Assembly (NCBI GenBank): GCA_963804245.1
Contig: CAWDPQ010000009.1
Span: 657,234 to 721,233 of the forward strand
Length of the DNA: 64,000 nt
Direction of reading: 5' to 3'
Source: an uncultured Acidobacteriota bacterium
GTDB taxonomy: Bacteria; Acidobacteriota; Vicinamibacteria; Vicinamibacterales; 2-12-FULL-66-21
Position numbers and translations under genes: made by a program. Below, piece by piece: positions 1-64,000 of this stretch. The notes under the pieces were generated by a model, which saw nothing but the letters and a program-made list of their open reading frames with translations, searched no databases and was not told where the DNA came from. The number at the start of each line of letters is the position of its first letter. Positions within the stretch are counted from its first letter, which is position 1.

Positions 1-1
1 T

Positions 2-400
2 CAAGTGATGTTTGCCGGAACGTTCACGTTCGTGAAGAACAACCTGTTCCTGTTCCCGGCGATCACCGTTGCTTCGCTACTGCAAGTGCTGGTCGCCACC
101 TTCACCATGCTCGCGCTGTCTTCGCTGTCGAAGAGCAGCCGCTACGTCGGCATTCTCTATGCGGGGATCATCTTCTTCACCCTGGCGATTTATGGCGTCA
201 TGGTGGCGATCACGGGGTCGACGAACCTGTCCTACCTCTCGGTGACGGCGAGTCTCGCGCAGGTGATGGACGTCGTCTTTCGCATCAAACCCCGGTATGC
301 CACGCCCTGGCCCGTGTCCTTGACCGTCATCATCGGCCTGGTCGTGCTGTCGATTTCGGTCCTCGAGCGCCGCGTTCGTGGCGTTGAGGTCGTCACCTGA
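2..400 (+). CDS. ABC-2-type transporter permease, C-terminal part (gene begins upstream of window)
   Basis: ORF open to the window edge. The translation is almost all hydrophobic helices. Its stop overlaps the next ATG (TGATG at 398-402), suggesting translational coupling to the ATPase gene. Confidence 0.6.
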   Translation, partial: QVMFAGTFTFVKNNLFLFPAITVASLLQVLVATFTMLALSSLSKSSRYVGILYAGIIFFTLAIYGVMVAITGSTNLSYLSVTASLAQVMDVVFRIKPRYATPWPVSLTVIIGLVVLSISVLERRVRGVEVVT

Positions 401-1356
401 TGACTGCGACCGCTCCCGCGCCACAGGTTGCCGGCAGAGAACCGATCATTTCCGCCGACCACGTGTCCAAGTGGTACGGCCAGGTGATCGGATTGAACGA
501 CGTTTCGGTCAACGTCCCGCCTGGTGTCACCGGCCTGCTGGGACCGAACGGCGCCGGCAAATCCACGTTCATGAAGCTCATCACGGGTCAGCTGCAACCG
601 AGCAAAGGCACCGTGAAGGTCATGGGTGAACCGATCTGGCGGAATCCGAAGCTCTACTTCCACATCGGTTTCTGCCCCGAGCAGGACGCGTTCTACGACC
701 GCATGACCGGCCTGGAGTGGGTCACGGCGCTCGTCAGGCTGAATGGCCTGAGCGAGCGCGAGGCCGACGAAGCGGCCCGCCGGGCCTTGACGGCCGTCGA
801 TCTGATGGAAGCTGCGGGCAAGAAGATCGGGGCATACAGCAAGGGCATGCGGCAGCGGGTGAAGCTGGCGCAGGCCATCGTGCACGATCCCGACCTGCTG
901 ATTCTCGATGAACCGCTGGCGGGCATGGACCCGCTGGCCCGACGCCGGACCATCCGTCTCATTCGCGAGTGGGCGCGCGCCGGTAAGAGCATTCTCGTGT
1001 CGAGTCACATCCTGCACGAGATCGAGTCGATGACGGCCAACATCCTCCTGATCAACAACGGCAGGATTCTGGCTGAAGGCGACGTCCATCACATCCGCGA
1101 TCTCATCGACGAGCATCCGCACACCGTCTATGTTCGCGCGCAGGATCCTCGCGGACTGGCCCGCCAGTTTCTGGCGCGCGACGACGTGCGCAGCTTGAAG
1201 TTCGAGGAGAACGCGGTCGTCGTCGAGACGGGGAAGCCCGATCTGTTCTACGCGCGCCTGACCGAGATGGCGGCCAGTGGGGAGTTCGGAGCCATCGAAG
1301 AGGTCACGTCGCCGGACGACAATCTTCAGGCGGTCTTCCAATACCTGGTGAAGTAG
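400..1356 (+). CDS. ABC transporter ATP-binding protein
   Basis: Walker A GPNGAGKST, signature-like SKGMRQR, Walker B LLILDEP and H-loop SSH. 318 aa. Confidence 0.93.
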   Translation: MTATAPAPQVAGREPIISADHVSKWYGQVIGLNDVSVNVPPGVTGLLGPNGAGKSTFMKLITGQLQPSKGTVKVMGEPIWRNPKLYFHIGFCPEQDAFYDRMTGLEWVTALVRLNGLSEREADEAARRALTAVDLMEAAGKKIGAYSKGMRQRVKLAQAIVHDPDLLILDEPLAGMDPLARRRTIRLIREWARAGKSILVSSHILHEIESMTANILLINNGRILAEGDVHHIRDLIDEHPHTVYVRAQDPRGLARQFLARDDVRSLKFEENAVVVETGKPDLFYARLTEMAASGEFGAIEEVTSPDDNLQAVFQYLVK

Positions 1357-1360
1357 CCAC

Positions 1361-2326
1361 ATGCCTAATTCTGTTCGCCCGCTGACCGCGCCCGGATTCC
1401 TGACGTCCGCGCTGCGCGTCTTCGACCTGTCGGTCGGAGAAATGCTCTGGTCGCGCCGCACCATCTTCATGGGTCTGGTGGTCGGGGCGCCCGTGGTGAT
1501 CGCGCTCATCCTGCGCCTCGTCGTGTTCCTCGGTGCACCGATCATGGAAGAGAGCCTCACCGGCAGCTCTTCAAGGCCGGTGCTGATGACCGGACCGGCG
1601 ATCTTCGGCCTGATGATCTGGGTCTTCTATCTGCGGTTCATCGTCCCGGTGCTGGGGATTTTCTACGGCACCTCGCTCATCGCGGACGAGGTGGAAGACA
1701 AGACGATTACGTATTTGTTCACGCGCCCGATCCGCCGCGGGTCGGTGCTGCTCGGAAAGTATCTCGCGTATCTGGCCTGCACGATCTTCGTGGTCCTGCC
1801 GTCCGTCATGCTCGTGTATCTGCTGGTGGTGCCGATGCGAGGGTCGCTCGGCGCCTCCTTCCTGGACCTGGTGAAGGATTTGGCCCTGCTGGCGCTGGGG
1901 CTGGCGGTCTACGGCGCCCTGTTCGCGTTTGTCGGGGCCAAATTCAAGCGGCCTCTGCTCATCGGCCTGATTTTCATTTTTGGCTGGGAGCAAGCCGCGC
2001 TCGCGTTCCCTGGCTACCTCAAGAAGTTCACGATTGCCTATTACGTTCAGGGCCTGGTGCCGCATGCCATGCCGAATGACGGGGTCGTCGGCCTCCTCCA
2101 GGGCATCTTCCGGGAGAGCCCGAGTCTGGCCGTCAGCCTGTTCTGGCTGGCCGCCATCTGGCTCGTCTGTCTCACCCTGGCCGCCTGGGTGGTCGAACGC
2201 CGGGAATACGTGCTTGGAGCAGTAAAAACCCTGCCGGGCGCTCGGGGCTCGGCCTCGGGGGCTCGGGGTAGGCTATCCGTAGGCCCGTCCTTCAGGCCGG
2301 GCGAGCCCCGAATGGCTCGTTGCTGA
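1361..2326 (+). CDS. ABC-2-type transporter permease
   Basis: Starts 4 nt after the ATPase and has multiple hydrophobic helices. The last ~35 codons (from ~2225) read through a GGGGCTC-type array and a REP hairpin (..GARGSASGARGRLSVGPSFRPG..), so the native C-terminus is uncertain. Confidence 0.8.
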   Translation: MPNSVRPLTAPGFLTSALRVFDLSVGEMLWSRRTIFMGLVVGAPVVIALILRLVVFLGAPIMEESLTGSSSRPVLMTGPAIFGLMIWVFYLRFIVPVLGIFYGTSLIADEVEDKTITYLFTRPIRRGSVLLGKYLAYLACTIFVVLPSVMLVYLLVVPMRGSLGASFLDLVKDLALLALGLAVYGALFAFVGAKFKRPLLIGLIFIFGWEQAALAFPGYLKKFTIAYYVQGLVPHAMPNDGVVGLLQGIFRESPSLAVSLFWLAAIWLVCLTLAAWVVERREYVLGAVKTLPGARGSASGARGRLSVGPSFRPGEPRMARC

Positions 2327-2362
2327 TTCGCACACGCCCGGCCTAAAGGCCGGGCCTACGGC
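2241..2362. repeat. 7-8 bp tandem array plus inverted pair of REP-like hairpin elements
   Basis: GCTCGGG-type units at 2241-2272. CCGTAGGCCCGTCCTTCAGGCCGGGCG (2277-2303) and its near-reverse-complement CGCCCGGCCTAAAGGCCGGGCCTACGG (2336-2362). Confidence 0.8.
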
Positions 2363-2470
2363 TGGGAACGCTGGCAGGCTGTCAGCTGGTTATAAACCGT
2401 TCGGTTCCGGCCACTTCGGGAACTTTCCACGGGCTGGATCTGTATAATCCCCTTAGAGGATCAAACGCGC

Positions 2471-3448
2471 ATGACCAAGCAGACCCGTTACTTCATGGCC
2501 GGTTCGGCGGCGATTCTAGCGGCCGGGCTGTGCACCGGGCTCGTGGCGTATTACGGTGGCGGGTTCCAGGCCCTGTCGGCCTCGACCGGACCAACCGAGC
2601 TTGCCTACGTTCCCGCTGACGCTTCCGTCGTGGCCTACGCCGACGTCAGGTCCATCATGGACTCGGAGCTGCGGCAACGGCTCAAGTCGGTTCTCGGGGG
2701 AGAAGAGGGTCAGCGCGAGTTCCTTCGCGAAACCGGTATCAACATCGAGACCGACGTCGATTACGTCGTCACCTCGCTTTCTCCGAGTGCCGAGGGAGAC
2801 CTCCACGGCGGCCCGCTGGTCGTCGTCCGTGGGCGATTCAATCCCGACCATCTGCAGAGCCTCGCACGTGATCACGGTGGGCTCGTCGAGGAATATCGCG
2901 GCAAGCAGCTGGTCATGTCGCCGAACAATCAAGCGCATGCCGTGGCGTTCCTCGAACCCGGACTGGTCGCTGTCGGCGCGGCATCGTCGGTCAAGAAGTC
3001 GATCGACGCCATGATGACGGCGCAGAGCATCACCAGCAACGACGAGATGATGAACCTCGTCGGCGACATCGTCCGCAACAACAATGCGTGGGCGGTCGGT
3101 CGTTTCGACCTCATTGCCAGCCAGGCCAAACTCCCAGAACACATCGCACGACAGATTCCACCGGTGAAGTGGTTTGCAGCGGCCGGACACATCAACGGCG
3201 GCATCTCGGCGCTGGTGCGTGCGGAAGCCAAAGACGAGCAGGCGGCCGACAATCTGCGCGACGTCGTCCGCGGATTCCTGGCCCTTGGACGCCTGCAGTC
3301 GCAGGGCGATCCGCGCATCGCCGCCGTAGCCAGTTCGATGCAGCTCGAAGGCACAGGGACGACGGTTCAGTTGACGTTCTCGGTGCCGGCAGAAGTGATC
3401 GAGCTGGTGTTGCCGAAGAAACCCGAAATTGCCGCAGAGCCTCACTAA
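2471..3448 (+). CDS. hypothetical membrane-anchored/secreted protein
   Basis: ATG preceded by AGAGGA, with TATAAT at 2443-2448. N-terminal hydrophobic helix (FMAGSAAILAAGLCTGLVAYY). 325 aa; family not recognised. Confidence 0.7.
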   Translation: MTKQTRYFMAGSAAILAAGLCTGLVAYYGGGFQALSASTGPTELAYVPADASVVAYADVRSIMDSELRQRLKSVLGGEEGQREFLRETGINIETDVDYVVTSLSPSAEGDLHGGPLVVVRGRFNPDHLQSLARDHGGLVEEYRGKQLVMSPNNQAHAVAFLEPGLVAVGAASSVKKSIDAMMTAQSITSNDEMMNLVGDIVRNNNAWAVGRFDLIASQAKLPEHIARQIPPVKWFAAAGHINGGISALVRAEAKDEQAADNLRDVVRGFLALGRLQSQGDPRIAAVASSMQLEGTGTTVQLTFSVPAEVIELVLPKKPEIAAEPH

Positions 3449-3471
3449 CTGCACGCGTTCGTGAGCAGGCC

Positions 3472-3505
3472 AAGGCCGGCGTTGACACGCCGGCCTTTTT
3501 GTTTT
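3472..3505 (+). terminator. Rho-independent terminator
   Basis: AAGGCCGGCG-ttgaca-CGCCGGCCTT followed by TTTGTTTT, 24 nt after the stop of 2471..3448. Confidence 0.75.
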
Positions 3506-3601
3506 CTCCCCTCGACGTTGTACCCTTTTCCCGTTTCTTGCTTGTCTGCTTCGTTGGTGCCCTGACAAACGCCGCGTTGCCCCCGGAGGAGCTGTGGAGC
3601 T

Positions 3602-4003
3602 GTGACCGAGCTCGTCTTCTTCTATGGAACGCTGATGGCGGGTTTCGATCGAAGGCAGCGTGCGGGGATCGACGACCAGCTGAGTTTGATCGGAAGAGGA
3701 TCCATCGACGCCGCGCTCTTCGATCTCGGCCTCTATCCCGCCGCCATTCCATCGCCAGAGAGTCGCGTCTGGGGAGAGCTGTACCGGATGACGGACGTGC
3801 CCGCCGTGCTGGCAGCGCTCGACGACATCGAAGGCTATCGTGCCGACGATCCGGATCGCAGTCTCTATATCCGCAGCGAAACTGGCGTCCTGCTGCCGGA
3901 CGGTTCCAGCACGCGTGCGTGGGTGTATTTCTATAACGCGCCGCTGGGGCAGGCGCCGCGCATTCCCTCGGGCGACTATCTGCAGCACGTCAAAGCGCGG
4001 TAG
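3602..4003 (+). CDS. gamma-glutamylcyclotransferase (AIG2/GGCT-like) family protein
   Basis: N-terminal FFYGTLMAG motif typical of the GGCT fold. GTG start preceded by GGAGGAG. 133 aa. Confidence 0.8.
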   Translation: MTELVFFYGTLMAGFDRRQRAGIDDQLSLIGRGSIDAALFDLGLYPAAIPSPESRVWGELYRMTDVPAVLAALDDIEGYRADDPDRSLYIRSETGVLLPDGSSTRAWVYFYNAPLGQAPRIPSGDYLQHVKAR

Positions 4004-4059
4004 GATTTCGGGCGGCGTCCCTACACGGGGCAGCGGGATCGGCCGATACGAGCATCGAG

Positions 4060-4443
4060 ATGATCGAGGAAAACCGGGACCGGGAGCGTGTCCCGTTGGG
4101 CGGCCAGGTGACGGGCGAGGTCATGGTTTATCAGCCGGTAACCATCCTCGACATCAGCCACGGCGGCGCGCAAATCGAGACGCAATTTCCGATGCAGCTC
4201 GATTCGCTGCACGACTTCCGGCTGGCGCTCGGTCCACGCTCGGTCGTCGTGAAGGCACGCATCGCCCATTGCCACGTCGACCAGCTCACCGAGAGCTCGG
4301 CGATTTTTCGCAGCGGCGTCGAGTTCATCGAACCGTCCGACCACGTTCGTGAGGCGCTGGCTGCGTTCGTCGCCGCTCTGAAGGCGGCCAACGCGGCCGC
4401 TTCGATGGTCGACTCCAGATACGTGGATGAAGCCGGCACCTGA
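4060..4443 (+). CDS. PilZ domain protein
   Basis: Contains the RxxxR (RDRER) and DxSxxG (DISHGG) c-di-GMP-binding PilZ motifs. 127 aa. Confidence 0.75.
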   Translation: MIEENRDRERVPLGGQVTGEVMVYQPVTILDISHGGAQIETQFPMQLDSLHDFRLALGPRSVVVKARIAHCHVDQLTESSAIFRSGVEFIEPSDHVREALAAFVAALKAANAAASMVDSRYVDEAGT

Positions 4444-4452
4444 CGGCCGTTT

Positions 4453-4458
4453 TATAAT
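4453..4458 (+). promoter_or_regulatory. -10 box (TATAAT) 6 nt upstream of ATG 4465; candidate leaderless start
   Basis: TATAAT-cggcgg-ATG with no Shine-Dalgarno sequence in between. Confidence 0.5.
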
Positions 4459-4464
4459 CGGCGG

Positions 4465-5973
<1,509 letters not shown>

Positions 5974-6049
5974 AGCGCCGTAAAGCCGACGCGGGCGCTA
6001 TGTTAGACTGACCGCGTTCCCTTAAAGTCAGGCCCGCGTCCCCCCAGCC

Positions 6050-8141
6050 GTGCGGCTTGCGTGTTCTCACGTGAGCAATCTCACCATTGGTTTAGGCTAC
6101 CTGATCGTCTACCTGGCGATCGGGCAGGCGCTTGCGGCTCACCCCGTCGCACGCTCGATCTATGGTGCTGTCGGCCTGCTGCTGCCGGCGACCGCGATTG
6201 CCGTCATCATCGTCAGACGCCGACGCGAGTGGGCAGGCTGCCAGCGGCTGTTCTGGGACACCATCGCCATCGGCATGATCCTGTGGTCCATCGGTCATGC
6301 GGGATGGGCCTTCGGTGAGATCGTCCTCAGGCGCCCGACCTGGCTGCAGTGGCACACCCTCTTCAGTCTCTGTGGCGGCGCGGCCCCGCTGATCGCGCTC
6401 GTCGCCCGGCCTCATCGCGGCGTGCGCATGCACCTCGTCTCACGCACCGCGCTGGACATCGCCGGATGTGGCTTGCTGGCGGCGTTCTTCTACACCTACT
6501 TCGTGATGATTCCGAGCGTCCTGCCTGCCTCCGAGGGCAACGCGCCGGTCACGCTCCTGCTGATTGCCCAGGCATTGCGGTTCGTGATGCTCCTGGCCAT
6601 GGTTCTCACGGCCATGCGCGCACGCGGCACGGCATGGCATCGACCGCTGCTGATGCTCGCCCTCGGCGTCGCGATCGGATTCTTCCTTCGCATCGACACC
6701 AGCCTGGCGATCCTGAGCGGGGCGTATCGCAGCGGGACCTGGCGCGATCTCGCGTGGATCATTCCCTTCCTCTGCTACGCCTGGGCGGCGCTCGAGGCGC
6801 CAGCCTCTCCCGTTGAACAGGAGACGACGACACCGCAGCGAGCGCTGCCCATCGTCGCATCCGCCGTACCGGTGCTGCTCATTCCGGTCATCGGATACGG
6901 CTGGCTGCAATTCACGTCGATCGGCGACGCGGGTGATTCGATTCGGTCGCTGTTGACCAGCCTTCTGACGGTGGGCGGGCTCGGCATGCTGACGCTGCGC
7001 CTCGTCGCGCAAGGAGATGCGCTGCAGCGCTCGGACGCGAAGGCCAAGCTCCTCGCCGCCGCAACCGAGCAGACCGGCGATCTCATCCTGATCACGCGCG
7101 CCGACGCCTCGTACGAGCACGCAAACGAGGCGTTCCTTCGCGTCATGGGCTACTCGCGCGCCGAGCTTGCCGGCCAGCGTTTCACCGATCTGATCGATCG
7201 CGGCATGGAGCGCCTCTGGGATCACATCACGGCCGTCGTCAACGAACGAGGGATCTGGCGGGGCAATTTGGTGCGACGGCGGCGGGACGGCTCGACATTT
7301 CCCGCGTCGTGCACGGTTGTCGCGCTGAAGGATACGTCGAACACGGTGACCCACTTCGTCGCCGTCGAACGAGACATCACCGAGGAGCTCCAGCTGCGCG
7401 ACCAGCTCGTGCACACCGAGCGATTGTCGGCGGTCGGCGAGCTCGTCGCCGGCGTGGCGCACGAAATCAACAACCCTCTGCAGACAATCGTCGGGTGTGT
7501 CGAGCTGATGCTGGACGGTCAGAAGGATCCGCAGCTGCGACGCGATCTGGATGTCGTCAGAACGGAAGCCGCGCGAGCCGGACAGATCGTGAGAAACCTG
7601 CTCGCCTTCGTCCGCCGCAGCGCGCCGGATCGGGTCTCAGTCGATCTCAATCAGATCGTCCGCGCCACCGTGGATATGCGCGAGTATCACCTGCAGCAGC
7701 GGAACATCGTGCTGACGGCGACAGTACGATCCCGGGCCGCTGCCGGTGCTGGTCAATCGCGAGGAGATCCTGCAGATCATCCTGAATCTGGTGCTGAATG
7801 CCGAACAGGCCATCGCGTCGTCCACTGGCCACGGCACCATCACGATCCGGACGTTCGTGGCCGGAAAGTATCAGTGCGTCGAGGTCAGCGATGACGGTCC
7901 TGGGATCAGCCCCGAGCTGCGAGGCCGGATCTTCGAGCCGTTCTTCAGCACCAAGGAAGTCGGCGAGGGAACCGGCCTCGGCCTGTCAATCTCGCACGGC
8001 ATCGCCAGCGCGCACGGCGGTTCGCTCGAGGTCTGCGGCGGCGGAACGGGAGCCTGCTTCAAGTTATCGCTTCCCGCACATGCTGAAGTTCAGGCCCCGT
8101 CAGAGCAAGCGGCGCACCCGCCAAACCAGCTGGTAGGGTGA
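6050..8141 (+). CDS. membrane sensor histidine kinase (multi-TM + PAS + HisKA + HATPase_c), reading frame interrupted near 7722
   Basis: ORF 6050..7894 carries the TM region, PAS and H-box (AHEINNPL) up to ..NIVLTAT. The frame of ORF 7746..8141 continues with YDPGPLPVLVNREEILQIILNLVLNAEQA, DDGPGI and GTGLGLS (N, G1, G2 boxes). The two frames join at ACA-G-TAC (7721-7727). Confidence 0.85.
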
Positions 8142-8192
8142 AAACAGTCCCCGGTTCCGAGTTTCCAGCTCCCCAGTTTTCTTGATGATCGC

Positions 8193-9119
8193 CTACATAC
8201 CTGTCTCCGGGATCTTCACGCGCGCGCCAGTACCGAACTGCCTGAAGTTGGAGTATTTCGCTCGCGTGGTGGACGAACCGTAGAATGGAGGTCTTGCTCC
8301 CAGCTTGATGGCGCCTTCGTACATCTCGAGCATCTCCGAAGGCAGCCACAGCCCGGTTTTGCTCTCCCTCTCGTAAGTGACCTCGATATCCGCCGTGCTC
8401 TTGATCTCGTCGACGCCCATAAAGCGCCGTGGCGAGGGATTCGACCCCGCGACGACATCCGAGAACCCGCGAAGCTCGAGCCGTGTCCGGACGACCGTTC
8501 CATCATCAGGAACGATCCACAGTTTTCCTGCGACCGGCACGTCGCGTCCGTCGCGCGTCCCCACCAGCGTGGGGGATTTCATCTCTTTGAAAGCGATTTC
8601 GACGGTCTCTGTCCCACCGATGCTCCTCCTCCCGGACGGGGCAAACGTGAATCGGTGCAGATTGCTCGGTTGAAAGAAGAACAGGGCGGTCGTGGGCAGG
8701 TTGAGGTTGGTAGCCACCGGCCCGATGTTGTAGCGGGCGCTTTCATTGGCGATTCGCAGGAATTCAGCGTGGCTTGGAGATGAAGATGTGAACAAGGCCA
8801 GAAGCCGATCCCGACGGCCAGTCACTTTCTTGCCGTCGACTTCGACAACATCTCTGTAGCCTGTCCAGCCACCGGTCGTTTTGACGATGGCGAATTCTGC
8901 GACTAATTGTCGCCTGGGGCCTATAGCCGATGTTGAGGTCTGCTGCGTGTACCTCTCTTCTGCGACGATGACGGACGTCCGCTCACCATAGGATGCGACG
9001 TAGTTGCCAAGTTTCTGTAACGTAGCCGCAAGGCTGCTGTCCGCATCTTGTCTATTCGCAGACAACGCAACTGTGGTCACGCAGACAGCAGTTAGGGTCC
9101 AAAGGCGATACGCGAACAC
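8193..9119 (-). CDS. hypothetical secreted protein
   Basis: N-terminal signal-like helix (LWTLTAVCVTTVALSA). 308 aa; family not recognised. Confidence 0.65.
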   Translation of the reverse strand: MFAYRLWTLTAVCVTTVALSANRQDADSSLAATLQKLGNYVASYGERTSVIVAEERYTQQTSTSAIGPRRQLVAEFAIVKTTGGWTGYRDVVEVDGKKVTGRRDRLLALFTSSSPSHAEFLRIANESARYNIGPVATNLNLPTTALFFFQPSNLHRFTFAPSGRRSIGGTETVEIAFKEMKSPTLVGTRDGRDVPVAGKLWIVPDDGTVVRTRLELRGFSDVVAGSNPSPRRFMGVDEIKSTADIEVTYERESKTGLWLPSEMLEMYEGAIKLGARPPFYGSSTTRAKYSNFRQFGTGARVKIPETGM

Positions 9120-9184
9120 GTCACCACTCTTTGTTTGTGGCAGGTTCAGACTGGTACCGCACGCTGGCAGATCCGTTCGTCCGA

Positions 9185-9934
9185 CTACTGCGTGCCCTTC
9201 TTCAGTCTGTCCTTGATGTCCTGTTTCAGCTGCGGGTGTACCTTGGCACCAGCTCGTTCAGCAGCTGTGATGGCACGGTCAGCCTCCGCGTACCGTTCGG
9301 TCTCGAGATACACCACCGCAAGATTGACTTGAGCTTCACCGGTTCTAGCGTCGGCGGCAATGGCTGCCTTGTACTCGCGTTCGGCATCGGCGAGCTTCCC
9401 AGAACGGAAGTAGGCACTGCCGAGGGCGAGCGAAACGAACGCCGGCACGTGATTCGAGATGCTTATGCTCGCGCCGCGCTGGAGATAGTCCTGCAACTGG
9501 CGGCGCTGTTCCTGCACCTGTCGCAGTCGGTCCTGCGTCCGCGCCGTCTGCGGTCCGGTCTGCATCTGACGAATCACCTCATCGAGTTCCATCAGGCGAT
9601 CCTGTCTGTACCGCTGCGCTTCCTGCTGGTTCGAAAACTGCTCGCCCGTCTGAGCCTGATAGAGATCGCGACACTCAGTGTAGGCCGCAATCGCATCGCC
9701 GTATTTTTTTTGATTCATGAGCGCGCGTCCGAGGCTGTAGTAGGCGTCCTCGAAGCGGCGATCGATTTCAATCGCTTTCCGGAACGCAGCCGCGGCTTCT
9801 TCCCACGCCTCGACCCGCATGTATTCCCAGCCGGTCCTGTACTGCGGCCGCGCACGTTCGCGATCCGGTGCCAACTGCGTCGAACCGGTGACCAATGTCA
9901 CGAGAGCCGCTGCTGCGACCGAACGCCCGAGCAT
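9185..9934 (-). CDS. TPR repeat protein, secreted
   Basis: Signal-like N-terminus, then several 34-aa TPR-like units (..AYYSLGRALMNQKKYGDAIAAY.., ..LALGSAYFRSGKLADAEREY..). Confidence 0.8.
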   Translation of the reverse strand: MLGRSVAAAALVTLVTGSTQLAPDRERARPQYRTGWEYMRVEAWEEAAAAFRKAIEIDRRFEDAYYSLGRALMNQKKYGDAIAAYTECRDLYQAQTGEQFSNQQEAQRYRQDRLMELDEVIRQMQTGPQTARTQDRLRQVQEQRRQLQDYLQRGASISISNHVPAFVSLALGSAYFRSGKLADAEREYKAAIAADARTGEAQVNLAVVYLETERYAEADRAITAAERAGAKVHPQLKQDIKDRLKKGTQ

Positions 9935-9946
9935 AAGTTTCCTTCT

Positions 9947-9985
9947 AAAAACAAAAGAGCCCCACGGGCGTGAAGCCCGTGGGGC
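9947..9985 (-). terminator. Rho-independent terminator of the TonB-dependent receptor gene
   Basis: On the minus strand: GCCCCACGGGC-ttcac-GCCCGTGGGGC followed by TCTTTTGTTTTT. It sits ~28 nt after the stop at 10013. Confidence 0.7.
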
Positions 9986-10012
9986 GCGACGTTACTGCAA
10001 ACTTCGCCCGAC

Positions 10013-13000
10013 TTAGAACAGGAACTTCACGCCAAACCGCGCCTGGATTGGCGCCTGGAACGAACTGTCCTGTAGAAAGCGCGGATCCCGCTCGACAGCC
10101 TGGCTGTTAATCAGATCGGCCAGGTTCAGCTGGCCGCGATAAAACGCCTCTTCCGTCCCGTCCGGTCCGGTCGGCGTCACGCCGTTCACTCGGTGGTAGG
10201 TAGAGAAGCGCCCTGTTGCCGTGTCCTGATTGAAGAGGTTCAGAACATTCAAGCTGAGTTGCAGGCGTCGATTCCCGCCAACCCCGAACTCGTGCTGCAC
10301 CAGCAGGTCGGTCTGCGAGAACGTCGGCGTCCGACCGTCGCTCATGCGCCCGAGATACTGAACTGGCAGATTGTTGCCGGGATAGATGCCGATCTCACGC
10401 GATACCGGCAGACCGCTCGCTAAGTACTGGTTCAGTCCGAATGCAGTCCCTATCGGGAACTGATAGATGGCCTGCGCTTTGAACTGATGCGGCCGATCTG
10501 TAGGCAGGAGTCCGTACACCGGATCGCCGCCGTCCTTGAACATCATCATGGGGTAGTCATAGAGGCGACCAACGTTGGGGCTCGTGCGGCCGTTCTCATC
10601 CGACTGTGACAGGCCAGAATAGTTGCCCCACAGCCGGCTCCACAGATAGCTCGTTCTCAGGGACCAATTGTTAGCAAACCGCCTATCGAATGCCAATTCG
10701 ACGCTGTCGTAGTCGCGCACAGGCTTCGGAACGTTTGCAAGCACCGACCCATCTGCCGCCCTGAAAGCGGGTTCAGCGAGACCCTCGCCCGGGTTGGCGA
10801 TGATGTAGATCTCAGTGCCGCTCGCGTCGAGGGTAGCGGTCTGCGTGTCTTCGATGGCACGGTCGATCTGCTTGTGCACGTAGCGAACGCTGACCGCCAT
10901 GCGGTCGTTGAGCTGGTGCTCGACGCCAGCGGACGCTTCCTGTTGCTTCATCGGCCTCAAGTCCGGCTCGATCGCGCTCGAGCCCACAGAGATGTGCCGG
11001 AAGTCCGTGGTACGCATCAACTGCCCGGGGCAGGCGGGCGGGCAGGAGGAGGAGCTGAGGAGATTCGGCCAGTCGAACGTGTTGAGCGTGTAGTAGTACT
11101 CGAGCCATCGGTCGCCGCCGAACGAGCCACGAGGCAGTTCCAGTTTGAAGATGTCGTAGAAGATTCCCCAATTGCCGAACACCTTCGTCTTCCCGTTGCC
11201 CTTGACGTCGTAGGCGAACCCAAGCCGCGGCGCGATCTTGTCGGCGAAACGGAACTCGATGCCGTCGTTCGGCAAGACGATGCCATCGACGTCCTCACCT
11301 GGCGCGTAGTACGGCACATTCTCACGCTCGGTGCGGATGCCCACGTTGAGCGTCAGCTTGTCGTTGACGGCCCACGCGTCCTGGACGAACAACCCGACGA
11401 CGTTCATGTTGACGTCGCCGAACGTGATGAATCCGCGCTGCGGATCGACCAACTGGCTGCGGACCGAGTAGTAACCATAGGTGCCGCGGCAGGTGCTGGT
11501 CGGCGTGACGATACCGTTACAAGCGGCCGGGTTCGTCGAGAGACGCGAGTTCCAGCGGATCGTGACGCGCGGCCGCGCTTCCCCGGAGTCGACGGCGTTG
11601 CCGAGGCGATCAGCCTGAACTCCGAACTTGATCTGGTGATTGCCCGCGAAGCTACCATACAACGTGCCGTCCGCCTGGAAGTAGAGGCGCGTCTGTTTGT
11701 CCTCCTCGACCTTGAGGTTCGAGAGCACGTTCGAAAAGTTCGTCCCTCGCTGCAGACTCGCTGGGACATCGAGGTAATTGATGTTGTTCGTCGTTGGCCA
11801 GTTGTAGCGCGGTACCTCGGTTACATCCGTGTCGTACTGATTGGCGAGGTAATAGCCGCCACGGAGTCCGACGAACAGTTTCGGCGAGACTACCCAGTCG
11901 ACGTTTCCGGACACCGACCAGTTCGGGAACGTGGACGTCTTGGCGTAGTCGGATCCTGCGGGGTCGGTCGCCTGAAGCGACGGCAACAGGCCCTCGTTGC
12001 GCCGCCAGCTGTTATTAAAGGCAACACGCGTGCGGACGCTGTCGCTCATCTGCGACGTCACGTTGGCCGTTGCGTAATGCGTCTGCGCCGTCCGCTGGTT
12101 GCTGTTGACCTCGCCGATGGGGTTCTGAGCCGTCGAGGCATTGACCGTACGCTCGTACGTCGTAATCTGGGGGAGGTAGGCGCCGTAAAACCAAGCGCGG
12201 TTCGCGGCGATCGGTCCGCCGAGGGAGAAGCCGGGCTCGATGCGGTTGACCTTGTCGTCGGGGTAGCTGATGTACTCGGCGAGGGTGGCATTCGCGGGGT
12301 TCAGGCGCAGCGACCGCACGCCGGTCGCGATCGTCACATCCGTCGTACCCTCAGCCGGGACGGAACCACCCGAGAGCTGGTCTCCTTCCCAGTTGAACAG
12401 TAGGCTGCCACGAAAGGTGTTACTGCCGCTCTTGGTGATTGCATTGATCACGCCGCCGGTAGCACCGCCGAACTCCGCTGTGTAGCCGCTCGACTTGACC
12501 TGCACTTCCTCGATGAAGTCGGCGATCATCCTTTTGCCGGACGTCCCGGTCTGGATGTCCGTCGTCTCGATGCCGTCGATGATGTAGCGGTTCTCACCGG
12601 CGCTCGCCCCGTCGATCGACAGACCGCCCAGCTTCGCTTCCTGATTAGCACCGGGCGCCTGGGTCACGAGGGTCGTAAAGTCACGCCCTTTCGGCAGGAG
12701 CTCGACCTGCTCGGCACGGATGTTTGTCTGCCGCGCGTTCTGCCGCACGTCGACCAGCGGAGATTCAGCGGTCACCTGCACCGACTCGATCACGCCCTGA
12801 AGAGCAAGCGCGAAGTCCACTTTCTTGACCTGTCCGAGGCCGATCCGCACGTCGTTCACCGTGCCGGGCGCGAAGCTCGCCAGGTTGGCGGTGACGACGT
12901 AAGTTCCCGGCGCAACGGCGGGGAACCGATAGTTGCCGGCCGCGTCAGACGTTGTCGACAAGACCGCTCCGTTCTCGGCCTTCGCCTCAACCGTCGCGCC

Positions 13001-13123
13001 CGGGAGCACCGCTCCCGACGCGTCCCTGACGACGCCTTCGATCGATCCACGAAGTTCCTGGGCCGCCAGCGGCGACGCCAGGAGCAGCGCGACCATCATT
13101 GCGGCGAATGTGCGTACTCGCAT
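10013..13123 (-). CDS. TonB-dependent receptor with N-terminal carboxypeptidase-regulatory-like domain
   Basis: Start moved to ATG 13123 (MRVRTFAAMMVALLLASPLAAQ signal peptide, GGAGGA 10 nt upstream). The 180 codons further upstream in the ORF track look like non-coding leader. Contains a CarboxypepD_reg-like segment (GSIEGVVRDASGAVLPGATVE), a plug/barrel region and the terminal motif ..RFGVKFLF. Confidence 0.9.
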   Translation of the reverse strand: MRVRTFAAMMVALLLASPLAAQELRGSIEGVVRDASGAVLPGATVEAKAENGAVLSTTSDAAGNYRFPAVAPGTYVVTANLASFAPGTVNDVRIGLGQVKKVDFALALQGVIESVQVTAESPLVDVRQNARQTNIRAEQVELLPKGRDFTTLVTQAPGANQEAKLGGLSIDGASAGENRYIIDGIETTDIQTGTSGKRMIADFIEEVQVKSSGYTAEFGGATGGVINAITKSGSNTFRGSLLFNWEGDQLSGGSVPAEGTTDVTIATGVRSLRLNPANATLAEYISYPDDKVNRIEPGFSLGGPIAANRAWFYGAYLPQITTYERTVNASTAQNPIGEVNSNQRTAQTHYATANVTSQMSDSVRTRVAFNNSWRRNEGLLPSLQATDPAGSDYAKTSTFPNWSVSGNVDWVVSPKLFVGLRGGYYLANQYDTDVTEVPRYNWPTTNNINYLDVPASLQRGTNFSNVLSNLKVEEDKQTRLYFQADGTLYGSFAGNHQIKFGVQADRLGNAVDSGEARPRVTIRWNSRLSTNPAACNGIVTPTSTCRGTYGYYSVRSQLVDPQRGFITFGDVNMNVVGLFVQDAWAVNDKLTLNVGIRTERENVPYYAPGEDVDGIVLPNDGIEFRFADKIAPRLGFAYDVKGNGKTKVFGNWGIFYDIFKLELPRGSFGGDRWLEYYYTLNTFDWPNLLSSSSCPPACPGQLMRTTDFRHISVGSSAIEPDLRPMKQQEASAGVEHQLNDRMAVSVRYVHKQIDRAIEDTQTATLDASGTEIYIIANPGEGLAEPAFRAADGSVLANVPKPVRDYDSVELAFDRRFANNWSLRTSYLWSRLWGNYSGLSQSDENGRTSPNVGRLYDYPMMMFKDGGDPVYGLLPTDRPHQFKAQAIYQFPIGTAFGLNQYLASGLPVSREIGIYPGNNLPVQYLGRMSDGRTPTFSQTDLLVQHEFGVGGNRRLQLSLNVLNLFNQDTATGRFSTYHRVNGVTPTGPDGTEEAFYRGQLNLADLINSQAVERDPRFLQDSSFQAPIQARFGVKFLF

Positions 13124-13486
13124 CGCTGATTCATCCTCCATCAAACAAAAAAACCACGATGTCAGCGGGAGTGCCGTCGTCGACCGAAGTGGGGACCGGA
13201 CTCGCCGTGACAGGGAATGAGCCGGGAGAGCATGGGTCCGGCGGTGTGACGATTTGCACTCTTTGTACCCACCATTCGTCCCACCTTTCCTCAGCATTTT
13301 CATGCATTTAGCCACGCCCATTGGCTCACTCGTCACGGATATCCGAATAGTTGAATCCAAAGATCTGAAGAAATGGTCGTTTTCCCACCACTGCTGTTTG
13401 CGCATTCGTCCCTGGCGGCTGGGAATCTGCCCTGGGATGCGCGCCAAACGGCGCTGCGAGCGAGCGTGAAATATCATTGAAAGGTT

Positions 13487-14701
13487 ATGGACCCGGACCC
13501 CGGCGGTGTCGTGATCGTCGGTGCCGCGCGAACACCGATCGGCCGTTTCGGTGGCGTGTTTCGCACCGTGCACCCGGCGGATCTCGCCGCCGCCGCCACT
13601 CGGGCGGCGCTCGAACGCGCGGCAGTCCCACTCGAGACCGTCGAGGAGGTGCTGATGGGCCATGCCCGCCAGGCGGGATCCGGCCCGAATACCGCGCGGC
13701 AGGTCGTCAAACGGGCCGGTCTTCCCGAGGCGGTGCCCGCGTACACGATCAATAAGGCGTGCGCATCGAGCCTGCAGGCGGTCGCGTCGGGCGCCCAGTC
13801 GATTCTCACTGGCGAATCAGAGATCGTGGTCGCTGGTGGCATGGAGTCGATGAGCCGCGTGCCGTACTTCGTGAACGCCGAGGACGCGCGTTGGGGTCAC
13901 AAGATGGGGCAGTTCGCGCTCATTGATGCGATGTATCGCGACGGATTCACCTGCTCGCTGTGCGGTCTCATCATGGGGGAGACGGCGGAAATACTGGCGC
14001 ACCAGTACGGCATCACGCGTGAGGAGTCCGACGTCTACGCCCTCGAAACGCAACGCCGCACTGCAGCCGCACACGCCGCCGGACGTTTCAATGAAGAAAT
14101 CGTTCCGGTCACGGTCACTGATGCGAAGGGCACGTCGACCGTCGTCTCCGTTGACGAGCATCCGCGGCCGGAGACCACGATTGACAGCCTGCGAAAGCTG
14201 CCGCTGGTGTTCGGCGAGGTTGAGGGACAGACCGGCATCATTACTGCCGGGACGTCGTCGGGGATCACCGACGGCGCCGCGGCCGTGGTCTTGATGTCGG
14301 GACGCAGGGCACGTTCATCCGATGTCCCGGCACGTGCGCGAATCCTCGGCTGGGCAACCGCAGCCGTGAACCCACGCATCATGGGCATTGGACCGGTGCC
14401 GGCGGTCAGGAAACTCTTGTCCCGTCTCAAGCTGACCTTGGACGACTTCGATCTGGTGGAGTTGAACGAGGCCTTCGCGCCCCAGGTGCTGGCCGTTCTC
14501 CGCGACCTGCCCATTCCGCTCGAGAAGTTGAACGTGAACGGCGGCGCAATCGCGCTCGGACATCCGATTGGTGCGACCGGCGCACGCATGCTCGTCACGC
14601 TCCTGCACGAGATGGAAAAACGGAATGTTCGACGCGGCCTGGCGACGCTGTGCGTCAGCGGCGGGCTCGGAATGGCAATGGCGATAGAGCGGAGTCGTTA
14701 G
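13487..14701 (+). CDS. acetyl-CoA C-acetyltransferase (thiolase)
   Basis: Thiolase motifs: NKACASSL (active Cys), NEAFA, NVNGGAIALGHPIGATG and CVSGGLG. 404 aa. Confidence 0.95.
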   Translation: MDPDPGGVVIVGAARTPIGRFGGVFRTVHPADLAAAATRAALERAAVPLETVEEVLMGHARQAGSGPNTARQVVKRAGLPEAVPAYTINKACASSLQAVASGAQSILTGESEIVVAGGMESMSRVPYFVNAEDARWGHKMGQFALIDAMYRDGFTCSLCGLIMGETAEILAHQYGITREESDVYALETQRRTAAAHAAGRFNEEIVPVTVTDAKGTSTVVSVDEHPRPETTIDSLRKLPLVFGEVEGQTGIITAGTSSGITDGAAAVVLMSGRRARSSDVPARARILGWATAAVNPRIMGIGPVPAVRKLLSRLKLTLDDFDLVELNEAFAPQVLAVLRDLPIPLEKLNVNGGAIALGHPIGATGARMLVTLLHEMEKRNVRRGLATLCVSGGLGMAMAIERSR

Positions 14702-14735
14702 TCGACAGTCGTTAGTCGTCGCCAGTCGCAGTCGG
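14693..14735. repeat. degenerate heptamer tandem array (AGTCGNN)
   Basis: AGTCGTT AGTCGAC AGTCGTT AGTCGTC GCC AGTCGC AGTCGG. The thiolase stop TAG (14699-14701) lies inside the array. Confidence 0.85.
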
Positions 14736-14841
14736 GCGCAAGCGGAGAAACAGCCGGGTGGCTCACAGCCTAGCGGAGATGAAAGCGGACAGTCGCAGAT
14801 AGACAGCGGCCCGAGCGACCAAGCGAGGGCTGGCAGGCGAT

Positions 14842-14966
14842 GGGGGTGCCCGCCTCCGCTGGTCGCGGAGAGTGCGGGCGACCAGCTACGGCGAGGTCTC
14901 GCCGTAGCGCGCGTGAACGTTGGCGCGCGGAGGCGGAGGGCCCCAAGCGCACTAATAAATGCAGAC
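14842..14966 (+). repeat. GC-rich structured repeat, family R2, copy a
   Basis: ~120 nt, near-identical to 51747..51865. Nested palindromes: CGCCTCCGC/GCGGAGGCG outer, CTGGTCGC/GCGACCAG, GCTACGGCGA/TCGCCGTAGC. Ends with GGGCCCCAAGCGCACTAATAAATGCAGAC, 25 nt before the next gene. Confidence 0.85.
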
Positions 14967-14990
14967 CAAACGTTTCGAGATATCCGTATT

Positions 14991-16043
14991 TTGAAAATTG
15001 CAATCATCCCCGGCGATGGAATCGGCAAAGAAGTAACCGCCGAGGCCGTGAAGGTTCTCGGCGCGGTGGGGGAGTGCTTCGGTCGTCGCTTCGATCTCGA
15101 GCACCTGCCCTGGAGCGCCGACTACTATCTCGAGACCGGCACCACGATTCCGTCGGGCGGCTACGACACGCTGCGGCAGTTCGACGCGATCTTCATCGGC
15201 GCGCTCGGCGATCCGCGTGTGCCCGACAATCGGCACGCCCGGGACATCCTGCTCGGCACCCGCTTCGAGCTGGATCTCTACGTCAACCAGCGGCCGGTCA
15301 AGCTGCTCGACGAGCGGCTGTGTCCCTTGAAGGGGCGCCTTCCCGTCGATATCGAGTTCACGGTCTTCCGCGAGAACACGGAAGGCCTTTACGTCGGCAT
15401 CGGAGGCCGCTTCAAGGCCGGCAGCGAAGACGAGATTGCCATTCAGGAGGAGGTCAACACCTGGAAGGGTGTCAACCGAATCATCCGTCACGCCTTCGAC
15501 TTCGCTCAGAAGCGAGGTCTCGGTCGGGTGACGATGGCGGATAAGAGCAATGCGATGTCGCACGGGCACGCGCTGTGGCAGCGTGTGTTCGCCGAGGTTT
15601 CGAAGGAGTATCCCTCGATCGCCGCCACGCACTACTACATCGACGCGCTCGCGATGTACCTGGTTCTCGATCCGGCGCAGTTCCGGGTGATCGTCACCAA
15701 CAACCTCTTCGGCGACATCATCACCGACCTGGCAGCGACGTTCCAGGGAGGGCTCGGCATGGCGGCCTCCGGAAATATTCATCCCGGCCGCACGTCGATG
15801 TTCGAGCCGGTGCATGGCTCCGCGCCGAAGTTCGCCGGAAAAAACATCGCCAACCCGATCGGTGCGATTGCCTCTGCCGGGTTGATGCTCGAAACGCTCG
15901 GCCTCGAGGCGGAAGCGTCGGCGGTCGAGGCGGCAGTGCTTGAGGCGGTGCGGGAAAATCAGGTGACGCAGGATATCGGCGGCAAACTCGGAACGCGGGA
16001 AGCGGGGGATTTCATTGCCGGGCAGGTTCGCCAGACGTTCTGA
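14991..16043 (+). CDS. isocitrate/isopropylmalate dehydrogenase family enzyme (tartrate/D-malate/3-isopropylmalate dehydrogenase-like)
   Basis: TTG start giving (M)KIAIIPGDGIGKEV. Also FDAIFIGALGDP, VFRENTEG, NLFGDIITDL and FEPVHGSAP. The upstream part of the ORF-track entry is translated repeat sequence. Confidence 0.85.
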   Translation: MKIAIIPGDGIGKEVTAEAVKVLGAVGECFGRRFDLEHLPWSADYYLETGTTIPSGGYDTLRQFDAIFIGALGDPRVPDNRHARDILLGTRFELDLYVNQRPVKLLDERLCPLKGRLPVDIEFTVFRENTEGLYVGIGGRFKAGSEDEIAIQEEVNTWKGVNRIIRHAFDFAQKRGLGRVTMADKSNAMSHGHALWQRVFAEVSKEYPSIAATHYYIDALAMYLVLDPAQFRVIVTNNLFGDIITDLAATFQGGLGMAASGNIHPGRTSMFEPVHGSAPKFAGKNIANPIGAIASAGLMLETLGLEAEASAVEAAVLEAVRENQVTQDIGGKLGTREAGDFIAGQVRQTF

Positions 16044-16060
16044 AGACCATGTCTATGTCA

Positions 16061-16209
16061 AATCCCAACCTCCAATTCCCAACTCCCAAAACGGGATGGC
16101 CGAAGCATTGGTGCTTAGATCGCGAATGCACCCCCCGATCGAACGAATTTCACCCAGATCGTACGTTCGGCTCGGTTGGGAGTTGGGAGTTGGAAATTGG
16201 GAGTTGAGG
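16061..16209. repeat. heptamer-array hairpin element
   Basis: Left arm TCCCAAC CTCCAAT TCCCAAC TCCCAAA (16061-16092) and right arm TTGGGAG TTGGGAG TTGGAAA TTGGGAG TTGAGG (16174-16209) are imperfect reverse complements around an ~80 nt core. It starts 18 nt after the stop of 14991..16043. Confidence 0.8.
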
Positions 16210-16220
16210 CCCAGAGACCC

Positions 16221-17402
16221 ATGATCAAAGACATCTACATCCTGGGCGGCGCGCGCACGCCCATGGCGGACTACACGGGCAAGCTCAAGGACTTTTCGGC
16301 GATCGATCTCGGTGCGATTGCTGCGCGCGCGGCGATGGAGCGTACCAGCGTGCCACCCGAGGCGATAGAGCACGTCGTCTTTGGCAACGTCATGCAGACG
16401 AGCTCGGACGCTGTATACGGTGCGCGTCATGTGGGCCTGAAGGCAGGCCTGCCGATCGAAGTGCCCGCGTTGACGGTCAACCGGCTGTGTGGATCCGGCA
16501 TTCAAGCGGCCGTCAGCGGAGCGCAGATGATCCTGCTCGACGAGGCGGACGTCGTGCTCACGGGCGGCATGGAGAGCATGAGCCAGGCACCGCACGTGAT
16601 CCGCGGACTTCGGACCGGACTCCGTTTTGGCCAGGGCCAGCTCGAAGACACGCTCTGGACCGCCTTGCTCGACACCCACTGCGGCTGCACGATGGCGGCG
16701 ACTGCAGAAAACTGTGCCGCACAGTATGGTGTGTCGCGTGAGGAGCAGGACTGCTACGCGCTTCGCAGTCAGCAGCTCGCCGATCGGGCGTGGAAGAACG
16801 GGCGGCTGAAGGAAGAGGTCGTGCCGATCGAGATCAAGACCCGCAAAGGCGTGGAGACATTCGCCCAGGACGATCACCTGCGGCCGGATTCGACGCCCGA
16901 GGGGCTGGCCCGGCTGCCACCCGCCTTCAATAAGAATGGCTGCGTCACCGCCGGCAATGCCTCCGGCATCGTCGACGGCGGTGCGGCGCTGATCCTCGCA
17001 TCGGAGAAAGGTCTTCGTGCAAACGGCCTGACACCGATTGCCCGGCTCACTCACTGGGCCTCCGTTGGAGTGGATCCGGCGCTGATGGGCATGGGCCCGG
17101 CTCCCGCGACACGTAAAGTGCTCGACCGGGCGAGACTGACGCTGAAGGACATCGATCTCATCGAAGTCAACGAGGCGTTCGCCGCCCAATATCTTTCCGT
17201 CGAGAAGGAGCTCGGCCTCGATCGCGATCGCGTGAACGTCAACGGCGGCGCCATCGCCCTCGGGCACCCGCTCGGAATGACCGGCACCCGGCTGCTTCTT
17301 ACCCTCACCCTGGAGCTGCGACGGCGGCAGTTGAAACGTGGCCTGGCCACGGCCTGTATCGGCGGCGGTCAGGGGATCGCCGCGATCGTGGAAACGGTCT
17401 GA
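16221..17402 (+). CDS. acetyl-CoA C-acetyltransferase (thiolase), second paralogue
   Basis: Start at ATG 16221 (MIKDIYILGGARTPM). Motifs NRLCGSG, NEAFAAQ, NVNGGAIALGHPLGMTG and CIGGGQG. Confidence 0.95.
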   Translation: MIKDIYILGGARTPMADYTGKLKDFSAIDLGAIAARAAMERTSVPPEAIEHVVFGNVMQTSSDAVYGARHVGLKAGLPIEVPALTVNRLCGSGIQAAVSGAQMILLDEADVVLTGGMESMSQAPHVIRGLRTGLRFGQGQLEDTLWTALLDTHCGCTMAATAENCAAQYGVSREEQDCYALRSQQLADRAWKNGRLKEEVVPIEIKTRKGVETFAQDDHLRPDSTPEGLARLPPAFNKNGCVTAGNASGIVDGGAALILASEKGLRANGLTPIARLTHWASVGVDPALMGMGPAPATRKVLDRARLTLKDIDLIEVNEAFAAQYLSVEKELGLDRDRVNVNGGAIALGHPLGMTGTRLLLTLTLELRRRQLKRGLATACIGGGQGIAAIVETV

Positions 17403-17410
17403 GGAGGCTC

Positions 17411-18259
17411 ATGGAAATCAAGACGGTCGGCGTGCTCGGTTGCGGCTTGATGGGATCGGGCATCGCCCAGGTGTGCGCCGCATCGGGATACAAGACGATC
17501 GTGCGCGAGGTGGATCAGGGCGTGCTCGACAAGGGGCTGAGCCGCCTGCGCAAGTTTCTCAACGACGGAGTCGAAAAAGGCAAGGTCACGCCCGAGACGC
17601 GCGATCAGACGCTCGCCAACCTGTCGGGCACCATCAGCTTCGCCGACCTCGGAAAATGTGACCTCGTTATCGAAGCCATCATCGAGGACGTCGAGGCGAA
17701 GAGCGGGAGCTACTCGGCGCTCGATGCGGTCGTGTCCGACCATACGATCTTCTGCTCGAATACGTCTTCGCTGTGCATCACCGAGCTCGCGGCAAAGACG
17801 AAGCGGCCGGACCGCTTCGCCGGCCTGCACTTCTTCAATCCTGTACCCATCATGAAGCTCGTCGAAGTCATCCGATCGCTCACGACGAGCGATGAGACGT
17901 ATCGAACCGTCTTCGCCTTCGCGCAATCGCTGGGCAAAGACCCAATCACTGCGCCCGACAAGCCCGGGTTCATCGTGAACCGCCTGCTCGTCCCGTATCT
18001 CCTCGATGCCATCCGATCGTTCGAGCATGGCCTCGGTACCGTCGAAGACATCGACAAGGGCATGAAGCTCGGCACGGGCTATCCGATGGGCCCGTTCACT
18101 TTGCTGGACTTCGTCGGTCTCGACACCACGTACTACATCGCCAACATCATGTTCGAGGAGTATCGCGAGCCGGCCTATGCGCCACCGCCTTTGCTCAAGC
18201 GCATGGTGCTCGCTGGACGTCTCGGGAAAAAATCGGGGCAGGGATTTTACAAATACTGA
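17411..18259 (+). CDS. hbd: 3-hydroxybutyryl-CoA dehydrogenase
   Basis: GAGGAGG 5 nt upstream. Rossmann motif GVLGCGLMGSGIA, plus HFFNPVP and GFIVNRLL. 282 aa. Confidence 0.93.
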   Translation: MEIKTVGVLGCGLMGSGIAQVCAASGYKTIVREVDQGVLDKGLSRLRKFLNDGVEKGKVTPETRDQTLANLSGTISFADLGKCDLVIEAIIEDVEAKSGSYSALDAVVSDHTIFCSNTSSLCITELAAKTKRPDRFAGLHFFNPVPIMKLVEVIRSLTTSDETYRTVFAFAQSLGKDPITAPDKPGFIVNRLLVPYLLDAIRSFEHGLGTVEDIDKGMKLGTGYPMGPFTLLDFVGLDTTYYIANIMFEEYREPAYAPPPLLKRMVLAGRLGKKSGQGFYKY

Positions 18260-18365
18260 CTCGGGGCTCGGGGGCTCGGGGGGCTCGGGGCAGCGCCTGC
18301 GGCCCGAGCGAGGCGCGAAGCCGCCGAGCGAGAGCGAGCGGGGGGGCCCCGCGAGCGCTGAGAGA
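18260..18365 (+). repeat. GGGGCTC tandem array + MITE-like core, family R1, copy a
   Basis: The array CTCGGGGCTCGGGGGCTCGGGGGGCTCGGGG starts right after the hbd stop. The core follows: CAGCGCCTGCGGCCCGAGCGAGGCGCGAAGCCGCCGAGCGAGAGCGAGCGGGGGGGCCCCGCGAGCGCTGAGAG. Confidence 0.85.
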
Positions 18366-18381
18366 TGCTCGGACTCCCGCC

Positions 18382-18930
18382 TCAGAGCGGTTTGCGAATC
18401 AAGGTCAGGAACTCACTGCGCGTGCGGGCATCCGTTCTGAATGATCCGAGCATGGCGCTGGTGATGGCAGCCGAGTTCTGCTTCTCCACACCGCGCATCG
18501 ACATGCACAGGTGGGTAGCTTCCATCACGACGCCGACGCCGAGCGGGTCGATTTTCTCGCGGATGGTCTCGGCGATCTGATTGGTCAGCCGTTCCTGCAC
18601 CTGCAGACGTCGCGAGTACATCTCGACCAGCCGCGGAATCTTGCTCAACCCGACCACTTTGTCGCGCGGTATGTAGGCGACGTGGCAGCGGCCGAAGAAC
18701 GGCAGCAGATGGTGCTCGCACAGACTGTAGAAGTCGATGTCTTTGACGATCACCATCTCGGTATAATCGACGGTGAACAGCGCGTTGTTCAGCACCGCAT
18801 CCGGGTCGGCGCCATAACCGCTCGTCAGAAAGCTCAGCGCTTTTTCGACGCGTCTCGGCGTGTTCCGCAGGCCCTCGCGCGATGGATCCTCGCCTAGCGC
18901 CACGAGCAATTGACGAATGATGTCCTGCAT
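18382..18930 (-). CDS. folE: GTP cyclohydrolase I
   Basis: [28 protein letters not shown].., CEHHLLPF, and [15 protein letters not shown]. 182 aa. Confidence 0.95.
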
Positions 18931-19636
18931 CCTGGCATTGTATCTTGCGCTCTCAAGCGTGATTGGACCGGCCGGGCAGACTGCTGATCCGGATGCGCTC
19001 TACGCGCAGCGCGAGGCGCTGTCGAATGCTCGCAAGGCCGGGGAAATCTGGGCGGCGCGAGTCGCCAAGGATCCGCGCGATTTCGCAGCAGCCTGGAAGC
19101 TCGCCCGGACGAAGTACTGGCTCGGTGGGCACGGGCCGCTCGACGAACGCAAGCAGATCCTCGAGGATGGGATTGCCGCTGCGCGAGTTGCCATTGCCGC
19201 CGAACCAAAGCGCCCCGAAGGACATTTCTGGCTGGCGGCGAACATGGGCGAATTGGCCGAGTCGTTCGGGCTCCGGCAGGGACTCAAGTACCGCGGGGAC
19301 ATCAAGGACGCGCTGCTCACCGTGCTGAAGCTGGATCCAGCATTCCAGCAGGGTTCAGCCGACCGCGCCCTCGGTCGCTGGTACTGCAAAGTGCCCGGGC
19401 TCTTCGGCGGTAGCAAAAAGAAGTCGGAGGAGCATCTCCGGCGGTCACTCGAGTTCGACCGGAACAGCACAGCGTCCCTCTATTTTCTCGCGGAGACGCT
19501 GATCGACATGAATCGTCAGGCGGAGGCGAAGACTGAACTGCAGAGGGTGCTGGATGCGCCGCTGAACCCGGACTGGGAGCCCGAGGATCGCGAGTTCAAG
19601 GACAAAGCACAAACCCTGATCGCGAAGTTGAAGTAG
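18917..19636 (+). CDS. TPR-like secreted protein (TatT-like family, tentative)
   Basis: Signal-like N-terminus [17 protein letters not shown]. Helical repeats and ..[28 protein letters not shown].. recall TRAP-associated TatT-type proteins. That family assignment is from memory only. Confidence 0.6.
18937..18942 (-). promoter_or_regulatory. -10 box (TACAAT) 6 nt upstream of folE ATG; candidate leaderless start
   Basis: Minus strand reads TACAAT-gccagg-ATG. The box lies inside the 5' end of the divergent gene 18917..19636. Confidence 0.45.
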
Positions 19637-19649
19637 CCCCCGAGGCCAT

Positions 19650-19736
19650 CTTTCAGCGCTCGCGGGGCCCCACCCCCGCTCGCTCTCGCTCGGCGGCTTC
19701 GCGCCTCGCTCGGGCCGCAGGCGCTGCCCCCGAGCC
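19650..19736 (-). repeat. MITE-like core, family R1, copy b (inverted relative to copy a)
   Basis: The reverse complement is almost identical to 18291-18365 (GGGGGTGGGG versus GGGGGGG). It follows the stop (19736-19738) of the minus-strand gene 19736..20518 in sense orientation via one GCTCGGGG unit. Confidence 0.85.
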
Positions 19737-20518
19737 TATTCAACCGCGGCGGCAATGCAGGTGTGCAGCTGACGTACTCCCTCGGTCAGCGATGCCGGGC
19801 CCGGCTGCAGAATGTACGTGGACTTGATCTCGTGGATCCGTTCAGCCTTGACCGCACTGACGGTTTCCCAACCTTGCCGCTCGACGATCGATTTCTTTTT
19901 CACGCCCTTGCCGCACCACGACGCCACGATCAGTTCCGGATCGCGGGCGACGACGTCGGCCGGGTCAACGATCCGGTGCTTGGCGAGTGACGCGGACCGC
20001 AACTCGGGGAAGATCGGCTGACCGCCGGCAATCTCGATCAATTCATCCACCCAGCAGATGCCCGAGATGATCGGCGCATCCCACTCCTCGAAGAAGACGC
20101 GCGGCCGCCGCGGCAGCTTGGCGGCTGCCGCCCGAATCTCGTTCAGGCCGCTCGACAGTTCCGCGACCAGCGCCTCGGCGCGGTCGATGCGACCAACGAG
20201 TGACCCGACAATGACGATCATCTGGAGGATTTCTGCGACGCTGCGCTGGTTGAACGTCACCACGGTGTAACCTCGCCGAATCAGTTCGGCGGCGATGTCC
20301 GCCTGCAGATCCGAGAACGCGAGGATCAAATCCGGCCGGAGGGCTTCGATCTTGTCGAATCGGGCATTGATGAACGCCGATACACGCGGTTTCCGTCGCG
20401 CCTCGGGCGGGCGAACGGTGTAACCAGAGACACCGACGATGCGATCGCCTTCACCAATCAGGTAGAGCGTTTCGGTGGTTTCCTCCGTGAGGCAGACGAT
20501 TCGCTCCGGAAACCTCAT
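19736..20518 (-). CDS. BtuF/TroA-like (helical-backbone) substrate-binding protein, no obvious signal peptide
   Basis: Start chosen at ATG 20518 (MRFPERIVCLTEETTETLYLIGEGDRIVGVSGY). LRPDLILAFS and PELIVASWCG are typical of cobalamin/siderophore-binding-protein folds. Confidence 0.8.
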   Translation of the reverse strand: MRFPERIVCLTEETTETLYLIGEGDRIVGVSGYTVRPPEARRKPRVSAFINARFDKIEALRPDLILAFSDLQADIAAELIRRGYTVVTFNQRSVAEILQMIVIVGSLVGRIDRAEALVAELSSGLNEIRAAAAKLPRRPRVFFEEWDAPIISGICWVDELIEIAGGQPIFPELRSASLAKHRIVDPADVVARDPELIVASWCGKGVKKKSIVERQGWETVSAVKAERIHEIKSTYILQPGPASLTEGVRQLHTCIAAAVE

Positions 20519-20741
20519 GTGTGGTGAATAGTCTCGCATACGCAACGGACCGGGTGGGAAGCCGTGTGCACTATGTCGCACAGCGAATTGCCGGCACGAA
20601 CATTGATCAAATCAATCACATCGTGGAGAATGCCAGCTATCCCGCAGAACTTCTCTGGTCGCAGCGCCTTTGCCGCTGTACAGCACGCCTTGCGCGGATG
20701 AGCCGCACTGAACGGTGGAGCGCAGCTAAGGGAGATTGCCG

Positions 20742-22364
20742 GTGAACAGGCCGCTTCGGGCCGTGGTCGTGGCGTTCGGCTGCACAGCCATGGTCACTGG
20801 CTCTGTCAACGAGGCAATCGCGCAAACTCTTCGGTTGCCCGGCACCATCGAAGCCGAAGATTTCGATCAAGGCGCTGTTGACGTCGCTTACTCAGATACC
20901 ACTGCTGGAAACACCGGCGGTGCGTACCGCTCGACTAACGTCGACATCGAAACAACCACCGATACCGGCGGCGGCTACAACCTCGGCTGGGTCGCCGCAG
21001 GTGAGTGGTTGAAGTACACCGTCAACGTGACGGCGGCAGGTGCCTACGACTTGGAGATTCGGGTTGCGGCAAGAGGCGCGGGCGGAATCTTCCACATCGA
21101 GATCGACGGCGTCGATCGTACCGGGCCGATCACCATCCCGGAGACTGGCGGCTGGCAGCAGTGGGCCAGCGTCACGAAGCCGGGGTTGAATCTGATCGCT
21201 GGCACACAGGTCTGGCGTGTGGTCATGGACCGGGCTGGCGAGTTTGCTGTTGGCAACATCAACTTCTTCCGCGTGGTCAGCGCCACCCCCGCGCCCGGTC
21301 CCGGCCCCGCTCCGAATCCCGCTCCAGCCCGCAGCCCCGTTCCGAGCCCTGCACCATCGGAACCTCCGGCTGGGGGCGATCCGACCGCGACGGACATCGT
21401 GCTCTATGCGTCCGATGTGACGACCTCGGCCGGCAACTGGGTGCGCGGCAACTATGCAACCGGCGCTGGCGGCCAGGCGATGCAGAGCAACGATGCCGGC
21501 TGGTCGAACGCGAACGAGGCGCTCCCGGCGCCGGCCGACTTCTTCGAGGCCCGGTTCACGCCAGTGGCGAACAAGCCCTACCGCGTCTGGATGCGGCTTC
21601 GCGCCAACGCCGACTCGAAATTCAACGACTCGATCTGGCTGCAGTTCTCCGGCGCGGTCGATGCCGACGGCGCGCCGCTGTGGCGGATTGGAACGCTGAT
21701 CGGCATGCTGGTGAACCTGGAGTCGTGCGCCAATTGCGGCGTCTCTGGCTGGGGTTGGCAAACCGGCGCCTGGTGGGTGCCCCAGGATTCGATCGTGCGT
21801 TTCCCCGCCGCCAGCCTACAGACGCTCCGCGTGCAAACTCGCGAAGACGGCGTCCGAATCGATCAGATTATTCTGAGCCCGACGACCTATCTCGATTCGC
21901 CGCCGGGAACGCCAATCAACGACACGAACATCGTGGCAAAGAGTGGGGGCAAGCCGACCCCGCCGATCCCGCCGAGTCCGCCGACTGCTCCGAGCGGACC
22001 CATCGGACCGAGCGGGCCTGCCGGGACGGGTGCGAATGCGAGACCAACGACGGCGATTACGAGCAACCCGGCCGGCGCACCGCGACGGCCGGCAACCACG
22101 CTCGCTTTCACGGCACCTCCGGATCACGATTCCAGGGTGACGTCATACTCGGTCGCCATCTTCAAAGTCGAGGATTCCACCAAGGCACCCCCGGTCGATA
22201 CCGCCAGTCTCGGAAAGCCGTCGGCAGCACCGAACGGCGAGATTGCGGTGGACATCTCCGGGATTGTCAAGTCGCTCCCGCCGGGATGGTATTACCTCGT
22301 CGTCAGCGCGCACTATACGACGGAGATTGTCCCTAGCTCACCGTCTACGCCCTTTCCGAGGTGA
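20742..22364 (+). CDS. secreted CBM6-type carbohydrate-binding protein
   Basis: GTG start 7 nt after AAGGGAG, then a signal peptide. CBM6-like module LPGTIEAEDFDQG..YNLGWVAAGEWLKYTVNV..GGIFHIEIDG..GGWQQW. Then a Pro-rich linker, a second beta-sandwich-like module and a ~85-aa C-terminal module shared with the next gene. Confidence 0.85.
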   Translation: MNRPLRAVVVAFGCTAMVTGSVNEAIAQTLRLPGTIEAEDFDQGAVDVAYSDTTAGNTGGAYRSTNVDIETTTDTGGGYNLGWVAAGEWLKYTVNVTAAGAYDLEIRVAARGAGGIFHIEIDGVDRTGPITIPETGGWQQWASVTKPGLNLIAGTQVWRVVMDRAGEFAVGNINFFRVVSATPAPGPGPAPNPAPARSPVPSPAPSEPPAGGDPTATDIVLYASDVTTSAGNWVRGNYATGAGGQAMQSNDAGWSNANEALPAPADFFEARFTPVANKPYRVWMRLRANADSKFNDSIWLQFSGAVDADGAPLWRIGTLIGMLVNLESCANCGVSGWGWQTGAWWVPQDSIVRFPAASLQTLRVQTREDGVRIDQIILSPTTYLDSPPGTPINDTNIVAKSGGKPTPPIPPSPPTAPSGPIGPSGPAGTGANARPTTAITSNPAGAPRRPATTLAFTAPPDHDSRVTSYSVAIFKVEDSTKAPPVDTASLGKPSAAPNGEIAVDISGIVKSLPPGWYYLVVSAHYTTEIVPSSPSTPFPR

Positions 22365-22671
22365 TCGCTCGACACCTCCGAATCGAATGGGATCGATCGA
22401 CGATGCGTGATCTGCGGCCACAGCTCACGCCGTACGTCAAACTTTCATAGCAAAAACCCGCGAAGCGCAAAAAATACTGCGTCGTGTGTGCGCGCGCGGC
22501 AACCAAGCGCCCACCTCATCCACAAAACATATCGATAAAATCTGTCTCCTTTCCAGTCGAGCTTGATCTGGCGGTCAATTTGCCCCCGGCTGCCACGGCA
22601 GACCCTGCATTCATCTGGTTTGCGTAAGCGGACCACGCATCTCGTGACCGCGAGAGTCGAGGAGTGTCTAC

Positions 22672-25643
22672 GTGAGGGCATGTGTGTCTCAGAGCCTGGC
22701 AAAAACGTTTCTGTGTGTCGGAGTTCTAGCGTGCGCGGCATCAGCCAGCGCCCAGTCCATATCCCTCCCGGGAACCATACAAGTCGAAGATTTCGATCAA
22801 GGGGCAAGCGGAGTCGCATACTACGACTCGACCGACGGAAATCGCGGTGATCGAGTATCGTGCGACGGATGTTGATATCGAGGCGTGCGACGAGGGCGGT
22901 TTCGACGTCGGTTGGGTTACCGCAGGCGAGTGGTTGAAGTACACGGTCAACGTCTCGCAGACGGGTGTCTACACGTTGGAGTTTCGCGTGTCGTCCAAGG
23001 ACAGGGGAGGGACGTTCCACCTTGAGGTGAACGGCGTGGATCGAACCGGCCCAATCCAGGTTCCCGACACCAATGGGTGGCAAAACTGGACGACGCTTAC
23101 AAAATCCGGGGTCAGCCTCAGTGCCGGCTCGCAGGTCTGGCGACTCGTCTTCGATATAGATACGGCGGAGGCGACCGTCGGGAATTTCAATTATATCCGC
23201 GCTACCGGGCCGGCATCGAGCGGCACGTCGGGCGGTCGTCGGGGCCTTATGGGGGTACGCCGGTTGTGCTTCCCGGTACGGTGCAGGCCGAGGATTTCGA
23301 TAATGGCGGGGAAGGAGTGGCATACCATGACCTTTCCGGCGCGAATCAGGGCGAAGCGTACCGTTCCACCGCCGTAGACGTCCAGCCGAGTGCGGATTCA
23401 GGAGGCGGTTACAACGTCGGCTGGGCGTTCGCGCAGGAGTGGCTCGCCTACACCGTCAACGTGGCAACGGCGGGAACCTACGATATCGAAGTGCGAGTCG
23501 CCTCGAATGGATCGGGAGGTGCCTTTCACATTGAAGTCAACGGCGTCGATCGAACCGGACCGTTCAGCGTGCCAAATACCGGTGGCTGGCAGTCATGGGT
23601 GACGATTCGAAGACGGGGATCGCGCTCTCTGCGGGACAGCAGGTCTTGAAGCTGGTGATGGACTCGGAAGCTCGTCCGGTTGGCGTCGGGAACTTCAACT
23701 ACATACGCGTCGCGGGTGGAACCGGGATCGGCGTGGAGGTGGATCGACGCCGTATACAGGCACCGCCGTGGCCTGCCGGACGGTGCAGTTCGAGGCTTTC
23801 GACAACGGCGGTGAGGGCGTGGCGTTCCACGATCTGTCCACCGAGAACTCGGGCGGTGCTTCCGCACGACGGCGTTGACATCGAACCCACCAGCGATCCG
23901 GCGGCGGCTACAACATCGGCTACGCCTTCGCCAGCGAGTGGCTCGCTACACGGTGAACGTGGGCGCAGCGGGCACCTACGACATCGAAGCTCGCGTGGCG
24001 TCGAATGGAACGGGCGGTACTTCCACATCGAGATCAACGGCGTCGACCGGACGGTCCGCTCTCGTGCCGAACACCGGCGGGTGGCAGACGTGGACACATT
24101 CGGAAGACCGGTTTGAGCTTGAGCGCAGGGCAGCAGGTGTGGCGTCTCGTGATGGACACGAACGGTGCGGGCACTGTAGTCGCCAACTTCAACTTCATTC
24201 GAGTAGCGAGCGCTCGGGAACGTCGAATCAGCCGCCGAACGTCAGTATTACGAGTCCGGCGAATAATGCGTCGTACACGGCTCCGGCGAGCATGACCATC
24301 AACGCCTCAGCGTCCGACGCCGATGGCACGGTCGCGCAAGTGGACTTCTACGCCGCCGCGCAATTCATGAGCAGCGACACCAGTTCGCCCTACAGCGCAA
24401 CCTGGAGCGGCGCGGGAGCGGGCATTTACGCACTGACAGCTGTCGCCCGCGACAATCAGGGCGCCACGCGGACGTCGAGCACCGTCAATGTCACGGTGAC
24501 CGGATCGACCGATGGCGGCGGGGGCGGGACGTGGACGAGCGCCGACGTCGGCAACCCGGACAGCCCTGGCTCGTCGACCACGTCGAGCGGGACGTTCACG
24601 GTGAGCGGAACCGGCGAGGACATCTGGGACACCGCCGACCAGTTCAGGTTCGTATATCAACAGCTGCAGGGTGACGTCGAAGTGATCGCCCGGGTCAACT
24701 CGCTCCAGGGCCCTGACATTTGGTCCAAGGGCGGCGTCATGATTCGTGGAAGCTTGTCCGGCAGCGCGCCGAACATGCTCGTGGCGGCGACGATCGGCAG
24801 CGGCTGGACGTTCCAGCGGCGGCGCGCGGACGGCGACATCAGTTACGGTCCCGGGGCGACCAAGCCGGGACGGCTCCTGGCTGGGTTCGCATCACCAGGC
24901 AGGGTAATCAGCTGAGCGGCTACACATCGACGGACGGCAGCACGTGGACGCTGTTCAACAGCGACACGATTGCCATGCCTTCGACGGTGTATGTCGGTCT
25001 CGCCGTGACGGCCCACAGTCCGACAGGGCAGGCCACCGCGGTCTTCTCGAACGTGACCGCCCGCCCGCTGTCGCCAACGAGCACCCCGCCGCCCACGGTG
25101 TCCCTCACCGGTCCGGCGAACGGAGCCACATACACCGCACCGGCCAACATGTCGATTACCGCGACGGCGTCCGACAGCAACGGTACCGTGTCGCGTGTCG
25201 ACTTCTATGCCGGCGGCACGTTCCTGGGCAGCGACGCCAGCAGCCCGTATAGCTTCAACTGGACCGCCGTGGCCGCCGGGAGCTATTCGCTGACCGCGGT
25301 TGCGGTCGACAATGGCGGCGCCTCCACGACGTCCGGCGCCGTGAACGTCGCGGTGTCGGGAACCGTCTCACATCCGACGACGGTTGTGTTCACGCCGTCT
25401 CCCGATCACACCACGCTCGTGAGCTCCTATTCGGTTGCACTTTACCGTGCCAGCGATCCGGTAACAGCTTCGCCAGTCGCCACGAAGAACCTCGGTAAGC
25501 CGTCACCGGTCAACGGCGAGATCTCCGCGTCCATCACCGACATCGTGACCCCGTTACCTTCCGGCTCGTTCTACGCAGTGGTGACGGCAATCGGTTCGGG
25601 CGGATCGGCCCAGAGCACGCCGTCGCCGCCCTTCACCAACTGA
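22672..25643 (+). pseudogene. multi-domain secreted protein (3x CBM6-like, Ig-like repeats, ConA/LamG-like module, shared C-terminal module) broken by at least 7 frameshifts
   Basis: Homologous sequence continues through ORFs 22672..22875, 22847..23377, 23077..23649, 23595..24116, 24005..24295, 23875..24915 and 24720..25643. GTG start with GAGGAG 7 nt upstream and a signal peptide. Shifts are near 22856, 23235, 23607, several in 23760-24240, and 24856. Confidence 0.8.
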
Positions 25644-25649
25644 GTTGTT

Positions 25650-25675
25650 GGATGGCAGTTGCTATACTGCCATCC
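25650..25675 (+). promoter_or_regulatory. perfect 10-bp hairpin after the stop of the CBM6 gene, carrying a TATACT -10-like box
   Basis: GGATGGCAGT-tgctat-ACTGCCATCC. TATACT (25663-25668) lies 7 nt before ATG 25676. There is no U-tract. Confidence 0.45.
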
Positions 25676-26351
25676 ATGCGGGACTTCTTCACTGGTCGAT
25701 CGCGGGCGCTTCCACTCATCGTGGGAGCGCTCGTGATCGTGTCGGACGGCGCGGCAGCGATGCAGCGCGGTCGTACTACGTCGGCCAAGCCAGCGCCGGC
25801 GACGGCTGCTAAAAAGGAGCCGGCGCAGGTGAAGTGTGCCGAGCTCCTCGGCACCGGTACCAAGACCTCTTCAACCTACTGCTTCGTCCTCGCCGGTCGG
25901 GATCCGGCGGAAGGGGTGATCGTCACGGTCCCGCCACACGCCGGCGAAGCCACGCTCACCTTCGACCTGCACAACCGCCATCTCTATTCGGAAGAAGAGA
26001 TGCGGGCCGGGCGCAGAGTACGCGAAATACACGGCCGTTATCGGCGTGCTGACGATGAAAGGGGAGTTGCTGGAGCGGGGCGCGGTCCAGACCGAGTTCC
26101 GGACAGCGGCTGACTTATACGAACGCATCTCCGGTGGCGCCGGACCTGGTGGGGTGAAGGCCGTCGCGCCGATCGGGCGCGAACAGGTCGTGATTCGCCT
26201 CCCGCAGGGCGTCGCTCAGGTAAGTTTGCTCGGGGAAGTCCTCGAAGCCGTGACCGCCGCCGGCCGCGAGACCGCCGCTCCGGGCCGACCCGTGGCGCTC
26301 GTCAGCAATGTGACGGTCGAATATCGACCCCTGAAGAAAGGAAGAAAGTAG
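25676..26351 (+). CDS. hypothetical secreted protein, frame interrupted near 26010-26040
   Basis: MRDFFTGRSRALPLIVGALVIVS.. (the frame of ORF 25652..26113) continues in the frame of ORF 26046..26351 (..EYAKYTAVIGVLTMKGELL..). The stop TAG lies in a GGAAGAAAG-type array. Confidence 0.5.
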
Positions 26352-26357
26352 AAGGAA

Positions 26358-26453
26358 GAGCGCCTGCGGCCCGAGCGAGGCGCAATGCCGCCGAGCGAGA
26401 GCGCTTGCGGGTGCCCGTCTGCCCGGGCCCCAAGCGCATTGATAAATGCAGAC
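26358..26453 (+). repeat. MITE-like core, family R1, copy c
   Basis: AGCGCCTGCGGCCCGAGCGAGGCGCAATGCCGCCGAGCGAGAGCGCTTGCGGG..GGGCCCCAAGCGCATTGATAAATGCAGAC, preceded by GAAAGGAAGAAAGTAGAAGGAAG. Confidence 0.8.
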
Positions 26454-26470
26454 TGAAAGGTGAAAGAAGC

Positions 26471-27115
26471 CTAGTGTATTCCCTGCCATTTGTGCTGCGA
26501 GACGATCACCTTCATCTCGAGTAGCTCGATCAGTGAGCGGCACCGCGCCAGCAGGCCATCCCGTTCGAGCAGGGCTTGCTTTTCGACGGGTTCGAGCTCG
26601 AGATACTGGGCCAGGGCGTTGACCAGATCCTCGTCGGCCATCGACGGCGGTACCTTGGCGTCGGTGCCCCTGCCTTCCGGCTGCGGCACGAGCAGCGCCT
26701 CGAGCCGGCGACGTTCGACGCGGATGCTGGCCCGTTCGTCGTCGTTCAGATCTTCTGTCATCGTCTCGATCCGCGCCACGCGGTAGCCGCGGCTGTCGTC
26801 ATCGTCCAGCACCCGAAACTTTTCGAGCCCGCGCAGCACGATGTTGTAGCGGCCGTCGGAGAGCGGCTCGGCATGGGTGATGAGTCCCGCACAGCCGACC
26901 GGGTAGACGGCTGGCCGGCCTTCATAGTTCGCTTCCCATCCGGGTCTGAGCAGCACCATGCCGATGATGCGATCGCCCTGCAGCGCCTCCGACACCATCT
27001 GCCGGTATCGCGGTTCGAAGATGTGGAGGGGCAGGAACACGTTGGGGAAGAGCACCACATTCGGGAGTGGAAAGATCGGAATGGCGGAGGGAAGCATGGT
27101 CATCGTGGTGGCCAC
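26471..27115 (-). CDS. LON N-terminal (substrate-binding, PUA-like) domain protein
   Basis: IPIFPLPNVVLFPNVFLPLHIFEPRYRQMV is the classic Lon N-domain opening. There is no ATPase or protease part. 214 aa. Confidence 0.85.
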   Translation of the reverse strand: MATTMTMLPSAIPIFPLPNVVLFPNVFLPLHIFEPRYRQMVSEALQGDRIIGMVLLRPGWEANYEGRPAVYPVGCAGLITHAEPLSDGRYNIVLRGLEKFRVLDDDDSRGYRVARIETMTEDLNDDERASIRVERRRLEALLVPQPEGRGTDAKVPPSMADEDLVNALAQYLELEPVEKQALLERDGLLARCRSLIELLEMKVIVSQHKWQGIH

Positions 27116-27142
27116 CGCGTACGTCTACTGCACGAACACTAC

Positions 27143-28423
27143 TCAGTGTATCGTTCTGGTCTTCTTCTCCATATAGTCCATGAGCACGTACTGACCGAGC
27201 GTGCGCGGCGTCGTGAAATACGCTTTGCCGTGGCAGATTTGCGCAACCTTGCGAACGAAGCTCACGAGGTCGTAGTCCCGCGCCAGCATAAAGGTATTGA
27301 TGAGAATACCCGCCTTGCGGCACGCTGCCACTTCCGCGAACGTTTCCGAGACGATGAATGGATCCAGTCCGAAGGCGTTGCGATAGATGCGGCCGTCGGG
27401 CCGAGTGAGGGCCGACGGCTTGCCATCGGTGATCATGACGATCTGCCGCATGTCTTTCTGCTGGCGCTCCAGGATTCGTCGCGCCAATCGCAGTCCCTCG
27501 CGCGTATTCGTGTAGTACGGCCCGACGCGCACGCGGGCCAGCCGGCTCAACGGAATTTCTTCCGCGGAGTCGTGAAACAGCACGAGCTTGAGCGCGTCTC
27601 CCGGGTATTGCAGGCGGATGAGATTTGCGAGCGCGAGCGCGACTCGTTTGGCCGGCGTGAACCGATCCTCGCCGTACAGAATCATGCTGTGGCTGCAGTC
27701 GAGCATCAGGACCGTGGCGCAGGAGCTCTGGTACTCGCCCTGGACAACCATCAGGTCCTCGTAGTCGACGGCAATACCTCCCTTTCCCGCCATGCCGCCG
27801 CCGCGCAGCACCGCGTTGAGGATGGTGCTGCTCGCGTCGAGGTTCATCGTGTCGCCGAACTCGTACGGCTTCGGCGCACCGCTGGCTTCGATGCCCGTCG
27901 CCATCTCCCGGGTGTCGTGCCGGCCGATGCTGCTCCTCCCGATTGAGCCGAGCAGATCGCGCAGCGCGCGGTAGCCGAGAAAATCGAGGCTCTTGTCCGT
28001 GATTTCGAACCGGTAGGTCGCTTCCGCCCCTCCGGTTCCAGGACCGGGCCGCTCGCGCGCCTGACGTTCGTTCTCGAGATCGGGCGCCCCCGACAGATAG
28101 CCCTGCTGCTGGAGCTTCTCGATGATGCGTTCGATCAACTCATCGATCCGCTCCTCCGCATCGTCGGCATGTTGCCAGTCCTTGCCGAGCAGCTTTTCGA
28201 GCGTCTCCTCAGAGAGCATCCCGCCATTCAAGAGGGCTTCCAGGATTGCATCGTGCAGCGATTGACGCGAGTGACCGCCATGCTCGTCGTCGATCTCGTA
28301 AGGCAGACCGTACGGACTCTCGAAGCCGCTCGACAACAGGAGGTCGGAGATCTTCGAGAGCAGTTCCTCGAGATCCAGACCGTCGAGGTCTTCCGGGCGG
28401 AACTTCGAATAGCGATACCTCAT
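27143..28423 (-). CDS. von Willebrand factor type A (VWA) domain protein
   Basis: MIDAS DxSxS (LDCSHSM) and a later ITDGKPS motif. 426 aa. Same strand as the ATPase upstream. Confidence 0.85.
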
Positions 28424-28440
28424 TCAGCTCCCACGTCTGC

Positions 28441-28611
28441 TTTTATTACTGCGCTTGGGGCCCCACCCCAAGCGCTCTCGCTCGGCGGCTTCGCGCCTCG
28501 TCCTTCGACAAGCTCAGGACGACCCTGAGCTGCGTCGAAGGGTCGCTCGGGCCGCAGGCGCTTCCCCAGTTCCCCAGTTCCCCAGTTCCCCAGTTCCCCA
28601 GTTCCTCAGTT
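28441..28611 (-). repeat. MITE-like core family R1 copy d with nested 45-bp palindromic insertion, plus CCCCAGTT x6 octamer array
   Basis: Core 28441-28562 (GCGCTTGGGGCCCCACCCCAAGCGCTCTCGCTCGGCGGCTTCGCGCCTCG[..insert..]CTCGGGCCGCAGGCGCT). Array 28564-28611. The ATPase stop (28606-28608) lies in the last unit. The element sits between two genes of an apparent operon. Confidence 0.85.
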
Positions 28612-30108
28612 GTAATACTTCTTCTTTTCCCCTCGCATGGGAATCTCACGCTCGGTCAGTGCGTCCGCCGCGGTGCTGCGAGGCCCGCGGCGTGCCGGTT
28701 CCGCGCCCTGATAATGGAACTCGTCCGACCGGCTGATTTTTTTCTGTGCGTAGAGCCCTTCGAGCACGAAATCGACCGCAGCCGCCAGCATCGGCGCGGC
28801 AGCGCGGTCTGCGAGTCCGGCCTGTGCGGCGAGCTCACGCAGGCCCTGCACGTCGCCGGTGCGCTTCAGCAGCTCCGCCGCGGGCAGCGTGTCGTCCACC
28901 TGCAGATTGCCGCCGAGATCGAACCACTCCGTGACCTGGCGAATGTCGGCGTTTGGAAAGTAGCCGGTGAAGACATTGGCGACCGCCGCGCGAATGACGT
29001 CGCGCGCGACGTTGTCGGCGCCGCGCAATTCGCCTTCGTACTCGAGCTCGAACTTTCCGGTGATGGCCGGGAGCGCAGCATAGATATCGGTGATGCGCGG
29101 CACGATGATCGATTCGCCGGCGAGGAGCGCCCGCCGTTCGGCGTTGGAGACGACGTTCTCCAAGAGTGAAATCGGCAGCCGCTGGCTCACGCCGGAGCGT
29201 TTGTCGATCTTCGATTCCTGGCGGGCCTGGAACGCCACCTCCTCGACCGCCTCGCGCACGAACGGCGGCACCTCCACGGTGCCGCGGTCGACCCAGGCTT
29301 CCTGCTCGGTGATCGCCATCGCGTCCTTCCGCGTGGCCGGGTAGTGGGTCCGGATCTCAGAACCGATTCGATCCTTGAGCGGCGTGATGATCTTGCCGCG
29401 AGCCGTGTAGTCCTCGGGGTTGGCGCTGAAGACCATCAGCAGGTCGAGCGGCAGGCGCACCGGGTAGCCCTTAATCTGAACATCCCCTTCCTGCAGGATG
29501 TTGAAGAGACCGACCTGAATCTTGCCGGCAAGGTCGGGCAGCTCGTTGATCGCGAAGATACCGCGATGCGCCCGCGGCAGCAGCCCGTAGTGCATCGTTG
29601 TTTCGTCGGACAGATCGAGCCCGGCCCTGGCTGCCTTGATGGGATCCAAATCGCCGATCATGTCGGCGATGGTCACATCCGGCGTCGCCAGCTTCTCTAC
29701 GTAGCGACCGTCGCGCGAAAGCCACGACACCGCCATCCGATCGCCTTCGGATCGCGCACGCGCGCGACAAACCGCACAGATCGGCGAGACCGGGTCGTCG
29801 TGAATCTCACAACCCGGGACAACGGGCAGCTGTTCGTCGAGCAGCCCGGTCAGCGCTCTGAGCAGCCGGCTTTTTGCCTGGCCGCGCAGGCCGAGCAGGA
29901 TGAAATTGTGACGGGACAGGATGGCGTTGACGACCTGAGGGACAACCGTTTCATCGTAACCGACGATGCCCGGGAAGAGTGGTGTCCCGGACTGCTGGTC
30001 GCGCATCCGCGCTACGAGGTTCTCGCGGATCTCATCTTTCACCGAACGCCGCTTGATCCGTCCCGCTGCGATGGCCTGACGGAGCTCGGCAACGGTGGTA
30101 GGAAGCAT
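28606..30108 (-). CDS. ChlI/BchI-like (Mg-chelatase-type) AAA+ ATPase
   Basis: [16 protein letters not shown], a P-loop variant GLRGQAKS, Walker B-like [10 protein letters not shown], and [33 protein letters not shown] (ChlI-like sensor region). 500 aa. Confidence 0.82.
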
Positions 30109-30146
30109 CTCTGCATCTTACCAGCACAACGGCTAAGATACGCACC

Positions 30147-30938
30147 TTGCCGACTTTGCAGAGGCCTCTGGTTTACGCGCACCGCGGCGGGGCGGCGCTC
30201 CGTCCCGAGAACACGATTGCCGCCTTTGATCACGGCTTGTCCTTCGGCGCGGACGGTCTCGAGTTCGATGTGCACCTGTCGCGCGACGGCGCCGTCGTCG
30301 TGCATCACGACGATACGCTCGAACGTACGACCGGCGTATCCGGCCTGGTGGCGGATCATACGGCGGACGAACTGGCGCGGCTCGACGCCGGCTTCACATT
30401 CCAGTCCCGGGAGCCCGGTGGATCAAACGGCTTTCCGTATCGTGGCCTGGGCCTCGGCATCCCGCGCCTTCGCGACGTCCTCTCGCGGTATCCGTCGGCA
30501 CGCTGCATCATCGAGCTGAAGACGAGCGAGCCCGAGCTCGTCCGCCGGACAATCGACGACATTCGGGCCGCATCCGCCGTGGACCGCGTCGCCCTGGGCT
30601 CGTTCTACTGGCGAGCGCTGAACACGGCGAGAGCCTACGAGCCGCGCATTCCCACGGGTGCGTCCAAGGAAGAGACCCGCTGGGCGCTGTATCGATCCTG
30701 GGTGCGCCTGCCGCTGGGGCGGACTGGTTATCGTGAGTTCCAGGTTCCCGAGCACATGGGAGTGAACACGATCGTCACTCCCCGGTTCATCGCCCATGCC
30801 CACCGTTCCGGTCTGCCGGTGAAGATCTGGACGGTCAACGACGAGCGAGACATGCGACGGTTACTCGACTGGGGCGCTGACGCGCTGATCAGCGATCGAC
30901 CGGACCTGGCGGTTGAAGTCGAAGTCGCTAGTCGCTAG
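30147..30938 (+). CDS. glycerophosphodiester phosphodiesterase
   Basis: VYAHRGGAALRPENTIAAF and ..LEFDVHLSRDG.. are GDPD motifs. TTG start. The stop TAG lies inside a GTCGCTA array. Confidence 0.88.
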   Translation: MPTLQRPLVYAHRGGAALRPENTIAAFDHGLSFGADGLEFDVHLSRDGAVVVHHDDTLERTTGVSGLVADHTADELARLDAGFTFQSREPGGSNGFPYRGLGLGIPRLRDVLSRYPSARCIIELKTSEPELVRRTIDDIRAASAVDRVALGSFYWRALNTARAYEPRIPTGASKEETRWALYRSWVRLPLGRTGYREFQVPEHMGVNTIVTPRFIAHAHRSGLPVKIWTVNDERDMRRLLDWGADALISDRPDLAVEVEVASR

Positions 30939-30957
30939 TCGCTAGTCGCGAGTCTCG
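30915..30957. repeat. degenerate heptamer tandem array (GTCGCTA)
   Basis: GAAGTC GAAGTCGCTA GTCGCTA GTCGCTA GTCGCGA GTCTCG, overlapping the last codons and the stop of the GDPD gene. Confidence 0.85.
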
Positions 30958-30978
30958 TCCTCACACTAGAATGCGACG

Positions 30979-31336
30979 GTGTTCGGGTTCCTCGCGGTCC
31001 TGTTCTTTCTGTCGGGCGCCAGCGCGCTGGTCTACCAGCTGCTGTGGCTCAGTGCTCGGCCTCGTCTTTGGTGTAACGGTTCACGCTGCCAGCTGTGTCC
31101 CCGCGCGACGGCAGATGCTCGCCGAGCTGGGCGTCACGAATTTTGAAAAACTGCGCGCGCTTTATCGAGCGGGACCTGACGAATTGCGACGGTACGTCGG
31201 CACTGGCCCGGTCCTGACCGACGATCGCCCTCTCGTCGAATACTTCCTGTCGCTGCCGCGCGATCGACAGGTCGATCTCTCCAGTCTCACGGGGGACGTC
31301 GACCGCTACGTGGACGACGGTCCGTCGGCTCGCTAG
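30979..31336 (+). pseudogene. remnant of a spermidine-synthase-like paralogue (N-terminal ~40 codons fused to C-terminal ~75 codons, plus a frameshift)
   Basis: GTG 30979 gives VFGFLAVLFFLSGASALVYQLLWL (compare MLFILGVLFFFSGASALIYQVLWL of the next gene). After a frame change come VLGLVFGVTVHAAS, then ..YRAGPDELRRYVGTGPVLTDDRPLVEYFLSLPRDRQVDLS. That tail matches the last ~60 aa of 31340..33565. Confidence 0.7.
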
Positions 31337-31339
31337 GTC

Positions 31340-33565
31340 ATGCTGTTCATTCTTGGCGTGCTCTTTTTTTTCTCCGGCGCCAGTGCGCTGATTTACCAGG
31401 TTCTGTGGCTGCGGATGCTCGCGCTCGTCCTCGGAGTCACGGTCTACGCGGCGAGCACCGTGCTCGCCAGTTTCATGGCTGGCCTCGCGATCGGGAGCGC
31501 CGTGGCGGGCCGCATCGCCGACCGCGTGCGCCGTCCACTCGCCTGGTTTGGCGCGGCGGAGCTCCTGATTGCCGCGACCGCCGTGTCCTCACCCTTTGCA
31601 CTGGATCTGATCGGCTCGCTCTACGTCAGCCTGGCAGCCGGCCGGACGGCGCCCGCCCTCGCCGTGGCGCGAATCGTCTGCTCCGCGCTGGTGCTGCTGC
31701 CTCCCACGATACTGATGGGTGCCACGCTGCCGCTCGTGCTCCGATCGTCACTGGTTCGGACGCCGGCCATAGGTGAACGCATCAGCCTGCTGTACGGCAT
31801 CAACACCTGCGGCGCGATCGCCGGCGCCCTCCTCGCTGGTTTCGTGCTGATTGGCCACGTCGGGATGGCGCGGACGCTGCAGATCGCAGCAGCCGTCAGC
31901 GCGAGCGTGGGAGTTGCTGCGATCCTGCTCGCGCGTCGCCCGGCCACGGCTCCTCTGCCAGCGCCGTCGGTGGAGCCGCGGCCGGAAGCGCCGCGAAGTC
32001 GAAGCGCGCCGATCGTTCCGATCGCCTTCTTCTTCTCCGGCTTCACGTCGCTCGCTCTCGAGGTGGTCTGGTTCAGAGCGCTGGTCCTGTACTTCCCCGC
32101 GACGACGTATGCCTTTACCGCCATGCTGGGCACCGTGCTGGCCGGCATTGCCGGCGGCAGCCTGATGGCCGCACCCTGGCTTCGCCGGAAGGAACCGACA
32201 CTGGTACTGTTCGGCGCCCTGCATGTTGCCATCGCGGTTGCGACCGCCCTGGGATTCAGGGCGCTCGCATACTCGTACGGCGGCGCGGAGCGTTTTCGAG
32301 ATCTCATCGCCGGCGCCGCCCTGACGATACTTCCTGCATCAATCCTCATGGGGGCAGCGTTCCCCATAGGTTGCCGGTTGTGGCTTCAGACGACCGGCGA
32401 CTCAGGTCGTCGCGTCGGTGTTCTCTATTCGACGAATCTCGCGGGAGCCATACTCGGGTCTCTCGCAGCAGGGTTCGTCCTGCTTCCCGCGATCGGCAGT
32501 GCCCGAAGCATCGCCTGCCTCGGCGCCGTCAGCGCTGCGACCGGACTTGCCGTGTTGCTGACGTCCGCCCGGCGCGCCCGCTCGGCGGTCGTGCCGGCCG
32601 CCATCGTGCTCGCCCTGATCGCCGGCGTGGCGATCAGAAAACTGCCGGATCCGTTCACCACGGGTCTGATGAAAAGGTATCGGGAGGCGGGACGCATTTT
32701 CATGCGCGACGAGGGTGTCCAGACAACGGTCAGCGTTCACGTCCGCGAGCTGGGGAGCCGTCAGCTGTATCTCGATGGCCTTCATCAGGCCAGCGACGGA
32801 CGGGATGTCGTGCGCTTGCACCGTCAAATCGGCCACCTGCCGATGCTTTTACATCCGGATCCCAAGCGCGCCTTGGTGATCGGTCTCGGCGGAGGAGCGA
32901 CAGCGGGAGCCGTCAGCCTCCATCACACCGTTGATGTTGACGTCGTCGAGCTCGCACCGGGTGTCATTCGCGCCGCCAGTTGGTTCTCGCACATCAACGA
33001 TGACGTCCTGACTCGACCAAATGTCAGGATCACGATCGACGATGCGCGCAACTACCTGATGCTCGTGCGAGGCCGCTATGACGTGATCACCGCCGACATC
33101 ATTCAGCCGACCCACGCTGGCGCCGGCCTCCTCTACTCGCGCGAATATTTCATGCTCGCGCGACGAGCGCTGGCCGACGGCGGCTTGATGGTGCAGTGGG
33201 TGGGTCCGCGCTCGGACATGCACTATCGACTGATCGCGCGGACGTTTCAGGACGTGTTTCCTGAGACGACCGTCTGGGGCGGCGGCACTCTTCTCATTGG
33301 CGCGCTGCGGCCGCTGACGATCGATCGCGGGTCGTTGGCTGGAAGAATCGCGCGCTCGGGCTTCGTGGATACCCTCTCGTCGATTGGCTTCGGAGGATCG
33401 GATCAGATGGTCGCGCACTACGCGGCAGGTCCCAGCGAGCTTCGCCGGTTTCTCGGTCCAGGTCCGACCCTCACCGACGATCGACCGCTCCTCGAATACT
33501 ACCTGTCTCTGCCAGGCGGCGATCGCCCTGTCGACTTGAGCCGGCTACGCGAGCCGCCGGACTAG
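31340..33565 (+). CDS. membrane-fused spermidine synthase-like (polyamine aminopropyltransferase family) protein
   Basis: ~420 aa of TM helices, then a class-I methyltransferase/spermidine-synthase-like core (ALVIGLGGGATAG.., DVITADIIQP). 741 aa. Confidence 0.8.
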   Translation: MLFILGVLFFFSGASALIYQVLWLRMLALVLGVTVYAASTVLASFMAGLAIGSAVAGRIADRVRRPLAWFGAAELLIAATAVSSPFALDLIGSLYVSLAAGRTAPALAVARIVCSALVLLPPTILMGATLPLVLRSSLVRTPAIGERISLLYGINTCGAIAGALLAGFVLIGHVGMARTLQIAAAVSASVGVAAILLARRPATAPLPAPSVEPRPEAPRSRSAPIVPIAFFFSGFTSLALEVVWFRALVLYFPATTYAFTAMLGTVLAGIAGGSLMAAPWLRRKEPTLVLFGALHVAIAVATALGFRALAYSYGGAERFRDLIAGAALTILPASILMGAAFPIGCRLWLQTTGDSGRRVGVLYSTNLAGAILGSLAAGFVLLPAIGSARSIACLGAVSAATGLAVLLTSARRARSAVVPAAIVLALIAGVAIRKLPDPFTTGLMKRYREAGRIFMRDEGVQTTVSVHVRELGSRQLYLDGLHQASDGRDVVRLHRQIGHLPMLLHPDPKRALVIGLGGGATAGAVSLHHTVDVDVVELAPGVIRAASWFSHINDDVLTRPNVRITIDDARNYLMLVRGRYDVITADIIQPTHAGAGLLYSREYFMLARRALADGGLMVQWVGPRSDMHYRLIARTFQDVFPETTVWGGGTLLIGALRPLTIDRGSLAGRIARSGFVDTLSSIGFGGSDQMVAHYAAGPSELRRFLGPGPTLTDDRPLLEYYLSLPGGDRPVDLSRLREPPD

Positions 33566-35313
33566 CGTGCGCTTTCCAGACGCGTGACGAACTGCGGCTC
33601 GATGTCCACCGGCACCATGGTCAGCCGGTCGAGAAGCTTCTGGACCGGCGGACGCACGACGCCGAGCCGGTCGATCAAACCTTTCGCCTTCGCGTAATCG
33701 CCTGCTGCCTGGAGGGTCAGGATTTCCCGCGTCAGCGCCGTGACGGCCTCCGGCGTCTTGGCCGCATCTACCTGAAATGTGCCGTCGGGAAGAATCTTGA
33801 ACGCGCCGGCGTCCAGCAGGTAATTGAGCTGAATGGCAATGCCTCTGCCGTGCGCCTCGTTGACCCCGAAGCGGATCGAGCGGAATGCCGACGCCAGAAA
33901 CGTCGTGTACATCGTCCTGGCTATGGCGGGATCGATCTGCTTGGCATCGGCGAGCTGTTTCAGCGCCCACAGGCCCGAGATATCCGCCTTGGCTTCTTCG
34001 ATCGCGCTGTAGGTCTCCTTCAGCTCCTGGCGGACGGTGGTCGCACGTCCACCGACCGTGATGCTGTGCGGCCCAAGGCCGTGCATCAGCTCGTGCATCA
34101 GAATGTGCGTGAAGAAAGCGTTGAAGGAGACCAGCTCCCGATCGGCCGCCGGCAAGGCGACCGCCGAAATCGGGAGCAGCACCATCTTGAACTTTGCTTC
34201 CTGCACGTTCTTGAGCATCACGCGTTTGGTGCCCTTTTCCTTGACCACGCGTTCGTCGTTGGGCAGGTTGAAGGCGGCCGTTTGCACACCGCGATTGGCA
34301 TCCCCGGCGGTGAACACTACGTTGACGACGCGGATGGGCGCGAGGGCGCCAAGCTTCGGATTGCGGAGCTTGGGATCGATGGGCAGGGCGTTCTCGAGGT
34401 CCTGCAGATGCGAGGAGAACGACGCCAGTTTTTTCGTTTCCGCATCGTCGCGCAATGTGATGAACGCCTCGAATGCGGCTTTGAAGTTGAACCACTCGTC
34501 CTCGTACACCTCGTAGGGACCGATGGTCGGCTCGATCGAGGCGTCGAGCTCCATCCACGCCACGTCGCTCGCGTAGTAATCGTTCGAGAGGAACGCATCG
34601 GCGCGCGAGGTGAGATAGGCCTTCAACGTCGGTTGTGTCGTGAGCTGGGCGGCCTCGCGGAGCAGGGCCGCGGCCTGAGCGAGCTCACCCTGATACTCGA
34701 CCGAGTAGGGAACCGCAATGAATTCGCCAGCGCTGGCGGCACGGCGGATCGTGGTGAAGAACCCTGTCGCCTGTGCCTTCGCCTCGCCCTTCAGCGAATC
34801 GATCCACTTCTGCACTTCCTCCTTGGTTGCGCCCGCAGGATAGAAGTTGGCTGACGCCGGCTTCGCCGGCACGCCAGGAATAAACGGGCGGTCGTGATCC
34901 AGGCGCGACCACGGACCTTTGTTGATCAGGAAATAGTGCAGGCGCGCGACAGCATCCGGAGAATTGGTGAGCACAGCGCGTGCGAGCTCCTGGAGCAACG
35001 CGTCGTTGCCGGCCCAGGCCTGACGGAGGAACAGGGCGTCCATAAGTCGTGCCGCCTGCACCATTTTTTCCAGCGCGCTCCGCTCGGCCGCAGGGAGCGT
35101 CGACACGTCGGCCCCGATGTCCGCCGGTGCGAACCGTGCCGTCATCGTACGCAGTTCAGAGGTGGAAGGGGGGGGCGCTGCGCGATCCTGCACGGGTGTG
35201 TCTCCCTGAGTGCCTCCACCAGTGCCGCGGCTCGTCGCCGACGGCGACGGCGGACCGGCAAGAGAGGCGGCGGCGGTGACGAGAAAAACGACGGTGGCAA
35301 GCTTGTGTGACAT
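33562..35313 (-). CDS. secreted M49 (dipeptidyl-peptidase III)-like zinc metallopeptidase
   Basis: Signal peptide. Zinc motifs HELMHGLG and EEAKADISG are spaced like the two M49 motifs. 583 aa. Confidence 0.72.
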
Positions 35314-35422
35314 GGCATTGGCTCATCGTGCGGTCGGGTTCCAGCCGGACACCGCGTCGACGTTGTAAGATAGGAGATTGTAGCGCCACAGAACTGACGA
35401 TAAGGATACGAACGGATACGCT

Positions 35423-38099
<2,677 letters not shown>

Positions 38100-38103
38100 C
38101 GGC

Positions 38104-39525
38104 ATGTCGACAGAATTCAAGATTCCCGAGCTCGGCGAGAACATAACGTCCGGCGACGTGGTCCGGGTTCTGGTCAAGCCAGGGGACACCGTCGCCAAGG
38201 ATCAACCGATTCTCGAGCTCGAGACCGACAAGGCGACGATCGAAGTTCCCTCGACGGTCGCTGGCACGGTGAAAGAGGTCAAGGTCAAGGCGGGGCAAAA
38301 GGTCAACGTCGGGCAACTCGTGCTCACCGTCGATGGCGATGCCGCAGAACCCGTCAAGGGCGACGCGGAAAGACCGAAAGCGGCGCAGCCCGCAGAACCA
38401 CCGAAGGAAGCCGCAGCGCAGACGGACGACAAGCCCAAATCTCAACCCACCGGGGCTCCAGAAGACGGAGGCCTGAGCCAGAAGGTGGCTGCCCAGGAAA
38501 GCGGCGGCGACGAAGAAGAGGAGAGTCCGGCCAAACCGAAGCGAGGTGAGGTCGTCGATATCACGCGCGGCGCGCGCCAGCCTGCCGCCGTCGCCTCAGC
38601 GCCGGCGCCGCCGGCCGAGCCCGCTGAACCGCAAGGTCCGGCGGTGGCGGCCGCTCCTTCAATCCGTCGTCTCGCCCGCGAGCTCGGTGTGGACATCCGT
38701 CGAGTTCAAGGGACAGGCCCGTCCGGCCGTGTCAGCCCTGACGATGTGCAGGCATTCGTTCGTGGGGCGTTGTCTGCGCCGCAGGCCGGAGGTGCTCAAG
38801 GCGCCGCCCTTCCTGAGCTCTCGAAGTGGGGCGAGGTCGAGCGGAAGCCGATCAGCAACATCCGGCGCAAGACGGCCGAGCACCTGAGCCATGCCTGGAA
38901 CGTCATTCCGCACGTCACGCAGCACGATCGCGCGGACATCACGAACCTCGAAGCGCTCCGCAAACAATACGCGCCGCAGGCGGAAAAGGCTGGCGGCAAA
39001 CTGACGATGACGGCGATTGCGCTGAAGATCGTGGCGGTCGCCCTGCGGAAGTTCCCGGATTTCAATTCGTCGCTCGACCTGGCGCGTGGCGAGCTCGTCT
39101 ATCGCAAGTCGGTGCACGTAGGCGTCGCCGCCGACACGGAGCGCGGCCTGCTGGTTCCCGTAATTCGCGATGTGGACCGGAAGGGAATTTTCGAACTGTC
39201 GACCGAGCTGGCCAAGCTCTCGGAGAAGGCGCGCGCGGGCAAGCTGTCGTTGGACGAAATGCAGGGCGGCGGCTTCACGATCACGAATCTCGGGGGCATC
39301 GGTGGAGTGGCGTTCACGCCCATCGTCAACTGGCCGGAGGTTGCGATTCTCGGCATTTCGCGGGCCAGTCATGAGCCGGTCTACATCAATCAGCAGTTCG
39401 AGCCGCGACTGATGCTCCCGCTGTCGCTCTCCTATGACCACCGGGTCATCGACGGCGCCAATGCTGCCCGCTTCCTGCGCTGGGTCGCCGAGGCCTTCGA
39501 GCAGCCGTTGACGCTCGCGCTCTGA
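38104..39525 (+). CDS. aceF: dihydrolipoamide acetyltransferase (PDH E2)
   Basis: ATG 38104 ([12 protein letters not shown]). Lipoyl domain ..[14 protein letters not shown].., E3-binding [13 protein letters not shown], and catalytic DHRVIDGA. Confidence 0.92.
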
Positions 39526-39528
39526 CAC

Positions 39529-40962
39529 ATGGCTGATTCCTCAACGCAGCTTGCGGTCGTTGGTGCGGGTCCGGGCGGTTATGCGGCCGCGTTCTACGCC
39601 GCCGATCGCGGCATGCAGGTCACCCTCATCGATCCGGGTCCGAATCCTGGAGGCGTGTGTCTCTATCGCGGCTGCATTCCGTCCAAGGCGCTGCTGCACG
39701 TCGCCGAGGTCGTGAACGAGGCGAAGCACGCCGAGGCGTGGGGGGTCACGTTCGGCCCGCCATCCGTTGACCTCGCGAAGTTGCGCGCCTTCAAGGAGAA
39801 GGTGGTCACGCAGCTCACGGGCGGGCTCGGCCAACTCTCGAAGCAGCGCAAGGTCAACTACGTGCGCGGTACGGCTGCCTTTCGCGATTCGCGCACGCTC
39901 GAGATTTCGGGCGAAGGCCCGGCATCGGCAGCGAGCGTGCTGCGGTGCGAACACACCATCGTCGCCACGGGATCGCGCCCGTCAGTCATTCCCGGATTGA
40001 CCATCAACAGCCCGAAAGTGATGGATTCCACCTCAGCTCTGGATCTTCCCGACGTTCCCGGCACGCTGCTGGTGGTGGGTGGCGGTTACATCGGACTCGA
40101 GCTCGGCAGCGTATATGCGGCGCTGGGTTCTCGCGTGACGGTGGTCGAGATGACAGCCGGTCTGTTGCCGGGTGCCGACAGGGATCTCGTGAACATCCTG
40201 GCGAAGCGGATCGAGAAGATCTGCGAAGCGGTGATGCTCAACACGCGAGTCGTCGGGATGAAAGAGACGAAGACCGGCGTCGCCGTCACGTTCGACGGCG
40301 AGGGACTGGGTGACGGGCCTCGCGAGCGGACGTTCGACCGTGTGCTCGTGTCGATCGGACGCCGGCCCAATTCGGCTATACCTGGCCTGGACCGGACGGC
40401 TGTGAAGGTGAACGCCCGCGGCTTCATCGAGGTCGACGAACGCCGACGGACCGCCGAACCCTCGATCTACGCGATCGGTGACGTCGTGGGGGAGCCGATG
40501 CTCGCGCACAAGGCCTCGCACGAGGCGCGCGTGGCCGTCGATGCCATCGCTGGCGAGCGGGTCGCATTCGAGCCGCAGGCGATTCCTGCCGTCGTCTTCA
40601 CCGATCCCGAGCTCGCCTGGTGCGGGCTGACGGAGACCGAGGCGAAGAATCAGAAGCTCGAAGTGGCCGTCGCCCGTTACCCATGGGCTGCGTCGGGGCG
40701 GGCGCTGACGCTCGATCGTTCTGACGGCGTAACCAAGCTGGTGCTGCACCCGCAGAGCGGCCGCGTGCTCGGCGTCGGCATCGTCGGGCCCGGCGCCGGC
40801 GAACTCATCTCCGAGGCTGTGCTGGCGATCGAGATGGGGGCCACCGCCGAGGATCTCAAACTCACGATTCACCCGCATCCCACCCTGTCCGAGACGCTCA
40901 TGGAAGCGGCCGAGGTGTTCTTCGGCCAATCCACACACGTCTATCGCCCGAAGCGCGCGTGA
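39529..40962 (+). CDS. lpd: dihydrolipoyl dehydrogenase (E3)
   Basis: FAD motif VVGAGPGGYAAA, redox disulfide GGVCLYRGCIPSK, NAD motif VVGGGYIGLELG and C-terminal HPHPTLSE. Confidence 0.95.
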   Translation: MADSSTQLAVVGAGPGGYAAAFYAADRGMQVTLIDPGPNPGGVCLYRGCIPSKALLHVAEVVNEAKHAEAWGVTFGPPSVDLAKLRAFKEKVVTQLTGGLGQLSKQRKVNYVRGTAAFRDSRTLEISGEGPASAASVLRCEHTIVATGSRPSVIPGLTINSPKVMDSTSALDLPDVPGTLLVVGGGYIGLELGSVYAALGSRVTVVEMTAGLLPGADRDLVNILAKRIEKICEAVMLNTRVVGMKETKTGVAVTFDGEGLGDGPRERTFDRVLVSIGRRPNSAIPGLDRTAVKVNARGFIEVDERRRTAEPSIYAIGDVVGEPMLAHKASHEARVAVDAIAGERVAFEPQAIPAVVFTDPELAWCGLTETEAKNQKLEVAVARYPWAASGRALTLDRSDGVTKLVLHPQSGRVLGVGIVGPGAGELISEAVLAIEMGATAEDLKLTIHPHPTLSETLMEAAEVFFGQSTHVYRPKRA

Positions 40963-40965
40963 ACG

Positions 40966-41042
40966 GGGGTCAGATCTTGTTTCTTGCGCGCGTGTCCTCT
41001 TTCTGCGACAGGACACGAGTGCAAGAAACAAGATCTGACCCC
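40966..41042. terminator. 77-nt nested hairpin between convergent lpd and UDG genes
   Basis: GGGGTCAGATCTTGTTTCTTGC pairs perfectly with GCAAGAAACAAGATCTGACCCC. The inner stem is GTGTCCT/AGGACAC. There is no U-tract. Confidence 0.7.
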
Positions 41043-41044
41043 GG

Positions 41045-41731
41045 CTACGTCTCCGCGAGCTTACGCGCGCGGATGAACACAAATTCGAGCATCGACGCCG
41101 TGAGCACACCCGTGTTGGTGTTCTGACGGCTGGGGTGATAAGAGCCCACCACCGCGGGCGCGCCGGGCGGACGGTGAATCAGCCCATGGCCGAATTGCGG
41201 CTTCGGCTTTACGACAACTCCTCGATCAGCGAGCAGCCGCCAGGCGGCGTCGAATGCAATCCGACCCAGAGCGACGATGACCTTCAGGTGTGGGAGGGCG
41301 TTGGTCTCTGCCTCGAGATGCGTGTGACAGGCGTGTATTTCGCCGCGAGTCGGCTTGTTGGCCGGCGGCGCGCAGCGCACGGCCGCCGCAATGTACGCGT
41401 CTCGCAGTTGCAGGCCGTCCGCCGGATGGCGAGAGGTTGGGATGTTGGCGAATCCGGCCTTGTGCATCGCGGCCATCAGAAAGTCACCGGAACCGCCGGC
41501 CACGTCACCGGTGAAGACGCGTCCTGTCCGATTCGCGCCGTGCGCGGCCGGCGCCAGCGCCAGCACGAGCACGCGGGCTGTGGGGTCGCCGAATCCCGGG
41601 ACGGGCCGGCCCCAATACGTCTCGTTCCGATGGGCCGCTTTCTTCTCGCGTGCAACGTACGCGCAGTAGTCTCTCAGGCGCGTGCAGCGCGTGCAGGTCA
41701 CGATCTCTTGATGGATGTCGAGGAGGTTCAT
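41045..41731 (-). CDS. uracil-DNA glycosylase superfamily protein (family 5/UdgB-like motif)
   Basis: Fe-S Cys pattern (TCTRCTRL..C), motif A variant VLALAPAAHGANRTG rather than the GEAPG of family 4, and C-terminal HPSRQN. 228 aa. Confidence 0.82.
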   Translation of the reverse strand: MNLLDIHQEIVTCTRCTRLRDYCAYVAREKKAAHRNETYWGRPVPGFGDPTARVLVLALAPAAHGANRTGRVFTGDVAGGSGDFLMAAMHKAGFANIPTSRHPADGLQLRDAYIAAAVRCAPPANKPTRGEIHACHTHLEAETNALPHLKVIVALGRIAFDAAWRLLADRGVVVKPKPQFGHGLIHRPPGAPAVVGSYHPSRQNTNTGVLTASMLEFVFIRARKLAET

Positions 41732-41746
41732 CGAAGTTTCCGAATA

Positions 41747-41830
41747 CGCCCGCCCTTCAGGGCGGGCCTACGGCAGAATGTCCGCGTCCTGACACGCAAC
41801 TGTGGCCGCCCTTCAGGGCGGGCGTGTGCG
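41747..41830. repeat. two REP-like hairpin elements
   Basis: CGCCCGCCCTTCAGGGCGGGCCTACGG (41747-41773) and GGCCGCCCTTCAGGGCGGGCGTGTGCG (41804-41830). The stem is GCCCGCCC/GGGCGGGC with loop TTCA. Confidence 0.85.
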
Positions 41831-41845
41831 CAGCTCGTAGCGTCG

Positions 41846-42788
41846 TTACGTGGAAGCAGCCGCCGCCAATGAGTCCGCCTGCTCGTGCGCGTGATAAGAG
41901 CTGCGCACGAGCGGACCCGATTCCACGTGACCGAATCCCAGCTCGACGCCGATACGCTTCAGCTCCGCGAATTCCGCCGGCGCGTAGTACCGGTCCATGG
42001 GCAGGTTCGCCAGCGAGGGACGGAGATACTGGCCGATGGTGACGATTTGACAGCCTACGCGTCGCAGGTCGCGCAACGTGTCGACCACTTCCGCGGACGT
42101 TTCGCCGAGACCCACCATCAAGCCGGATTTCGTCGGAATGTGTCGGGGCAATGGTGCGCGCGCGATCGAGGAGCTGCAGCGCGCGATCGTAGCGGCCCCC
42201 CGGTCGCGCCGTTCGGTAGAGGCGCGGGACGGTTTCGATATTGTGGTTCAGCACGTCCGGTCCGGCGTCGAGCACAACTTTCAAAGCCGATTCGTCGCCC
42301 TGGAAGTCCGGTATCAACACTTCGATCCGGCAGCCCGGCATGCGCGCGCGAGTTTCACGAACCGTCGCCGCGAAGTGCCCGGCGCCGAAGTCCGGCAGAT
42401 CGTCACGATCGACCGACGTCACGACTACGTAGGACAACTCCAGGGCGTGAATGGCGCTCGCGACCTTCACCGGCTCGGCCATGTCCGGCGGCTTCGGTGC
42501 ACCATGGGTGACATTGCAGTATCCACACGATCGCGTGCAGGTATCGCCCAGGATCATGAACGTTGCCGTCCCATGGTGCCAGCACTCGCCGATATTCGGA
42601 CAGTTCGCTTCCTCGCAGACCGTGTGAAGCCCCAGCGTGCGCATCAGGCCTTTCAGGCGCAGGTAGTTTTCCGATCCGGGCGCGCGTACCTTGAGCCACG
42701 GGGGCTTCGGCGCGCGCGGCGACGCCTCGGCGTGCTTGCGGCGGCCACGGATGAAGTTGAGGGGCGCGGAGGTCACGGCTCTCTTCAT
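41846..42788 (-). CDS. lipA: lipoyl synthase, frame interrupted near 42145
   Basis: ORF 41757..42788 has [12 protein letters not shown] and the radical-SAM motif CTRSCGYC up to ..[13 protein letters not shown] 41846..42151 continues (H)[24 protein letters not shown].. Confidence 0.9.
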
Positions 42789-42794
42789 TATACT
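42789..42794 (+). promoter_or_regulatory. -10 box (TATACT) 8 nt upstream of ATG 42803; candidate leaderless start
   Basis: TATACT-gaccctct-ATG with no SD. Confidence 0.45.
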
Positions 42795-42802
42795 GACCCT
42801 CT

Positions 42803-43504
42803 ATGTCTCGCCTCTCCATCACGTGGCTCGGCCACGCGACGTTCATCATCACCACTCCCGGCGGCAAGCGCATAGTCATCGACCCCTGGCTCGAGTCGAA
42901 CCCGATGTGCCCGCCCGATCGCAAGCGCATCGACCGCGCCGATTTGATCCTGGTGACCCACGGCCACTTCGATCACACCGGCGACGTCGTCAACGTGTCC
43001 CGCTCCACCAACGCTCCCGTCGTCGCTGTCTTCGAATTGGCGCAATGGTTCGAGCGTAAAGGACTTCAAAACGTGCAGGGGATGGGGGTTGGCGGGACGA
43101 TCTCGATCGCCGGCCTCGAGGTCTCGATGACTCCCGCCGTTCACACGAGCAGCGTGGTCGAGAACGATACGACGGTCTATGTGGGTGTGGCCACCGGTTT
43201 TGTCGTACGTATGGAGAATCAACAAGCGTTCTACTTTGCGGGGGACACCGCCCTCTTCGGCGACATGCAGTTGATCCGCGAGATGTATCAGCCGGACATC
43301 GCGTTTCTGCCGATCGGGGACCACTACACCATGGGACCGGCCGCCGCCGCCCGTGCGTGCGCAATCTTGGGGGTCAGGCAGGTGGTGCCCATGCACTACG
43401 GCACGTTCCCGGTTCTGACGGGAACGCCAGACCGCTTGAAGTCACTCGTGCAACCGCACGGAGTCGACGTGCTGGTTCTCAAGCCGGGGGAAACGGCGGA
43501 ATGA
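42803..43504 (+). CDS. UPF0173-type metal-dependent hydrolase (metallo-beta-lactamase fold)
   Basis: ITWLGHATFIITTPGGKRIVIDPWL and LILVTHGHFDHTGD. 233 aa. Confidence 0.85.
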   Translation: MSRLSITWLGHATFIITTPGGKRIVIDPWLESNPMCPPDRKRIDRADLILVTHGHFDHTGDVVNVSRSTNAPVVAVFELAQWFERKGLQNVQGMGVGGTISIAGLEVSMTPAVHTSSVVENDTTVYVGVATGFVVRMENQQAFYFAGDTALFGDMQLIREMYQPDIAFLPIGDHYTMGPAAAARACAILGVRQVVPMHYGTFPVLTGTPDRLKSLVQPHGVDVLVLKPGETAE

Positions 43505-43573
43505 AGTCGTCAGTCGGTAGTCGCTAGTCGTCGCTAGTCCGTAACGGTAGGCCCGGCCTTCAGGTCGGGCGTG
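43505..43573. repeat. AGTCGNN heptamer array followed by REP-like hairpin
   Basis: AGTCGTC AGTCGGT AGTCGCT AGTCGTCGCT AGTCCGT starts directly after the stop at 43504. Then GGTAGGCCCGGCCTTCAGGTCGGGCGTG, which also encodes the last codons of the convergent gene. Confidence 0.85.
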
Positions 43574-44333
43574 CTGGTAATTCAAGCGCTTTCTGAATGT
43601 TGGCGACGAGGCGCTCCACTTTCACGCCCGAGGTATCGATGGTGTGGTCCGCTGAGGCGTAAAGCGTCTCCCGGGCGGCCAGCAGCGCGCGCAGATCGGC
43701 CATGGCCTGCGGGTGGTTGGCCATGGGTCGCCGGTCGCCCTGACGAACCACGCGGTTCCAGTGATCTTCCGGCGCCGCCTTCAGCCAGATCGTGACCGCG
43801 GACCGCCGCAGTGTCGCCAGCGTCTCGGGTGACATGACCAGCCCGCCGCCCGTTGCGAGCACCATGGGCTTGCCTTCCGCGATCACCGCGTCCAGCGTCT
43901 CGTGCTCGAGGCGACGGTAATAGTCCTCCCCGTGAAGGGAGAAGATCTCACTGAGACTCAACTCGGCGGCCTCCTCGATGCGGCCGTCGAGCTCGACGAA
44001 AGGGAGCCTCAAGCGCCTGGCCAGACGCCGTCCAACCGTGGTTTTCCCGGCGCCGCGCAGGCCGAGCAGCGCAATTACTCGCTTCGGCGCGCGCTCGGGT
44101 TCAGCGAGCAGCTCTGCGGCCGTCGTTCCCAGCGCTCGTGCAACATCCACCAGGCGACGCACGGAGATGTTTCCGCGGCCGGATTCGAGTTGCACCAGGA
44201 ACCGCGCGGACAACCCGGAGCGCTCCGCCGCCTCTCGCAGCGTCCACCCGCGCTCGACGCGCAACGCCCGGGCTCTGGCGCCCAGCTCGCTCAGAACTTC
44301 ATCCGGCATGATGGCGATATGTTCCTGAAGCAT
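43560..44333 (-). CDS. boxR: BzdR/BoxR-type transcriptional regulator (XRE-family HTH fused to shikimate-kinase-like domain)
   Basis: N-terminal HTH (RGWTLREAAERSGLSARFLVQLESGRGNISV) and a C-terminal SK-like domain with P-loop GLRGAGKTTVG. It is divergent from boxCB. The start is uncertain (ATG options between 44309 and 44408). Confidence 0.78.
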   Translation of the reverse strand: MLQEHIAIMPDEVLSELGARARALRVERGWTLREAAERSGLSARFLVQLESGRGNISVRRLVDVARALGTTAAELLAEPERAPKRVIALLGLRGAGKTTVGRRLARRLRLPFVELDGRIEEAAELSLSEIFSLHGEDYYRRLEHETLDAVIAEGKPMVLATGGGLVMSPETLATLRRSAVTIWLKAAPEDHWNRVVRQGDRRPMANHPQAMADLRALLAARETLYASADHTIDTSGVKVERLVANIQKALELPARPT

Positions 44334-44436
44334 GACGGCGAGAGAGAACCCGTATGGCGATGTCATGCGCGCGTTGCATGGACTGCATGCGTAACTTATG
44401 CGGGACACACACCAAACAGGACCGTATCATCGGCAC

Positions 44437-44646
44437 ATGACAAATACCGAGGCGTCGCCTACCCGTACTCTGACCATCGTTTTGCCCGAATCGGATTGGC
44501 GTGCCTTGCGTGCAGCGGAGCCGGACGCCGTGGCATGGCTCCAGGAACGGATTCGCGAGCGACTGGCAACGGAAGCCTCTTCCGGCAGTTACGTTCCTCC
44601 GACCGGACCGGCCGCCGACACCTGGTTCGCAGACGACGAGTACTGA
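44437..44646 (+). CDS. small hypothetical protein (69 aa)
   Basis: ATG 44437 lies 6 nt after TATCAT (44425-44430). Sequence MTNTEASPTRTLTIVLPESDWRALRAAEPDAVAWLQERIRERL..; no recognisable family, and coding status is unproven. Confidence 0.35.
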   Translation: MTNTEASPTRTLTIVLPESDWRALRAAEPDAVAWLQERIRERLATEASSGSYVPPTGPAADTWFADDEY

Positions 44647-44793
44647 GAGATTCGCAGTCTTAGGGCCGAGGAGCGTCCACGCTCCGCGGCCCCTCGTGTC
44701 CCCGCATCGTCCACCCCACAATCTCCTCACAACATCCAAGTCGGTTTCCTGTTCGCTGCGTTCGTCGTCTGCCACGCCTGTCGACTGAAGCAT

Positions 44794-44827
44794 TATAGTG
44801 CACACACATTCAATTAAGAGCACTATA
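44794..44827. promoter_or_regulatory. AT-rich inverted repeat upstream of boxC (candidate operator)
   Basis: TATAGTGC-(18 nt)-GCACTATA, immediately upstream of the -35 box. It is unusually AT-rich for this window. Confidence 0.4.
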
Positions 44828-44832
44828 CTTCC

Positions 44833-44862
44833 TTGACACTTCCGCGAATCCGCAAGTAGTCT
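44833..44862 (+). promoter_or_regulatory. sigma-70-type promoter of boxC (TTGACA-18 nt-TAGTCT), 7 nt before the ATG
   Basis: TTGACA at 44833-44838, TAGTCT at 44857-44862 and ATG at 44870. Confidence 0.55.
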
Positions 44863-44869
44863 GGAGCGA

Positions 44870-46525
44870 ATGGAAAGCGCCGGCTCGTCGATGCAGGTGT
44901 CCTTTGAAACGTCTCCGGACCGCTACCGCCATTGGAAGCAGAGGTTCGACGGACCGGTCGCCACGCTGTCGATGGATGTGCAGGAAGACGCAGGCCTTTC
45001 GAGCGAGTACCGGCTGAAGCTCAACTCGTACGATCTCGGCGTCGACATCGAACTGGCGGACGCCGTTCAGCGCATCCGCTTCGAGCACCCTGAAGTCCAC
45101 ACTGTCATCATCACCAGCCTCAAGGAGCGCATCTTCTGCGCCGGCGCCAACATCTTCATGTTGCGCGGATCCAGTCATGCGTGGAAGGTCAACTTCTGCA
45201 AGTACACGAACGAGACGCGGCTGGCCATCGAGGATGCGAGCGAGCACTCGGGCATCAAGTTTCTCGCGGCGGTCAATGGCATTTGCGCCGGCGGCGGCTA
45301 TGAACTGGCGCTGGCCTGTGACGAGATTCTCCTCGTCGACGATGGGAACTCGGCGGTCAGTCTTCCCGAAACGCCACTGCTCGGCGTCTTGCCCGGTACG
45401 GGCGGTCTCACTCGCGTCGTGGACAAGAGAAGAGTGCGTCGGGATCTTGCCGACGTGTTCGGGACGGTGGCCGAAGGCGTCAAAGGCCGGCGCGCCGTCG
45501 AATGGCGTCTCGTCGATGCCGTCTATCCAACGAGCCAGTTCAAGGATCGCGTTGCCCGGCGGGCCCAAGAGCTCGCTGCTCTCTCCGACCGACCCGCCGC
45601 CGGACCCGGAATCATGCTGAACGCGTTGAATCCGACAGTGACTGCAGATGCTGTGCAGTACTCGGCGGTCAGCCTGGAGATCGATCGGAACAAACGTCTC
45701 GCCACGCTGACTGTCAACGGTCCGGAACAGGAAGAACCGTCGACGCCCGCGGAGATTCTGCAGGCGGGCGAACGTTATTGGTTCGTCCGAGCATTTCGCG
45801 AGCTGGAGGATGCGCTGTTGCGGCTGCGGGTCAATGAGCCGTTGATCGGTACGGTGGTCGTGAAGACCCGCGGCGATGCCTCGCGAGTCCTGAACGCAGA
45901 TGCCGCGCTCATAGCCAACCAGGACTATTGGCTGGTGCGCGAAGTGATTCACTTCGTGAAGCGGACGCTGAAGCGGATGGATCTGACGTCGCGAAGCTTC
46001 TTCGCACTGATCGAACCCGACAGCTGCTTCGCCGGTACTCTTTTCGAGCTGGCGCTGGCCGCCGACCGCTCCTACATGCTCGACGATCCTCAACACCCAG
46101 TGACCATCGCCCTGTCGGCGATGAACGGCGGTCCGTTGAAGATGAGCAACGGCCTGACGCGTCTCGAGACGCGATTCCTCGGTCAGCCGGATCACGTGCG
46201 CGACTTGCTGGACGAAGGAGAGCCGTTCGATCCGCAAGAGGCGTTGGATGCCGGGCTGGTATCCTTTGCGCCGGACGAATTGGACTGGGACGACGAAGTC
46301 CGTCTCGCCGTCGAAGGACGTGCCGCGCTCTCGCCTGACGCTCTGACCGGGATGGAAGCCAACTTGCGTTTCGCCGGACCGGAAACGATGGAGACGAAAA
46401 TCTTCGGTCGGCTCACCGCGTGGCAGAACTGGATCTTCCAGCGGCCCAACGCTGTCGGTGCCACGGGTGCGTTGACGGCGTACGGGTCGCAGTCGCGACC
46501 GGAGTTCGACTTCAACAGAACGTAA
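44870..46525 (+). CDS. boxC: benzoyl-CoA-dihydrodiol lyase (2,3-epoxybenzoyl-CoA dihydrolase)
   Basis: ~550-aa double crotonase-fold protein (..ERIFCAGANIFML.., ..CAGGGYELALACDEI..) directly upstream of boxB. Size and context fit BoxC. Confidence 0.85.
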   Translation: MESAGSSMQVSFETSPDRYRHWKQRFDGPVATLSMDVQEDAGLSSEYRLKLNSYDLGVDIELADAVQRIRFEHPEVHTVIITSLKERIFCAGANIFMLRGSSHAWKVNFCKYTNETRLAIEDASEHSGIKFLAAVNGICAGGGYELALACDEILLVDDGNSAVSLPETPLLGVLPGTGGLTRVVDKRRVRRDLADVFGTVAEGVKGRRAVEWRLVDAVYPTSQFKDRVARRAQELAALSDRPAAGPGIMLNALNPTVTADAVQYSAVSLEIDRNKRLATLTVNGPEQEEPSTPAEILQAGERYWFVRAFRELEDALLRLRVNEPLIGTVVVKTRGDASRVLNADAALIANQDYWLVREVIHFVKRTLKRMDLTSRSFFALIEPDSCFAGTLFELALAADRSYMLDDPQHPVTIALSAMNGGPLKMSNGLTRLETRFLGQPDHVRDLLDEGEPFDPQEALDAGLVSFAPDELDWDDEVRLAVEGRAALSPDALTGMEANLRFAGPETMETKIFGRLTAWQNWIFQRPNAVGATGALTAYGSQSRPEFDFNRT

Positions 46526-46601
46526 CAGCCGTAGCGCGGGGGTTTACCCCCGCGTAACCGACGCGCCGCTAAAGCAGCGCGCTACGGGCGTGGGGTTGAC
46601 G

Positions 46602-48020
<1,419 letters not shown>

Positions 48021-48025
48021 CAGGA

Positions 48026-48051
48026 CCTGGCCTTCAGGGCGGGCGTGTGCG
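48026..48051. repeat. REP-like hairpin element (partial)
   Basis: CCTGGCCTTCAGGGCGGGCGTGTGCG, 6 nt after the boxB stop. Confidence 0.75.
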
Positions 48052-48064
48052 AATCACGGCATTC

Positions 48065-48862
48065 ATGAGCAAAATCAACGTCAGCGTCGCCGACGGGATC
48101 GCGACGATCGAATTGAACGACCCGCCGGCGAACACCTACTCCTACGAGATGATGCGCGAGCTCGACGCGGCCGTGCTGGACGCTCGCATGGACGGGGGAG
48201 TCCACGTCATCGTGCTGCGCGGGGCGGGGGAAAAGTTCTTCTGCGCCGGCGCGAACATCGGGATGCTCAAGGAGGCCGACGCCGAGTTCAAGTACTACTT
48301 CTGCCTGCACGCCAACGAAACGCTGCTGCGACTCGAGCAGACGCCGAAGCTGGTGATCGCGGCGCTGAACGGACACACGGTCGGCGGTGGACTCGAAGTG
48401 GCGCTGGCCGCCGATCTGCGCGTCGCCCACCAGGGAGCGGGGAAGATCGGATTGCCCGAGGTGGCGCTCGGGGTGCTGCCCGGAACCGGGGGCACCCAGC
48501 GACTGGCTCGACTCGTGGGCAAGTCGCGAGCGATAGAGCTCATGGCCACCGGGCGTCTGATGACCTTCGATGAAGCCCGCACCCTCGGCATCGTCCACGA
48601 GGTCTGGGGAGACGACGAGCTGAAGGGACTGACGTTTGCCGCCGCGGTGCAAGCCTACGCTCGGCAATTCACGCCGCCACACAAGGCCAGCGGCGCGGTT
48701 GGACGCATGAAGCGCGCGGTGCAATCAGGCGCGGAGGCCGGTATTCTCGAAGGATTGTCGCTCGAACGCGAGCTGCAGCAGCTGCTGTTCCAGAGCGAGG
48801 ACGCGAAGGAAGGGTTGGCAGCGAGTCAGGAGAAGAGGAAACCAGTTTTCAAGGGCCGATAA
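48065..48862 (+). CDS. enoyl-CoA hydratase/isomerase family protein
   Basis: ATG 48065 (MSKINVSVADGIATIELNDPP). FCAGANI, GHTVGGGLEVALAADLR and C-terminal ..EGLAASQEKRKPVFKG. Confidence 0.88.
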   Translation: MSKINVSVADGIATIELNDPPANTYSYEMMRELDAAVLDARMDGGVHVIVLRGAGEKFFCAGANIGMLKEADAEFKYYFCLHANETLLRLEQTPKLVIAALNGHTVGGGLEVALAADLRVAHQGAGKIGLPEVALGVLPGTGGTQRLARLVGKSRAIELMATGRLMTFDEARTLGIVHEVWGDDELKGLTFAAAVQAYARQFTPPHKASGAVGRMKRAVQSGAEAGILEGLSLERELQQLLFQSEDAKEGLAASQEKRKPVFKGR

Positions 48863-48884
48863 ACGTTAAACGTACGATGCCTTC

Positions 48885-48967
48885 GGCACGCACGACGACA
48901 CGACGGCACGAAGACACGAGAAATCCAAATAGCCGGGTCGTCGTGGCTTCGTGTCGTCGTGTTTACC
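48885..48967. repeat. 7-8 bp array hairpin (CACGACG-type arms)
   Basis: GGCACGCACGACGACACGACGGCACGAAGACACGAG / loop / GGGTCGTCGTGGCTTCGTGTCGTCGTG. It starts ~23 nt after the stop at 48862. Confidence 0.8.
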
Positions 48968-48983
48968 CGTCAGGACGTATACG

Positions 48984-50444
48984 ATGTCTGGTGTGGCCGT
49001 CGAGGAAAAGAAACTCCTCATCAACAACGAATGGCGGTCGTCCGCCTCGGGCGGGGCGATGGCGGTGATCAACCCCGCGACCGAGGAAGTAATCGCGCAG
49101 GTCGCGGCCGCGAATACGGCGGACGTCGACACGGCGGTCGAAGCGGCGCGCGCCGCCCTCGACGGTCCCTGGGGAAAAATGTCGGCGCGCGAGCGCGGTC
49201 GCCTGATCCGGGCGCTCGGCGATCGGCTGCTGGCACGGGCAGATGACGTCGCGCGTCTGGAGACGCTGCACAACGGCAAGCCAATCTCCGAATCGCGCAA
49301 CATCGAGATCCCGGCTGCCGCCGAGTGCTTCGAGTATTACGCCGGGTGGGCAGACAAGGTGATGGGCGAGACCATCCCCGTCAAGGGCAACTATCTGACC
49401 TACACGCTCCGCGAGCCGGTGGGCGTTGTCGCCGCGATCGTGCCCTGGAATTTTCCGTTGCTGCTCGCGGCGTGGAAGGTGGCGCCGGCGCTGGCCTGCG
49501 GCAACACCGTCATCCTGAAGCCGGCCAGCCAGACACCGCTGACGGCGCTGGCTCTCGGGGAAATTGCTGTCGAAGTCGGGCTACCGGCAGGTGTGTTGAA
49601 CGTCATCACCGGGCCGGGCTCGAGGGTCGGGCAGGCGCTCGTCGAGCATCCCGGCATCGACAAGATTGCGTTCACCGGCGATACGAGCACGGGCAAGGCC
49701 ATCATGCGATCGGCGGCCGACACGTTGAAGAAAATCACCCTCGAGTTGGGCGGTAAATCGCCGAACATCGTGCTCGCCGACGCCGATCTCGAAGCGGCGC
49801 TGCGCGGGGCGACGATTGGCATTTTCTACGGCAAGGGAGAAGTCTGCGCGGCAGGATCGCGCCTGCTCGTCGACCGCTCGATCAAGAGCGAGTTCATCGA
49901 CAAGCTGGCGGCACGCGCCAAGAAGATGACGGCGGGAGACCCCCTCGATCCGAAGACGCGCTTCGGTGCGATCTCATCGAAGAAGCAGATGGAGACGGTG
50001 CTCAAGTACATCGAATCGGGCAAAGCGGAAGGGGCGGCCCTGGTCGCCGGCGGTGCCCGCACCGACATCGGCACGGGCAAAGGGTATTTCGTGCAGCCGA
50101 CCGTGTTTGCCGACGTGACGTCCGAGATGACCATCGCGCGCGAAGAGATTTTCGGCCCGGTGCTCGCGGCCATCGAGTTTGCCGATTTGGACGAGGCAAT
50201 CGCGAAGGCCAACGACAGCCAGTACGGTCTCGCCGCCGGGGTGTGGACGAAGGACATCAAGAAGGCCCACTACGTGGCGCGCAAGCTCCAGGCGGGTACG
50301 GTGTGGGTGAATACCTACAACGTCTATGACACGGCGGCGCCGTTCGGCGGTTACAAGCAGAGCGGCTTCGGCCGCGAGATGAGCGCCCACGCCATCGAGC
50401 ACTACACGCAGGTCAAGAGCGTGTGGGTCGACTTGAACTTCTGA
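48984..50444 (+). CDS. NAD(P)-dependent aldehyde dehydrogenase (candidate for the semialdehyde step of the box pathway)
   Basis: ATG 48984 (MSGVAVEEKKLLINNEW). VPWNFP, FTGDTSTG, LELGGKSP, a catalytic Cys (GEVCAAGSR) and EEIFGPV. The pathway role is inferred from context only. Confidence 0.9.
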   Translation: MSGVAVEEKKLLINNEWRSSASGGAMAVINPATEEVIAQVAAANTADVDTAVEAARAALDGPWGKMSARERGRLIRALGDRLLARADDVARLETLHNGKPISESRNIEIPAAAECFEYYAGWADKVMGETIPVKGNYLTYTLREPVGVVAAIVPWNFPLLLAAWKVAPALACGNTVILKPASQTPLTALALGEIAVEVGLPAGVLNVITGPGSRVGQALVEHPGIDKIAFTGDTSTGKAIMRSAADTLKKITLELGGKSPNIVLADADLEAALRGATIGIFYGKGEVCAAGSRLLVDRSIKSEFIDKLAARAKKMTAGDPLDPKTRFGAISSKKQMETVLKYIESGKAEGAALVAGGARTDIGTGKGYFVQPTVFADVTSEMTIAREEIFGPVLAAIEFADLDEAIAKANDSQYGLAAGVWTKDIKKAHYVARKLQAGTVWVNTYNVYDTAAPFGGYKQSGFGREMSAHAIEHYTQVKSVWVDLNF

Positions 50445-50447
50445 AAA

Positions 50448-50550
50448 CGTCGATGTGCTACGTGCTACGTGCTACGTGCGACGTGCCACGTGCCCTCGCT
50501 GCACGTTGCACGTCCTGCACGAGTAACGTAGCACGTAGCACGTAACACGT
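50448..50550. repeat. heptamer-array hairpin (CGTGCTA arms)
   Basis: CGTGCTA x3, CGTGCGA, CGTGCCA, CGTGCCC / centre / ..GTAACGTAGCACGTAGCACGTAACACGTG. It fills the whole intergenic space between two genes. Confidence 0.85.
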
Positions 50551-50551
50551 G

Positions 50552-51703
50552 ATGTCCGATCCTCTCCTCAAATGGCGTGCCGAATTCCCCATCGTGGACA
50601 CCTGCACCTACCTGGTGAGCCATTCCCTGGGGGCCATGCCGAAGCGGACGGCCGCCTACCTTCAGCAGTTCGCCGATACGTGGAGCGCACGCGGTGTGCG
50701 GGCGTGGCACGAGGGTTGGTGGGAGCTCGGGCGGGAGACGGGCAACCTCCTGGCGCCGATCCTGGGCGTGCCCAAGGACAGCGTCTCGATGCACCAGAAC
50801 GTGACGGTTGCTCAGGCCATCGTCGCGTCGTGCTTCCGCTACGATGGCTCGCGCCGGAAGATCGTGATGACCGATCTCGAGTTCCCGACGAACATGTATT
50901 TGTTCGAGGGATTCCGCCGCTACGGCGCGGAGATTGTGTATGTTCCCTCGGATGACAGCGTTCGTACCAACCTCGACCGGCTGCTGGACGCCATCGACGA
51001 ACACACCCTTCTCGTGCCGCTGTCAGTGGTTCTCTTCCGCAGCGCCTACATCCAGGACGCAAGAGCGGTGATAGAAAAAGCACAGCGGGTCGGGGCGTGC
51101 GTGATTCTCGATGCATACCAGGCGGCAGGCACCGTGCCGCTCGACATCGCGGCGCTCGGGGCAGAGTTCGCGGTCGGCGGGTCGGTGAAATGGCTGTGCG
51201 GCGGTCCGGGCGCCGCCTATTTGTACGTGCGGCCTGACCTCGCGCCGACATTGCAGCCGACGCTGGCCGGGTGGGCCGCGCACATCGAGCCGTTTGCGTT
51301 CGAGACCGGAGCGCTTCGCTACGCCGATGCGCCGGAGCGGTTTCAGAGCGGCACTCCGAATATTCCCGCGCTCTACTCCGCGCGGGCGGGATACGAGATC
51401 GTCGCCGAGATTGGCGTCGCCGCCATTCGCGAGAAATCTCTGCGCCTGACCCGACGTCTCATGGACCGGGCTCGAACGTCGGGTTTCCGGCTCAACACGC
51501 CGGACGCCGACCGCGAACGCGGCGGAACGGTCATCGTCGACGTGCCGAACGCCGAAGCCGTGTCGCACGAGCTGCTGCGGCAGGAGATCGTCATCGACTA
51601 CCGACCCGGTGCCGGCATCCGGATGGCGCCGCACTTCTACAATACGGAAGAGGAAATCGATCGGGCGATGAGTGCGCTCGACACGATAGTGGCGAGCGGG
51701 TAG
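50552..51703 (+). CDS. kynureninase-like class-V-fold PLP-dependent enzyme
   Basis: Overall pattern resembles KynU: LVSHSLGAMP, WHEGWW, EFPTNMY and GGSVKWLCGGPGAAYLYV (PLP Lys). An alternative GTG start lies at 50549. Confidence 0.72.
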   Translation: MSDPLLKWRAEFPIVDTCTYLVSHSLGAMPKRTAAYLQQFADTWSARGVRAWHEGWWELGRETGNLLAPILGVPKDSVSMHQNVTVAQAIVASCFRYDGSRRKIVMTDLEFPTNMYLFEGFRRYGAEIVYVPSDDSVRTNLDRLLDAIDEHTLLVPLSVVLFRSAYIQDARAVIEKAQRVGACVILDAYQAAGTVPLDIAALGAEFAVGGSVKWLCGGPGAAYLYVRPDLAPTLQPTLAGWAAHIEPFAFETGALRYADAPERFQSGTPNIPALYSARAGYEIVAEIGVAAIREKSLRLTRRLMDRARTSGFRLNTPDADRERGGTVIVDVPNAEAVSHELLRQEIVIDYRPGAGIRMAPHFYNTEEEIDRAMSALDTIVASG

Positions 51704-51865
51704 AAACTGGGGAACTGCGGGGACTGGGGAACTGGGAGAACGCCTTGGGGGTGCTCGCCTCCGCTGGTCGCGGACAGGCAGGCGACCAGCTACGGCGAGG
51801 TCTCGCCGTAGCGCGCATGGATTATCGGCGCGCGGAGGCGGAGGGCCCCAAGCGCAGTGAGTAAA
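51703..51865 (+). repeat. AACTGGGG octamer array + structured repeat family R2, copy b
   Basis: The array AAACTGGGGAACTGCGGGGACTGGGGAACTGGGAGAA begins at the stop codon. The core at 51747-51865 matches 14842..14966. Confidence 0.85.
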
Positions 51866-51895
51866 GATAACTGGGCAAGCAGGAAGCGGAAAGCC

Positions 51896-52666
51896 ATGAC
51901 GAACATCCGCGTCGACATCACCGAGTCGATTGCCACACTGACCATCGACCGCCCCGCGGTGAAGAATGCGCTCGATCGGGAGACCGTCGGCGAATGCCAT
52001 CGGGCGCTGGACACGCTCGAGCAGAGTCCGGACGTCGGCGTCCTCGTCATCACCGGCGCCGGCGAATCCTCGTTCGTCTCGGGTGCGGACATCAACGATT
52101 TGCGTGGCCGCACCGGGGCCGATGGTCTGGCTGCGATCAGCTCGTCGCTGTTCGCCCGTGTCGAGCGGTTTCACCGGCCGACGATTGCCGCGATCAACGG
52201 CTACGCGCTCGGCGGTGGCTGCGAGCTGGCGCTCGCCTGCGACATCCGCGTGGCCGCCGATTCGGCGAAGTTCGGTCAGCCCGAGCTCGGTCTCGGCATC
52301 ATCCCCGCCGCCGGTGCCACCCAACGATTGCCGCGCGTCGTCGGCCAGGGCTGGGCCAGGCACCTCATTCTCACCGGTGAGATCATCGACGCGAAGCAGG
52401 CGTTGGAGATTGGCCTGGTGACCGCGATCATGCCGGCATCGCAGCTTCAGGTCCGCGCGCGCGAGCTGGCGAAGCGCATTCTGAAGCAGGGGCCGCTTGC
52501 GGCCAGATTGGCCAAGATCGCGCTGAACGCGTCCGCTCGCGTCGACCTCGATTCGGGCTTGCTCATCGAAACACTGGCCCAGGCCATCTGTTACGAGTCG
52601 GAGGACAAACAGGAAGGGACGTCCGCGTTCCTCGAAAAGAGGAAGCCGAAATTTTCCGGACGCTGA
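51896..52666 (+). CDS. enoyl-CoA hydratase
   Basis: ATG 51896 (MTNIRVDITESIATLTIDRPAVKNAL) after GGAAGCGGAAAG. FVSGADI, GYALGGGCELALACDIR and C-terminal FLEKRKPKFSG. Confidence 0.9.
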   Translation: MTNIRVDITESIATLTIDRPAVKNALDRETVGECHRALDTLEQSPDVGVLVITGAGESSFVSGADINDLRGRTGADGLAAISSSLFARVERFHRPTIAAINGYALGGGCELALACDIRVAADSAKFGQPELGLGIIPAAGATQRLPRVVGQGWARHLILTGEIIDAKQALEIGLVTAIMPASQLQVRARELAKRILKQGPLAARLAKIALNASARVDLDSGLLIETLAQAICYESEDKQEGTSAFLEKRKPKFSGR

Positions 52667-52672
52667 AAACAG

Positions 52673-52714
52673 CGACCAGCCGCCAGCGTTCCAGCCACCA
52701 GCTTCCAGCTTTCC
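52673..52714. repeat. degenerate CCAGC-type tandem array
   Basis: CGACCAGCCGCCAGCGTTCCAGCCACCAGCTTCCAGCTTTCC, between convergent genes. Confidence 0.7.
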
Positions 52715-52730
52715 TTACGCTTCGGTGCCG

Positions 52731-53108
52731 CTACCGAACGATGATCCGACCCTGCAGGTTCTGGTTGTCCGGACTGTCGTGATCGTGAAACCCGCACGTC
52801 CGCACGGCGACGAGATTCCCCGTTTCGCGGGTCTGGCCGGTCGTCAGGGCTCCCACCTGGTTGATTTCCGGACAATCACTGTGGTCCGGATGTGGATCGG
52901 AGGTGACGTCGTGCCGGCGGCCGTCGCTGTTGGTGAACAACACGCGCGCGCCTTGGCCCACCGTCAGCTCCTTGGGGCTGACGACACCTGTCGATGAAAT
53001 CGTGATGCGCGGCGCCGGCGGCGGAGGATCCGGACCCGGACCCGAGGGCGGCGCCGACCCACCGCACGAGCCGAGGGCGAAGCACAAGATCACGATACCC
53101 GGTCGCAT
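52731..53108 (-). CDS. cupredoxin-like lipoprotein with 5-His/2-Cys motif, paralogue 1
   Basis: Lipobox ALGSC followed by a Gly/Pro-rich linker. Core LFTNSDGRRHDVTSDPHPDHSDCPEIN..GQTR..CGFHDH..QGRIIV. 125 aa. Confidence 0.8.
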   Translation of the reverse strand: MRPGIVILCFALGSCGGSAPPSGPGPDPPPPAPRITISSTGVVSPKELTVGQGARVLFTNSDGRRHDVTSDPHPDHSDCPEINQVGALTTGQTRETGNLVAVRTCGFHDHDSPDNQNLQGRIIVR

Positions 53109-53158
53109 GCCGTTTCAAAGTGGCAGAAAATCGTGCCCCGCGCAACCGCCGGGTTGAC

Positions 53159-53590
53159 TTACTGAATGGTAATCCGTCCTTTGAGCGAGCCGTTCGTGTC
53201 GTCGTTGTGGTCGTGGTAGGTACACGTTCCGGCATTGCCGAATCCGTTGCTGTCGCGGGTCTGGCCGGCTGCGATGCTGCCGCGGTTGAGGGACGGGCAG
53301 GCGGTGTGCGCGGGATGCGGATCCGACGACATGTCGTGGGCTCGAGAATCGTTGTTCACGAAGAGGATGCTCTGGCCCACCGAAACGGTGACCTGCGACG
53401 GATTGACGCCGCTGCCCGTGATCGTGATGGTCGCCCCGATCGCTCCGACCGATCCGGTCGAACTGACCGTCGGTCCCGACGGTGCGTTTGGCCCACCGGA
53501 ACCGTCATCACCGCCGCCGCACGCCATGACGGTCGCGAGCGCTGCCGCGATTGCCATCTGCCCCATCCACATCTGCCATCGTTTGTTCAC
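53159..53590 (-). CDS. cupredoxin-like lipoprotein with 5-His/2-Cys motif, paralogue 2
   Basis: Start set at GTG 53590 (VNKRWQMWMGQMAIAAALATVMAC, lipobox VMAC; ATG alternatives at 53572 and 53566). Core LFVNNDSRAHDMSSDPHPAHTACPSLN..GQTR..CTYHDH..KGRITI. Confidence 0.78.
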   Translation of the reverse strand: MNKRWQMWMGQMAIAAALATVMACGGGDDGSGGPNAPSGPTVSSTGSVGAIGATITITGSGVNPSQVTVSVGQSILFVNNDSRAHDMSSDPHPAHTACPSLNRGSIAAGQTRDSNGFGNAGTCTYHDHNDDTNGSLKGRITIQ

Positions 53591-53606
53591 GACTACCCCC
53601 GAAGGA

Positions 53607-54467
53607 TTAGAAGAACTTGCGTGAAATGTTGAAACCAATGAACAGGTCGTCATTGGTGACGCCGCCCACGGCCAGTTGACTCATCGTGGTCCCGAACCCG
53701 TTTCCGAAATTGAGCTGGAAGCTGTGACCTCCGGCCCGTCGCTCGATGCCGAAGCTGTATTGGTCGACACCCGGCTCGTAGCCGAAGCGCGGAACGATCT
53801 CTCCCACCAGATAGAGGGACGGGCGGACTCGCAGTCGTCCGCCCAACCCGAGGAGAAACGTGTAGTCTTCATCGAGACTGCTGGCGACCGAATTGGTGTC
53901 GTGTATCCAGATAGGATGCGCGTAGAACGCCCCGTGCCGTCCCAGCGTGCGTGAGACGACCGCGCCGATTCCGGGCATGTAGCGGTCGCGAAAGTTGTTG
54001 GTGCCCTCTATGGTGGCGATGACGTCGACCCCTAGAGGAAAGTTCTGGCCTTGATGCAGAACCTGCTGCTGGCCGAACAGCTGGATCGTTCGATCGCTGG
54101 TGCGGTGAATCCCGATCTGCGTGCCGGCCATGATGCCGAAGCGATATTCGAGCCCGATTTGCGCGCCGGAGTCGAACCCGAAGAAATCGGAGACGAGATC
54201 CTTGAAGGAGCCTTCACCAAGCCTGCGCGTAAAGCGGTGCGTGACCCTGAACGAGCTGCCGAAGCGTGGAATCCTCAGCGTCGTCGGCAGCGTCACGATC
54301 GTGAAGTCCGGCTGCGCCGGGTTCACCGCGCGATCGCTCGGCACTTGAGGCGGCGGCGCCGGGTCCTGTCCCGCGGCCAGCGGGGCGGACGACAACCACG
54401 CGACTAATAGAAACGGACAGATCGCCCGCGGAGAAATCGTCGTTCGGCGCAACCCAAACTCCTTCAT
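53607..54467 (-). CDS. outer-membrane beta-barrel protein (family not firmly recognised)
   Basis: Signal peptide, alternating beta-strand pattern, GGHSFQLNFGNGFG motif and C-terminal ..FIGFNISRKFF (aromatic terminus typical of OMPs). 286 aa. Confidence 0.75.
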   Translation of the reverse strand: MKEFGLRRTTISPRAICPFLLVAWLSSAPLAAGQDPAPPPQVPSDRAVNPAQPDFTIVTLPTTLRIPRFGSSFRVTHRFTRRLGEGSFKDLVSDFFGFDSGAQIGLEYRFGIMAGTQIGIHRTSDRTIQLFGQQQVLHQGQNFPLGVDVIATIEGTNNFRDRYMPGIGAVVSRTLGRHGAFYAHPIWIHDTNSVASSLDEDYTFLLGLGGRLRVRPSLYLVGEIVPRFGYEPGVDQYSFGIERRAGGHSFQLNFGNGFGTTMSQLAVGGVTNDDLFIGFNISRKFF

Positions 54468-54472
54468 CCGGC

Positions 54473-54928
54473 CTAGGGCTTGATGTAAACAGGTCCCGGC
54501 GGCCCTTCGGCGCCAGCGACACGAATAGTTCCACCAAGGCCCGAGCTATCCGGATTCATGTGATCGTGAAAGCCACACGCTTTCGCGGTGTCGAACGTGC
54601 CGGTCATCCGGCTCTCGCCGGGCTGCAGGACCCCGACGTTGTTGATGGCCGGGCAGTCGGTGTGCAACAGGTGCGGGTTCGACTGTGGCTGATGCGCACG
54701 CGAATCCTGGTTCGTGAAGCGGACCTGACCCTGGACATCCACGCGCAGCTCTTTCGGATCGACAGAGCCATCCGCGCGGATAGTAATCACCGGGATGGTG
54801 GGTGTTCCACCGCCTCCTGGCGACGGTGTTGTCGGCGTACCACCACCGCCACCCCCTCCTCCGCCGCAACTCACTGTTGTGGCGACGCCAACGAGCAGGC
54901 ACCATCGATACACGACGTTGACTTGCAC
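54473..54928 (-). CDS. cupredoxin-like lipoprotein with 5-His/2-Cys motif, paralogue 3
   Basis: Start set at GTG 54928, 5 nt after AGGGAGG (alternative ATG 54943). The ORF-track TTG at 54973 is part of the sigma-54 -12 element. Lipobox TVSC and a poly-Gly linker. Core RFTNQDSRAHQPQSNPHLLHTDCPAIN..GESR..CGFHDH..GGTIRV. Confidence 0.78.
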   Translation of the reverse strand: MQVNVVYRWCLLVGVATTVSCGGGGGGGGGTPTTPSPGGGGTPTIPVITIRADGSVDPKELRVDVQGQVRFTNQDSRAHQPQSNPHLLHTDCPAINNVGVLQPGESRMTGTFDTAKACGFHDHMNPDSSGLGGTIRVAGAEGPPGPVYIKP

Positions 54929-54969
54929 CTTGCCCTCCCTCATGTCGAGCGTGTTCGCGAGGGAGTAAG

Positions 54970-54983
54970 GCAAAGCCGGTGCC
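54970..54983 (-). promoter_or_regulatory. sigma-54 (-24/-12) promoter
   Basis: Minus strand reads GGCAC-CGGCT-TTGC, i.e. GG-N10-GC with consensus-like flanks (consensus TGGCAC-N5-TTGCW). It lies ~40 nt upstream of the lipoprotein start and ~95 nt downstream of the NtrC-type regulator gene. Confidence 0.6.
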
Positions 54984-55075
54984 GAGCGCTTGGGCGCTAA
55001 AGTCTTGGAACAGCGAGGCTTAGTCGTCGCAGTCGTTACTCGGGACGAAATCGGTTACCGCGCACGTAAGCCGGT

Positions 55076-56437
55076 TCACTCCACCCGGTGCTTGGCCAGG
55101 TAGTAGCTCAGCGCGCGCTGGCTGATCCCCATGGCTTCGGCGGCGTCCTTTTTGACGCCGCCGGCAGCCTCCAGCGCGCGGCGGACCGTCTCACGCTCGG
55201 TCCAATCGAGATTCTGTCGAAGGTTCTGAGACGGCAACCCCGAGGCAACCGGTGCGTTGACGCCGAACATGGTGACGACATCGGGTCCGATCGTCGGGCT
55301 TACTGAGAGCACCACCGCCCGTTCGAGCGTGTTCTCCAATTCGCGGACGTTTCCGGGCCACTCAGCGCGCTGAAGAGATTCCATGACCCCTGGTGCGATG
55401 CCGTCGACGCGCTTGCCGGCCCGTCTGGCGTGCTTCGCAATGAAATGTTCAACGAGCAACGGGATGTCATCTCGGCGTTCGCGCAACGGCGGAATGTGAA
55501 TCGGTATGACGTTCAGTCGGTAATAGAGGTCTTCCTGGAAGCGGCCGTCCGACACCATCTGTCGCAGATCGCGATTGCTGGCGGCGATCACCCTGACATC
55601 GACTTTGCGCGTGCGCTCCGACCCGAGCGGCTCGAACTCACGCTCCTGCACCACGCGCAACAGCTTGGCCTGCAGCGCCGGGCTCATGGTCGCGATCTCG
55701 TCGAGGAAAATCGTGCCGCCGTCGGCAAGTGCGAACTTGCCTTTCTTGTTGGCGGTTGCGCCCGTGAACGCACCGCGCAGATGACCGAACAGCTCTGATT
55801 CGAGCAGCGTTTCGGGAATCGCCGCGCAGTTGACTTTGATCAGCGGCATCTCACGCTGCGCGCTGTGATAGTGAATGGCCCGGGCCACCATTTCTTTGCC
55901 GGTCCCGGTCTCGCCGGTGATGAGGACGGTGCTCTTCGTGCCGGCAACGATTTCCGCCGTGCGGACGACCTCCTGCATGCGCCGGCTCCGACCCACCAAC
56001 CCATACTGGTTGAAGTCGGCGTCCCGCTCGCTGATCAGGTATCCGTGTTCGGTGCGGAGCCGCTGATGATCCAGGGCCCGTTTGACGACGACGAGGAGCT
56101 CGTCGATTTCGAACGGTTTCTGCAGATAGTCGAAGGCGCCAAGCTTCATCGCCTCGATCGCGCTTTCGACCGTCGCGTGGGCGGTCATCATGACGACCTG
56201 CGGGCGATCGGTCGCCGGAGTGGCGGCGAGCTCGCGGATGAGATCGAGCCCGGTGAGGTCGGGCATCAGGTTGTCGACAACCAGCACGTCGAAGAAGCGC
56301 TGACCGAGCAAGCGTCGCGCCTCGTGAGGATCGGCGGTCGTGACCACCTCGTGGCCGTCGCCGCGCAGTGCGGATCCCAGCGCGTTGAGAATCTTGGTCT
56401 CGTCGTCGACGAGCAGGATTGCGCCGGCCGCCATCAT
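55076..56437 (-). CDS. sigma-54-dependent response regulator (NtrC family)
   Basis: REC domain (LLVDDE..D..MPDLTG), AAA+ domain with GETGTGKE, GAFTGA and ESELFGH, and a C-terminal Fis-type HTH. It overlaps the kinase gene by 4 nt. Confidence 0.95.
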   Translation of the reverse strand: MMAAGAILLVDDETKILNALGSALRGDGHEVVTTADPHEARRLLGQRFFDVLVVDNLMPDLTGLDLIRELAATPATDRPQVVMMTAHATVESAIEAMKLGAFDYLQKPFEIDELLVVVKRALDHQRLRTEHGYLISERDADFNQYGLVGRSRRMQEVVRTAEIVAGTKSTVLITGETGTGKEMVARAIHYHSAQREMPLIKVNCAAIPETLLESELFGHLRGAFTGATANKKGKFALADGGTIFLDEIATMSPALQAKLLRVVQEREFEPLGSERTRKVDVRVIAASNRDLRQMVSDGRFQEDLYYRLNVIPIHIPPLRERRDDIPLLVEHFIAKHARRAGKRVDGIAPGVMESLQRAEWPGNVRELENTLERAVVLSVSPTIGPDVVTMFGVNAPVASGLPSQNLRQNLDWTERETVRRALEAAGGVKKDAAEAMGISQRALSYYLAKHRVE

Positions 56438-58221
56438 CTGCGGACTGCGGCCGGGGTCTGAGGTTGCTCGAACACCTGAGCAATCGGTAACTCGATACGA
56501 ACCTCGGTGCCCGACGCGGGCCGGCTCTGGATTGAGATGGTGCCTCCCATACCCTCGATGATATTCCGGGATATCGCCAGACCGAGCCCCGTCCCGGTTC
56601 GCCGTGTCGTGAAGAAGGGATCGAACACGCGCCCGAGGTCTTCGGGGACGATTCCGGCGCCGCGATCGCGGACTTCGATCGCAATCCTCCCGTTCTTGGA
56701 TCGGGTCGTCCGCAACACGATGGCGTCGGGCAGCGCCGCCGCGCCCGATTGCGCCGTCACCGCCATCTTCGCGTTCGTCAGCACGTTGACCAGCGTCAGC
56801 CGCAAACGTTCCGCGTCCATGGTCGTGTGCGGCAGCGCCGGATCGAGGACGAGCTGGACCGTGGGTCCGCCAGGACCGGGGCGCACGGCCCGGACGGCAT
56901 CCTCACAGACCGCGTTGACGTCGGCTGGCGCCATGTCGAACTTGATCGGCCGCGCGAAGTCCAAGACCTCCGACACGATTCGGTTCAAGCGCGCGGTTTC
57001 CTCATCGATATCGGTGACGGCGGCGCGCAGATCTTCGGGCGGGATCGAACCACGGCGCAGCGTCCGCAATGCCGCCTTGATGATCATCAGCGGATTCCGG
57101 ATCTCGTGGGCGACGACGGTCGACAGGCGCCCGAGCGACGAGAGGCGCTCGCGCTGCGCCGCCTCTTTTTGAAAACGGCCGATCGAGTCGGTCATCGTAT
57201 TGAAGGTCGTCGCCAGCAGGCGGGCATCCTCATCTTCCCAGCGACCGCCGGCTCGCACCGGGATCTTTCGCGTGAGGTCGCCTGTCGAGGCCATCTCACG
57301 CATCGTCGCGGTGATCGTGCCCAGCGGACGGGTGATGGTGCGCGCGATGGCGTAACTCAACAGGGTCGCGGCCAGTACGGCGACACCCGCGGTCACGAAC
57401 AGGCTCGTGTGCAGCGCCCGCAGAAAGCGCAAGCGCTCGGTACGTGAGCGCAGAACGATGGCCATCGCTGCGCCGCTGCGATCACGTGAGAGCGTGCGAG
57501 TCATCGCCACGTACTCATCGCCGCCGATCTGCACGGTTTCTGCGGGACCCTGTCGAGCGAGAAGGGGTGTGAGCGTCGGCCATGAATCCGGCGGCAAGGT
57601 GGAGGCCTGAATCGCGTTGTTGACGGCGAAGGCGATGTCGCTGTTCGTCAGCGATCGAAACCGCGCCGCTACGCGATCGTCGAGACTGAAGCCAATGCTC
57701 AGCGTGCCGAGGATCTCGGGTTGCTGCGGGTTGATCCAGATTGGCACCGTGACCACCTGGAGGACGCCACCAGGGTGCGGCCAGAACCAGTTCGCCTCGC
57801 GTCCGGAGCGCGCCTCGAGCACACCAGGCAGCCCTTCGTAGGCGCCAGCCGCGGCGCCGGGGCTGGCCAGCCTGGCGAGAAAACGGCCGGCGCGGTCGGT
57901 CACGAGAAACAGGTCGGCCGCCACTGCGTTCTGATATTCCTTGGCGACGCCGAGCGCGGTTGGCGAATCGCCTTCGGAGACGCTCGCTTTGAGACGGGGG
58001 AGATCGGCGATGAGCCGCGCTTCACGGCTGAAATGCTCGACCTGCACCCGCCGGTTCTCTTCGATCAGCGTGCCCGCCTCCTCCAGGCCGCGGAGCAGTT
58101 CCTGCTCGGCCTGGGCGGTGACCGAGACGTTCACGTTGTAGATGGCCGCTCCGATGGTGAGCACGGCCAGCAGCGCGCTGCCGAGGAAAATCCGGTTCGT
58201 CAGCGAGGCGAAGATGCTCAT
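56434..58221 (-). CDS. sensor histidine kinase with large periplasmic domain
   Basis: Two TM segments flank a ~260-aa extracytoplasmic region. H-box VAHEIRNPL, N box LVNVLTNA, G boxes DRGAGI and GTGLGLAI. 4-nt overlaps with both neighbours. Confidence 0.92.
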   Translation of the reverse strand: MSIFASLTNRIFLGSALLAVLTIGAAIYNVNVSVTAQAEQELLRGLEEAGTLIEENRRVQVEHFSREARLIADLPRLKASVSEGDSPTALGVAKEYQNAVAADLFLVTDRAGRFLARLASPGAAAGAYEGLPGVLEARSGREANWFWPHPGGVLQVVTVPIWINPQQPEILGTLSIGFSLDDRVAARFRSLTNSDIAFAVNNAIQASTLPPDSWPTLTPLLARQGPAETVQIGGDEYVAMTRTLSRDRSGAAMAIVLRSRTERLRFLRALHTSLFVTAGVAVLAATLLSYAIARTITRPLGTITATMREMASTGDLTRKIPVRAGGRWEDEDARLLATTFNTMTDSIGRFQKEAAQRERLSSLGRLSTVVAHEIRNPLMIIKAALRTLRRGSIPPEDLRAAVTDIDEETARLNRIVSEVLDFARPIKFDMAPADVNAVCEDAVRAVRPGPGGPTVQLVLDPALPHTTMDAERLRLTLVNVLTNAKMAVTAQSGAAALPDAIVLRTTRSKNGRIAIEVRDRGAGIVPEDLGRVFDPFFTTRRTGTGLGLAISRNIIEGMGGTISIQSRPASGTEVRIELPIAQVFEQPQTPAAVRR

Positions 58222-58883
58222 CGGCGGCTGATCGAGAAGTTCAGCTCCACGTCGCCGCCCGACTCCGGGACCGTCACGCGGCGCGATTCGAGCGGCAGCG
58301 CTTCGTTCCAGACGAACACGCTGTAGGTTCCCGGCGGTACGTTGTCGAGACGGAAGCTGCCATCCGGTTCCGTCACGGCAAAATATCTGTGCGCGAAGAC
58401 CAGGATGAATGCGCTCATATGCGAATGGATCTCGCAGAACACACGGATGATCCCCGGCCGTTCGAATCGCACCGATTTCGATTTGCCGACCGCGTACCGA
58501 CCGAGGTCGAACGACTTCGCTCGCGACAGCGAAAACACGTTGTGATAGGTCAGATCGCTGTTCGGAAAATCCACGGTCGTGCCCGCAACGATGGCGAGTA
58601 CGTGCGGCATGAACGTTTCGTTGCGTTGATCGATGCGTGCTCGGGGCTCGTCACGTTCATCGAACGCGCCGCGTGGTGCCGGATCCAGGTAGACAACGCT
58701 GCGGCGATCGACGGGACCAATCGGCGTCGGCATGCCGAGGTCGGCAGGATTCGGCCGGCGATCGCGGTCGGCAGTTCCTTGACGCACATCGACGCGGCCG
58801 CGCAACGTTCCGGTGACCGGCGGCGTGGCGCCGAGGTAGAAGAGGACGAGAGCTGCGAGTAAGGAGGACGTCGCGGGCAGCAT
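58218..58883 (-). CDS. membrane-anchored cupredoxin (type-1-copper-like ligands) with C-terminal CarboxypepD_reg-like domain
   Basis: FPNSDLTYHNVFS ... PGIIRVFCEIHSHMSAFILV gives a His...Cys-x2-His-x2-Met pattern. The C-terminus FRLDNVPPGTYSVFVWN is typical of carboxypeptidase-regulatory-like beta-sandwiches. Confidence 0.82.
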   Translation of the reverse strand: MLPATSSLLAALVLFYLGATPPVTGTLRGRVDVRQGTADRDRRPNPADLGMPTPIGPVDRRSVVYLDPAPRGAFDERDEPRARIDQRNETFMPHVLAIVAGTTVDFPNSDLTYHNVFSLSRAKSFDLGRYAVGKSKSVRFERPGIIRVFCEIHSHMSAFILVFAHRYFAVTEPDGSFRLDNVPPGTYSVFVWNEALPLESRRVTVPESGGDVELNFSISRR

Positions 58884-60128
58884 CTAGAACCAGTAAGCCA
58901 GCTGACCGGACACGTATGTGCGCGAGCGAACCCGTCCGCCGTCCCGCCAGTTGCGCTGAACGACCGCACGCCCGACGAGATTGCGCAGCAGGTACCATCC
59001 CAAGCCGGTTTCCACTCGATCCACTGGTGCGTCCCAGGTTATGGGGACCCCGCCGAAGACCGTCCCGGCGATGCGCGAGAAGGTGAGCCGATCGCCGCGT
59101 GCCGCCACGAAGAACCGCGGGCTCAGTCGATATCGTCCCTCGATCCACATTCCGCAGGCATCGAGGCGGTGCGTTTCGCCGACCGCCATGAACGGCATCT
59201 GCCAGCCACTCCAGACCACCTCGCCGCGAACGAGCCAATGCGCGCGGGAATATTCGGCATCAACGCCCAACGCTCGCTGAGAATACGACCGCGATTGCGC
59301 CGTCGTCGGCAGCAGGGCAGTGACGTCGTCGGAGAGCCACTCTCCCCGAGCGGCCGAGGCACCGATGAGGAGGCCGATCATTGGCTTCGCCGCGACTCGC
59401 CCGGAGATCTGCCGGCCGCCGTTGTTGTCGGCGAACCGCGGATCCGACAGGGTACCGGCGGTTACCGCCGCCGTGGCTTCGACGTAGGCTCCGCTCCACC
59501 GTCCCTGCACGCCGGTATCCCAGCGGAATGCGCTGACGAGTGGAAGTCCCGTCGCCACTGACGTCGACCCGACGGGGAAGCTCGGCTGCCACCCGCGTCC
59601 GCGCATGCGCAGGAGGTCGTCAACCGTGTTGGGAATGGCGTCGGCACGAAGCGACGTCAGATACTGATAGGCGAGCGGGTACCCGATCAGCGGATTGTCG
59701 GCGTTGTAAGCGCGACGGCCGTAAGCGCCGAATGACGGCGGGATGCGTCCCGCCTGAATGTCGAACGCGTGGGATTGCCAGGGCCGGAACCGCACGTAGG
59801 CGGCGTGGGTATCGACCCGGCTCAAATCTTCCGACCGTATCTCCGCAATCAGGGCGACCCGGGCCATTGGGCGCCACTGACCGGCGATCGCCAGCCGCAT
59901 CAGGCGCAGGGCGTTGTGCTCGTAGTCGGTGTAATTGAAGAAGGCCGTGTCATCGGTCGGTCCGAGCGTGCCGACGATTTCCCCGCCGATGAGCAGTGTT
60001 CCGTCCGATGAGCGCAGGGGTGGCCACCCGATGCCCGGCGCATCCAGATTGGGGGCCACGGTCTGGGCCGTTGCCGCGCCCGCCGAAACAGTCAGCACGA
60101 GCGAAAGCGCCGCAGCAGCCATGCGCAT
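58884..60128 (-). CDS. porin-like outer-membrane protein
   Basis: Start moved to ATG 60128 (MRMAAAALSLVLTVSAGAATAQ signal peptide). It ends ..YVSGQLAYWF. The upstream 200 codons of the ORF-track entry run antisense through 60156..60503. Confidence 0.75.
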   Translation of the reverse strand: MRMAAAALSLVLTVSAGAATAQTVAPNLDAPGIGWPPLRSSDGTLLIGGEIVGTLGPTDDTAFFNYTDYEHNALRLMRLAIAGQWRPMARVALIAEIRSEDLSRVDTHAAYVRFRPWQSHAFDIQAGRIPPSFGAYGRRAYNADNPLIGYPLAYQYLTSLRADAIPNTVDDLLRMRGRGWQPSFPVGSTSVATGLPLVSAFRWDTGVQGRWSGAYVEATAAVTAGTLSDPRFADNNGGRQISGRVAAKPMIGLLIGASAARGEWLSDDVTALLPTTAQSRSYSQRALGVDAEYSRAHWLVRGEVVWSGWQMPFMAVGETHRLDACGMWIEGRYRLSPRFFVAARGDRLTFSRIAGTVFGGVPITWDAPVDRVETGLGWYLLRNLVGRAVVQRNWRDGGRVRSRTYVSGQLAYWF

Positions 60129-60142
60129 GGGGAAACGCCAAT

Positions 60143-60148
60143 TATAAT
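60143..60148 (+). promoter_or_regulatory. -10 box (TATAAT) 7 nt upstream of ATG 60156; candidate leaderless start
   Basis: TATAAT-cgtcggt-ATG in a 27-nt divergent intergenic spacer. Confidence 0.45.
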
Positions 60149-60155
60149 CGTCGGT

Positions 60156-60503
60156 ATGAGTGCCGAGGCCCGGCCGATTTTCTCGCTGCAGCAGGCGCGC
60201 GACCTTCTCCCCCATATCAAGCACATGACGGCGGATGCGGTCCGTCGAGCTGAGTCGCTTGCTGCGCAGCTGCATGGCCTGCAGGAGGAAGATCCGGATC
60301 ACGCAAACCTCTCGGCGGCGCTCCGCGATGTTGTGAACGGCTGGGCGGCAGAAGTCCAGGCCCTCGGCCTCGAGGCCAAGGGCCTTTGGCTCGTCGACTT
60401 CGATAACGGCGAAGGCTACTACTGCTGGTGCTACCCGGAAGAAACCGTCGCCCACTACCACGGCTACGAAGAGGGCTTCAAAGGCCGCCTCCGAATCCAG
60501 TAG
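60156..60503 (+). CDS. DUF2203-like small protein
   Basis: ..GLWLVDFDNGEGYYCWCYPEETVAHYH.. resembles the conserved core of DUF2203 proteins. This is from memory. 115 aa. Confidence 0.7.
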   Translation: MSAEARPIFSLQQARDLLPHIKHMTADAVRRAESLAAQLHGLQEEDPDHANLSAALRDVVNGWAAEVQALGLEAKGLWLVDFDNGEGYYCWCYPEETVAHYHGYEEGFKGRLRIQ

Positions 60504-60507
60504 CGCA

Positions 60508-60579
60508 TTTTTCAGCGCTCGTCCAGACCCACGCCCCGCTCGCTCTCGCTCGAGCCCCGAGCCCCCGAGCCCCCGAGCC
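60508..60579. repeat. truncated R1-type core joined to GAGCCCC array
   Basis: TTTTTCAGCGCTCG..CCCCGCTCGCTCTCGCTCGAGCCCCGAGCCCCCGAGCCCCCGAGCC. It lacks the GGCGGCTTCGCGCC..GGCCGCAGGCGCT half. Confidence 0.7.
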
Positions 60580-60613
60580 AGGATCTTGCCAAGCCCCGTG
60601 GGCCCGTATATAA

Positions 60614-61441
60614 GTGGCTCGTGAGACGTGGAATATGATTCCACATTCCGGAATACCTGAAAAGGTCGAACGCGACCCGCAGACCTCGCTCGAGAAGGCG
60701 CTCGACGTCTGCGAAGCACTGGCTGGTGCACAGCGGGGATTGAGCGTCACCGATCTTGCGCGGGGGCTCAGGCAGCCGGCACCGACGGTTCATCGCCTCC
60801 TCGCGGTGCTGAAGCGGCGCGGATTCGTTCGTCAGGACGAAGAGACTGCCCGCTACAGCCTGACGCTGAAAATGCTCGACCTCAGCTTCCGGCTGCTCGG
60901 CCGATCCGAGCTGCGGCTGCATGCCTATCCGGTTCTGCGCGAGTACGTCCTGAGGACCGGATTGCGGGCGTTCGTCGCGGTTCCGGCGGCCGGCGAGGTC
61001 ACCTATTTGTGGAGTGCCGGGCCGGACGCTGTGGGCATGCACACCGCGTACGGACGGCAGATGCCCGTGCACTGCGCGGTGTATCTGGATGCTGCCGCCG
61101 ACCGGCGCTTGAGTTGTCTGCGCCTCGAGCAGGCTCGCGATGCCGAGCAGCCAGAACGCATCGCCGTCCGCTTCGGCAAGGATTCACGCGATCCGGCGCG
61201 CCCGCCGCTGCAGCGTCTGTTGTGCACCTGTGCACCCGTCAACGACTACACAGGACGGGAAGTCGCGCGCGTGGGCGTGTTCCAGCATGCGGCCGCCGAG
61301 CGGCCGTTCGTTGGCGAGCAGACTGTTGCGGCAGCGGAGCTCGCGCGGCTGATTTCCGTGCGCCTGGGCTTCCTCCCAGCGGCGACGGGTGGAGAGGACT
61401 TCATTCAGCGAAGGAGCGTCAGTGGCGTACATCATTACTGA
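60614..61441 (+). CDS. IclR family transcriptional regulator
   Basis: SLEKALDVCEALAGAQRGLSVTDLARGLRQPAPTVHRLLAVLKRRGFV (wHTH) plus a C-terminal effector domain. The start may be ATG 60635. Confidence 0.85.
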   Translation: MARETWNMIPHSGIPEKVERDPQTSLEKALDVCEALAGAQRGLSVTDLARGLRQPAPTVHRLLAVLKRRGFVRQDEETARYSLTLKMLDLSFRLLGRSELRLHAYPVLREYVLRTGLRAFVAVPAAGEVTYLWSAGPDAVGMHTAYGRQMPVHCAVYLDAAADRRLSCLRLEQARDAEQPERIAVRFGKDSRDPARPPLQRLLCTCAPVNDYTGREVARVGVFQHAAAERPFVGEQTVAAAELARLISVRLGFLPAATGGEDFIQRRSVSGVHHY

Positions 61442-61682
61442 GCCGTGCATCGGGACCAAAGACAGTGCATGCGTCGACGTCTGTCCGGTCGACTGTATTC
61501 ACCCGCGCAAAGACGAACCGGAGTTTGCGACGGTCGAGATGCTGTACATCCATCCCGACGAGTGCATCGACTGCGGCGCTTGCGTTCCCGCGTGTCCGGT
61601 AGAGGCCATCTTCGCGCTCGACGAAACACCGGAGAAGTGGAAGAACTTCATTCCCATGAACGCGGAGTATTACCAGAAGTAA
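61422..61682 (+). CDS. fdxA: 7Fe-type ferredoxin
   Basis: GTG start 5 nt after AAGGAG. (M)AYIITEPCIGTKDSACVDVCPVDCIH and YIHPDECIDCGACVPACPVEAI. Confidence 0.88.
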   Translation: MAYIITEPCIGTKDSACVDVCPVDCIHPRKDEPEFATVEMLYIHPDECIDCGACVPACPVEAIFALDETPEKWKNFIPMNAEYYQK

Positions 61683-61785
61683 GCTGCCAGCCTCGCAGCA
61701 GCCAGCTTCCAGCTGCTGGCGACCAGCTAATCGCTTGCAGGTGAGGCTGTTTAGCTGGCTGCTGGAAGCTGGAGGCTGGAAGCTT
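61683..61785. repeat. heptamer-array hairpin (CCAGCTN arms)
   Basis: GCTGCCAGCCTCGCAGCAGCCAGCTTCCAGCTGCTGGCGACCAGCTAA / centre / TTAGCTGGCTGCTGGAAGCTGGAGGCTGGAAGC. It fills the gap between fdxA and the next gene. Confidence 0.85.
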
Positions 61786-61786
61786 C

Positions 61787-63280
61787 ATGCGAAGCGCGTT
61801 CGCACCCTTCGCGATATGGCTGGTTTCGGCCGGACTGTTGATTGCTCAGGAGCCGCCGTTCACCCAGGCCGACGTCCAGGCGCAGCTGGGCGATCTCCTG
61901 CTGGGCGAGGGACGGTACGCTGAGGCCGCCGACGCGTATCGGCGGGCGCTGCCGTCGGATACGCTCGGCAGCCGCGCAGGTGTCGGGATGGTCGTCGCGG
62001 CGCTGCGAATGGGGGAGTTCGATTCCGCCTACAACACCGCGACGGCGCTGCGAGCGCGATTTCCAGAAGCGGCGGATGTCGCCGCAATCCACGGAGACGC
62101 GCTTTGGGCGTACGGACTGTTCGATGCCGCCGAAGCCGCCTATGGCGTGGCAGCTGCGGCCGACGACGGGGAGGCGCGCGCTCGCCACGGCCGCGCGCGC
62201 GGGCTGGCTGCACGCAACCGTCTCGACGAGGCCATTCTGGAAGCGCAGGAGGCACTGCGGCTGAACCCGCGGCAGGCTGATTTCCACTACACGGTCGCTG
62301 CCATTTACGCGCAGATGCACCGCTTCCAGGAGGCGGCGCTGGCCCTCCGCAACTACGTCAACCTCCTTCCCAACCGCGACGTCAGTGAAAAGGCGGCATG
62401 GTCACGTTCCGAGATTCGTTTCCTGGAATCGTTCGACGGCCGTCAACCATTCGATCTCGGCTCGAGCGGTGCCTCGCACGTCTGGCGCGTCCCGATTCGT
62501 ATCGACCGCGACAAGGTCCTGGTACGCGCGAAGGTGAATGGCGGCGGCAACCAGGACTTCATCCTCGATACCGGCGCCGAACGCATGGTGGTCTCGCGGG
62601 AGGTTGCACGGCGTCGCGGCGTCCATCCGATCACCCATATTCAGACCGCCGGCGTCGGTGAAGTGGGACTGCGCGGTCTCGAGATCGGACGGATCAATAC
62701 GCTGCAGATCGGCGACCTCATGATCCGGAACGTGCCGTGCCTGATCAAGAATCCGCCGCTCGGCGGGTTGCCGGGGCGCGAGCCGGAAAGCTTTTCACCG
62801 CTGGCGCTCGGCCTGTCGATGCGGATTGACTACGTCCGACGCGAGCTGATCATGACGCGGCAGCTGCCGTCCGAACGTTACGGCGCGGAACTGCCCCTGC
62901 GCATGCATCGTCTCGCCATGGTCGTCGGGCGGGTCAACGGCACGCACACGGCCACGTTCGTCGTCGATACTGGCGGGGAAGTCATTTCGATCAGCCAGAG
63001 CACCGCCGGTCTCATTCACCCGGCGCCCTCCGCCCGTCGCATTCCGCTGAAAGTCTACGGCACGTCGGGATGGGACAAGGGGGCGTTTCTCATGCCGAAC
63101 GTCGATCTCGAGTTCAGCTCGATCCGATTCAGCCGGATTCCAGTCGTCGTGTTGAACCTGAAGGCGCCGAGCACCTTGCTCGGCTTTCAGCTCGGCGGGA
63201 TCGTCGGCCACCGATTCCTCAGCAAGTATCGGGTGTCGATCGACCTCAATCGAAGCGTCGTGGGGTTGGATGCGAATTGA
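61787..63280 (+). CDS. secreted TPR protein with two retropepsin-like aspartic protease lobes
   Basis: Signal peptide and TPR-like helices. FILDTGAERMVVS (Asp codon at 62567) and FVVDTGGEVISIS (Asp codon at 62966). Confidence 0.82.
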   Translation: MRSAFAPFAIWLVSAGLLIAQEPPFTQADVQAQLGDLLLGEGRYAEAADAYRRALPSDTLGSRAGVGMVVAALRMGEFDSAYNTATALRARFPEAADVAAIHGDALWAYGLFDAAEAAYGVAAAADDGEARARHGRARGLAARNRLDEAILEAQEALRLNPRQADFHYTVAAIYAQMHRFQEAALALRNYVNLLPNRDVSEKAAWSRSEIRFLESFDGRQPFDLGSSGASHVWRVPIRIDRDKVLVRAKVNGGGNQDFILDTGAERMVVSREVARRRGVHPITHIQTAGVGEVGLRGLEIGRINTLQIGDLMIRNVPCLIKNPPLGGLPGREPESFSPLALGLSMRIDYVRRELIMTRQLPSERYGAELPLRMHRLAMVVGRVNGTHTATFVVDTGGEVISISQSTAGLIHPAPSARRIPLKVYGTSGWDKGAFLMPNVDLEFSSIRFSRIPVVVLNLKAPSTLLGFQLGGIVGHRFLSKYRVSIDLNRSVVGLDAN

Positions 63281-63282
63281 CG

Positions 63283-63411
63283 CCTTATCTCAGTGCGCTT
63301 GGGGCCCCACCCCCAAGCGCTCTCGCTCGCGGGCTCGGCTCCGCCTCGCTCCCCTCCGGCCGCTCGCTCGGGCCGCAGGCGCTCTCCTAGCTCCTGGCTC
63401 CTAGCTCCTGA
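63283..63411 (-). repeat. MITE-like core family R1 copy f + CTCCTAG heptamer array
   Basis: ..GTGCGCTTGGGGCCCCACCCCCAAGCGCTCTCGCTCGCGGGCTCGG..CGCTCGGGCCGCAGGCGCT, then CTCCTAG CTCCTGG CTCCTAG CTCCTGA (63384-63411). The array encodes the last 8 codons and the stop of the thioesterase gene. Confidence 0.85.
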
Positions 63412-63854
63412 CCGAGCGCCCGACGGGCCTTCAGCCTCTCGGCGCGCCTGAGCTCCGCCTCGGCCGCTTTCCGTTTCTCTTCCTCGGTTTCGAGAAGCAG
63501 CGGCGGCACCTGCACGCGCTTGCCGGCCGTGTCGATCGTGACGAAGGTGAGGTAGGCACGGCTGGTCAGCTGCCGTAGTCCGGTGAGAATTTCTTCCGAG
63601 AACACCTCGACTTCTGCTTCGAGCGATGTGCTCCAGGCGGCGGTGACACGCGAGTGCAGGATGATGAGGTCGCCAACCTTGATCGGGTGCAGGAACTGCA
63701 GCCCGTCGACGGCAGCGGTCACCAGCAGACTTCGCGTATGCCGGTGGCAGGCAATGGCCCCGACGATGTCGATGAGGTGCATCACCGTGCCACCGAGGAT
63801 GAAGCCGAGCGGGTTGGCATCGTTCGGGAGAACGACCTGCACCATCTCCGTCAT
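63387..63854 (-). CDS. acyl-CoA thioesterase (hotdog fold, YciA/BFIT-like)
   Basis: Start at ATG 63854 (MTEMVQVVLPNDANPLGFILGGTVMHLIDIVGAIA). Confidence 0.85.
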   Translation of the reverse strand: MTEMVQVVLPNDANPLGFILGGTVMHLIDIVGAIACHRHTRSLLVTAAVDGLQFLHPIKVGDLIILHSRVTAAWSTSLEAEVEVFSEEILTGLRQLTSRAYLTFVTIDTAGKRVQVPPLLLETEEEKRKAAEAELRRAERLKARRALGQELGARS

Positions 63855-63895
63855 CGATTCCGATGGACGTTTTGCTGCGACGCTGGGAGATGCGC

Positions 63896-64000
63896 TCAAT
63901 TGCGACAACCGCGGTCGACGAACGCTTTCAGCGTCCACCGCAGCTCGGCCGGGAGATCTTCTTCCTTGATTGTGCGGAGAAGGGAAACCGTGGACGCGTA
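63896..64000 (-). CDS. 3' end of an unidentified gene continuing beyond the window
   Basis: Frame open from the window edge to TGA (63896-63898): ..TVSLLRTIKEEDLPAELRWTLKAFVDRGCRN. Too short to classify. Confidence 0.3.
   Translation of the reverse strand, partial: YASTVSLLRTIKEEDLPAELRWTLKAFVDRGCRN

Follow-up and report, generated by a model that had tools for sequence, protein, structure and literature searches.

Tandem arrays of period seven and eight with many unit sequences at gene ends in a Vicinamibacterales genome and its relatives

The STRR repeats consist of a few fixed heptamer units (STRR1-3) and are not known outside heterocystous cyanobacteria. We know of no description of STRR that includes anchoring at stop codons, and Elhai et al. 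reportedly found in 2008 that cyanobacterial heptamer arrays contain small, nested, palindromic mobile repeats. Knowledge of tandem heptamers in cyanobacteria (Calothrix) dates from 1990, according to the work of Mazel et al. as cited in a later study (PMC4692102). That study, by Rehm et al. in 2015, described G-rich heptamer repeats with the unit GGGAATC in Xanthomonas and GGGGA(C/T)T in Nostoc/Anabaena (PMC4692102). About 90% of them are intergenic, at a mean of 28 nt from the upstream ORF and in some cases over its stop codon; most comprise four units, and they are rare (7-8%) between divergent genes (PMC4692102). They accompany all functional gene classes, vary in length and sequence among related species, and occur as convergent inverted pairs in 70 of 186 cases in X. 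campestris (PMC4692102). A role in forming G-quadruplexes was proposed for them (PMC4692102). The TAACTGA repeats of Beggiatoaceae, cyanobacteria and Bacteroidetes are intergenic at many loci, with 2-6 and up to 43 copies of a single unit, mostly lie a few nucleotides upstream of start codons, and are almost devoid of inverted pairs (MacGregor 2015; PMC4679880). So far, G-quadruplex formation has been the favoured idea for the best-studied heptamer repeats.

REP, BIME and REPIN sequences of proteobacteria are extragenic, occupy gene 3' ends and operon junctions, form transcribed hairpins, and reach hundreds of copies. REPs are conserved, imperfect palindromes, 20-40 nt long, that begin with an invariant GTAG and owe their mobility to RAYT transposases. 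Liang, Rudd and Deutscher (2015) reportedly placed many E. coli REPs no more than 15 nt from a stop codon, with effects on translation of the upstream gene. Simple sequence repeats at contingency loci have units of 1-5 nt, lie in promoters or 5' coding sequence, and are hypermutable by slippage.

Here, we describe heptamer architecture in an acidobacterial lineage with about 100 units, most of them not G-rich. The window, a 64 kb stretch of a Vicinamibacterales (Acidobacteriota) genome from a soil acidobacterium, was compared with a sample of 160 related loci totalling 1.9 Mb. The original prediction had listed degenerate arrays with units of 7-8 nt in the window and had taken them to belong to no described element class, a claim contradicted by the heptamer arrays of Xanthomonas and Nostoc (PMC4692102) and by the cyanobacterial STRR. 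A literature search returned no paper joining Acidobacteria with heptamer tandem repeats.

Arrays at gene ends in the window

Arrays were called with TRF, gene ends were checked with Pfam, and element A, a repeat that looks MITE-like, was searched with nhmmer. Of the 17 listed intervals, 16 yielded TRF arrays of period 7-8 or of the doubled period of 14-15 nt, the sole exception being 55019-55042, where about three degenerate units fell under the score threshold. After merging arrays of period 7 or 8 with at least 2.8 copies, the window contained 13, as against a mean of 1.04 and a maximum of 5 in 100 dinucleotide-preserving shuffles. The arrays in the window are genuine and much too numerous for chance. 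Exact-protein look-ups for two window proteins matched no record, and the nearest relatives by query-protein identity were a metagenome (83%) and a genome (76%). Searching the window with Rfam yielded no family at gathering scores and, at E up to 5, spurious miRNA-type hairpin matches only, while a tRNA/tmRNA search of the window found none.

For roughly 14 of the 17 intervals, a true stop codon falls inside the array, at its edge or no more than about 35 nt away. The claim that arrays sit at or near stops therefore stood for most loci but not for 2241-2272 and 60551-60579, neither of which is at a confirmed stop. All five genes said to end with a stop inside an array (14699, 26349, 28606, 30936 and 63387) were correctly identified. 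The focal array (14693..14735, plus strand) has about six degenerate AGTCGNN units, of which TRF called 14693-14719 at period 7 with 3.9 copies. It contains the thiolase stop TAG at 14699-14701 and encodes the final two codons (Ser-Arg); according to Pfam, the Thiolase_C domain ends at residue 402 of 404, two residues ahead of this TAG. An AGTCGCT array of about 5-6 units (30915..30957, plus; TRF 30923-30954, 4.6 copies, 96% match) encodes the final ~7 codons and the stop TAG (30936-30938) of a GDPD gene, the GDPD domain of which ends at residue 254 of 263. On the minus strand, six units of AACTGGGG in gene sense (28562..28611; TRF 6.2 copies, 97% match) carry the stop TGA (28606-28608) of gene 28606-30108 in their first unit, the variant AACTGAGG, and adjoin a copy of element A at 28435-28563 (nhmmer). 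Also on the minus strand, 3.7 units reading CTAGGAG or CCAGGAG in gene sense (63384..63411; TRF) contain the thioesterase stop 63387-63389 (Pfam) and adjoin element A at 63284-63383 (nhmmer). The fifth case, a GGAAGAAAG-like array (26333..26359, plus; TRF 3.6 units, 71% match), contains an in-frame TAG at 26349-26351, and the ORF ending at 26351 has no Pfam match; element A (nhmmer) adjoins at 26359-26453, beyond which GAAAG-like units return at 26454-26470. For annotation, these cases mean that several genes owe their stop codon, and the codons just before it, to an array.

Other arrays start 0-28 nt past the stops at 16043, 43504, 48862, 50444, 51703 and 52666. About five AGTCGNN units (43505..43541, plus; TRF 43512-43539, direct repeat D12, inverted repeat I23) begin one base past the stop at 43504 of a metallo-beta-lactamase-fold gene (Pfam) in a convergent intergenic region, with a GTAG-headed REP at 43547-43573 on their 3' side. 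An array of 4.4 units of AACTGGGG (51704..51741, plus; TRF, direct repeats D14 and D18) begins one base past the stop at 51703 and is followed by element B (51746-51871). In another convergent intergenic region, about six CCAGCNN or CCAGCTT units (52670..52714, plus; TRF, Pfam) lie 4-7 nt past the stop at 52666 of an enoyl-CoA hydratase gene and have direct repeat D20 in common with 61682-61714. One base past the stop at 18259 of a 3-hydroxyacyl-CoA dehydrogenase gene, where the Pfam 3HCDH domain reaches the protein end, 3.4 units of GGGGCTC(G) begin (18260..18290, plus; TRF) and adjoin a copy of element A at 18291-18367 (nhmmer). The array at 55019..55042 (minus strand) is marginal: about three degenerate AGTCGTN units, recognised by eye only, lie 34 nt past the stop at 55076 of an NtrC-type regulator gene (Pfam).

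Of the two arrays away from stops, the one with about 4.6 units of GCTCGGG / CGGGGGCT (2235..2272, plus; TRF) sits within the 3' end of an ABC-2 permease ORF (1361-2326), which reads through the array and then a REPIN-like palindrome (2273-2362). Since the Pfam domain ends at residue 276 of 321, the tail of this ORF is encoded by the array and the palindrome. The other, 3.8 units of CGAGCCCC without assigned strand (60551..60579; TRF, direct repeats D7 and D10), is at the end of a degenerate copy of element A (60506-60552) and 35 nt ahead of 60614, where an IclR-type gene begins (Pfam), with no confirmed stop at the array.

Four loci had been proposed to carry two complementary arms, and all four form very stable folds (z -4.6 to -7.8), with none of 200 shuffles folding equally well. 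All arms are on the plus strand. A (TCCCAAC)n arm (16059..16092; TRF, inverted repeat I11) begins 16 nt past the stop at 16043 of an isocitrate/isopropylmalate dehydrogenase gene, and its (GTTGGGA)n partner (16174..16209; TRF, fold, Pfam) ends 12 nt ahead of ATG 16221 of the next thiolase gene; the hairpin (16058-16207) reaches -72.2 kcal/mol (z -6.7). The (CACGACG[A])n arm at 48885..48920 (TRF), 23-28 nt past the enoyl-CoA hydratase stop at 48862, pairs with (CGTCGTG)n at 48937..48967 (TRF, fold, Pfam), which ends 16 nt ahead of ATG 48984 of an aldehyde dehydrogenase gene (hairpin 48885-48967, -40.9 kcal/mol, z -4.9). Beginning 3 nt past the aldehyde dehydrogenase stop at 50444, an (ACGTGCT)n arm (50447..50493; TRF 5.6 copies, 93% match; inverted repeats I8 and I14) is followed by an inner pair and 3' arm, (AGCACGT)n (50499..50550; TRF, fold, Pfam), that extends into the start (GTG 50549 / ATG 50552) of a kynureninase-like gene; this hairpin (50448-50550) has -66.4 kcal/mol and z -7.8. 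Finally, a (CCAGCTN)n arm (61682..61716; TRF, Pfam) begins at the ferredoxin stop TAA (61680-61682), and its (AGCTGGN)n counterpart (61753..61785; TRF, fold) carries a GGAGG Shine-Dalgarno-like motif and ends 1 nt ahead of ATG 61787 (hairpin 61683-61785, -62.5 kcal/mol, z -4.6).

The idea that each locus has its own unit was only partly right, because AGTCGNN occurs at four loci, GGGGCTC at four (counting the short run 19726-19735), AACTGGGG at two and CCAGCTN at two. Each of the five clear copies of element A in the window has an array on its same (AGCGCC) end, facing a stop codon, and two or three copies are bordered by unit-like sequence on either side (19637-19645 and 19726-19735; 26333-26358 and 26454-26470). 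Element A is missing from 158 of the 160 related loci, which still have many arrays. Having found it only in the window and in locus L027, we rejected the arrays as part of element A in general. Beside arrays there are also GTAG-headed, REP-like palindromes, which are separate elements (2273-2362, 43547-43573 and 46526-46589). Small palindromes are nested in arrays in loci L008 and L039 and in the window (28502-28541), with the array resuming past the insert in L008 and L039. A loose regular-expression search for nested palindromes gave mostly coding false positives and only four true copies.

Period, position and turnover in related loci

Across 1.3 Mb of related loci, we found 104 intergenic and 11 coding arrays of period 7, corresponding to densities of 71 and 0.95 per 100 kb, a difference of approximately 75-fold. 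Periods 4, 5, 6, 10 and 11 gave just 1-4 intergenic arrays each in the same 1.3 Mb, and other periods not divisible by three were almost absent from the related loci. This specificity for period 7 was replicated in separate genome and metagenome sets. Vicinamibacterales-like loci contain about 11 period-7 arrays per 100 kb, and arrays overall number about 110-140 per Mb.

The proposed bias of arrays toward stop codons was borne out, also in a second, independent set of loci. Within tandem spacers, arrays concentrate toward the stop end (KS p 1e-5; repeated in the second set). Unpaired arrays lie at a median of 5 nt from the stop compared with 40 nt from the start, and all 11 unpaired arrays with at least six copies begin within 4 nt of a stop or overlap it. 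Divergent spacers of genome-contig loci are depleted, with 7-8 arrays where 24-33 were expected (p 3e-4 to 8e-7); the smaller metagenome set pointed in the same direction without reaching significance (p 0.07-0.25). Use of TAA, TAG and TGA beside arrays showed no significant difference (p 0.2). The prediction of a constant architecture with a varying unit also held: arrays sit at gene 3' ends with a median of 4 copies, and the 133 period-7 arrays of the window and its relatives comprise 92 distinct canonical heptamers. This combination suggests that the heptamer class is defined by period and position, not by sequence.

A reverse-complement partner array within 220 nt accompanies 100 of 207 arrays, compared with 1 of 207 in a reversed-sequence control. 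In paired tandem spacers, the first arm begins within 15 nt past the stop in 18 of 21 cases and the last arm ends within 15 nt ahead of the start in 15 of 21. With about half of the arrays paired in this way, the spacer folds as a hairpin of ~100 nt that runs from the stop codon to the next start codon. On the sense strand, the stop-proximal arm has more G than C in 75 arrays and more C than G in 41. The 3' arm is followed by 1.96 T per 12 nt versus 2.16 expected, with six or more T in 1 of 27 cases, and consensus terminators in the window are at chance (15 versus 13.1), none coinciding with an array in sense orientation. Lacking T-runs after the hairpins, the arrays were rejected as canonical intrinsic terminators. 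Rho utilisation sites were likewise rejected because rut sites are C-rich, whereas the sense strand of stop-proximal arrays has more G than C.

Comparing orthologous junctions, as had been proposed alongside the original prediction, revealed both presence/absence differences and unit turnover between relatives. At one junction, 'TAA C ATG' in L026 corresponds to a 112-nt paired array in L016, at 90% flank identity. At many orthologous junctions the genes overlap or are just 2-20 nt apart. The share of orthologous array pairs with the same unit falls from 2 of 3 at flank identities of at least 95% to 2 of 105 at 70-80%, and L041 differs from L040 by a concerted change of units. These comparisons show the arrays to be net insertions missing from close relatives, and to be gained, lost and re-unitised quickly. 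The hairpin spacer common to L042 and L047 is 84% identical, compared with 57-61% at flanking third codon positions, and its conservation could reflect constraint. Array copy numbers reach 10-22. Two locus pairs that are 99.9% identical had no copy-number change across more than 10 arrays, so slippage is not fast. Within a genome, 13.8% of array pairs have a unit in common, versus 4.7% between genomes (p 5e-5), a difference that may partly reflect imperfect gene calls splitting one spacer.

Array units were not found above chance in array-free orthologous junctions (79 tests; mean best match 5.23 versus 5.10). Local seeding from pre-existing junction sequence was thus negative in a systematic test of 79 junctions whose power is limited by spacer divergence. 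There are individual seeding-like cases: the unit of L142 continues the last codons plus TAG, and a CTGGTGA series occurs at one junction in L037, L033, L123 and L024.

Explanations for the arrays

The explanation that we favour, and to which as a whole we give about even chances, is that these are non-coding arrays of 7-8 nt units that grow by slippage and survive at permissive sites with no dedicated function needed. New arrays would be seeded or copied into gene junctions and would lengthen or shrink by strand slippage, one unit per step. The 7-nt step would be favoured for a mechanistic reason, the only published idea being the footprint of the replicative polymerase, and the second arm would come from template switching. 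Since neither 7 nor 8 is divisible by 3, arrays would persist only where a frameshifting indel is harmless, namely at operon junctions and at the very end of an ORF, in its final codons or immediately past them, and neither in coding sequence nor between divergent promoters. Selection probably tolerates or slightly favours the hairpin form: with the insert looped out, stop and start codons would stay close and translational coupling would be preserved. The hairpin may also shield the upstream mRNA 3' end, like REP/BIME in E. coli. Several observations count against this account or lie beyond it. Slippage alone fails to explain the complementary second arm or why distant loci of one genome have units in common, and the unchanged copy numbers in locus pairs that are 99.9% identical show that it is not fast. 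Exact anchoring at the stop when a spacer of more than 50 nt follows exceeds what a simple permissive-site filter predicts. The conserved hairpin spacer of L042 and L047 may point to constraint, and the excess of G over C on the sense strand of the stop-proximal arm is a hint of strand-specific selection.

A less likely alternative is that selection maintains the arrays as RNA elements in 3' UTRs and operon junctions that tune translational coupling or access to the downstream RBS, act as 3' exonuclease barriers, or serve as terminators lacking a U-tract, in which case single arrays would be degenerate remnants or half-sites. It draws on 13 of 21 paired spacers in which the first arm is within 20 nt of the stop and the last arm is within 20 nt of, or overlaps, the start, so that the downstream RBS would lie in the 3' arm, as in the window at 16174-16209 and 61753-61785. 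The depletion in divergent spacers and the sense-strand orientation bias fit it as well, and with canonical terminators at chance in the window, other 3'-end structures may be needed. Yet no U-tract stands behind the hairpins, and between a third and a half of the arrays lack a partner arm. The spacers of L016/L026 and L042/L047 keep their length and are 80-84% identical, compared with 57-71% at third codon positions, but low complexity inflates identity between repeat arrays. Moreover, the L016/L026 hairpins decay without compensatory changes (26 and 23 of 34 positions paired, by eye), and across relatives with flanking proteins at least 90-95% identical, arrays differ in presence and units are replaced fast.

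It is unlikely that the arrays and paired hairpins are miniature mobile elements or their footprints, or target-site duplications of 7-8 bp that were amplified and extended by slippage. Copying between loci would be the work of a transposase or recombinase, and amplification would follow from repeated insertion and excision of small palindromes. A period equal to the length of a target-site duplication would account for 7-8 nt only. The arrays are net insertions with units missing from array-free orthologous junctions, as expected of such elements, and units recur at distant loci of one genome three times more than between genomes (D12 and D20 in the window), subject to the gene-call effect noted above. 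The array on the AGCGCC end of all five clear copies of element A, the two or three copies with unit-like sequence on both flanks, and the palindromes nested in arrays in L008 and L039 are further points in its favour. Judged as MITEs, the paired arms act as inverted repeats and the units recur, but there is no consistent target duplication or shared internal sequence. Arrays with the same unit have neither common flanks nor terminal motifs beyond the units themselves, the filled and empty sites of L016 and L026 lack a consistent target-site duplication, and element A is absent from nearly all related loci. Arrays of 10-22 copies could not plausibly be made by cycles of insertion and excision alone.

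We consider it quite unlikely that stop codons, as points where translation ends and the transcript is naked, are hot spots of a dedicated DNA-level process that adds 7-8 nt units independently of sequence, often together with their reverse complement, the hairpins then being kept as modular coupling and stability devices in operons. Candidates for such a process are a small mobile element with an amplified target-site duplication, or R-loop-associated template-switch synthesis. If it were true, the heptamer repeats of cyanobacteria, Xanthomonas and Acidobacteriota would have a common mechanism.

Regulatory repeats acting as G-quadruplexes or i-motifs are very improbable here, although this is the published model for the Xanthomonas/Nostoc heptamers (PMC4692102), and at least four G-runs lie on one strand at 18260-18290, 28562-28611 (minus) and 51704-51741. 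At least four runs of G3+ or C3+ occur in 18 of 202 arrays (9%), GGG or CCC in 47 of 202 units, and most units (AGTCGCT, ACGTGCT, CCAGCTT, TTCGCAA and others) are incapable of forming a G-quadruplex. Unit composition refutes G-quadruplexes as a general explanation. The same architecture with about 100 mostly non-G-rich units weighs against either a G-quadruplex or a sequence-specific binding protein as the general explanation. The suggestion that arrays are selected as catchers of frameshifted or read-through ribosomes, with CTAG-containing units (AGTCGCT, CTCCTAG) giving TAG in all three frames, is hardly credible: among 105 stop-proximal arrays, a stop triplet is in the sense-strand unit in 29% versus a shuffled expectation of 29%, at least one frame is open in 80%, only 20% close all frames, and the excess of arrays closing all three on the sense strand (21 of 105, versus 9 of 105 antisense) is expected because arrays overlapping the stop codon contain a stop by construction.

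Comparison with known repeats

The abundance of arrays and the plentiful filled and empty junctions would make Vicinamibacterales a good system for studying array birth and the effects of hairpins on operons. Relative to contingency-locus repeats, these arrays lie at 3' ends, and copy number is unchanged between loci that are 99.9% identical. They resemble REP/REPIN sequences in being extragenic, in occupying gene 3' ends and operon junctions, and in avoiding promoters. However, they have no conserved sequence beyond the unit, have a 7-8 nt periodicity, and in many cases lack a palindromic partner. As with TAACTGA repeats, they are intergenic direct repeats of heptamers at many loci, but unpaired acidobacterial arrays sit at stop codons.

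The closest likenesses are to the heptamer repeats of Xanthomonas/Nostoc and to STRR. With the former, the arrays share the excess of 7-nt units, mostly about four copies, the intergenic and stop-end bias with overlap of some stop codons, the scarcity between divergent genes, the inverted pairs, the spread across functional gene classes, and the variation in length and sequence among relatives. They differ in that Xanthomonas and Nostoc have one dominant G-rich unit (GGGANTN / GGGGAYT), whereas here there are 92 units in 133 arrays and only 9% of arrays are capable of forming a G-quadruplex; octamers are also common here, and the phylum is different. Like STRR, the arrays are tandem heptanucleotides scattered over many non-coding loci, each genome having several families of units, and the palindromes nested in cyanobacterial heptamer arrays have a parallel in L008, L039 and the window at 28502-28541. 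What we take to be the STRR1 heptamer, CCCCAGT, is contained in the window octamer CCCCAGTT, the sole such unit in the window. Units are far more diverse here than in STRR, and the host is an acidobacterium. The acidobacterial arrays are the same kind of repeat as STRR and the GGGAATC repeats of Xanthomonas, occurring in Vicinamibacterales with many units.

Tandem arrays at gene ends in the window

The observation that tandem arrays of 7-8 nt units stand behind stop codons is confirmed and robust. Tandem Repeats Finder recovered 16 of the 17 listed array intervals as period 7 or 8, or as 14-15 nt doubles. The one interval under its threshold, 55019-55042, is marginal as an array. After merging overlapping rows, the window contained 13 period-7/8 arrays with at least 2.8 copies, against a mean of 1.04 and a maximum of 5 across 100 dinucleotide-preserving shuffles. 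The focal array at 14693-14735 reads AGTCGTT AGTCGAC AGTCGTT AGTCGTC GCC AGTCGC AGTCGG. The original prediction that each locus carries its own unit held only in part, as AGTCGNN and GGGGCTC each occur four times and AACTGGGG and CCAGCTN twice. G+C content was 62-66% across the whole window, in which no tRNA genes and no Rfam matches were found.

Because high G+C creates many spurious ORFs, we called genes from codon-position G+C together with a codon-usage caller, and checked the genes adjoining arrays against Pfam. The thiolase domain ends two residues ahead of its TAG (14699-14701), and hence the final two codons of the gene, together with the stop, belong to the array. The last residues and TAG (30936) of a GDPD gene are also array-encoded. 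Stop codons within arrays were confirmed at both of these sites, and at 28606 and 63387 on the minus strand. In the 3-hydroxyacyl-CoA dehydrogenase gene the Pfam domain extends to the stop (18259), with the array following from 18260, while the array adjoining the Pfam-supported ferredoxin gene starts at its stop codon (61680-61682). Array onset lay 0-28 nt downstream of the stops at 16043, 43504, 48862, 50444, 51703 and 52666. Two other proposed stop-codon arrays were rejected: ORF 1361-2326 contains 2241-2272 in its 3' end and continues through both the array and a REPIN-like palindrome, and 60551-60579 lies upstream of an IclR-type gene start with no confirmed stop there.

Position, pairing and turnover across related loci

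A protein-guided scan assigned the window to the Vicinamibacterales (Acidobacteriota subdivision 6), with query protein identities of 76% to the closest genomes and 83% to the closest metagenome contig. Our comparison set comprised 160 related loci (1.9 Mb). Since arrays turned up in numerous assemblies that were produced independently and by different technologies, assembly artefact is ruled out. Vicinamibacterales-like loci carried approximately 11 period-7 and 3-5 period-8 arrays per 100 kb, and array density in Terriglobia was about 3 per 100 kb. The window operon at 44870-52666 resembles the aerobic benzoyl-CoA (box-type) pathway, and many genomes have array hot spots at its junctions.

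Counted over 80 genome loci and the window, period-7 arrays were strongly intergenic, with 104 between genes versus 11 within them (71 versus 0.95 per 100 kb). There were 29 intergenic and 13 genic arrays of period 8, and just 1-4 intergenic arrays at each of periods 4, 5, 6, 10 and 11. This pattern was the same in genome and metagenome loci analysed separately. Spacers between divergent genes were depleted of arrays in the genome-contig set (7 versus 24-33 expected, p = 3e-4 to 8e-7), and the smaller metagenome set trended in the same direction without reaching significance. In same-strand spacers, relative array position peaked strongly at the stop end, in agreement with the predicted bias toward gene 3' ends, and a second peak occurred at the start end.

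Arrays without a reverse-complement partner were a median of 5 nt from the stop versus 40 nt from the start. All 11 such arrays with at least six copies overlapped a stop codon or began within 4 nt of one, and this anchoring held even with 50-140 nt of spacer downstream. The very large arrays of three related loci all begin 0-11 nt from a stop codon: a 376-nt spacer at L019 7344-7719 composed of about 17 GATTGNN and 25 complementary CAATCGN units, (GGTGCGG)22 at L048 2665-2818, and (GGGTTCTC)18 at L037 12160-12305.

A reverse-complement partner lay within 220 nt of 100 of the 207 arrays, as compared to 1 of 207 in a reversed-sequence control. Among the 21 same-strand spacers with both arms called, the first arm began within 15 nt past the stop in 18, and the last arm overlapped the start or ended within 15 nt before it in 15. 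These positions imply that the second positional peak is the 3' arm. Paired arrays cover about 100 nt, and the median length of their loop is 32 nt. The four hairpin loci predicted in the window had folds of -41 to -72 kcal/mol (z = -4.6 to -7.8).

The predicted combination of constant architecture and varying unit is borne out by the 92 distinct canonical units found among 133 period-7 arrays. Twenty canonical units were common to at least two loci, whereas 8.5 were expected from shuffled units. When allowing at most one mismatch, arrays at different junctions shared a unit in 13.8% of same-genome pairs versus 4.7% of different-genome pairs (p = 5e-5), from which it follows that units form genome-specific families.

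Comparison of orthologous regions revealed arrays in some genomes, while many orthologous junctions were overlapping or only 2-20 nt long. Where such short junctions are array-filled in other genomes, the unit differs between those genomes. The array was mostly present in one genome of an orthologous pair alone. In L016 and L026, whose flanks are 90% identical, one junction reads TAA C ATG in L026 and carries a paired array of 112 nt in L016. Another paired array is present at identical length in both and is decaying without compensatory changes. L041 and L040 displayed a concerted unit change in the same array, and no array changed copy number in two locus pairs at 99.9% identity. When both genomes had arrays, the share with a matching unit dropped with flanking-protein identity, from 2/3 at ≥ 95% to 7/19 at 90-95%, 22/84 at 85-90%, 12/84 at 80-85% and 2/105 at 70-80%. 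The array unit was not found above chance in array-free orthologous junctions (79 tests), which argues that arrays consist largely of new DNA and not of resident sequence that was amplified. A few cases looked locally seeded, namely L142 and a CTGGTGA series at one junction.

Candidate functions and origins

The reading we favour, to which we give about an even chance, is that these are STRR-like heptamer or octamer arrays that were added, grown by slippage, often duplicated in inverted orientation and filtered by selection. Arrays would be added at gene junctions, grow in unit steps through slippage, and frequently be duplicated as inverted copies. Selection would leave them only where indels that are not a multiple of three do no harm. 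Hairpins, by bridging the stop codon and the start codon, would be tolerated or of slight benefit.

We consider it unlikely that the arrays serve a selected function as RNA. Two conserved hairpin spacers had 80-84% similarity versus 57-71% at flanking third codon positions, a difference that repeat alignment, concerted evolution or mild constraint may explain. Selection for stops in all frames, as originally proposed, was not supported: stop triplets occurred in the sense-strand unit of 29% of stop-proximal arrays, equal to the shuffled expectation, and only 20% of stop-proximal arrays closed all three frames. Of the original interpretation, constant architecture with a varying unit stands, and selected stops and the absence of a described class do not. 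Stop-codon type beside arrays was unbiased. Canonical terminators were rejected, as no T-run follows the hairpins and consensus terminator sites do not coincide with arrays. Between 43001 and 63000, consensus intrinsic-terminator sites (hairpin plus T-run) were at chance level (15 versus 13.1 expected); transcripts of this lineage probably end in another way. Rho utilisation also fails: read in the sense direction, the stop-proximal arm is richer in G than in C in 75 arrays and richer in C in 41, the reverse of a rut site. Just 9% of arrays qualified as potential G-quadruplexes.

An origin from mobile elements or their footprints is quite improbable. All five clear copies of element A, a dispersed repeat, have a heptamer or octamer array on their AGCGCC end, toward a stop codon, and in two or three of them unit-like sequence is present on either side. 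Element A occurs in just one of the 160 related loci (L027 11166-11266) and so does not account for arrays generally.

Dispersed repeats and relation to known systems

Window spacers also hold elements A and B and GTAG-headed REP/REPIN-like palindromes. Element A is MITE/REP-like and about 80-120 nt long. Its terminal inverted repeats (AGCGCCTGCGGCCC / GGGCCCCAAGCGCA) are imperfect, the 64 kb contain 5-6 copies, and Rfam gave no match. Its clear copies are at 18291-18367(+), 19647-19725(-), 26359-26453(+), 28435-28563(-) and 63284-63383(-), with a degenerate copy at 60506-60552(-). Two copies are identical over 58 nt in inverted orientation (18287-18344 and 19673-19730), bracketing genes 18382-18930 (-) and 18917-19636 (+), and the rest are 75-90% alike. 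This identity suggests recent duplication or gene conversion. Element B has two copies of about 125 nt (14841-14966 and 51746-51871) that are 94-95% identical. Both lie downstream of arrays, and each folds into a long hairpin with branches (z = -4.3) enclosing a GTAG-type palindrome, CTACGGCGAGGTCTCGCCGTAG. Palindromes of the form GTAGGCCCG.CCTTCAGG.CGGGC and relatives occupy spacers at gene 3' ends (2273-2362, 41741-41774, 41815-41845, 43547-43573, 46526-46589 and 48026-48056), one of them in an operon junction where many other genomes have heptamer arrays. A near-perfect hairpin at 40966-41042 (33-nt arms, 94% complementary, 11-nt loop), devoid of tandem substructure, fills the spacer of convergent genes 39529-40962 and 41045-41731.

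Small palindromes are nested within arrays in L008 and L039 and within element A at 28502-28541. The last is a 40-nt palindromic mini-element, CCTTCGAC..GCTCAGG..CCTGAGC..GTCGAAGG, that recurs inside a CGCGAAT array at L008 5275-5315, at L022 2094-2133, and adjoining an array at L098 18034-18072. It resembles small dispersed repeats reportedly found inside cyanobacterial heptamer arrays.

A pyruvate dehydrogenase E1 (aceE-like) gene at 35423-38099 is in two overlapping frames, ORF 35423-37261 with Transketolase_N and ORF 36738-38099 with PDH_E1_M and the TK C-terminal domain. The cause is either pseudogenisation by frameshift or an assembly indel error. Paralogous CBM6/CBM35 and Big_7 domain segments recur every 500-1900 nt across 20736-25643. 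Those downstream of 22.7 kb fall in at least four reading frames, implying decayed duplicates or assembly indels.

The claim that no element class of this kind had been described is contradicted by published heptamer arrays. Rehm et al. 2015 (PMC4692102) reported arrays of GGGAATC, about 185 in each Xanthomonas genome, and of GGGGA(C/T)T in Anabaena. Those arrays mostly have four units, are 89-93% intergenic, average 28 nt to the upstream ORF, overlap stop codons in some cases, and lie between divergent ORFs in just 7-8%. Each Xanthomonas genome has 70-75 convergent inverted pairs. Our literature search returned no paper joining Acidobacteria with heptamer tandem repeats. The novelty lies in the phylum, in the density of the arrays, in their very high diversity of units and in a turnover that has been quantified. 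The TAACTGA repeats of Beggiatoaceae are also heptamers but are located at start codons, unlike these arrays. The heptamers of Xanthomonas and Nostoc form genome-specific unit families as here, although the families are far more numerous in the present lineage.

Follow-up and report, generated by a model that had tools for sequence, protein, structure and literature searches.

R1, a family of small structured interspersed repeats with a sense bias in Vicinamibacterales (Acidobacteriota)

In the 64-kb stretch of Vicinamibacterales DNA analysed here (the window), hbd, identified by the Pfam domains 3HCDH_N and 3HCDH, converges on folE, and a TPR-like gene converges on a BtuF-like gene; each of the two convergent spacers contains a copy of a short repeat, R1. 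These two copies (a and b) are near-identical and inverted, as the earlier note had claimed, and form an inverted repeat (I1) with 100% identity over 58 nt, the first 58 nt of b. The exact 19-mer GCGCCTGCGGCCCGAGCGA occurs five times in the window against 0.22 expected, with five or more occurrences in 0 of 100 shuffles, and an unfiltered covariance model search of the window returned five full copies (E-values of 6e-17 to 1.6e-8). The 19-mer and the model together confirmed the six copies of the earlier note at their places, five full and one truncated, and two further 5′-truncated derivatives were found. The R1 copies and the features associated with them are as follows.

18292–18374, plus strand: R1 copy a, between convergent hbd (+) and folE (−); short form with a 3-nt deletion in the 3′ hairpin loop; exact 19-mer; covariance model 62.3 bits, E = 4.9e-10
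19640–19725, minus strand: R1 copy b, between convergent TPR-like gene (+) and Peripla_BP_2 (BtuF-like) gene (−); short form; covariance model 76 bits
19637–19647, unstranded: direct repeat flanking copy b, CCCCCGAGGCC, with its partner GCCCCCGAGCC at 19726–19736, from the sequence
18382–19636, unstranded: inverted folE and TPR-like segment, from tblastn synteny over loci L112–L191
26359–26455, plus strand: R1 copy c, convergent spacer; short form, 3′ hairpin loop longer by 13 nt; covariance model 66.4 bits
28438–28562, minus strand: R1 copy d, sense, between two co-directional (−) genes; covariance model 54–64 bits
63277–63383, minus strand: R1 copy e, convergent spacer; long form, 97 nt plus tail; 99.4 bits, E = 6e-17
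60499–60579, minus strand: R1 copy f; covariance model match 60499–60605, borderline, E = 0.07
14841–14968, plus strand: R1-derived composite g, repeat families D6, D9, D11 and D14; weak covariance model match
51746–51873, plus strand: R1-derived composite h, co-directional spacer, sense
18260–18290, plus strand: array at copy a, about 3.4 units of CTCGGGG/G that begin immediately behind the stop codon of hbd (18257–18259); Tandem Repeats Finder (TRF)
26333–26359, plus strand: array at copy c, GAAGAAAG-like, overlapping the stop codon 26349–26351; TRF
28562–28611, minus strand: array at copy d, AACTGGGG, 6 units; TRF score 93
63384–63410, minus strand: array at copy e, CTAGGAG-like, overlapping the stop of the (−) gene 63387–63854; TRF
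51705–51741, plus strand: array at composite h and 5′ of it, AACTGGGG, directly after a stop codon

Copy d carries a nested 43-nt palindromic element at 28500–28542, and the start codon of its downstream gene (28423) lies 19 nt past the R1 core, or about 11 nt past the 8-nt conserved tail; a metatranscriptome contig covering 28343–28540 joins the copy to this gene; it is a single contig that reveals neither the strand nor the RNA ends, and its metatranscriptome possibly includes DNA. Copy f is 5′-truncated and consists only of the 3′ hairpin and tail, fused directly to a CTCGGGG array (60551–60579); it lies between divergent genes and is in sense relative to the downstream (−) gene. In both composites, of which g also lies in sense in a co-directional spacer, the R1 part is the 3′ hairpin and tail, and a different palindromic element occupies the loop. 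REPs of the GTAG type, a separate family, are also present in the window (2329–2362, 41741–41774 and 48026–48056).

R1 copies collected via the exact 19-mer (111 loci) comprised 92 full copies in 45 genomes of Vicinamibacterales, the window genome and 44 relatives; because the 19-mer had to be exact, diverged copies are under-sampled in this census. Their length is bimodal, at 76 and 97 nt; a conserved tail brings these to 84 and 105 nt, both divisible by 3. The core stands where the earlier note placed it, but the true 3′ end lies about 8 nt further, closing the conserved sequence ...GAGCAnTGAnAAAWGNRGAC. An invariant 21-nt module (AGCGCCTGCGGCCCGAGCGAG) at the 5′ end is followed by a central covarying stem, to which the long form adds a 21-nt inner hairpin, with loops that are mostly C(GNA)G-capped (27 of 39 long-form loops have this cap); a spacer (GAGCGAGAGCG) then leads to the 3′ hairpin, GCGnnGGGG-GTGGGG-CCCCnnCGC, and the A-rich tail, AnTGAnAAAWGNRGAC. 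These modules (5′ module, central hairpin with its optional 21-nt inner hairpin, 3′ hairpin) combine variably, and foreign palindromes are inserted at defined points, as in copy d and at L046, L089, L030, L078 and L042. Covariation strongly supports the structure: 97.9% of the alignment cells were paired, a share that fell to 88.8% after shuffling and to about 40% for slid controls, and 18 of 25 base pairs showed compensatory change. The sense strand looks like the one that folds, since in 64 of 79 copies the sense RNA was more stable than the antisense RNA and G·U exceeded A·C in the sense strand (25 vs 12, p = 0.047, a marginal value from cells that are not independent events). The imperfect terminal inverted repeats described earlier are visible in copies a and b, at about 10 of 14 positions, but fall to 7–8 of 11 in the family consensus, whose structure leaves the termini unpaired. 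R1 had no Rfam match at gathering score in the whole window and none at E up to 1 in 18200–19800, and no earlier report of it was found in the full-text literature on Acidobacteria or Vicinamibacter together with MITEs or repeats. R1 is thus a new repeat family, whose members are small, non-autonomous, G-rich and highly structured and are interspersed in genomes of Vicinamibacterales. An integron attC site was considered and rejected, as the consensus contains neither a GTT nor an AAC core and the flanks are housekeeping genes on both strands.

The window contains 18 intergenic arrays of period 7–8, and at about 13 of the array loci the start of the array is about 30 nt or less from a stop codon; the first unit of the array at copy d includes the stop codon of a ChlI-like ATPase gene (28606–28608). 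The earlier note had treated the array as part of R1, yet only four of these approximately 13 arrays adjoin a full copy, and orthologous spacers in relatives contain arrays without R1. Its placement of an array between the stop codon and the R1 5′ end applies to copies a, c, d and e but not to b, which has about one unit (GGCTCGGGGGC) and no array called by TRF. Hairpins made of an array and an inverted array number four in the window, with many more in related loci L112–L191. The unit of the direct repeat around copy b is that of the array at copy a, and array units occur on both sides of R1 at L025, L083, L013, L015 and window copy b; furthermore, the same unit recurs beside several R1 copies within one genome, which independence of the arrays does not explain. 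A G-quadruplex role for the arrays was discarded, as the G4 motif fits only 8 of 92 R1 5′ flanks. The unit AACTGGGG is the reverse complement of CCCCAGTT, and this unit presumably resembles STRR1, CCCCAGT. The STRR heptamers of filamentous cyanobacteria are intergenic tandem repeats of about 7 bp that can form hairpins and have no known function, although transcript stability or translational coupling has been proposed (PMC2670836). The likeness to these repeats concerns the tandem arrays, not the R1 core; both are intergenic and hairpin-capable with units of about 7 bp, whereas the arrays here are found in Acidobacteriota, start at or overlap a stop codon, often consist of an array and an inverted array with locus-specific units, and act as landing sites or neighbours for R1. 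The tandem 7–8-mers are an STRR-like feature of gene ends, separate from R1, which lies in an array or at its edge.

Analysis of orientation over the 92 copies in 45 genomes revealed a strong bias in co-directional spacers, where 42 copies were sense and 8 antisense to the genes (binomial p = 1.2e-6); the gene calls came from a home-made codon-usage caller, with a Pfam check for a subset only. A six-frame coding score independent of gene calls gave 40 sense and 5 antisense, and both flanking genes were confirmed by Pfam at six antisense loci (L036, L025, L111, L082, L087 and L095). The polarity shared by five window copies, reported previously, thus holds as a bias across the family, and the random orientation that would have spoken against it was not seen, but copies a, b, c and e are poor witnesses to it. 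They lie in convergent spacers with their 3′ ends 6–25 nt from the opposing gene's stop, at no greater distance than their 5′ ends have from the stop of the first gene, so that the window alone barely tests orientation; its informative copies are full copy d and derivatives g and h. The numbers in co-directional, convergent and divergent spacers (50, 11 and 13) corresponded to those expected from spacer numbers (53, 11 and 10). In the 13 divergent cases an upstream gene end is absent altogether, and the proposal that R1 is locked to the upstream gene is not borne out.

The fit between R1 and its neighbouring genes was tight at both ends. Of 45 copies, 13 had an upstream stop codon at most 5 nt from their 5′ end and 6 had one that overlapped this end, the first bases of R1 being shared with the stop as T/AG, TG/A or TA/A; the 3′ tail was apposed as tightly to the next start codon, and among the 40-odd copies for which a downstream start was called, about half had an ATG within 25 nt of the core 3′ end. 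The tail ATG was in frame and the first available downstream start at six loci; it looks like the real start in L003, L100, L052 and L044, and a later ATG is likelier in L084 and L098. The three bases preceding R1 were 74–81% purine, with C at only 7–8% at −3 and −2. Copies were located inside operons, such as between atpG and atpD in L006, and immediately precede dnaE, dnaJ, fabD and a putative nuoF. A terminator scan of the R1 copies in 18000–30000 found no U-tract after the hairpins on either strand; the sense tail is A-rich, the antisense strand has no T-run, and copies occur within operons and in frame inside genes, so that R1 is not a canonical terminator, and the terminator role suggested by the earlier note is not supported. 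Targeting by Shine-Dalgarno sequences was likewise rejected, since the 3′ end is not consistently near a start codon in divergent spacers.

Five copies were intragenic, in uvrC, a fadB-like gene, a ppsA-like gene, a radical-SAM gene and a PSD1 gene. All five were in sense and translated in frame 3 to the peptide RLRPERGA..SPSESERGWGPAS, with a continuous reading frame and coding score on both sides, and all were preceded by GAAG/GGAG-type sequence. The tail closes frame 2 but leaves frame 3 open; antisense frames are nearly always open, and avoidance of stop codons therefore does not explain why all five are sense. The fadB-like insertion lies in a linker that is hypervariable among 80 orthologues (47–97 aa), so that neither the insertion boundaries nor an empty site can be fixed.

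Comparison with relatives revealed that R1 positions are specific to lineages. At the sites of copies a and b, R1 was found in 0 of 80 orthologous loci, which contained only 1–2 copies in approximately 650 kb in contrast to the five full and three partial copies in the 64-kb window; copies in other genomes were 88–96% identical to copy a, whereas the TPR-like protein reached at most 69% identity to the best relatives in the collection (loci other than the R1-bearing ones). The usual gene order, btuF> <folE TPR> <hbd <thl, was found in most of the 80 related genomes, and the folE-TPR segment is inverted in the window, with breakpoints that coincide with copies a and b; the two copies thus mark the ends of the inversion. 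Variants included nested insertions, 5′-truncated and 3′-truncated copies, 17 orphan 3′ modules and tandem forms (3 × 66 nt in L055; adjacent pairs in L005, L068 and L101), while at least 80 copies were single. In soil metagenomes, R1 k-mer depth reached hundreds of times that of flanking single-copy genes. Contigs of soil DNA (Logan) break at the repeat, and no empty allele of a or b and no joint skipping the element was found in them; the 19-mer was absent from viral contigs, giving no sign of phage carriage. No pair of 5′ and 3′ modules enclosed a gene at 0.45–6 kb in the 111 loci, and no tnpA or RAYT gene was found beside or between R1 ends in the loci examined. The check for target-site duplications revealed none of fixed length among the 92 copies. 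Direct repeats of at least 10 nt flanked 9 of 92 copies (about 1% in controls); these were 10 to about 80 nt long and consisted of array units or duplicated gene ends, and the longest, in L006, differs only synonymously, which points to imported DNA rather than duplication in place.

Among known repeats, R1 is similar to the REP/BIME elements of enterobacteria and pseudomonads and to REPIN/RAYT systems in being a small G+C-rich hairpin extragenic repeat of high copy number, and to REP/BIME in its mosaic modules (R1 with other palindromes in g, h and nested copy d) and in the lack of a terminal inverted repeat or target-site duplication signature. REPs also resemble R1 in their intercistronic location, where they are able to stabilise upstream mRNA, and in serving as recombination substrates (PMC3184786). 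However, R1 has two to three times the length of a REP (21–65 bp), has no GTAG/CGTC tag at either end of its 84- or 105-nt consensus, shows no preference for convergent spacers but is frequently in frame inside genes, and has so far no RAYT gene linked to it as in REPIN/RAYT. Rickettsia palindromic elements (RPEs) are palindromic repeats of about 100–150 bp found in intergenic regions and in frame in unrelated housekeeping genes, whose products thereby contain a conserved peptide (PMC10969869); likened by description, R1 is also in frame in unrelated genes, always in one frame. It differs in host phylum, in the intragenic fraction (about 5% of copies vs nearly half in some RPE families) and in its quantified sense bias in intergenic spacers. 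MIRUs, of 40–100 bp, lie in intergenic regions of operons, contain G-C-rich internal inverted repeats and imperfect terminal repeats, and overlap flanking stop and start codons with their ends (PMC3184786). Part of the R1 copies likewise overlap the upstream stop and supply or abut the downstream ATG, and the lengths in multiples of 3 and the tandem form of L055 are further likenesses; unlike MIRUs, R1 is mostly single per locus rather than a variable-number tandem array, has no continuous small reading frame from stop to start, and as a rule lacks flanking direct repeats. ERIC and Correia/NEMIS MITEs, whose effects on transcripts depend on orientation, share with R1 a non-autonomous nature, a size of about 100–150 bp, co-transcription with flanking genes and folding as RNA. 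Both types have clear terminal inverted repeats and fixed target-site duplications, such as TA for Correia, which R1 does not.

We consider it somewhat more probable than not (about 0.55) that R1 is a REP/RPE/MIRU-like non-autonomous selfish mobile element, tolerated or inserted only in sense. This reading builds on the observed family and structure, its patchy distribution, sense bias and in-frame copies, and on target-site duplications of fixed length being absent. R1 would multiply and move, as suggested by lineage-specific positions, uneven copy number, nesting, and truncated and tandem forms, and would persist almost only where it is read within a sense transcript, filling the gap from stop to start or sitting in frame in a permissive protein linker. 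The sense bias may result from a strand-specific constraint, in which the sense RNA or the single-stranded coding strand folds; as part of this constraint, only sense frame 3 appears both to be found translated and to be hydrophilic. Strand-specific insertion of single-stranded DNA beside purine-rich sequence, in the manner of REP/RAYT or IS200/IS605, may contribute, and inverted copies would serve as recombination substrates, for example in the folE-TPR inversion. The conservation of R1 across species-level genomes, especially of the unpaired 5′ module, fits a selected host function equally well.

Such a function, considerably less probable, would make R1 a cis-acting RNA module of the host, a sense multi-hairpin in intercistronic or untranslated regions whose orientation and sequence are kept by selection; it would guard the upstream cistron against 3′ exonucleases, set where processing occurs, or uncouple or re-initiate translation via its stops and the ATG/SD-like motif of its tail. 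RNA-level roles of this kind have been credited to REP elements and STRR hairpins (PMC3184786, PMC2670836). The sense bias is in agreement with this explanation, as are the covarying structure, in which the sense strand shows a G·U excess and GNA loops, the position exactly bounded by stop and start even within an operon (atpG-atpD), the tail TGAnAAAWG that often supplies or abuts the start codon, and the high sequence conservation over 45 genomes. However, positions differ between genomes, copy number ranges from many per 64 kb to almost none, copies lie in frame inside housekeeping genes, and R1 also occurs truncated, nested and in tandem; of the 50 informative copies, 8 are antisense, six of these with both flanks confirmed by Pfam, divergent spacers are occupied at the background rate, and R1 has no Rfam relative. 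All these features are typical of selfish repeats rather than of dedicated regulators.

The bias might instead arise at insertion, if an HUH/Y1 transposase (REP-RAYT or IS200/IS605, PATE-like) moved R1 as single-stranded DNA, strand-specifically, to the 3′ side of a purine-rich, SD-like target on the coding strand. This is improbable as the full explanation, although several observations are consistent with it: no pairing terminal inverted repeat, no fixed target-site duplication, hairpins close to both ends, C(GNA)G loops (minihairpins of the d(GCGAAGC) type are exceptionally stable in DNA), a purine-rich and pyrimidine-poor 5′ flank, GAAG/GGAG-type sequence before all five intragenic copies, the sense orientation of all five despite open antisense frames, and canonical GTAG-tagged REPs in the same window. 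Against this stand the failure to find a tnpA or RAYT gene at R1 in the loci examined, a 5′ flank that shows a compositional preference rather than a defined tetra- or pentanucleotide, 3′ ends in divergent spacers that are not consistently close to a start codon, and the missing GTAG/CGTC tag of REP superfamilies. A broader and equally unlikely idea is that R1 and the stop-anchored heptamer/octamer arrays together reflect an unrecognised transcription-strand-specific insertion of DNA, or exchange between lineages, in Acidobacteriota; ssDNA- or RNA-templated insertion at purine-rich, Shine-Dalgarno-like sequence of the coding strand would perhaps carry the flank unit and sometimes a recoded end of the upstream gene, and the products would later be co-opted as intercistronic RNA structures.

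The earlier note had called R1 MITE-like, and a classical MITE would be a deletion derivative of a DDE-transposase insertion sequence, with the arrays as footprints of repeated insertion and excision. The reverse-complement likeness of the ends of copies a and b, the array units sometimes found on both sides, and the MITE-like size and copy number are in line with this, but the target-site duplication analysis largely refutes it: flanking repeats of at least 10 nt are limited to the 9 of 92 copies and vary in length. Moreover, the terminal inverted repeat is weak, the termini being unpaired in the covariation-supported structure, arrays of the same architecture occur at many stops without R1 and also as inverted pairs, and DDE transposition is not expected to produce a strong bias with respect to transcription, which leaves this origin very improbable. 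A SINE-like spread through an RNA intermediate by target-primed reverse transcription, for which no bacterial precedent is known, is similarly remote; the A-rich tail, the 5′-truncated f, g and h with the 17 orphan 3′ modules, the variable-length flanking duplications in about 10% of copies and the sense bias would suit it, but 3′-truncated forms exist too, most copies have no flanking duplication, the synonymous-only changes in the L006 duplication point to imported DNA, and no reverse transcriptase was linked to R1. Least probable is a replication-direction bias of the kind known from IS200/IS605-type elements, with insertion into the lagging-strand template and a gene link secondary to the co-orientation of genes and replication: we rejected it because both R1 orientations (a and c on the plus strand, b, d, e and f on the minus strand, each matching the local gene direction) occur under one monotonically rising cumulative GC skew, and the 84% sense fraction is above any plausible gene-strand bias.

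Vicinamibacterales rank with the most abundant bacteria in soil and are genetically almost unstudied, and R1 alone breaks assemblies, seeds spurious reading frames and drives rearrangements in them. With 84% of its copies in sense, in-frame coding insertions and no transposon signature, it is a tractable case for the old question of whether small bacterial repeats are oriented by their mode of insertion or by their action in the transcript. The stop-anchored STRR-like arrays, found here outside cyanobacteria, suggest that a supposedly clade-specific phenomenon is more general.

A covariance model of the hairpin-rich repeat family R1, trained on 30 copies of the long form taken from other genomes and run on the window without filters, returned exactly five full copies (E 6e-17 to 1.6e-8), the same five that the earlier note had listed; the truncated sixth copy of that note was matched with borderline significance. 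Five occurrences of the 19-mer GCGCCTGCGGCCCGAGCGA were counted in the window versus 0.22 expected, and 0 of 100 shuffles reached five. Copies a and b flank folE (minus strand) and a TPR-like gene (plus strand), and two composites, g and h, combine the 3' hairpin and tail of R1 with another palindromic core, which occupies the loop.

R1 copies and derivatives in the window
18292-18374, plus strand, R1 copy a (within 18260-19736)
19640-19725, minus strand, R1 copy b (within 18260-19736)
60499-60605, truncated R1 copy f, borderline covariance-model match (E = 0.07)
14841-14968, R1-derived g, weak covariance-model match
51746-51873, R1-derived h, weak covariance-model match

Copy d contains a nested 43-nt palindrome (28500-28542). 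It has the form CCTTCGAC..GCTCAGGG...CCTGAGC..GTCGAAGG and a fixed insertion point after GAGCGA; an equivalent palindrome occupies the same R1 point in L046 (5200-5250; L-numbers denote loci in other genomes) and a partial one in L089 (2672-2700; both coordinates approximate), and a related palindrome stands alone in a spacer of L136 (approximately 4795-4850).

R1 copies in other genomes were found via the exact 19-mer, and with one genome scanned for each species at least 111 loci were obtained; MAG contigs tend to break at repeats. The listed loci, which exclude the window's own genome, are nearly all from Vicinamibacterales or 'Acidobacteria gp6' MAGs, apart from a few chance matches within coding sequence of other phyla. 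Profiles of the 5' and the 3' module, used as a pair, identified at least 92 full elements in at least 45 genomes. No Rfam family matched the window at the gathering score, or 18200-19800 at E up to 1. Lengths among the listed copies were bimodal (76 and 97 nt), and a tail of 8 conserved nt extends the units to 84 and 105 nt, both multiples of three. The short-form consensus is AGCGCCTGCGGCCCGAGCGAG-GCGCGAAGYCGC-CGAGCGAGAGCGAGCGGGGGTGGGGCCCCGCGAGCAnTGAnAAAWGNRGAC.

The supported structure comprises a central long-range stem, an inner hairpin in the long form, and a 3' hairpin. Paired cells made up 97.9%, compared with 88.8% in shuffles and 35-58% with slid partners, figures somewhat inflated by an alignment fitted to the model; compensatory changes were present in 18 of 25 pairs (131 cells), and a separate MAFFT alignment yielded the same covariation. 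A predicted 3-bp 5' hairpin is nearly invariant (86-88 of about 90 listed copies identical per pair), and covariation hardly tests it. The first 21 nt are almost invariant, which pairing does not account for.

The strand bias proposed for the window proved to extend beyond it. In co-directional spacers, with genes called by a home-made, self-trained codon-usage model, 42 listed copies were in the sense orientation, matching transcription of the flanking genes, and 8 were antisense (p = 1.2e-6); a six-frame flank score independent of the gene caller gave 40 sense versus 5 among the listed copies. The bias is strong but not absolute, since Pfam confirmed both flanking genes as opposite to R1 in six antisense cases (L036, L025, L111, L082, L087, and L095). 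Co-directional neighbours within the window flank only d, g, and h, all three in sense; a, b, c, and e occupy convergent spacers, where orientation has no unique meaning, and f a divergent one. The further claim that R1 is a 3' element locked to its upstream gene was not borne out: the listed copies were distributed over co-directional, convergent, and divergent spacers as 50/11/13, close to the 53/11/10 expected from spacer numbers, and R1 is thus neither an element of gene 3' ends nor an avoider of promoter regions. Cumulative GC skew in the window rises monotonically and R1 is present in both orientations; R1 orientation follows transcription, not replication.

Analysis of the junctions revealed close contact with coding sequence. 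Where the upstream gene was in sense, its stop lay within 60 nt of R1 in 42 of 45 listed copies and within 5 nt in 13 of the 45; the first bases of R1 complete the stop in six listed cases (T/AG, TG/A, TA/A), and in three the upstream frame crosses R1 and ends in the tail. An ATG was located within 25 nt of the 3' end of the core (the element without its tail) in about half of the 40-odd listed copies with a called downstream start. At six listed loci, the tail ATG is in frame and is the first available start of the downstream frame; it looks like a real start in four (L003, upstream of dnaE, L044, L052, and L100), and a later ATG is more likely in L084 and L098. Five listed copies are intragenic, the host genes being uvrC and those for a fadB-like dehydrogenase, a ppsA-like enzyme, a radical-SAM enzyme, and a PSD1-domain protein. 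Each copy is in sense, with one frame common to all, and encodes the hydrophilic peptide RLRPERGA(E/K)SPSESERGWGPAS..., with the host frame coding on either side. Antisense frames were open in 80-85 of 91 listed copies compared with just 27-56 of 91 for sense frames, which rules out avoidance of stop codons as an explanation of the sense bias. Among orthologues of the fadB-like protein (L195, L215, L252), the linker that joins WGFGWELGPFE to NAGASLVDLGDGV is 47-97 aa long, and in several genomes it contains peptides resembling in-frame translations of palindromic repeats other than R1, e.g. GSDLGQTGVKPGSDEGQT and FGESTEALAEVEG; judged from these peptides, in-frame repeat capture seems common in this clade.

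Comparison with 80 orthologous loci of the TPR-like gene (amino-acid identity 52-69%) revealed a rearrangement. Most relatives have the order btuF> <folE TPR> <hbd <thl, and the window has thl> hbd> <folE TPR> <btuF, so that exactly the folE-TPR segment (18382-19636) is inverted. The breakpoints are the two spacers holding a and b, which, as the earlier note had observed, are inverted and near-identical (100% over 58 nt); this location of the breakpoints indicates that R1 copies act as rearrangement substrates. The second copy and the inversion may instead stem from one replicative event.

None of the 80 orthologous loci, R1-bearing genomes included, carried R1 at the sites of a and b, and together they contained only one or two copies in about 650 kb, versus eight in the 64-kb window, five of them full and three partial. 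Listed matches in other genomes are 88-96% identical to copy a, apparently well above the synonymous-site retention expected between genomes with 52-69% protein identity, the R1-bearing and orthologue loci being different sets. In three soil metagenomes (X1-X3), word depth reached about 1,700-1,970 over copy b (19647-19753) compared with about 5 for single-copy flanks; over copy a (18256-18362) it was about 90-500, lower because that bin holds just part of the element. Logan contigs stop at R1 borders, and among the causes of assembly breaks in this lineage R1 is a major one. Nested insertions, copies truncated at the 5' or the 3' end, and a 3 x 66-nt tandem were all found. Site absence, identity, depth, and variant forms are the signature of a multiplying repeat, not of a conserved regulatory site. 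No gene enclosed by a pair of R1 5' and 3' modules was present in the loci examined, and no copy was found in viral contigs. The tandem (L055:7005-7202) consists of three head-to-tail copies of a 66-nt variant without the 3' hairpin and immediately precedes a fabD-like start codon, an arrangement like a MIRU variable-number tandem locus.

The MITE-like nature suggested earlier did not hold up: no fixed target-site duplication was found at the 92 listed copies checked, so that R1 fails a defining test of a DDE-type MITE. Flanking direct repeats of at least 10 nt accompanied 9 of the 92, versus about 1% in shuffled pairings, and were of two kinds, array units on either side of R1 (L025, L083, L013, L015, and window copy b) and duplicated 3' ends of the upstream gene. 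At L006 (1733-1962), R1 is bracketed by two versions of the last 63 nt of atpG, which differ at 12 positions, all synonymous, so both versions must have evolved as coding; this R1 probably arrived with a foreign gene end, not by target duplication. L065 (384-700) contains a thiolase 3' end, spacer, and R1 twice in tandem, the distal R1 degenerate, and the two loci suggest import of R1 together with a foreign gene end. The last three bases of the 5' flank are 74-81% purine among listed copies, with C at just 7-8% at -3 and -2. R1 likewise fails the defining tests of a REP, in its size and the absent GTAG/CGTC tag, and of an integron attC site.

Tandem 7-8-nt arrays, which the earlier note had placed between the stop codon and R1, turned out to be largely separate from it. 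TRF (period 7-8) detected 18 arrays in the non-coding 15% of the window and one in the coding 85%. Arrays start within 30 nt of a stop at 12-13 loci (within 17 nt at twelve), several overlapping the stop, and just four of these adjoin a full R1 (a, c, d, and e); one more adjoins derivative h, and truncated copy f has a further array beside it, one far removed from any stop.

Stop-linked arrays and other repeats
16059-16206, array plus inverted complement (hairpin of tandem units)
48891-48962, array plus inverted complement
50455-50550, array plus inverted complement
61682-61784, array plus inverted complement
14693-14719, further stop-linked array
30923-30954, further stop-linked array
43512-43539, further stop-linked array
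52670-52714, further stop-linked array
L129, L135, L146, L168, L185, L121, L122, stop-linked arrays of related loci
2329-2362, GTAG-REP-like repeat
41741-41774, GTAG-REP-like repeat
41800-41830 (approximate), GTAG-REP-like repeat
48026-48056, GTAG-REP-like repeat

Among the 80 relatives, many also have arrays of this kind in the orthologous spacer that follows the TPR-like gene, with a different unit in each genome, often beginning at the stop and often resembling the gene's last codons; within the window, AGTCGYT recurs three times, and AACTGGGG and AGCTGGA-type units twice each. Such arrays generally characterise gene ends in this clade and do not belong to R1. It is they, not R1, that resemble the STRR sequences of filamentous cyanobacteria, 7-bp repeats whose description matches them (PMC2670836); no report of stop-anchored, STRR-like arrays was found in the literature on Acidobacteriota. 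Arrays lay 5' of R1 in 21 of 92 listed copies versus 3' in 2 of 92, and different copies share a unit, both in the window genome (GCTCGGGG at a, b, and f; AACTGGGG at d and h) and in others (AAGGGAA, GGCAGGTAGGG, GGTTGGA). R1 either prefers purine- and G-rich arrays for landing or carries the 5'-flank unit when copied.

The window has further features besides R1 and the arrays. The GTAG-REP-like repeats, GCCCGSCCTNNAGGSCGGGC followed by CTAC, form a separate family like canonical GTAG-tagged REPs in spacers near gene ends. A near-perfect 33-nt inverted repeat (40966-41042; 94% complementary, 11-nt loop), related to neither R1 nor the arrays, fills a convergent spacer. The region 20763-26045 contains several internally repeated modules of about 500 nt (families D1, D3, and D4), and its coding-like stretches without an intact ORF call (22365-23265, 23650-24291, and 25181-26045) may represent sequencing errors or else copies, frameshifted or decaying, of a repeated gene for a carbohydrate-binding-type domain.

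Structural constraint probably acts on the sense strand of R1, as RNA or as single-stranded DNA. The supported stems contain 25 G.U pairs versus 12 A.C mismatches (p = 0.047, the cells not being independent events), and sense RNA was more stable than antisense in 64 of 79 listed copies, as expected because the strand is 44% G and 8% T. A dedicated RNA function is a serious, though clearly less probable, alternative to a selfish origin. A 198-nt contig from a soil metatranscriptome (X24), without strand information, matches 28343-28540 with two differences and runs from the 3' part of copy d into the beginning of the downstream gene, consistent with co-transcription, DNA carry-over being possible. 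The terminator role suggested in the earlier note was not borne out: a scan of 18000-30000 showed no terminator-like site at any R1 copy there, and R1 is not a canonical intrinsic terminator on either strand. Inner loops of the long form are C(GNA)G in 27 of 39 listed copies, and the short-form loop is CGAAGY in most. C-G-closed GNA triloops are familiar chiefly as highly stable minihairpins of DNA, and a single-strand-DNA mechanism therefore stays in play; strand-specific insertion of single-stranded DNA as the source of the bias is likewise to be taken seriously, at a lower likelihood still. Both alternatives are compatible with a selfish account and not mutually exclusive with it.

Small non-autonomous palindromic repeats of other bacteria include REP/BIME, RPE, and MIRU (PMC3184786, PMC10969869). 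R1 is like REP/BIME in its mosaic modules, intercistronic position, and recombination, like RPE in its in-frame insertion encoding a conserved peptide, and like MIRU in having lengths divisible by three and ends overlapping stop and start codons; it is unlike REP in size and in the tag noted above. The most likely account, to which we assign a probability of about 55%, is that R1 would be a selfish element of these Acidobacteriota, either kept only in the sense orientation or mainly inserted in it.

Follow-up and report, generated by a model that had tools for sequence, protein, structure and literature searches.

In the ZraPSR system of Escherichia coli and Salmonella, which responds to envelope stress and zinc, a periplasmic metal-binding protein is induced by a sigma-54 two-component system. 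A gene cluster from a soil acidobacterium of the order Vicinamibacterales resembles this system in pairing a kinase and a sigma-54-dependent NtrC-type regulator with an adjacent gene for a putatively metal-binding extracytoplasmic protein, including a -24/-12 promoter and upstream activator sites. Further parallels exist to Cop/Pco and Cus (a two-component system together with extracytoplasmic copper-type proteins and an outer-membrane barrel; compare PcoA/PcoC with PcoB), and to Cyc2, MtrAB and Pcc, where the genes for an outer-membrane beta-barrel and for lipoprotein or periplasmic redox proteins lie together; the barrels of known porin-cytochrome conduits comprise 16-26 strands. The cluster also recalls CpxP-CpxA, TorT-TorS, LuxP-LuxQ and HbpS-SenS, in that a periplasmic protein adjacent to a kinase is the proposed deliverer of the signal, and plastocyanin, amicyanin and azurin, whose cupredoxin beta-sandwich recurs in a 221-aa protein and in three lipoproteins (P1-P3). 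Vicinamibacterales, a largely uncultured order, belong to the most abundant bacteria of soils, and to our knowledge their envelope biology is essentially unknown. The cluster, which is conserved and uncharacterised, is best read from its sequence as a regulated extracytoplasmic copper/redox module, with substrate and metal unproven. Its features within the window, that is, the whole 64,000-nucleotide stretch analysed, are as follows:

58884-60128, minus strand: porin-like outer-membrane protein (OMP), first gene of the sensor operon (414-aa ORF)
58218-58883, minus strand: N-terminally anchored type-1 cupredoxin with a CarboxypepD_reg-like domain (221 aa; weak Pfam matches, PDB sequence matches)
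56434-58221, minus strand: sensor histidine kinase (595 aa; Pfam domains)
55076-56437, minus strand: NtrC-family sigma-54-dependent response regulator (453 aa; Pfam domains, GAFTGA)
55036-55069, minus strand: probable enhancer (UAS) of two dyads (motif comparison across related loci)
54970-54983, minus strand: predicted sigma-54 promoter core GGCAC-N5-TTGC (-24/-12; exact motif search)
54473-54943, minus strand: lipoprotein P3 (His-rich cupredoxin-like family; alternative start GTG 54928)
53607-54467, minus strand: DUF5777 outer-membrane beta-barrel (286 aa; PF19089)
53159-53572, minus strand: lipoprotein P2 (ORF reaches 53653; likely start Met 28 or Met 30)
52731-53108, minus strand: lipoprotein P1, reference member of the P family (125 aa; AF2 model and Foldseek)

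All eight ORFs lie on the minus strand at 52731-60128 of the window, just as the preliminary description had placed them, and its account of 4-nt overlaps and tiny gaps holds for ORFs, strand and junctions, but not for the starts of P3 and P2. The OMP stop (58884) directly abuts the cupredoxin start (58883), and 4-nt overlaps join cupredoxin to kinase (58218-58221) and kinase to regulator (56434-56437). From the regulator stop at 55076, approximately 130 nt lead to the start of P3, for which a TTG at 54973 was rejected because it falls inside the sigma-54 promoter; the real start is predicted to be ATG 54943 or GTG 54928, the latter with a GGGAGGG Shine-Dalgarno-like run just 5' of it. P3 and barrel are separated by 5 nt, P2 and P1 by 50 nt. 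P2 itself probably starts near 53566-53572 and not at 53653, and its homologue in a near-identical contig (L081) is annotated as 135 aa.

The OMP that opens the sensor operon begins with a signal peptide, ends in YWF and had no Pfam or NCBIfam match in profile searches nor any match in a PDB sequence search, while its homologues show weak matches to Porin_O_P, BBP2, OMP_b-brl and SlpA_C; the earlier label 'porin-like' is based solely on these homologue matches, the signal peptide and the YWF terminus. In at least 34 related loci, the OMP gene stands 5' of the cupredoxin gene. The 221-aa cupredoxin matches Cupredoxin_1, Copper-bind and CarboxypepD_reg only below the Pfam gathering cut-offs, and a PDB sequence search linked it to plastocyanin and, with E 1.9e-4, to the cupredoxin domain of a copper nitrite reductase. 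It carries the full type-1 ligand set (His...Cys-x(2-4)-His-x(2-4)-Met on a cupredoxin domain) as H114...C150-x2-H153-x2-M156, in which C150 is the only Cys of the protein and the ligands line up with those of the nitrite reductase domain. The set is kept in 120 homologues. The membrane-anchored cupredoxin with a His...Cys-x2-His-x2-Met pattern proposed in the preliminary description is borne out.

The family of this cupredoxin extends through Acidobacteriota, Gemmatimonadota, Verrucomicrobiota, Bacteroidota, Myxococcota, Planctomycetota and Proteobacteria, and 43 of 120 sampled loci encode a homologue of the kinase periplasmic domain nearby on the same strand. In Betaproteobacteria, the cupredoxin gene is located directly 5' of a gene for an EAL-domain protein, and residues 6-300 of the kinase align with the N-terminal domain (290 residues) of such a protein from Caballeronia (E 1e-17). 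The pair of cupredoxin and sensor domain hence recurs across phyla, with either a kinase or an EAL domain attached as output, and this gene linkage leads us to propose that the cupredoxin may act as periplasmic co-sensor for the adjacent kinase. A full-text literature search found no account of a cupredoxin as accessory sensor protein, and nothing tying cupredoxins to Vicinamibacterales or to sensor operons of this kind.

The kinase consists of TM1, a periplasmic domain of about 240 aa, TM2, HAMP, HisKA (H372) and HATPase_c, and weak dCache_3/sCache_3_2 flags fall on the periplasmic domain of close homologues. Such Cache-like receptor domains are found on kinases in Acidobacteriota, Bacteroidota, Gemmatimonadota and others, and on EAL proteins in Betaproteobacteria. 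The regulator combines Response_reg (E 2e-26), Sigma54_activat (E 4e-73), AAA_lid_14 and HTH_8 (E 4e-6), and with its receiver, an AAA+ domain whose GAFTGA loop is at residue 222, and a C-terminal Fis-type HTH it belongs to the NtrC family. These Pfam architectures agree with the large-domain sensor kinase and NtrC-type activator described initially. The best equivalog models are AtoS/AtoC, plus NtrC for the regulator, followed by ZraS/ZraR; orthology of the regulator to AtoC, NtrC or ZraR was rejected at 456, 414 and 406 bits versus cut-offs of 714, 559 and 760.

Between the two halves of the cluster, GGCAC-CGGCT-TTGC (54970-54983, minus strand) is the only exact GGCAC-N5-TTGC match on either strand of the 64-kb window, and 34 of 46 related loci have GGCAY-N5-YTGC downstream of their regulator gene, which corroborates the consensus-spaced sigma-54 promoter noted earlier between regulator and P3. 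Further upstream are two dyads of the TTACG-N5-CGTAA type, TTACGTGCGCGGTAA (55055-55069) and TTTCGTCCCGAGTAA (55036-55050), which precede the promoter GG by 86 and 67 nt, counted from their first bases, and have no further match in the window (background 0.13 matches per kb). The motif is present at the same distances in 33 of the 34 promoter-bearing loci, 19 of which have both dyads. This is the layout of a sigma-54 promoter with upstream activator sites (GG-N10-GC with TGGCAC-N5-TTGC-like elements before the target gene, dyads ~70-150 nt further upstream), and the two dyads are probably the enhancer. The predicted connection from regulator through promoter to output is strengthened by the conserved promoter together with the fixed spacing of the dyad pair.

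The three output lipoproteins are paralogues (36-48 % identity) without a match to any curated Pfam or NCBIfam family; P1 has more than 1,200 homologues devoid of any Pfam domain, and 3,219 family clusters at 50 % identity were retrieved from public data (E<=1e-3). In P3, the lipobox Cys is followed by a Gly/Pro/Thr linker. The AF2 model of P1 (pLDDT 88) returned plastocyanin, amicyanin and purple cupredoxin as top Foldseek matches, with E down to 3e-7 and target-normalised TM-scores up to 0.78; the best 40 are mostly plastocyanins and amicyanins, plus purple cupredoxin, Cupredoxin_1 proteins and one NirK. By this model, the P-family fold is a cupredoxin. Across 187 sequences, the signature comprises C15 of the invariant lipobox, N60, R64 and H66 (96 %), followed by S70-D-P-H73-P-x-H76-x-D-C79, C105-G-F-H108-D109-H110 and L118. 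H73, H76, H108, D109 and H110 are conserved in 99-100 %, all five His of P1 occupy conserved positions, H66 is replaced by Arg in seven sequences, and C79 and C105 are lost jointly in one.

Despite their fold, P1-P3 were rejected as type-1 blue copper proteins, as the His-Cys-His-Met/Leu ligand set is absent. In a HMMER alignment with plastocyanin (2plt), D109 takes the place of Cys, P113 that of the second His and L118 that of Met, and AF2 secondary structure positions C105 at the start of strand 7; a global hhalign profile alignment, of less than 3 % probability, instead paired C105 with the type-1 Cys. Cys79 and Cys105 probably form a structural disulfide and are not copper ligands. Of the His/Cys-motif lipoproteins in the preliminary description, the conserved His and the lipobox thus stand, and the Cys pair is reassigned; likewise, its two different cupredoxin-type folds are indeed both cupredoxins, P however lacking the type-1 site. 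Because of this lack, P is not a standard electron carrier. Conservation and secondary structure instead point to a candidate metal site at His73/His76/His108/His110 (+Asp109), most likely for Cu, although the four His could suit Zn or Ni equally well. Cu,Zn superoxide dismutase, which shares G-F-H-x-H, a conserved Arg and a disulfide, was considered and dismissed: the 50 P1 Foldseek matches listed are single-domain cupredoxins, NirK and CueO with no superoxide dismutase among them, and Pfam gave no Sod_Cu match.

The barrel is a full-length member of DUF5777 (PF19089 positions 6-247 of 247, E 2e-27, 96.4 bits versus a gathering cut-off of 23.1). Its AF2 model (pLDDT 80) has 12 predicted strands and a conserved N-terminal extension, and Foldseek relates it to the 12-stranded channels of KdgM-family porins, FapF and COG4313; His77, His248 and an Arg cluster are invariant in DUF5777 across phyla. 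A full-text search found nothing on DUF5777, nor was a coupling of this barrel to extracytoplasmic cytochromes found described. Among 26 loci sampled from Bacteroidota, at least 20 have a small haem-c lipoprotein beside DUF5777 and about 22 a dihaem cytochrome c; this sample was selected by sequence motif and is hence biased. The putative lipoprotein partner is a haem-c protein in Bacteroidota and some Vicinamibacterales, and P in the window, whose eight proteins contain no CxxCH haem motif. Among the related loci, ten encode PSCyt1-like haem-c lipoproteins and eight encode Cupredoxin_1 proteins bearing the complete CuA motif CSEYCGxGHxxM, and either or both can hold the P3 slot. As the module of relatives adds these two types of protein, it speaks for an exchange of electrons and not just for storage of metal.

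Synteny was counted in 55 related loci, each with 8 kb or more of sequence upstream. In 34 of them, all four sensor genes lie upstream of P and on its strand, and ten more have some of these genes; the barrel adjoins P in 47 of 74 loci. The arrangement recurs in dozens of species-level Vicinamibacterales genomes, with an output operon of one to three P lipoproteins and usually the DUF5777 barrel. In one subclade, P lies directly 3' of the regulator gene, without promoter and without barrel; the barrel is therefore dispensable, and P perhaps part of the sensing machinery rather than output.

The best explanation, about which we are still slightly more doubtful than confident, is a self-contained Vicinamibacterales regulon whose extracytoplasmic function is linked to copper or redox. 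The OMP would admit a signal into the periplasm, where the blue-copper protein would report copper loading or redox state to the periplasmic domain of the kinase; the phosphorylated activator would then bind the dyads and open the sigma-54 promoter. Tethered to the outer membrane by their lipid and a flexible Gly/Pro-rich linker, the P proteins would bind a metal, most likely Cu, at the new His/Asp site on a cupredoxin scaffold braced by the Cys79-Cys105 disulfide, and may perform redox chemistry or handle metal at this membrane together with the barrel. A broader reading, which we consider speculative and rather unlikely as a whole, would make the blue-copper protein a co-sensor for the widespread Cache-like domain and DUF5777 a class of small 12-strand outer-membrane redox modules with either haem-c or P as lipoprotein partner; if true, haem would be swapped for copper at the cell surface.

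Several other explanations have to be weighed against the copper- or redox-linked regulon. That two unrelated operons simply lie head to tail is hardly credible: flanking genes do vary among genomes and some P genes stand alone, but the gene order is kept in dozens of species-level genomes, with promoter and dyads in the same register between the halves, so that the strong conservation outside the source genome defeats the chance juxtaposition considered in the preliminary description. Improbable, too, is a metal-independent role of P as a surface-binding or adhesion beta-sandwich beside a two-component system that senses an unrelated envelope or nutrient signal. It would fit the absent type-1 site as well as the occurrence of P domains elsewhere at the C-terminus of TIG, fn3, PKD, Big_2 and CarboxypepD_reg stalks, once after a propeller-like domain, and beside DUF1800-DUF1501 pairs and small OMP_b-brl barrels. 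However, five near-invariant His/Asp positions on an otherwise variable surface are what one expects where a protein binds metal or catalyses a reaction, the sensor operon contains an intact type-1 copper site, and the partners co-encoded in relatives are redox proteins.

Possible, yet still on the unlikely side, is metal handling without redox chemistry, in which P would buffer or chaperone Cu, Zn or Ni, the barrel would serve as ion channel and the cupredoxin would sense copper occupancy. An invariant His4/Asp cluster without Cys or Met ligand agrees with such a role, a flexible linker and fusions to stalks would be apt for capturing ions some way off, and the ZraS/ZraR models rank next behind the best ones; moreover, only P is constant among the outputs, and in the subclade mentioned it is co-transcribed with the sensor genes like an accessory protein. 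Against this stand the recurring partners, namely electron-transfer proteins (cytochrome c and CuA), and the lack, in or beside the cluster at all loci examined, of a gene for a transporter, P-type ATPase, multicopper oxidase, CopB/C/D or CusF-type protein; in addition, the ZraS/ZraR scores are far below the equivalog cut-offs and no ZraP/CpxP-like gene is present. The metal- or redox-linked envelope system suggested earlier is supported as uncharacterised, its link to metal or redox being drawn from fold, motifs and gene company.

The cluster defines the P family, with ~3,200 clusters at 50 % identity, a candidate metal site and no Pfam or NCBIfam model, and every element of its regulatory circuit, from the sensor through enhancer dyads and sigma-54 promoter to the output, can be read from the DNA. 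It also brings up two wider associations that we did not find described, the linkage of a blue-copper protein to a sensor domain across phyla and that of DUF5777 to extracytoplasmic cytochromes. If the copper/redox reading is true, the cluster offers a way into the study of copper sensing and handling, or of electron exchange at the cell surface, in dominant soil bacteria.

The possibility that P1-P3 and the barrel might fall into a family of established function did not materialise (no curated P family, and for the barrel only a DUF), and the view that the combination matches no described copper, redox or uptake system held up, as neither established functions nor literature were found. Identity with ZraPSR was rejected (ZraS 164 versus 479 bits, ZraR 406 versus 760, no CpxP/LTXXQ-type match in the eight proteins): the sensor domain is here a ~240-aa Cache-like one, the effectors are cupredoxin-fold lipoproteins and an outer-membrane barrel, and the sensor shares its transcript with an OMP and a blue-copper protein. 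Cop/Pco/Cus was likewise discarded, with no multicopper oxidase, CopB (PF05275), CopC, CopD or CusF match in the cluster or among the neighbours in related contigs; the regulator is sigma-54-dependent instead of OmpR-type, and the sensor domain unrelated to CopS/CusS. In contrast to plastocyanin, amicyanin and azurin, P has the invariant H-P-x-H...C and C-G-F-H-D-H signature, whereas the 221-aa protein keeps His-Cys-His-Met, with an amicyanin-like C-x2-H-x2-M spacing, but is fused to CarboxypepD_reg and has signalling rather than respiratory or photosynthetic partners. A porin-cytochrome conduit was ruled out by the missing haem motif and the 12 predicted strands of the barrel; while c-type cytochromes flank DUF5777 in Bacteroidota and some Vicinamibacterales as in Cyc2, MtrAB and Pcc systems, the partner of the barrel is here a copper-type fold. 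Compared with the kinases assisted by accessory proteins, finally, the accessory protein would here be a type-1 copper protein, its interaction inferred from gene linkage only, and its pairing with the sensor domain persists even when the output switches from kinase to EAL.

The eight genes between positions 52731 and 60128 are consecutive and all lie on the minus strand of the window (G+C content 64 %), as the preliminary description had it, and the junctions are as tight as described there: the gene for the porin-like outer-membrane protein (OMP) abuts the cupredoxin gene, and the cupredoxin/kinase and kinase/regulator pairs overlap by 4 nt each. P3 and the barrel gene are 5 nt apart, P2 and P1 50 nt. 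The proposed spacer with a sigma-54 site between the two halves was found again; some 130 nt separate the regulator stop (55076) from P3, and this interval is the sole real gap in the cluster.

58884–60128 (−): porin-like OMP
58218–58883 (−): 221-aa cupredoxin
56434–58221 (−): sensor kinase
55076–56437 (−): sigma-54 regulator
55055–55069: dyad 1, starting 86 nt upstream of the promoter GG
55036–55050: dyad 2, starting 67 nt upstream of the promoter GG
54970–54983 (−): sigma-54 promoter, followed by P3
53607–54467 (−): barrel protein, followed by P2 and P1

Pfam and NCBIfam scans assigned HAMP, HisKA, and HATPase_c domains to the kinase (H372 in the H-box), whose anticipated large periplasmic domain comprises about 240 aa bracketed by two transmembrane segments, and identified the regulator as the expected NtrC-type activator (receiver, sigma-54 AAA+ domain with GAFTGA, and HTH_8). 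The barrel protein matches DUF5777, while the scans of all eight proteins left the OMP and the lipoproteins P1–P3 without a functional family. Likewise, an OMP profile found no match by sequence in the PDB, and the names carried by the cluster proteins in large databases are just "plastocyanin", "hypothetical", or "DUF5777". The 221-aa protein gave sub-threshold matches to Cupredoxin_1, Copper-bind, and CarboxypepD_reg and aligns to plastocyanins as well as to a cupredoxin domain from a copper nitrite reductase. Since the TTG at 54973 falls within the promoter, P3 starts at ATG 54943 or GTG 54928; for P2, the probable start is Met 28 or Met 30 of the ORF as listed.

The neighborhood is retained outside this genome. 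tblastn with the eight proteins recovered the order OMP, cupredoxin, kinase, regulator, (gap), barrel, P in related loci, the majority of which stem from metagenome-assembled genomes (MAGs) and in which genes were called by a simple GC3 heuristic. A scan with one genome per species yielded 244 P loci, of which the best 80 all belong to Acidobacteriota/Vicinamibacterales MAGs, save a few bins with apparently wrong labels; P is present once in 55 loci, twice in 24, and three times in one. Among the 55 loci whose sequence extends 8 kb or more upstream of P, 34 have all four sensor genes and 10 more have some of them (several being long-read assemblies with frameshifts); of 74 eligible loci, 47 have the barrel gene next to P. 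As the flanking genes vary among genomes, the conserved unit is the cluster itself.

In the window, a benzoyl-CoA oxidation (box) cluster adjoins at 44870–52666 (+), in which downstream of BoxC and BoxB come enoyl-CoA hydratases, an aldehyde dehydrogenase, and a gene of the class-V aminotransferase or kynureninase-like type; box-cluster genes also flank P in several relatives.

44870–46525 (+): BoxC, equivalog, 857 bits (cut-off 712)
46590–48020 (+): BoxB, equivalog, 747 bits (cut-off 499)

On the other side, divergently oriented genes for a DUF2203 protein, an IclR-type regulator, and a small 4Fe-4S ferredoxin (60156–61682, +) begin 27 nt from the OMP start codon and are followed by a TPR and clan-AA aspartic protease protein (61787–63280, +). 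This flank is syntenic in two close relatives (L081 and L085).

The predicted sigma-54 promoter, GGCAC-N5-TTGC, is the sole exact match in the window, and of 46 loci, 34 have a GGCAY-N5-YTGC element past the end of the regulator gene. Alignment of the promoter-bearing intergenic regions revealed a pair of dyads with the consensus TTACG-N5-CGTAA, at least one of which is present in 33 of the 34 loci and both in 19, at distances identical to those in the window. Matches occur at a background rate of 0.13 per kb, and none besides these two lies in the window. By their sequence, the dyads and promoter are the classic arrangement of a predicted enhancer-dependent promoter, and owing to this layout the link from the regulator to the P operon is the best-supported part of our reading. 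Upstream of the OMP gene, neither a second sigma-54 site nor a dyad was found, and scans for sigma-70 promoters and terminators gave no informative signal. In one subclade, P directly follows the regulator gene, sometimes with overlapping stop and start codons, and promoter and barrel are both missing, which ties P to the two-component system, though not always as an operon of its own. Five loci (L023, L068, L069, L071, and L075) carry short tandem repeats between regulator stop and dyads, for example, in L068, six copies of GCTTCCA and after them inverted copies of the GGAAGCTGG type, or, in L075, four copies of GATCCGCGTCCCGTT.

The proposed His...Cys-x2-His-x2-Met pattern of the cupredoxin proved to be fully conserved: H114, C150 (its only cysteine), H153, and M156 are kept in all 120 homologues among the matches listed from a motif scan, a biased sample of 8-kb loci, and its FPNxDxxxHNVFS motif is found across many phyla. 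Within this sample, a homologue of the kinase periplasmic domain lies on the cupredoxin's strand, often within 200 nt, in 43 of the 120 loci listed; 19 contain a related OMP and 17 a sigma-54 regulator. On Betaproteobacterial plasmids, a cupredoxin homologue annotated as "methylamine utilization protein" directly precedes the gene for a 786-aa EAL-domain protein, whose N-terminal 290 residues align with the sensor domain of the window kinase (E 1e-17).

L206, 6881–9866: cupredoxin homologue and EAL gene, Betaproteobacterial plasmid
L207, 6809–9801: cupredoxin homologue and EAL gene, Betaproteobacterial plasmid

The cupredoxin thus accompanies the sensor domain regardless of the output domain and behaves as an accessory sensing partner. 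Because the genes downstream of the sensor set vary in other phyla, P appears as the Vicinamibacterales-specific output. Upstream of the plasmid pair lie DUF3034 and a truncated haemoglobin (Caballeronia) or DUF4394 (Comamonas). In a Bacteroidetes MAG (L113 39–1868, −), a homologous cupredoxin–OMP–kinase–sigma-54 regulator set precedes the gene for a 609-aa secreted protein, whose N-terminus, judged by eye, looks like a CHRD domain.

P1–P3 share 36–48 % mutual identity and represent a new family of cupredoxin-fold lipoproteins. In a metagenome protein collection, over 1,200 homologues of P1 were found, none with a Pfam domain, and among 1.8 billion representative proteins a profile search returned 3,219 P clusters at E≤1e-3 and 691 at E≤1e-10. 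Of 187 sequences, 184 keep the lipobox cysteine, after which comes a linker rich in Gly/Pro/Ser/Thr, and the 187 sequences share the signature N60, R64, H66, S70-D-P-H73-P-x-H76-x-D-C79-P, Q92-x-R94, C105-G-F-H108-D109-H110, L118, G120. Searched by sequence, P profiles gave nothing in the PDB beyond marginal plastocyanin matches. The AlphaFold2 model of P1 (pLDDT 88) adopts a cupredoxin fold, with Nitrosopumilus purple cupredoxin, plastocyanins, amicyanins, Cupredoxin_1 proteins, and FtrB as best PDB matches (Foldseek). A SOD-like reading was ruled out by this fold.

The copper-ligand cysteine of type-1 cupredoxins normally sits at the end of strand 7. In the P1 model, C105 lies at the start of this strand and D109/H110 at its end, and when plastocyanin 2plt is aligned by HMMER, its Cys is matched by D109, its second His by P113, its Met by L118, and its Tyr80 by C105. 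H66 is the sole type-1 position retained and is replaced by Arg in 7 of the 187 otherwise intact sequences; moreover, the single sequence without C79 also lacks C105. Together, these observations led us to judge the classic type-1 site as lost. A forced global hhalign alignment did pair C105 with the ligand cysteine (probability <3 %), but was overruled by the modeled strands and the HMMER alignment. Two different cupredoxin-type folds are present as proposed, one with the type-1 ligand set (the 221-aa protein) and one that has apparently lost it. From conservation and predicted secondary structure, we infer a new putative metal site in P formed by His73/His76/His108/His110(+Asp109) and a predicted C79–C105 disulfide.

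In multi-domain members, the P domain forms the C-terminal tip of TIG, fn3, PKD, Big_2, or CarboxypepD_reg stalks, or tandem arrays, in keeping with a displayed functional domain facing the surface. Barrel–P fusions were sought among these proteins, and the fusion partners were Ig-like stalks, not barrels. A 458-aa protein (L074 8933–10309, +) fuses P to an N-terminal domain of about 300 aa that looks like a β-propeller from its repeated YRLYF/LTF-type strands. The contexts of "orphan" P genes are mixed (DUF1800/DUF1501, GFO/IDH oxidoreductases, PEBP, Ser/Thr kinase) and give no single functional hint. Outside the two-component cluster, P was seen beside DUF1800–DUF1501 pairs and small OMP_b-brl barrels (L060 6602–10366, L003 1898–4372), DUF1800 alone (L025 10085–11896), or a DUF5777 barrel (L009 9138–13196). 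In L013 (8688–9935, +), a 415-aa secreted protein without Pfam match is encoded directly upstream of P; with its His/Met-rich stretches (SGHTHTMPMP, DYQHPHD, and HHQMDATHISHG), it may be a further metal-related partner.

The DUF5777 barrel is modeled (pLDDT 80) with 12 strands and an N-terminal extension that is strongly conserved, and its nearest solved folds are 12-stranded channels, that is, KdgM-family porins, FapF, and the COG4313 channel. In related Vicinamibacterales loci, one or both of two extra genes lie between the regulator and barrel genes, where P3 sits in the window: one for a ~150-aa CxxCH lipoprotein with weak PSCyt1 similarity (10 loci), the other for a Cupredoxin_1 protein whose CuA-type motif, H...CSEYCGxGHxxM, is complete (8 loci).

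L041, 7914–8875: both extra genes between regulator and barrel
L055, 8027–8887: both extra genes between regulator and barrel
L072, 8061–9002: both extra genes between regulator and barrel

A sequence-motif scan, and thus a biased sample, provided at least 26 Bacteroidota loci (L210 and 25 others in L211–L323), one barrel of which matched the DUF5777 Pfam model with E 2e-80. Flanking the barrel gene on its strand, at least 20 of the 26 sampled loci encode a ~130-aa lipoprotein with CX4CH or CXXCH, and about 22 encode a dihaem cytochrome c of ~340 aa. Barrel residues common to both phyla include R74, H77, R78, R122, R211, E242, and H248, with positions 246–253 biased by the motif scan. The three-gene module with its unusual CX4CH (or CXXCH) lipoprotein is seen, for example, in L210 (4608–7073, −); variants in L249 and L282 have an extra YceI-like protein, and the layout of L287 is apparently similar. 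The small cytochromes of the two groups share a short C-terminal motif and nothing more in pairwise BLAST, and are likely homologous. These neighbors indicate that DUF5777 is habitually accompanied by extracytoplasmic redox proteins.

Taken together, the cluster is a two-component envelope regulon whose effector and accessory families are new, and the genome comparison establishes the conservation of its predicted parts, namely sensor operon, enhancer, sigma-54 promoter, and output operon. In our reading, the blue-copper protein would report copper or redox state to the kinase, and P would bind metal at its His cluster and work at the outer membrane together with the barrel. With electron-transfer partners recurring in relatives and an intact type-1 site in the sensor operon, a copper/redox function is tentatively favored, at somewhat under even chances. 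Plain metal buffering or uptake ranks below it as a rather doubtful alternative. A metal-independent binding module, which the display of P on stalks would allow, is improbable. That the genes are juxtaposed by coincidence is barely credible given the order retained in other genomes.

No literature was found on DUF5777, on a cupredoxin–sensor pairing or co-sensor role, or on the P family, and none of relevance on cupredoxins in Vicinamibacterales, DUF1501 with DUF1800, or PSCyt1, or linking "methylamine utilization protein" with EAL. The earlier impression that the cluster corresponds to no described copper, redox, or uptake system is borne out by comparison with the known ones. ZraPSR and CopRS/Pco follow a similar logic, but by the membership tests of both the cluster belongs to neither. 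The likeness to porin–cytochrome conduits is confined to gene company, as the window cluster is devoid of a haem motif and its barrel is predicted to be 12-stranded.
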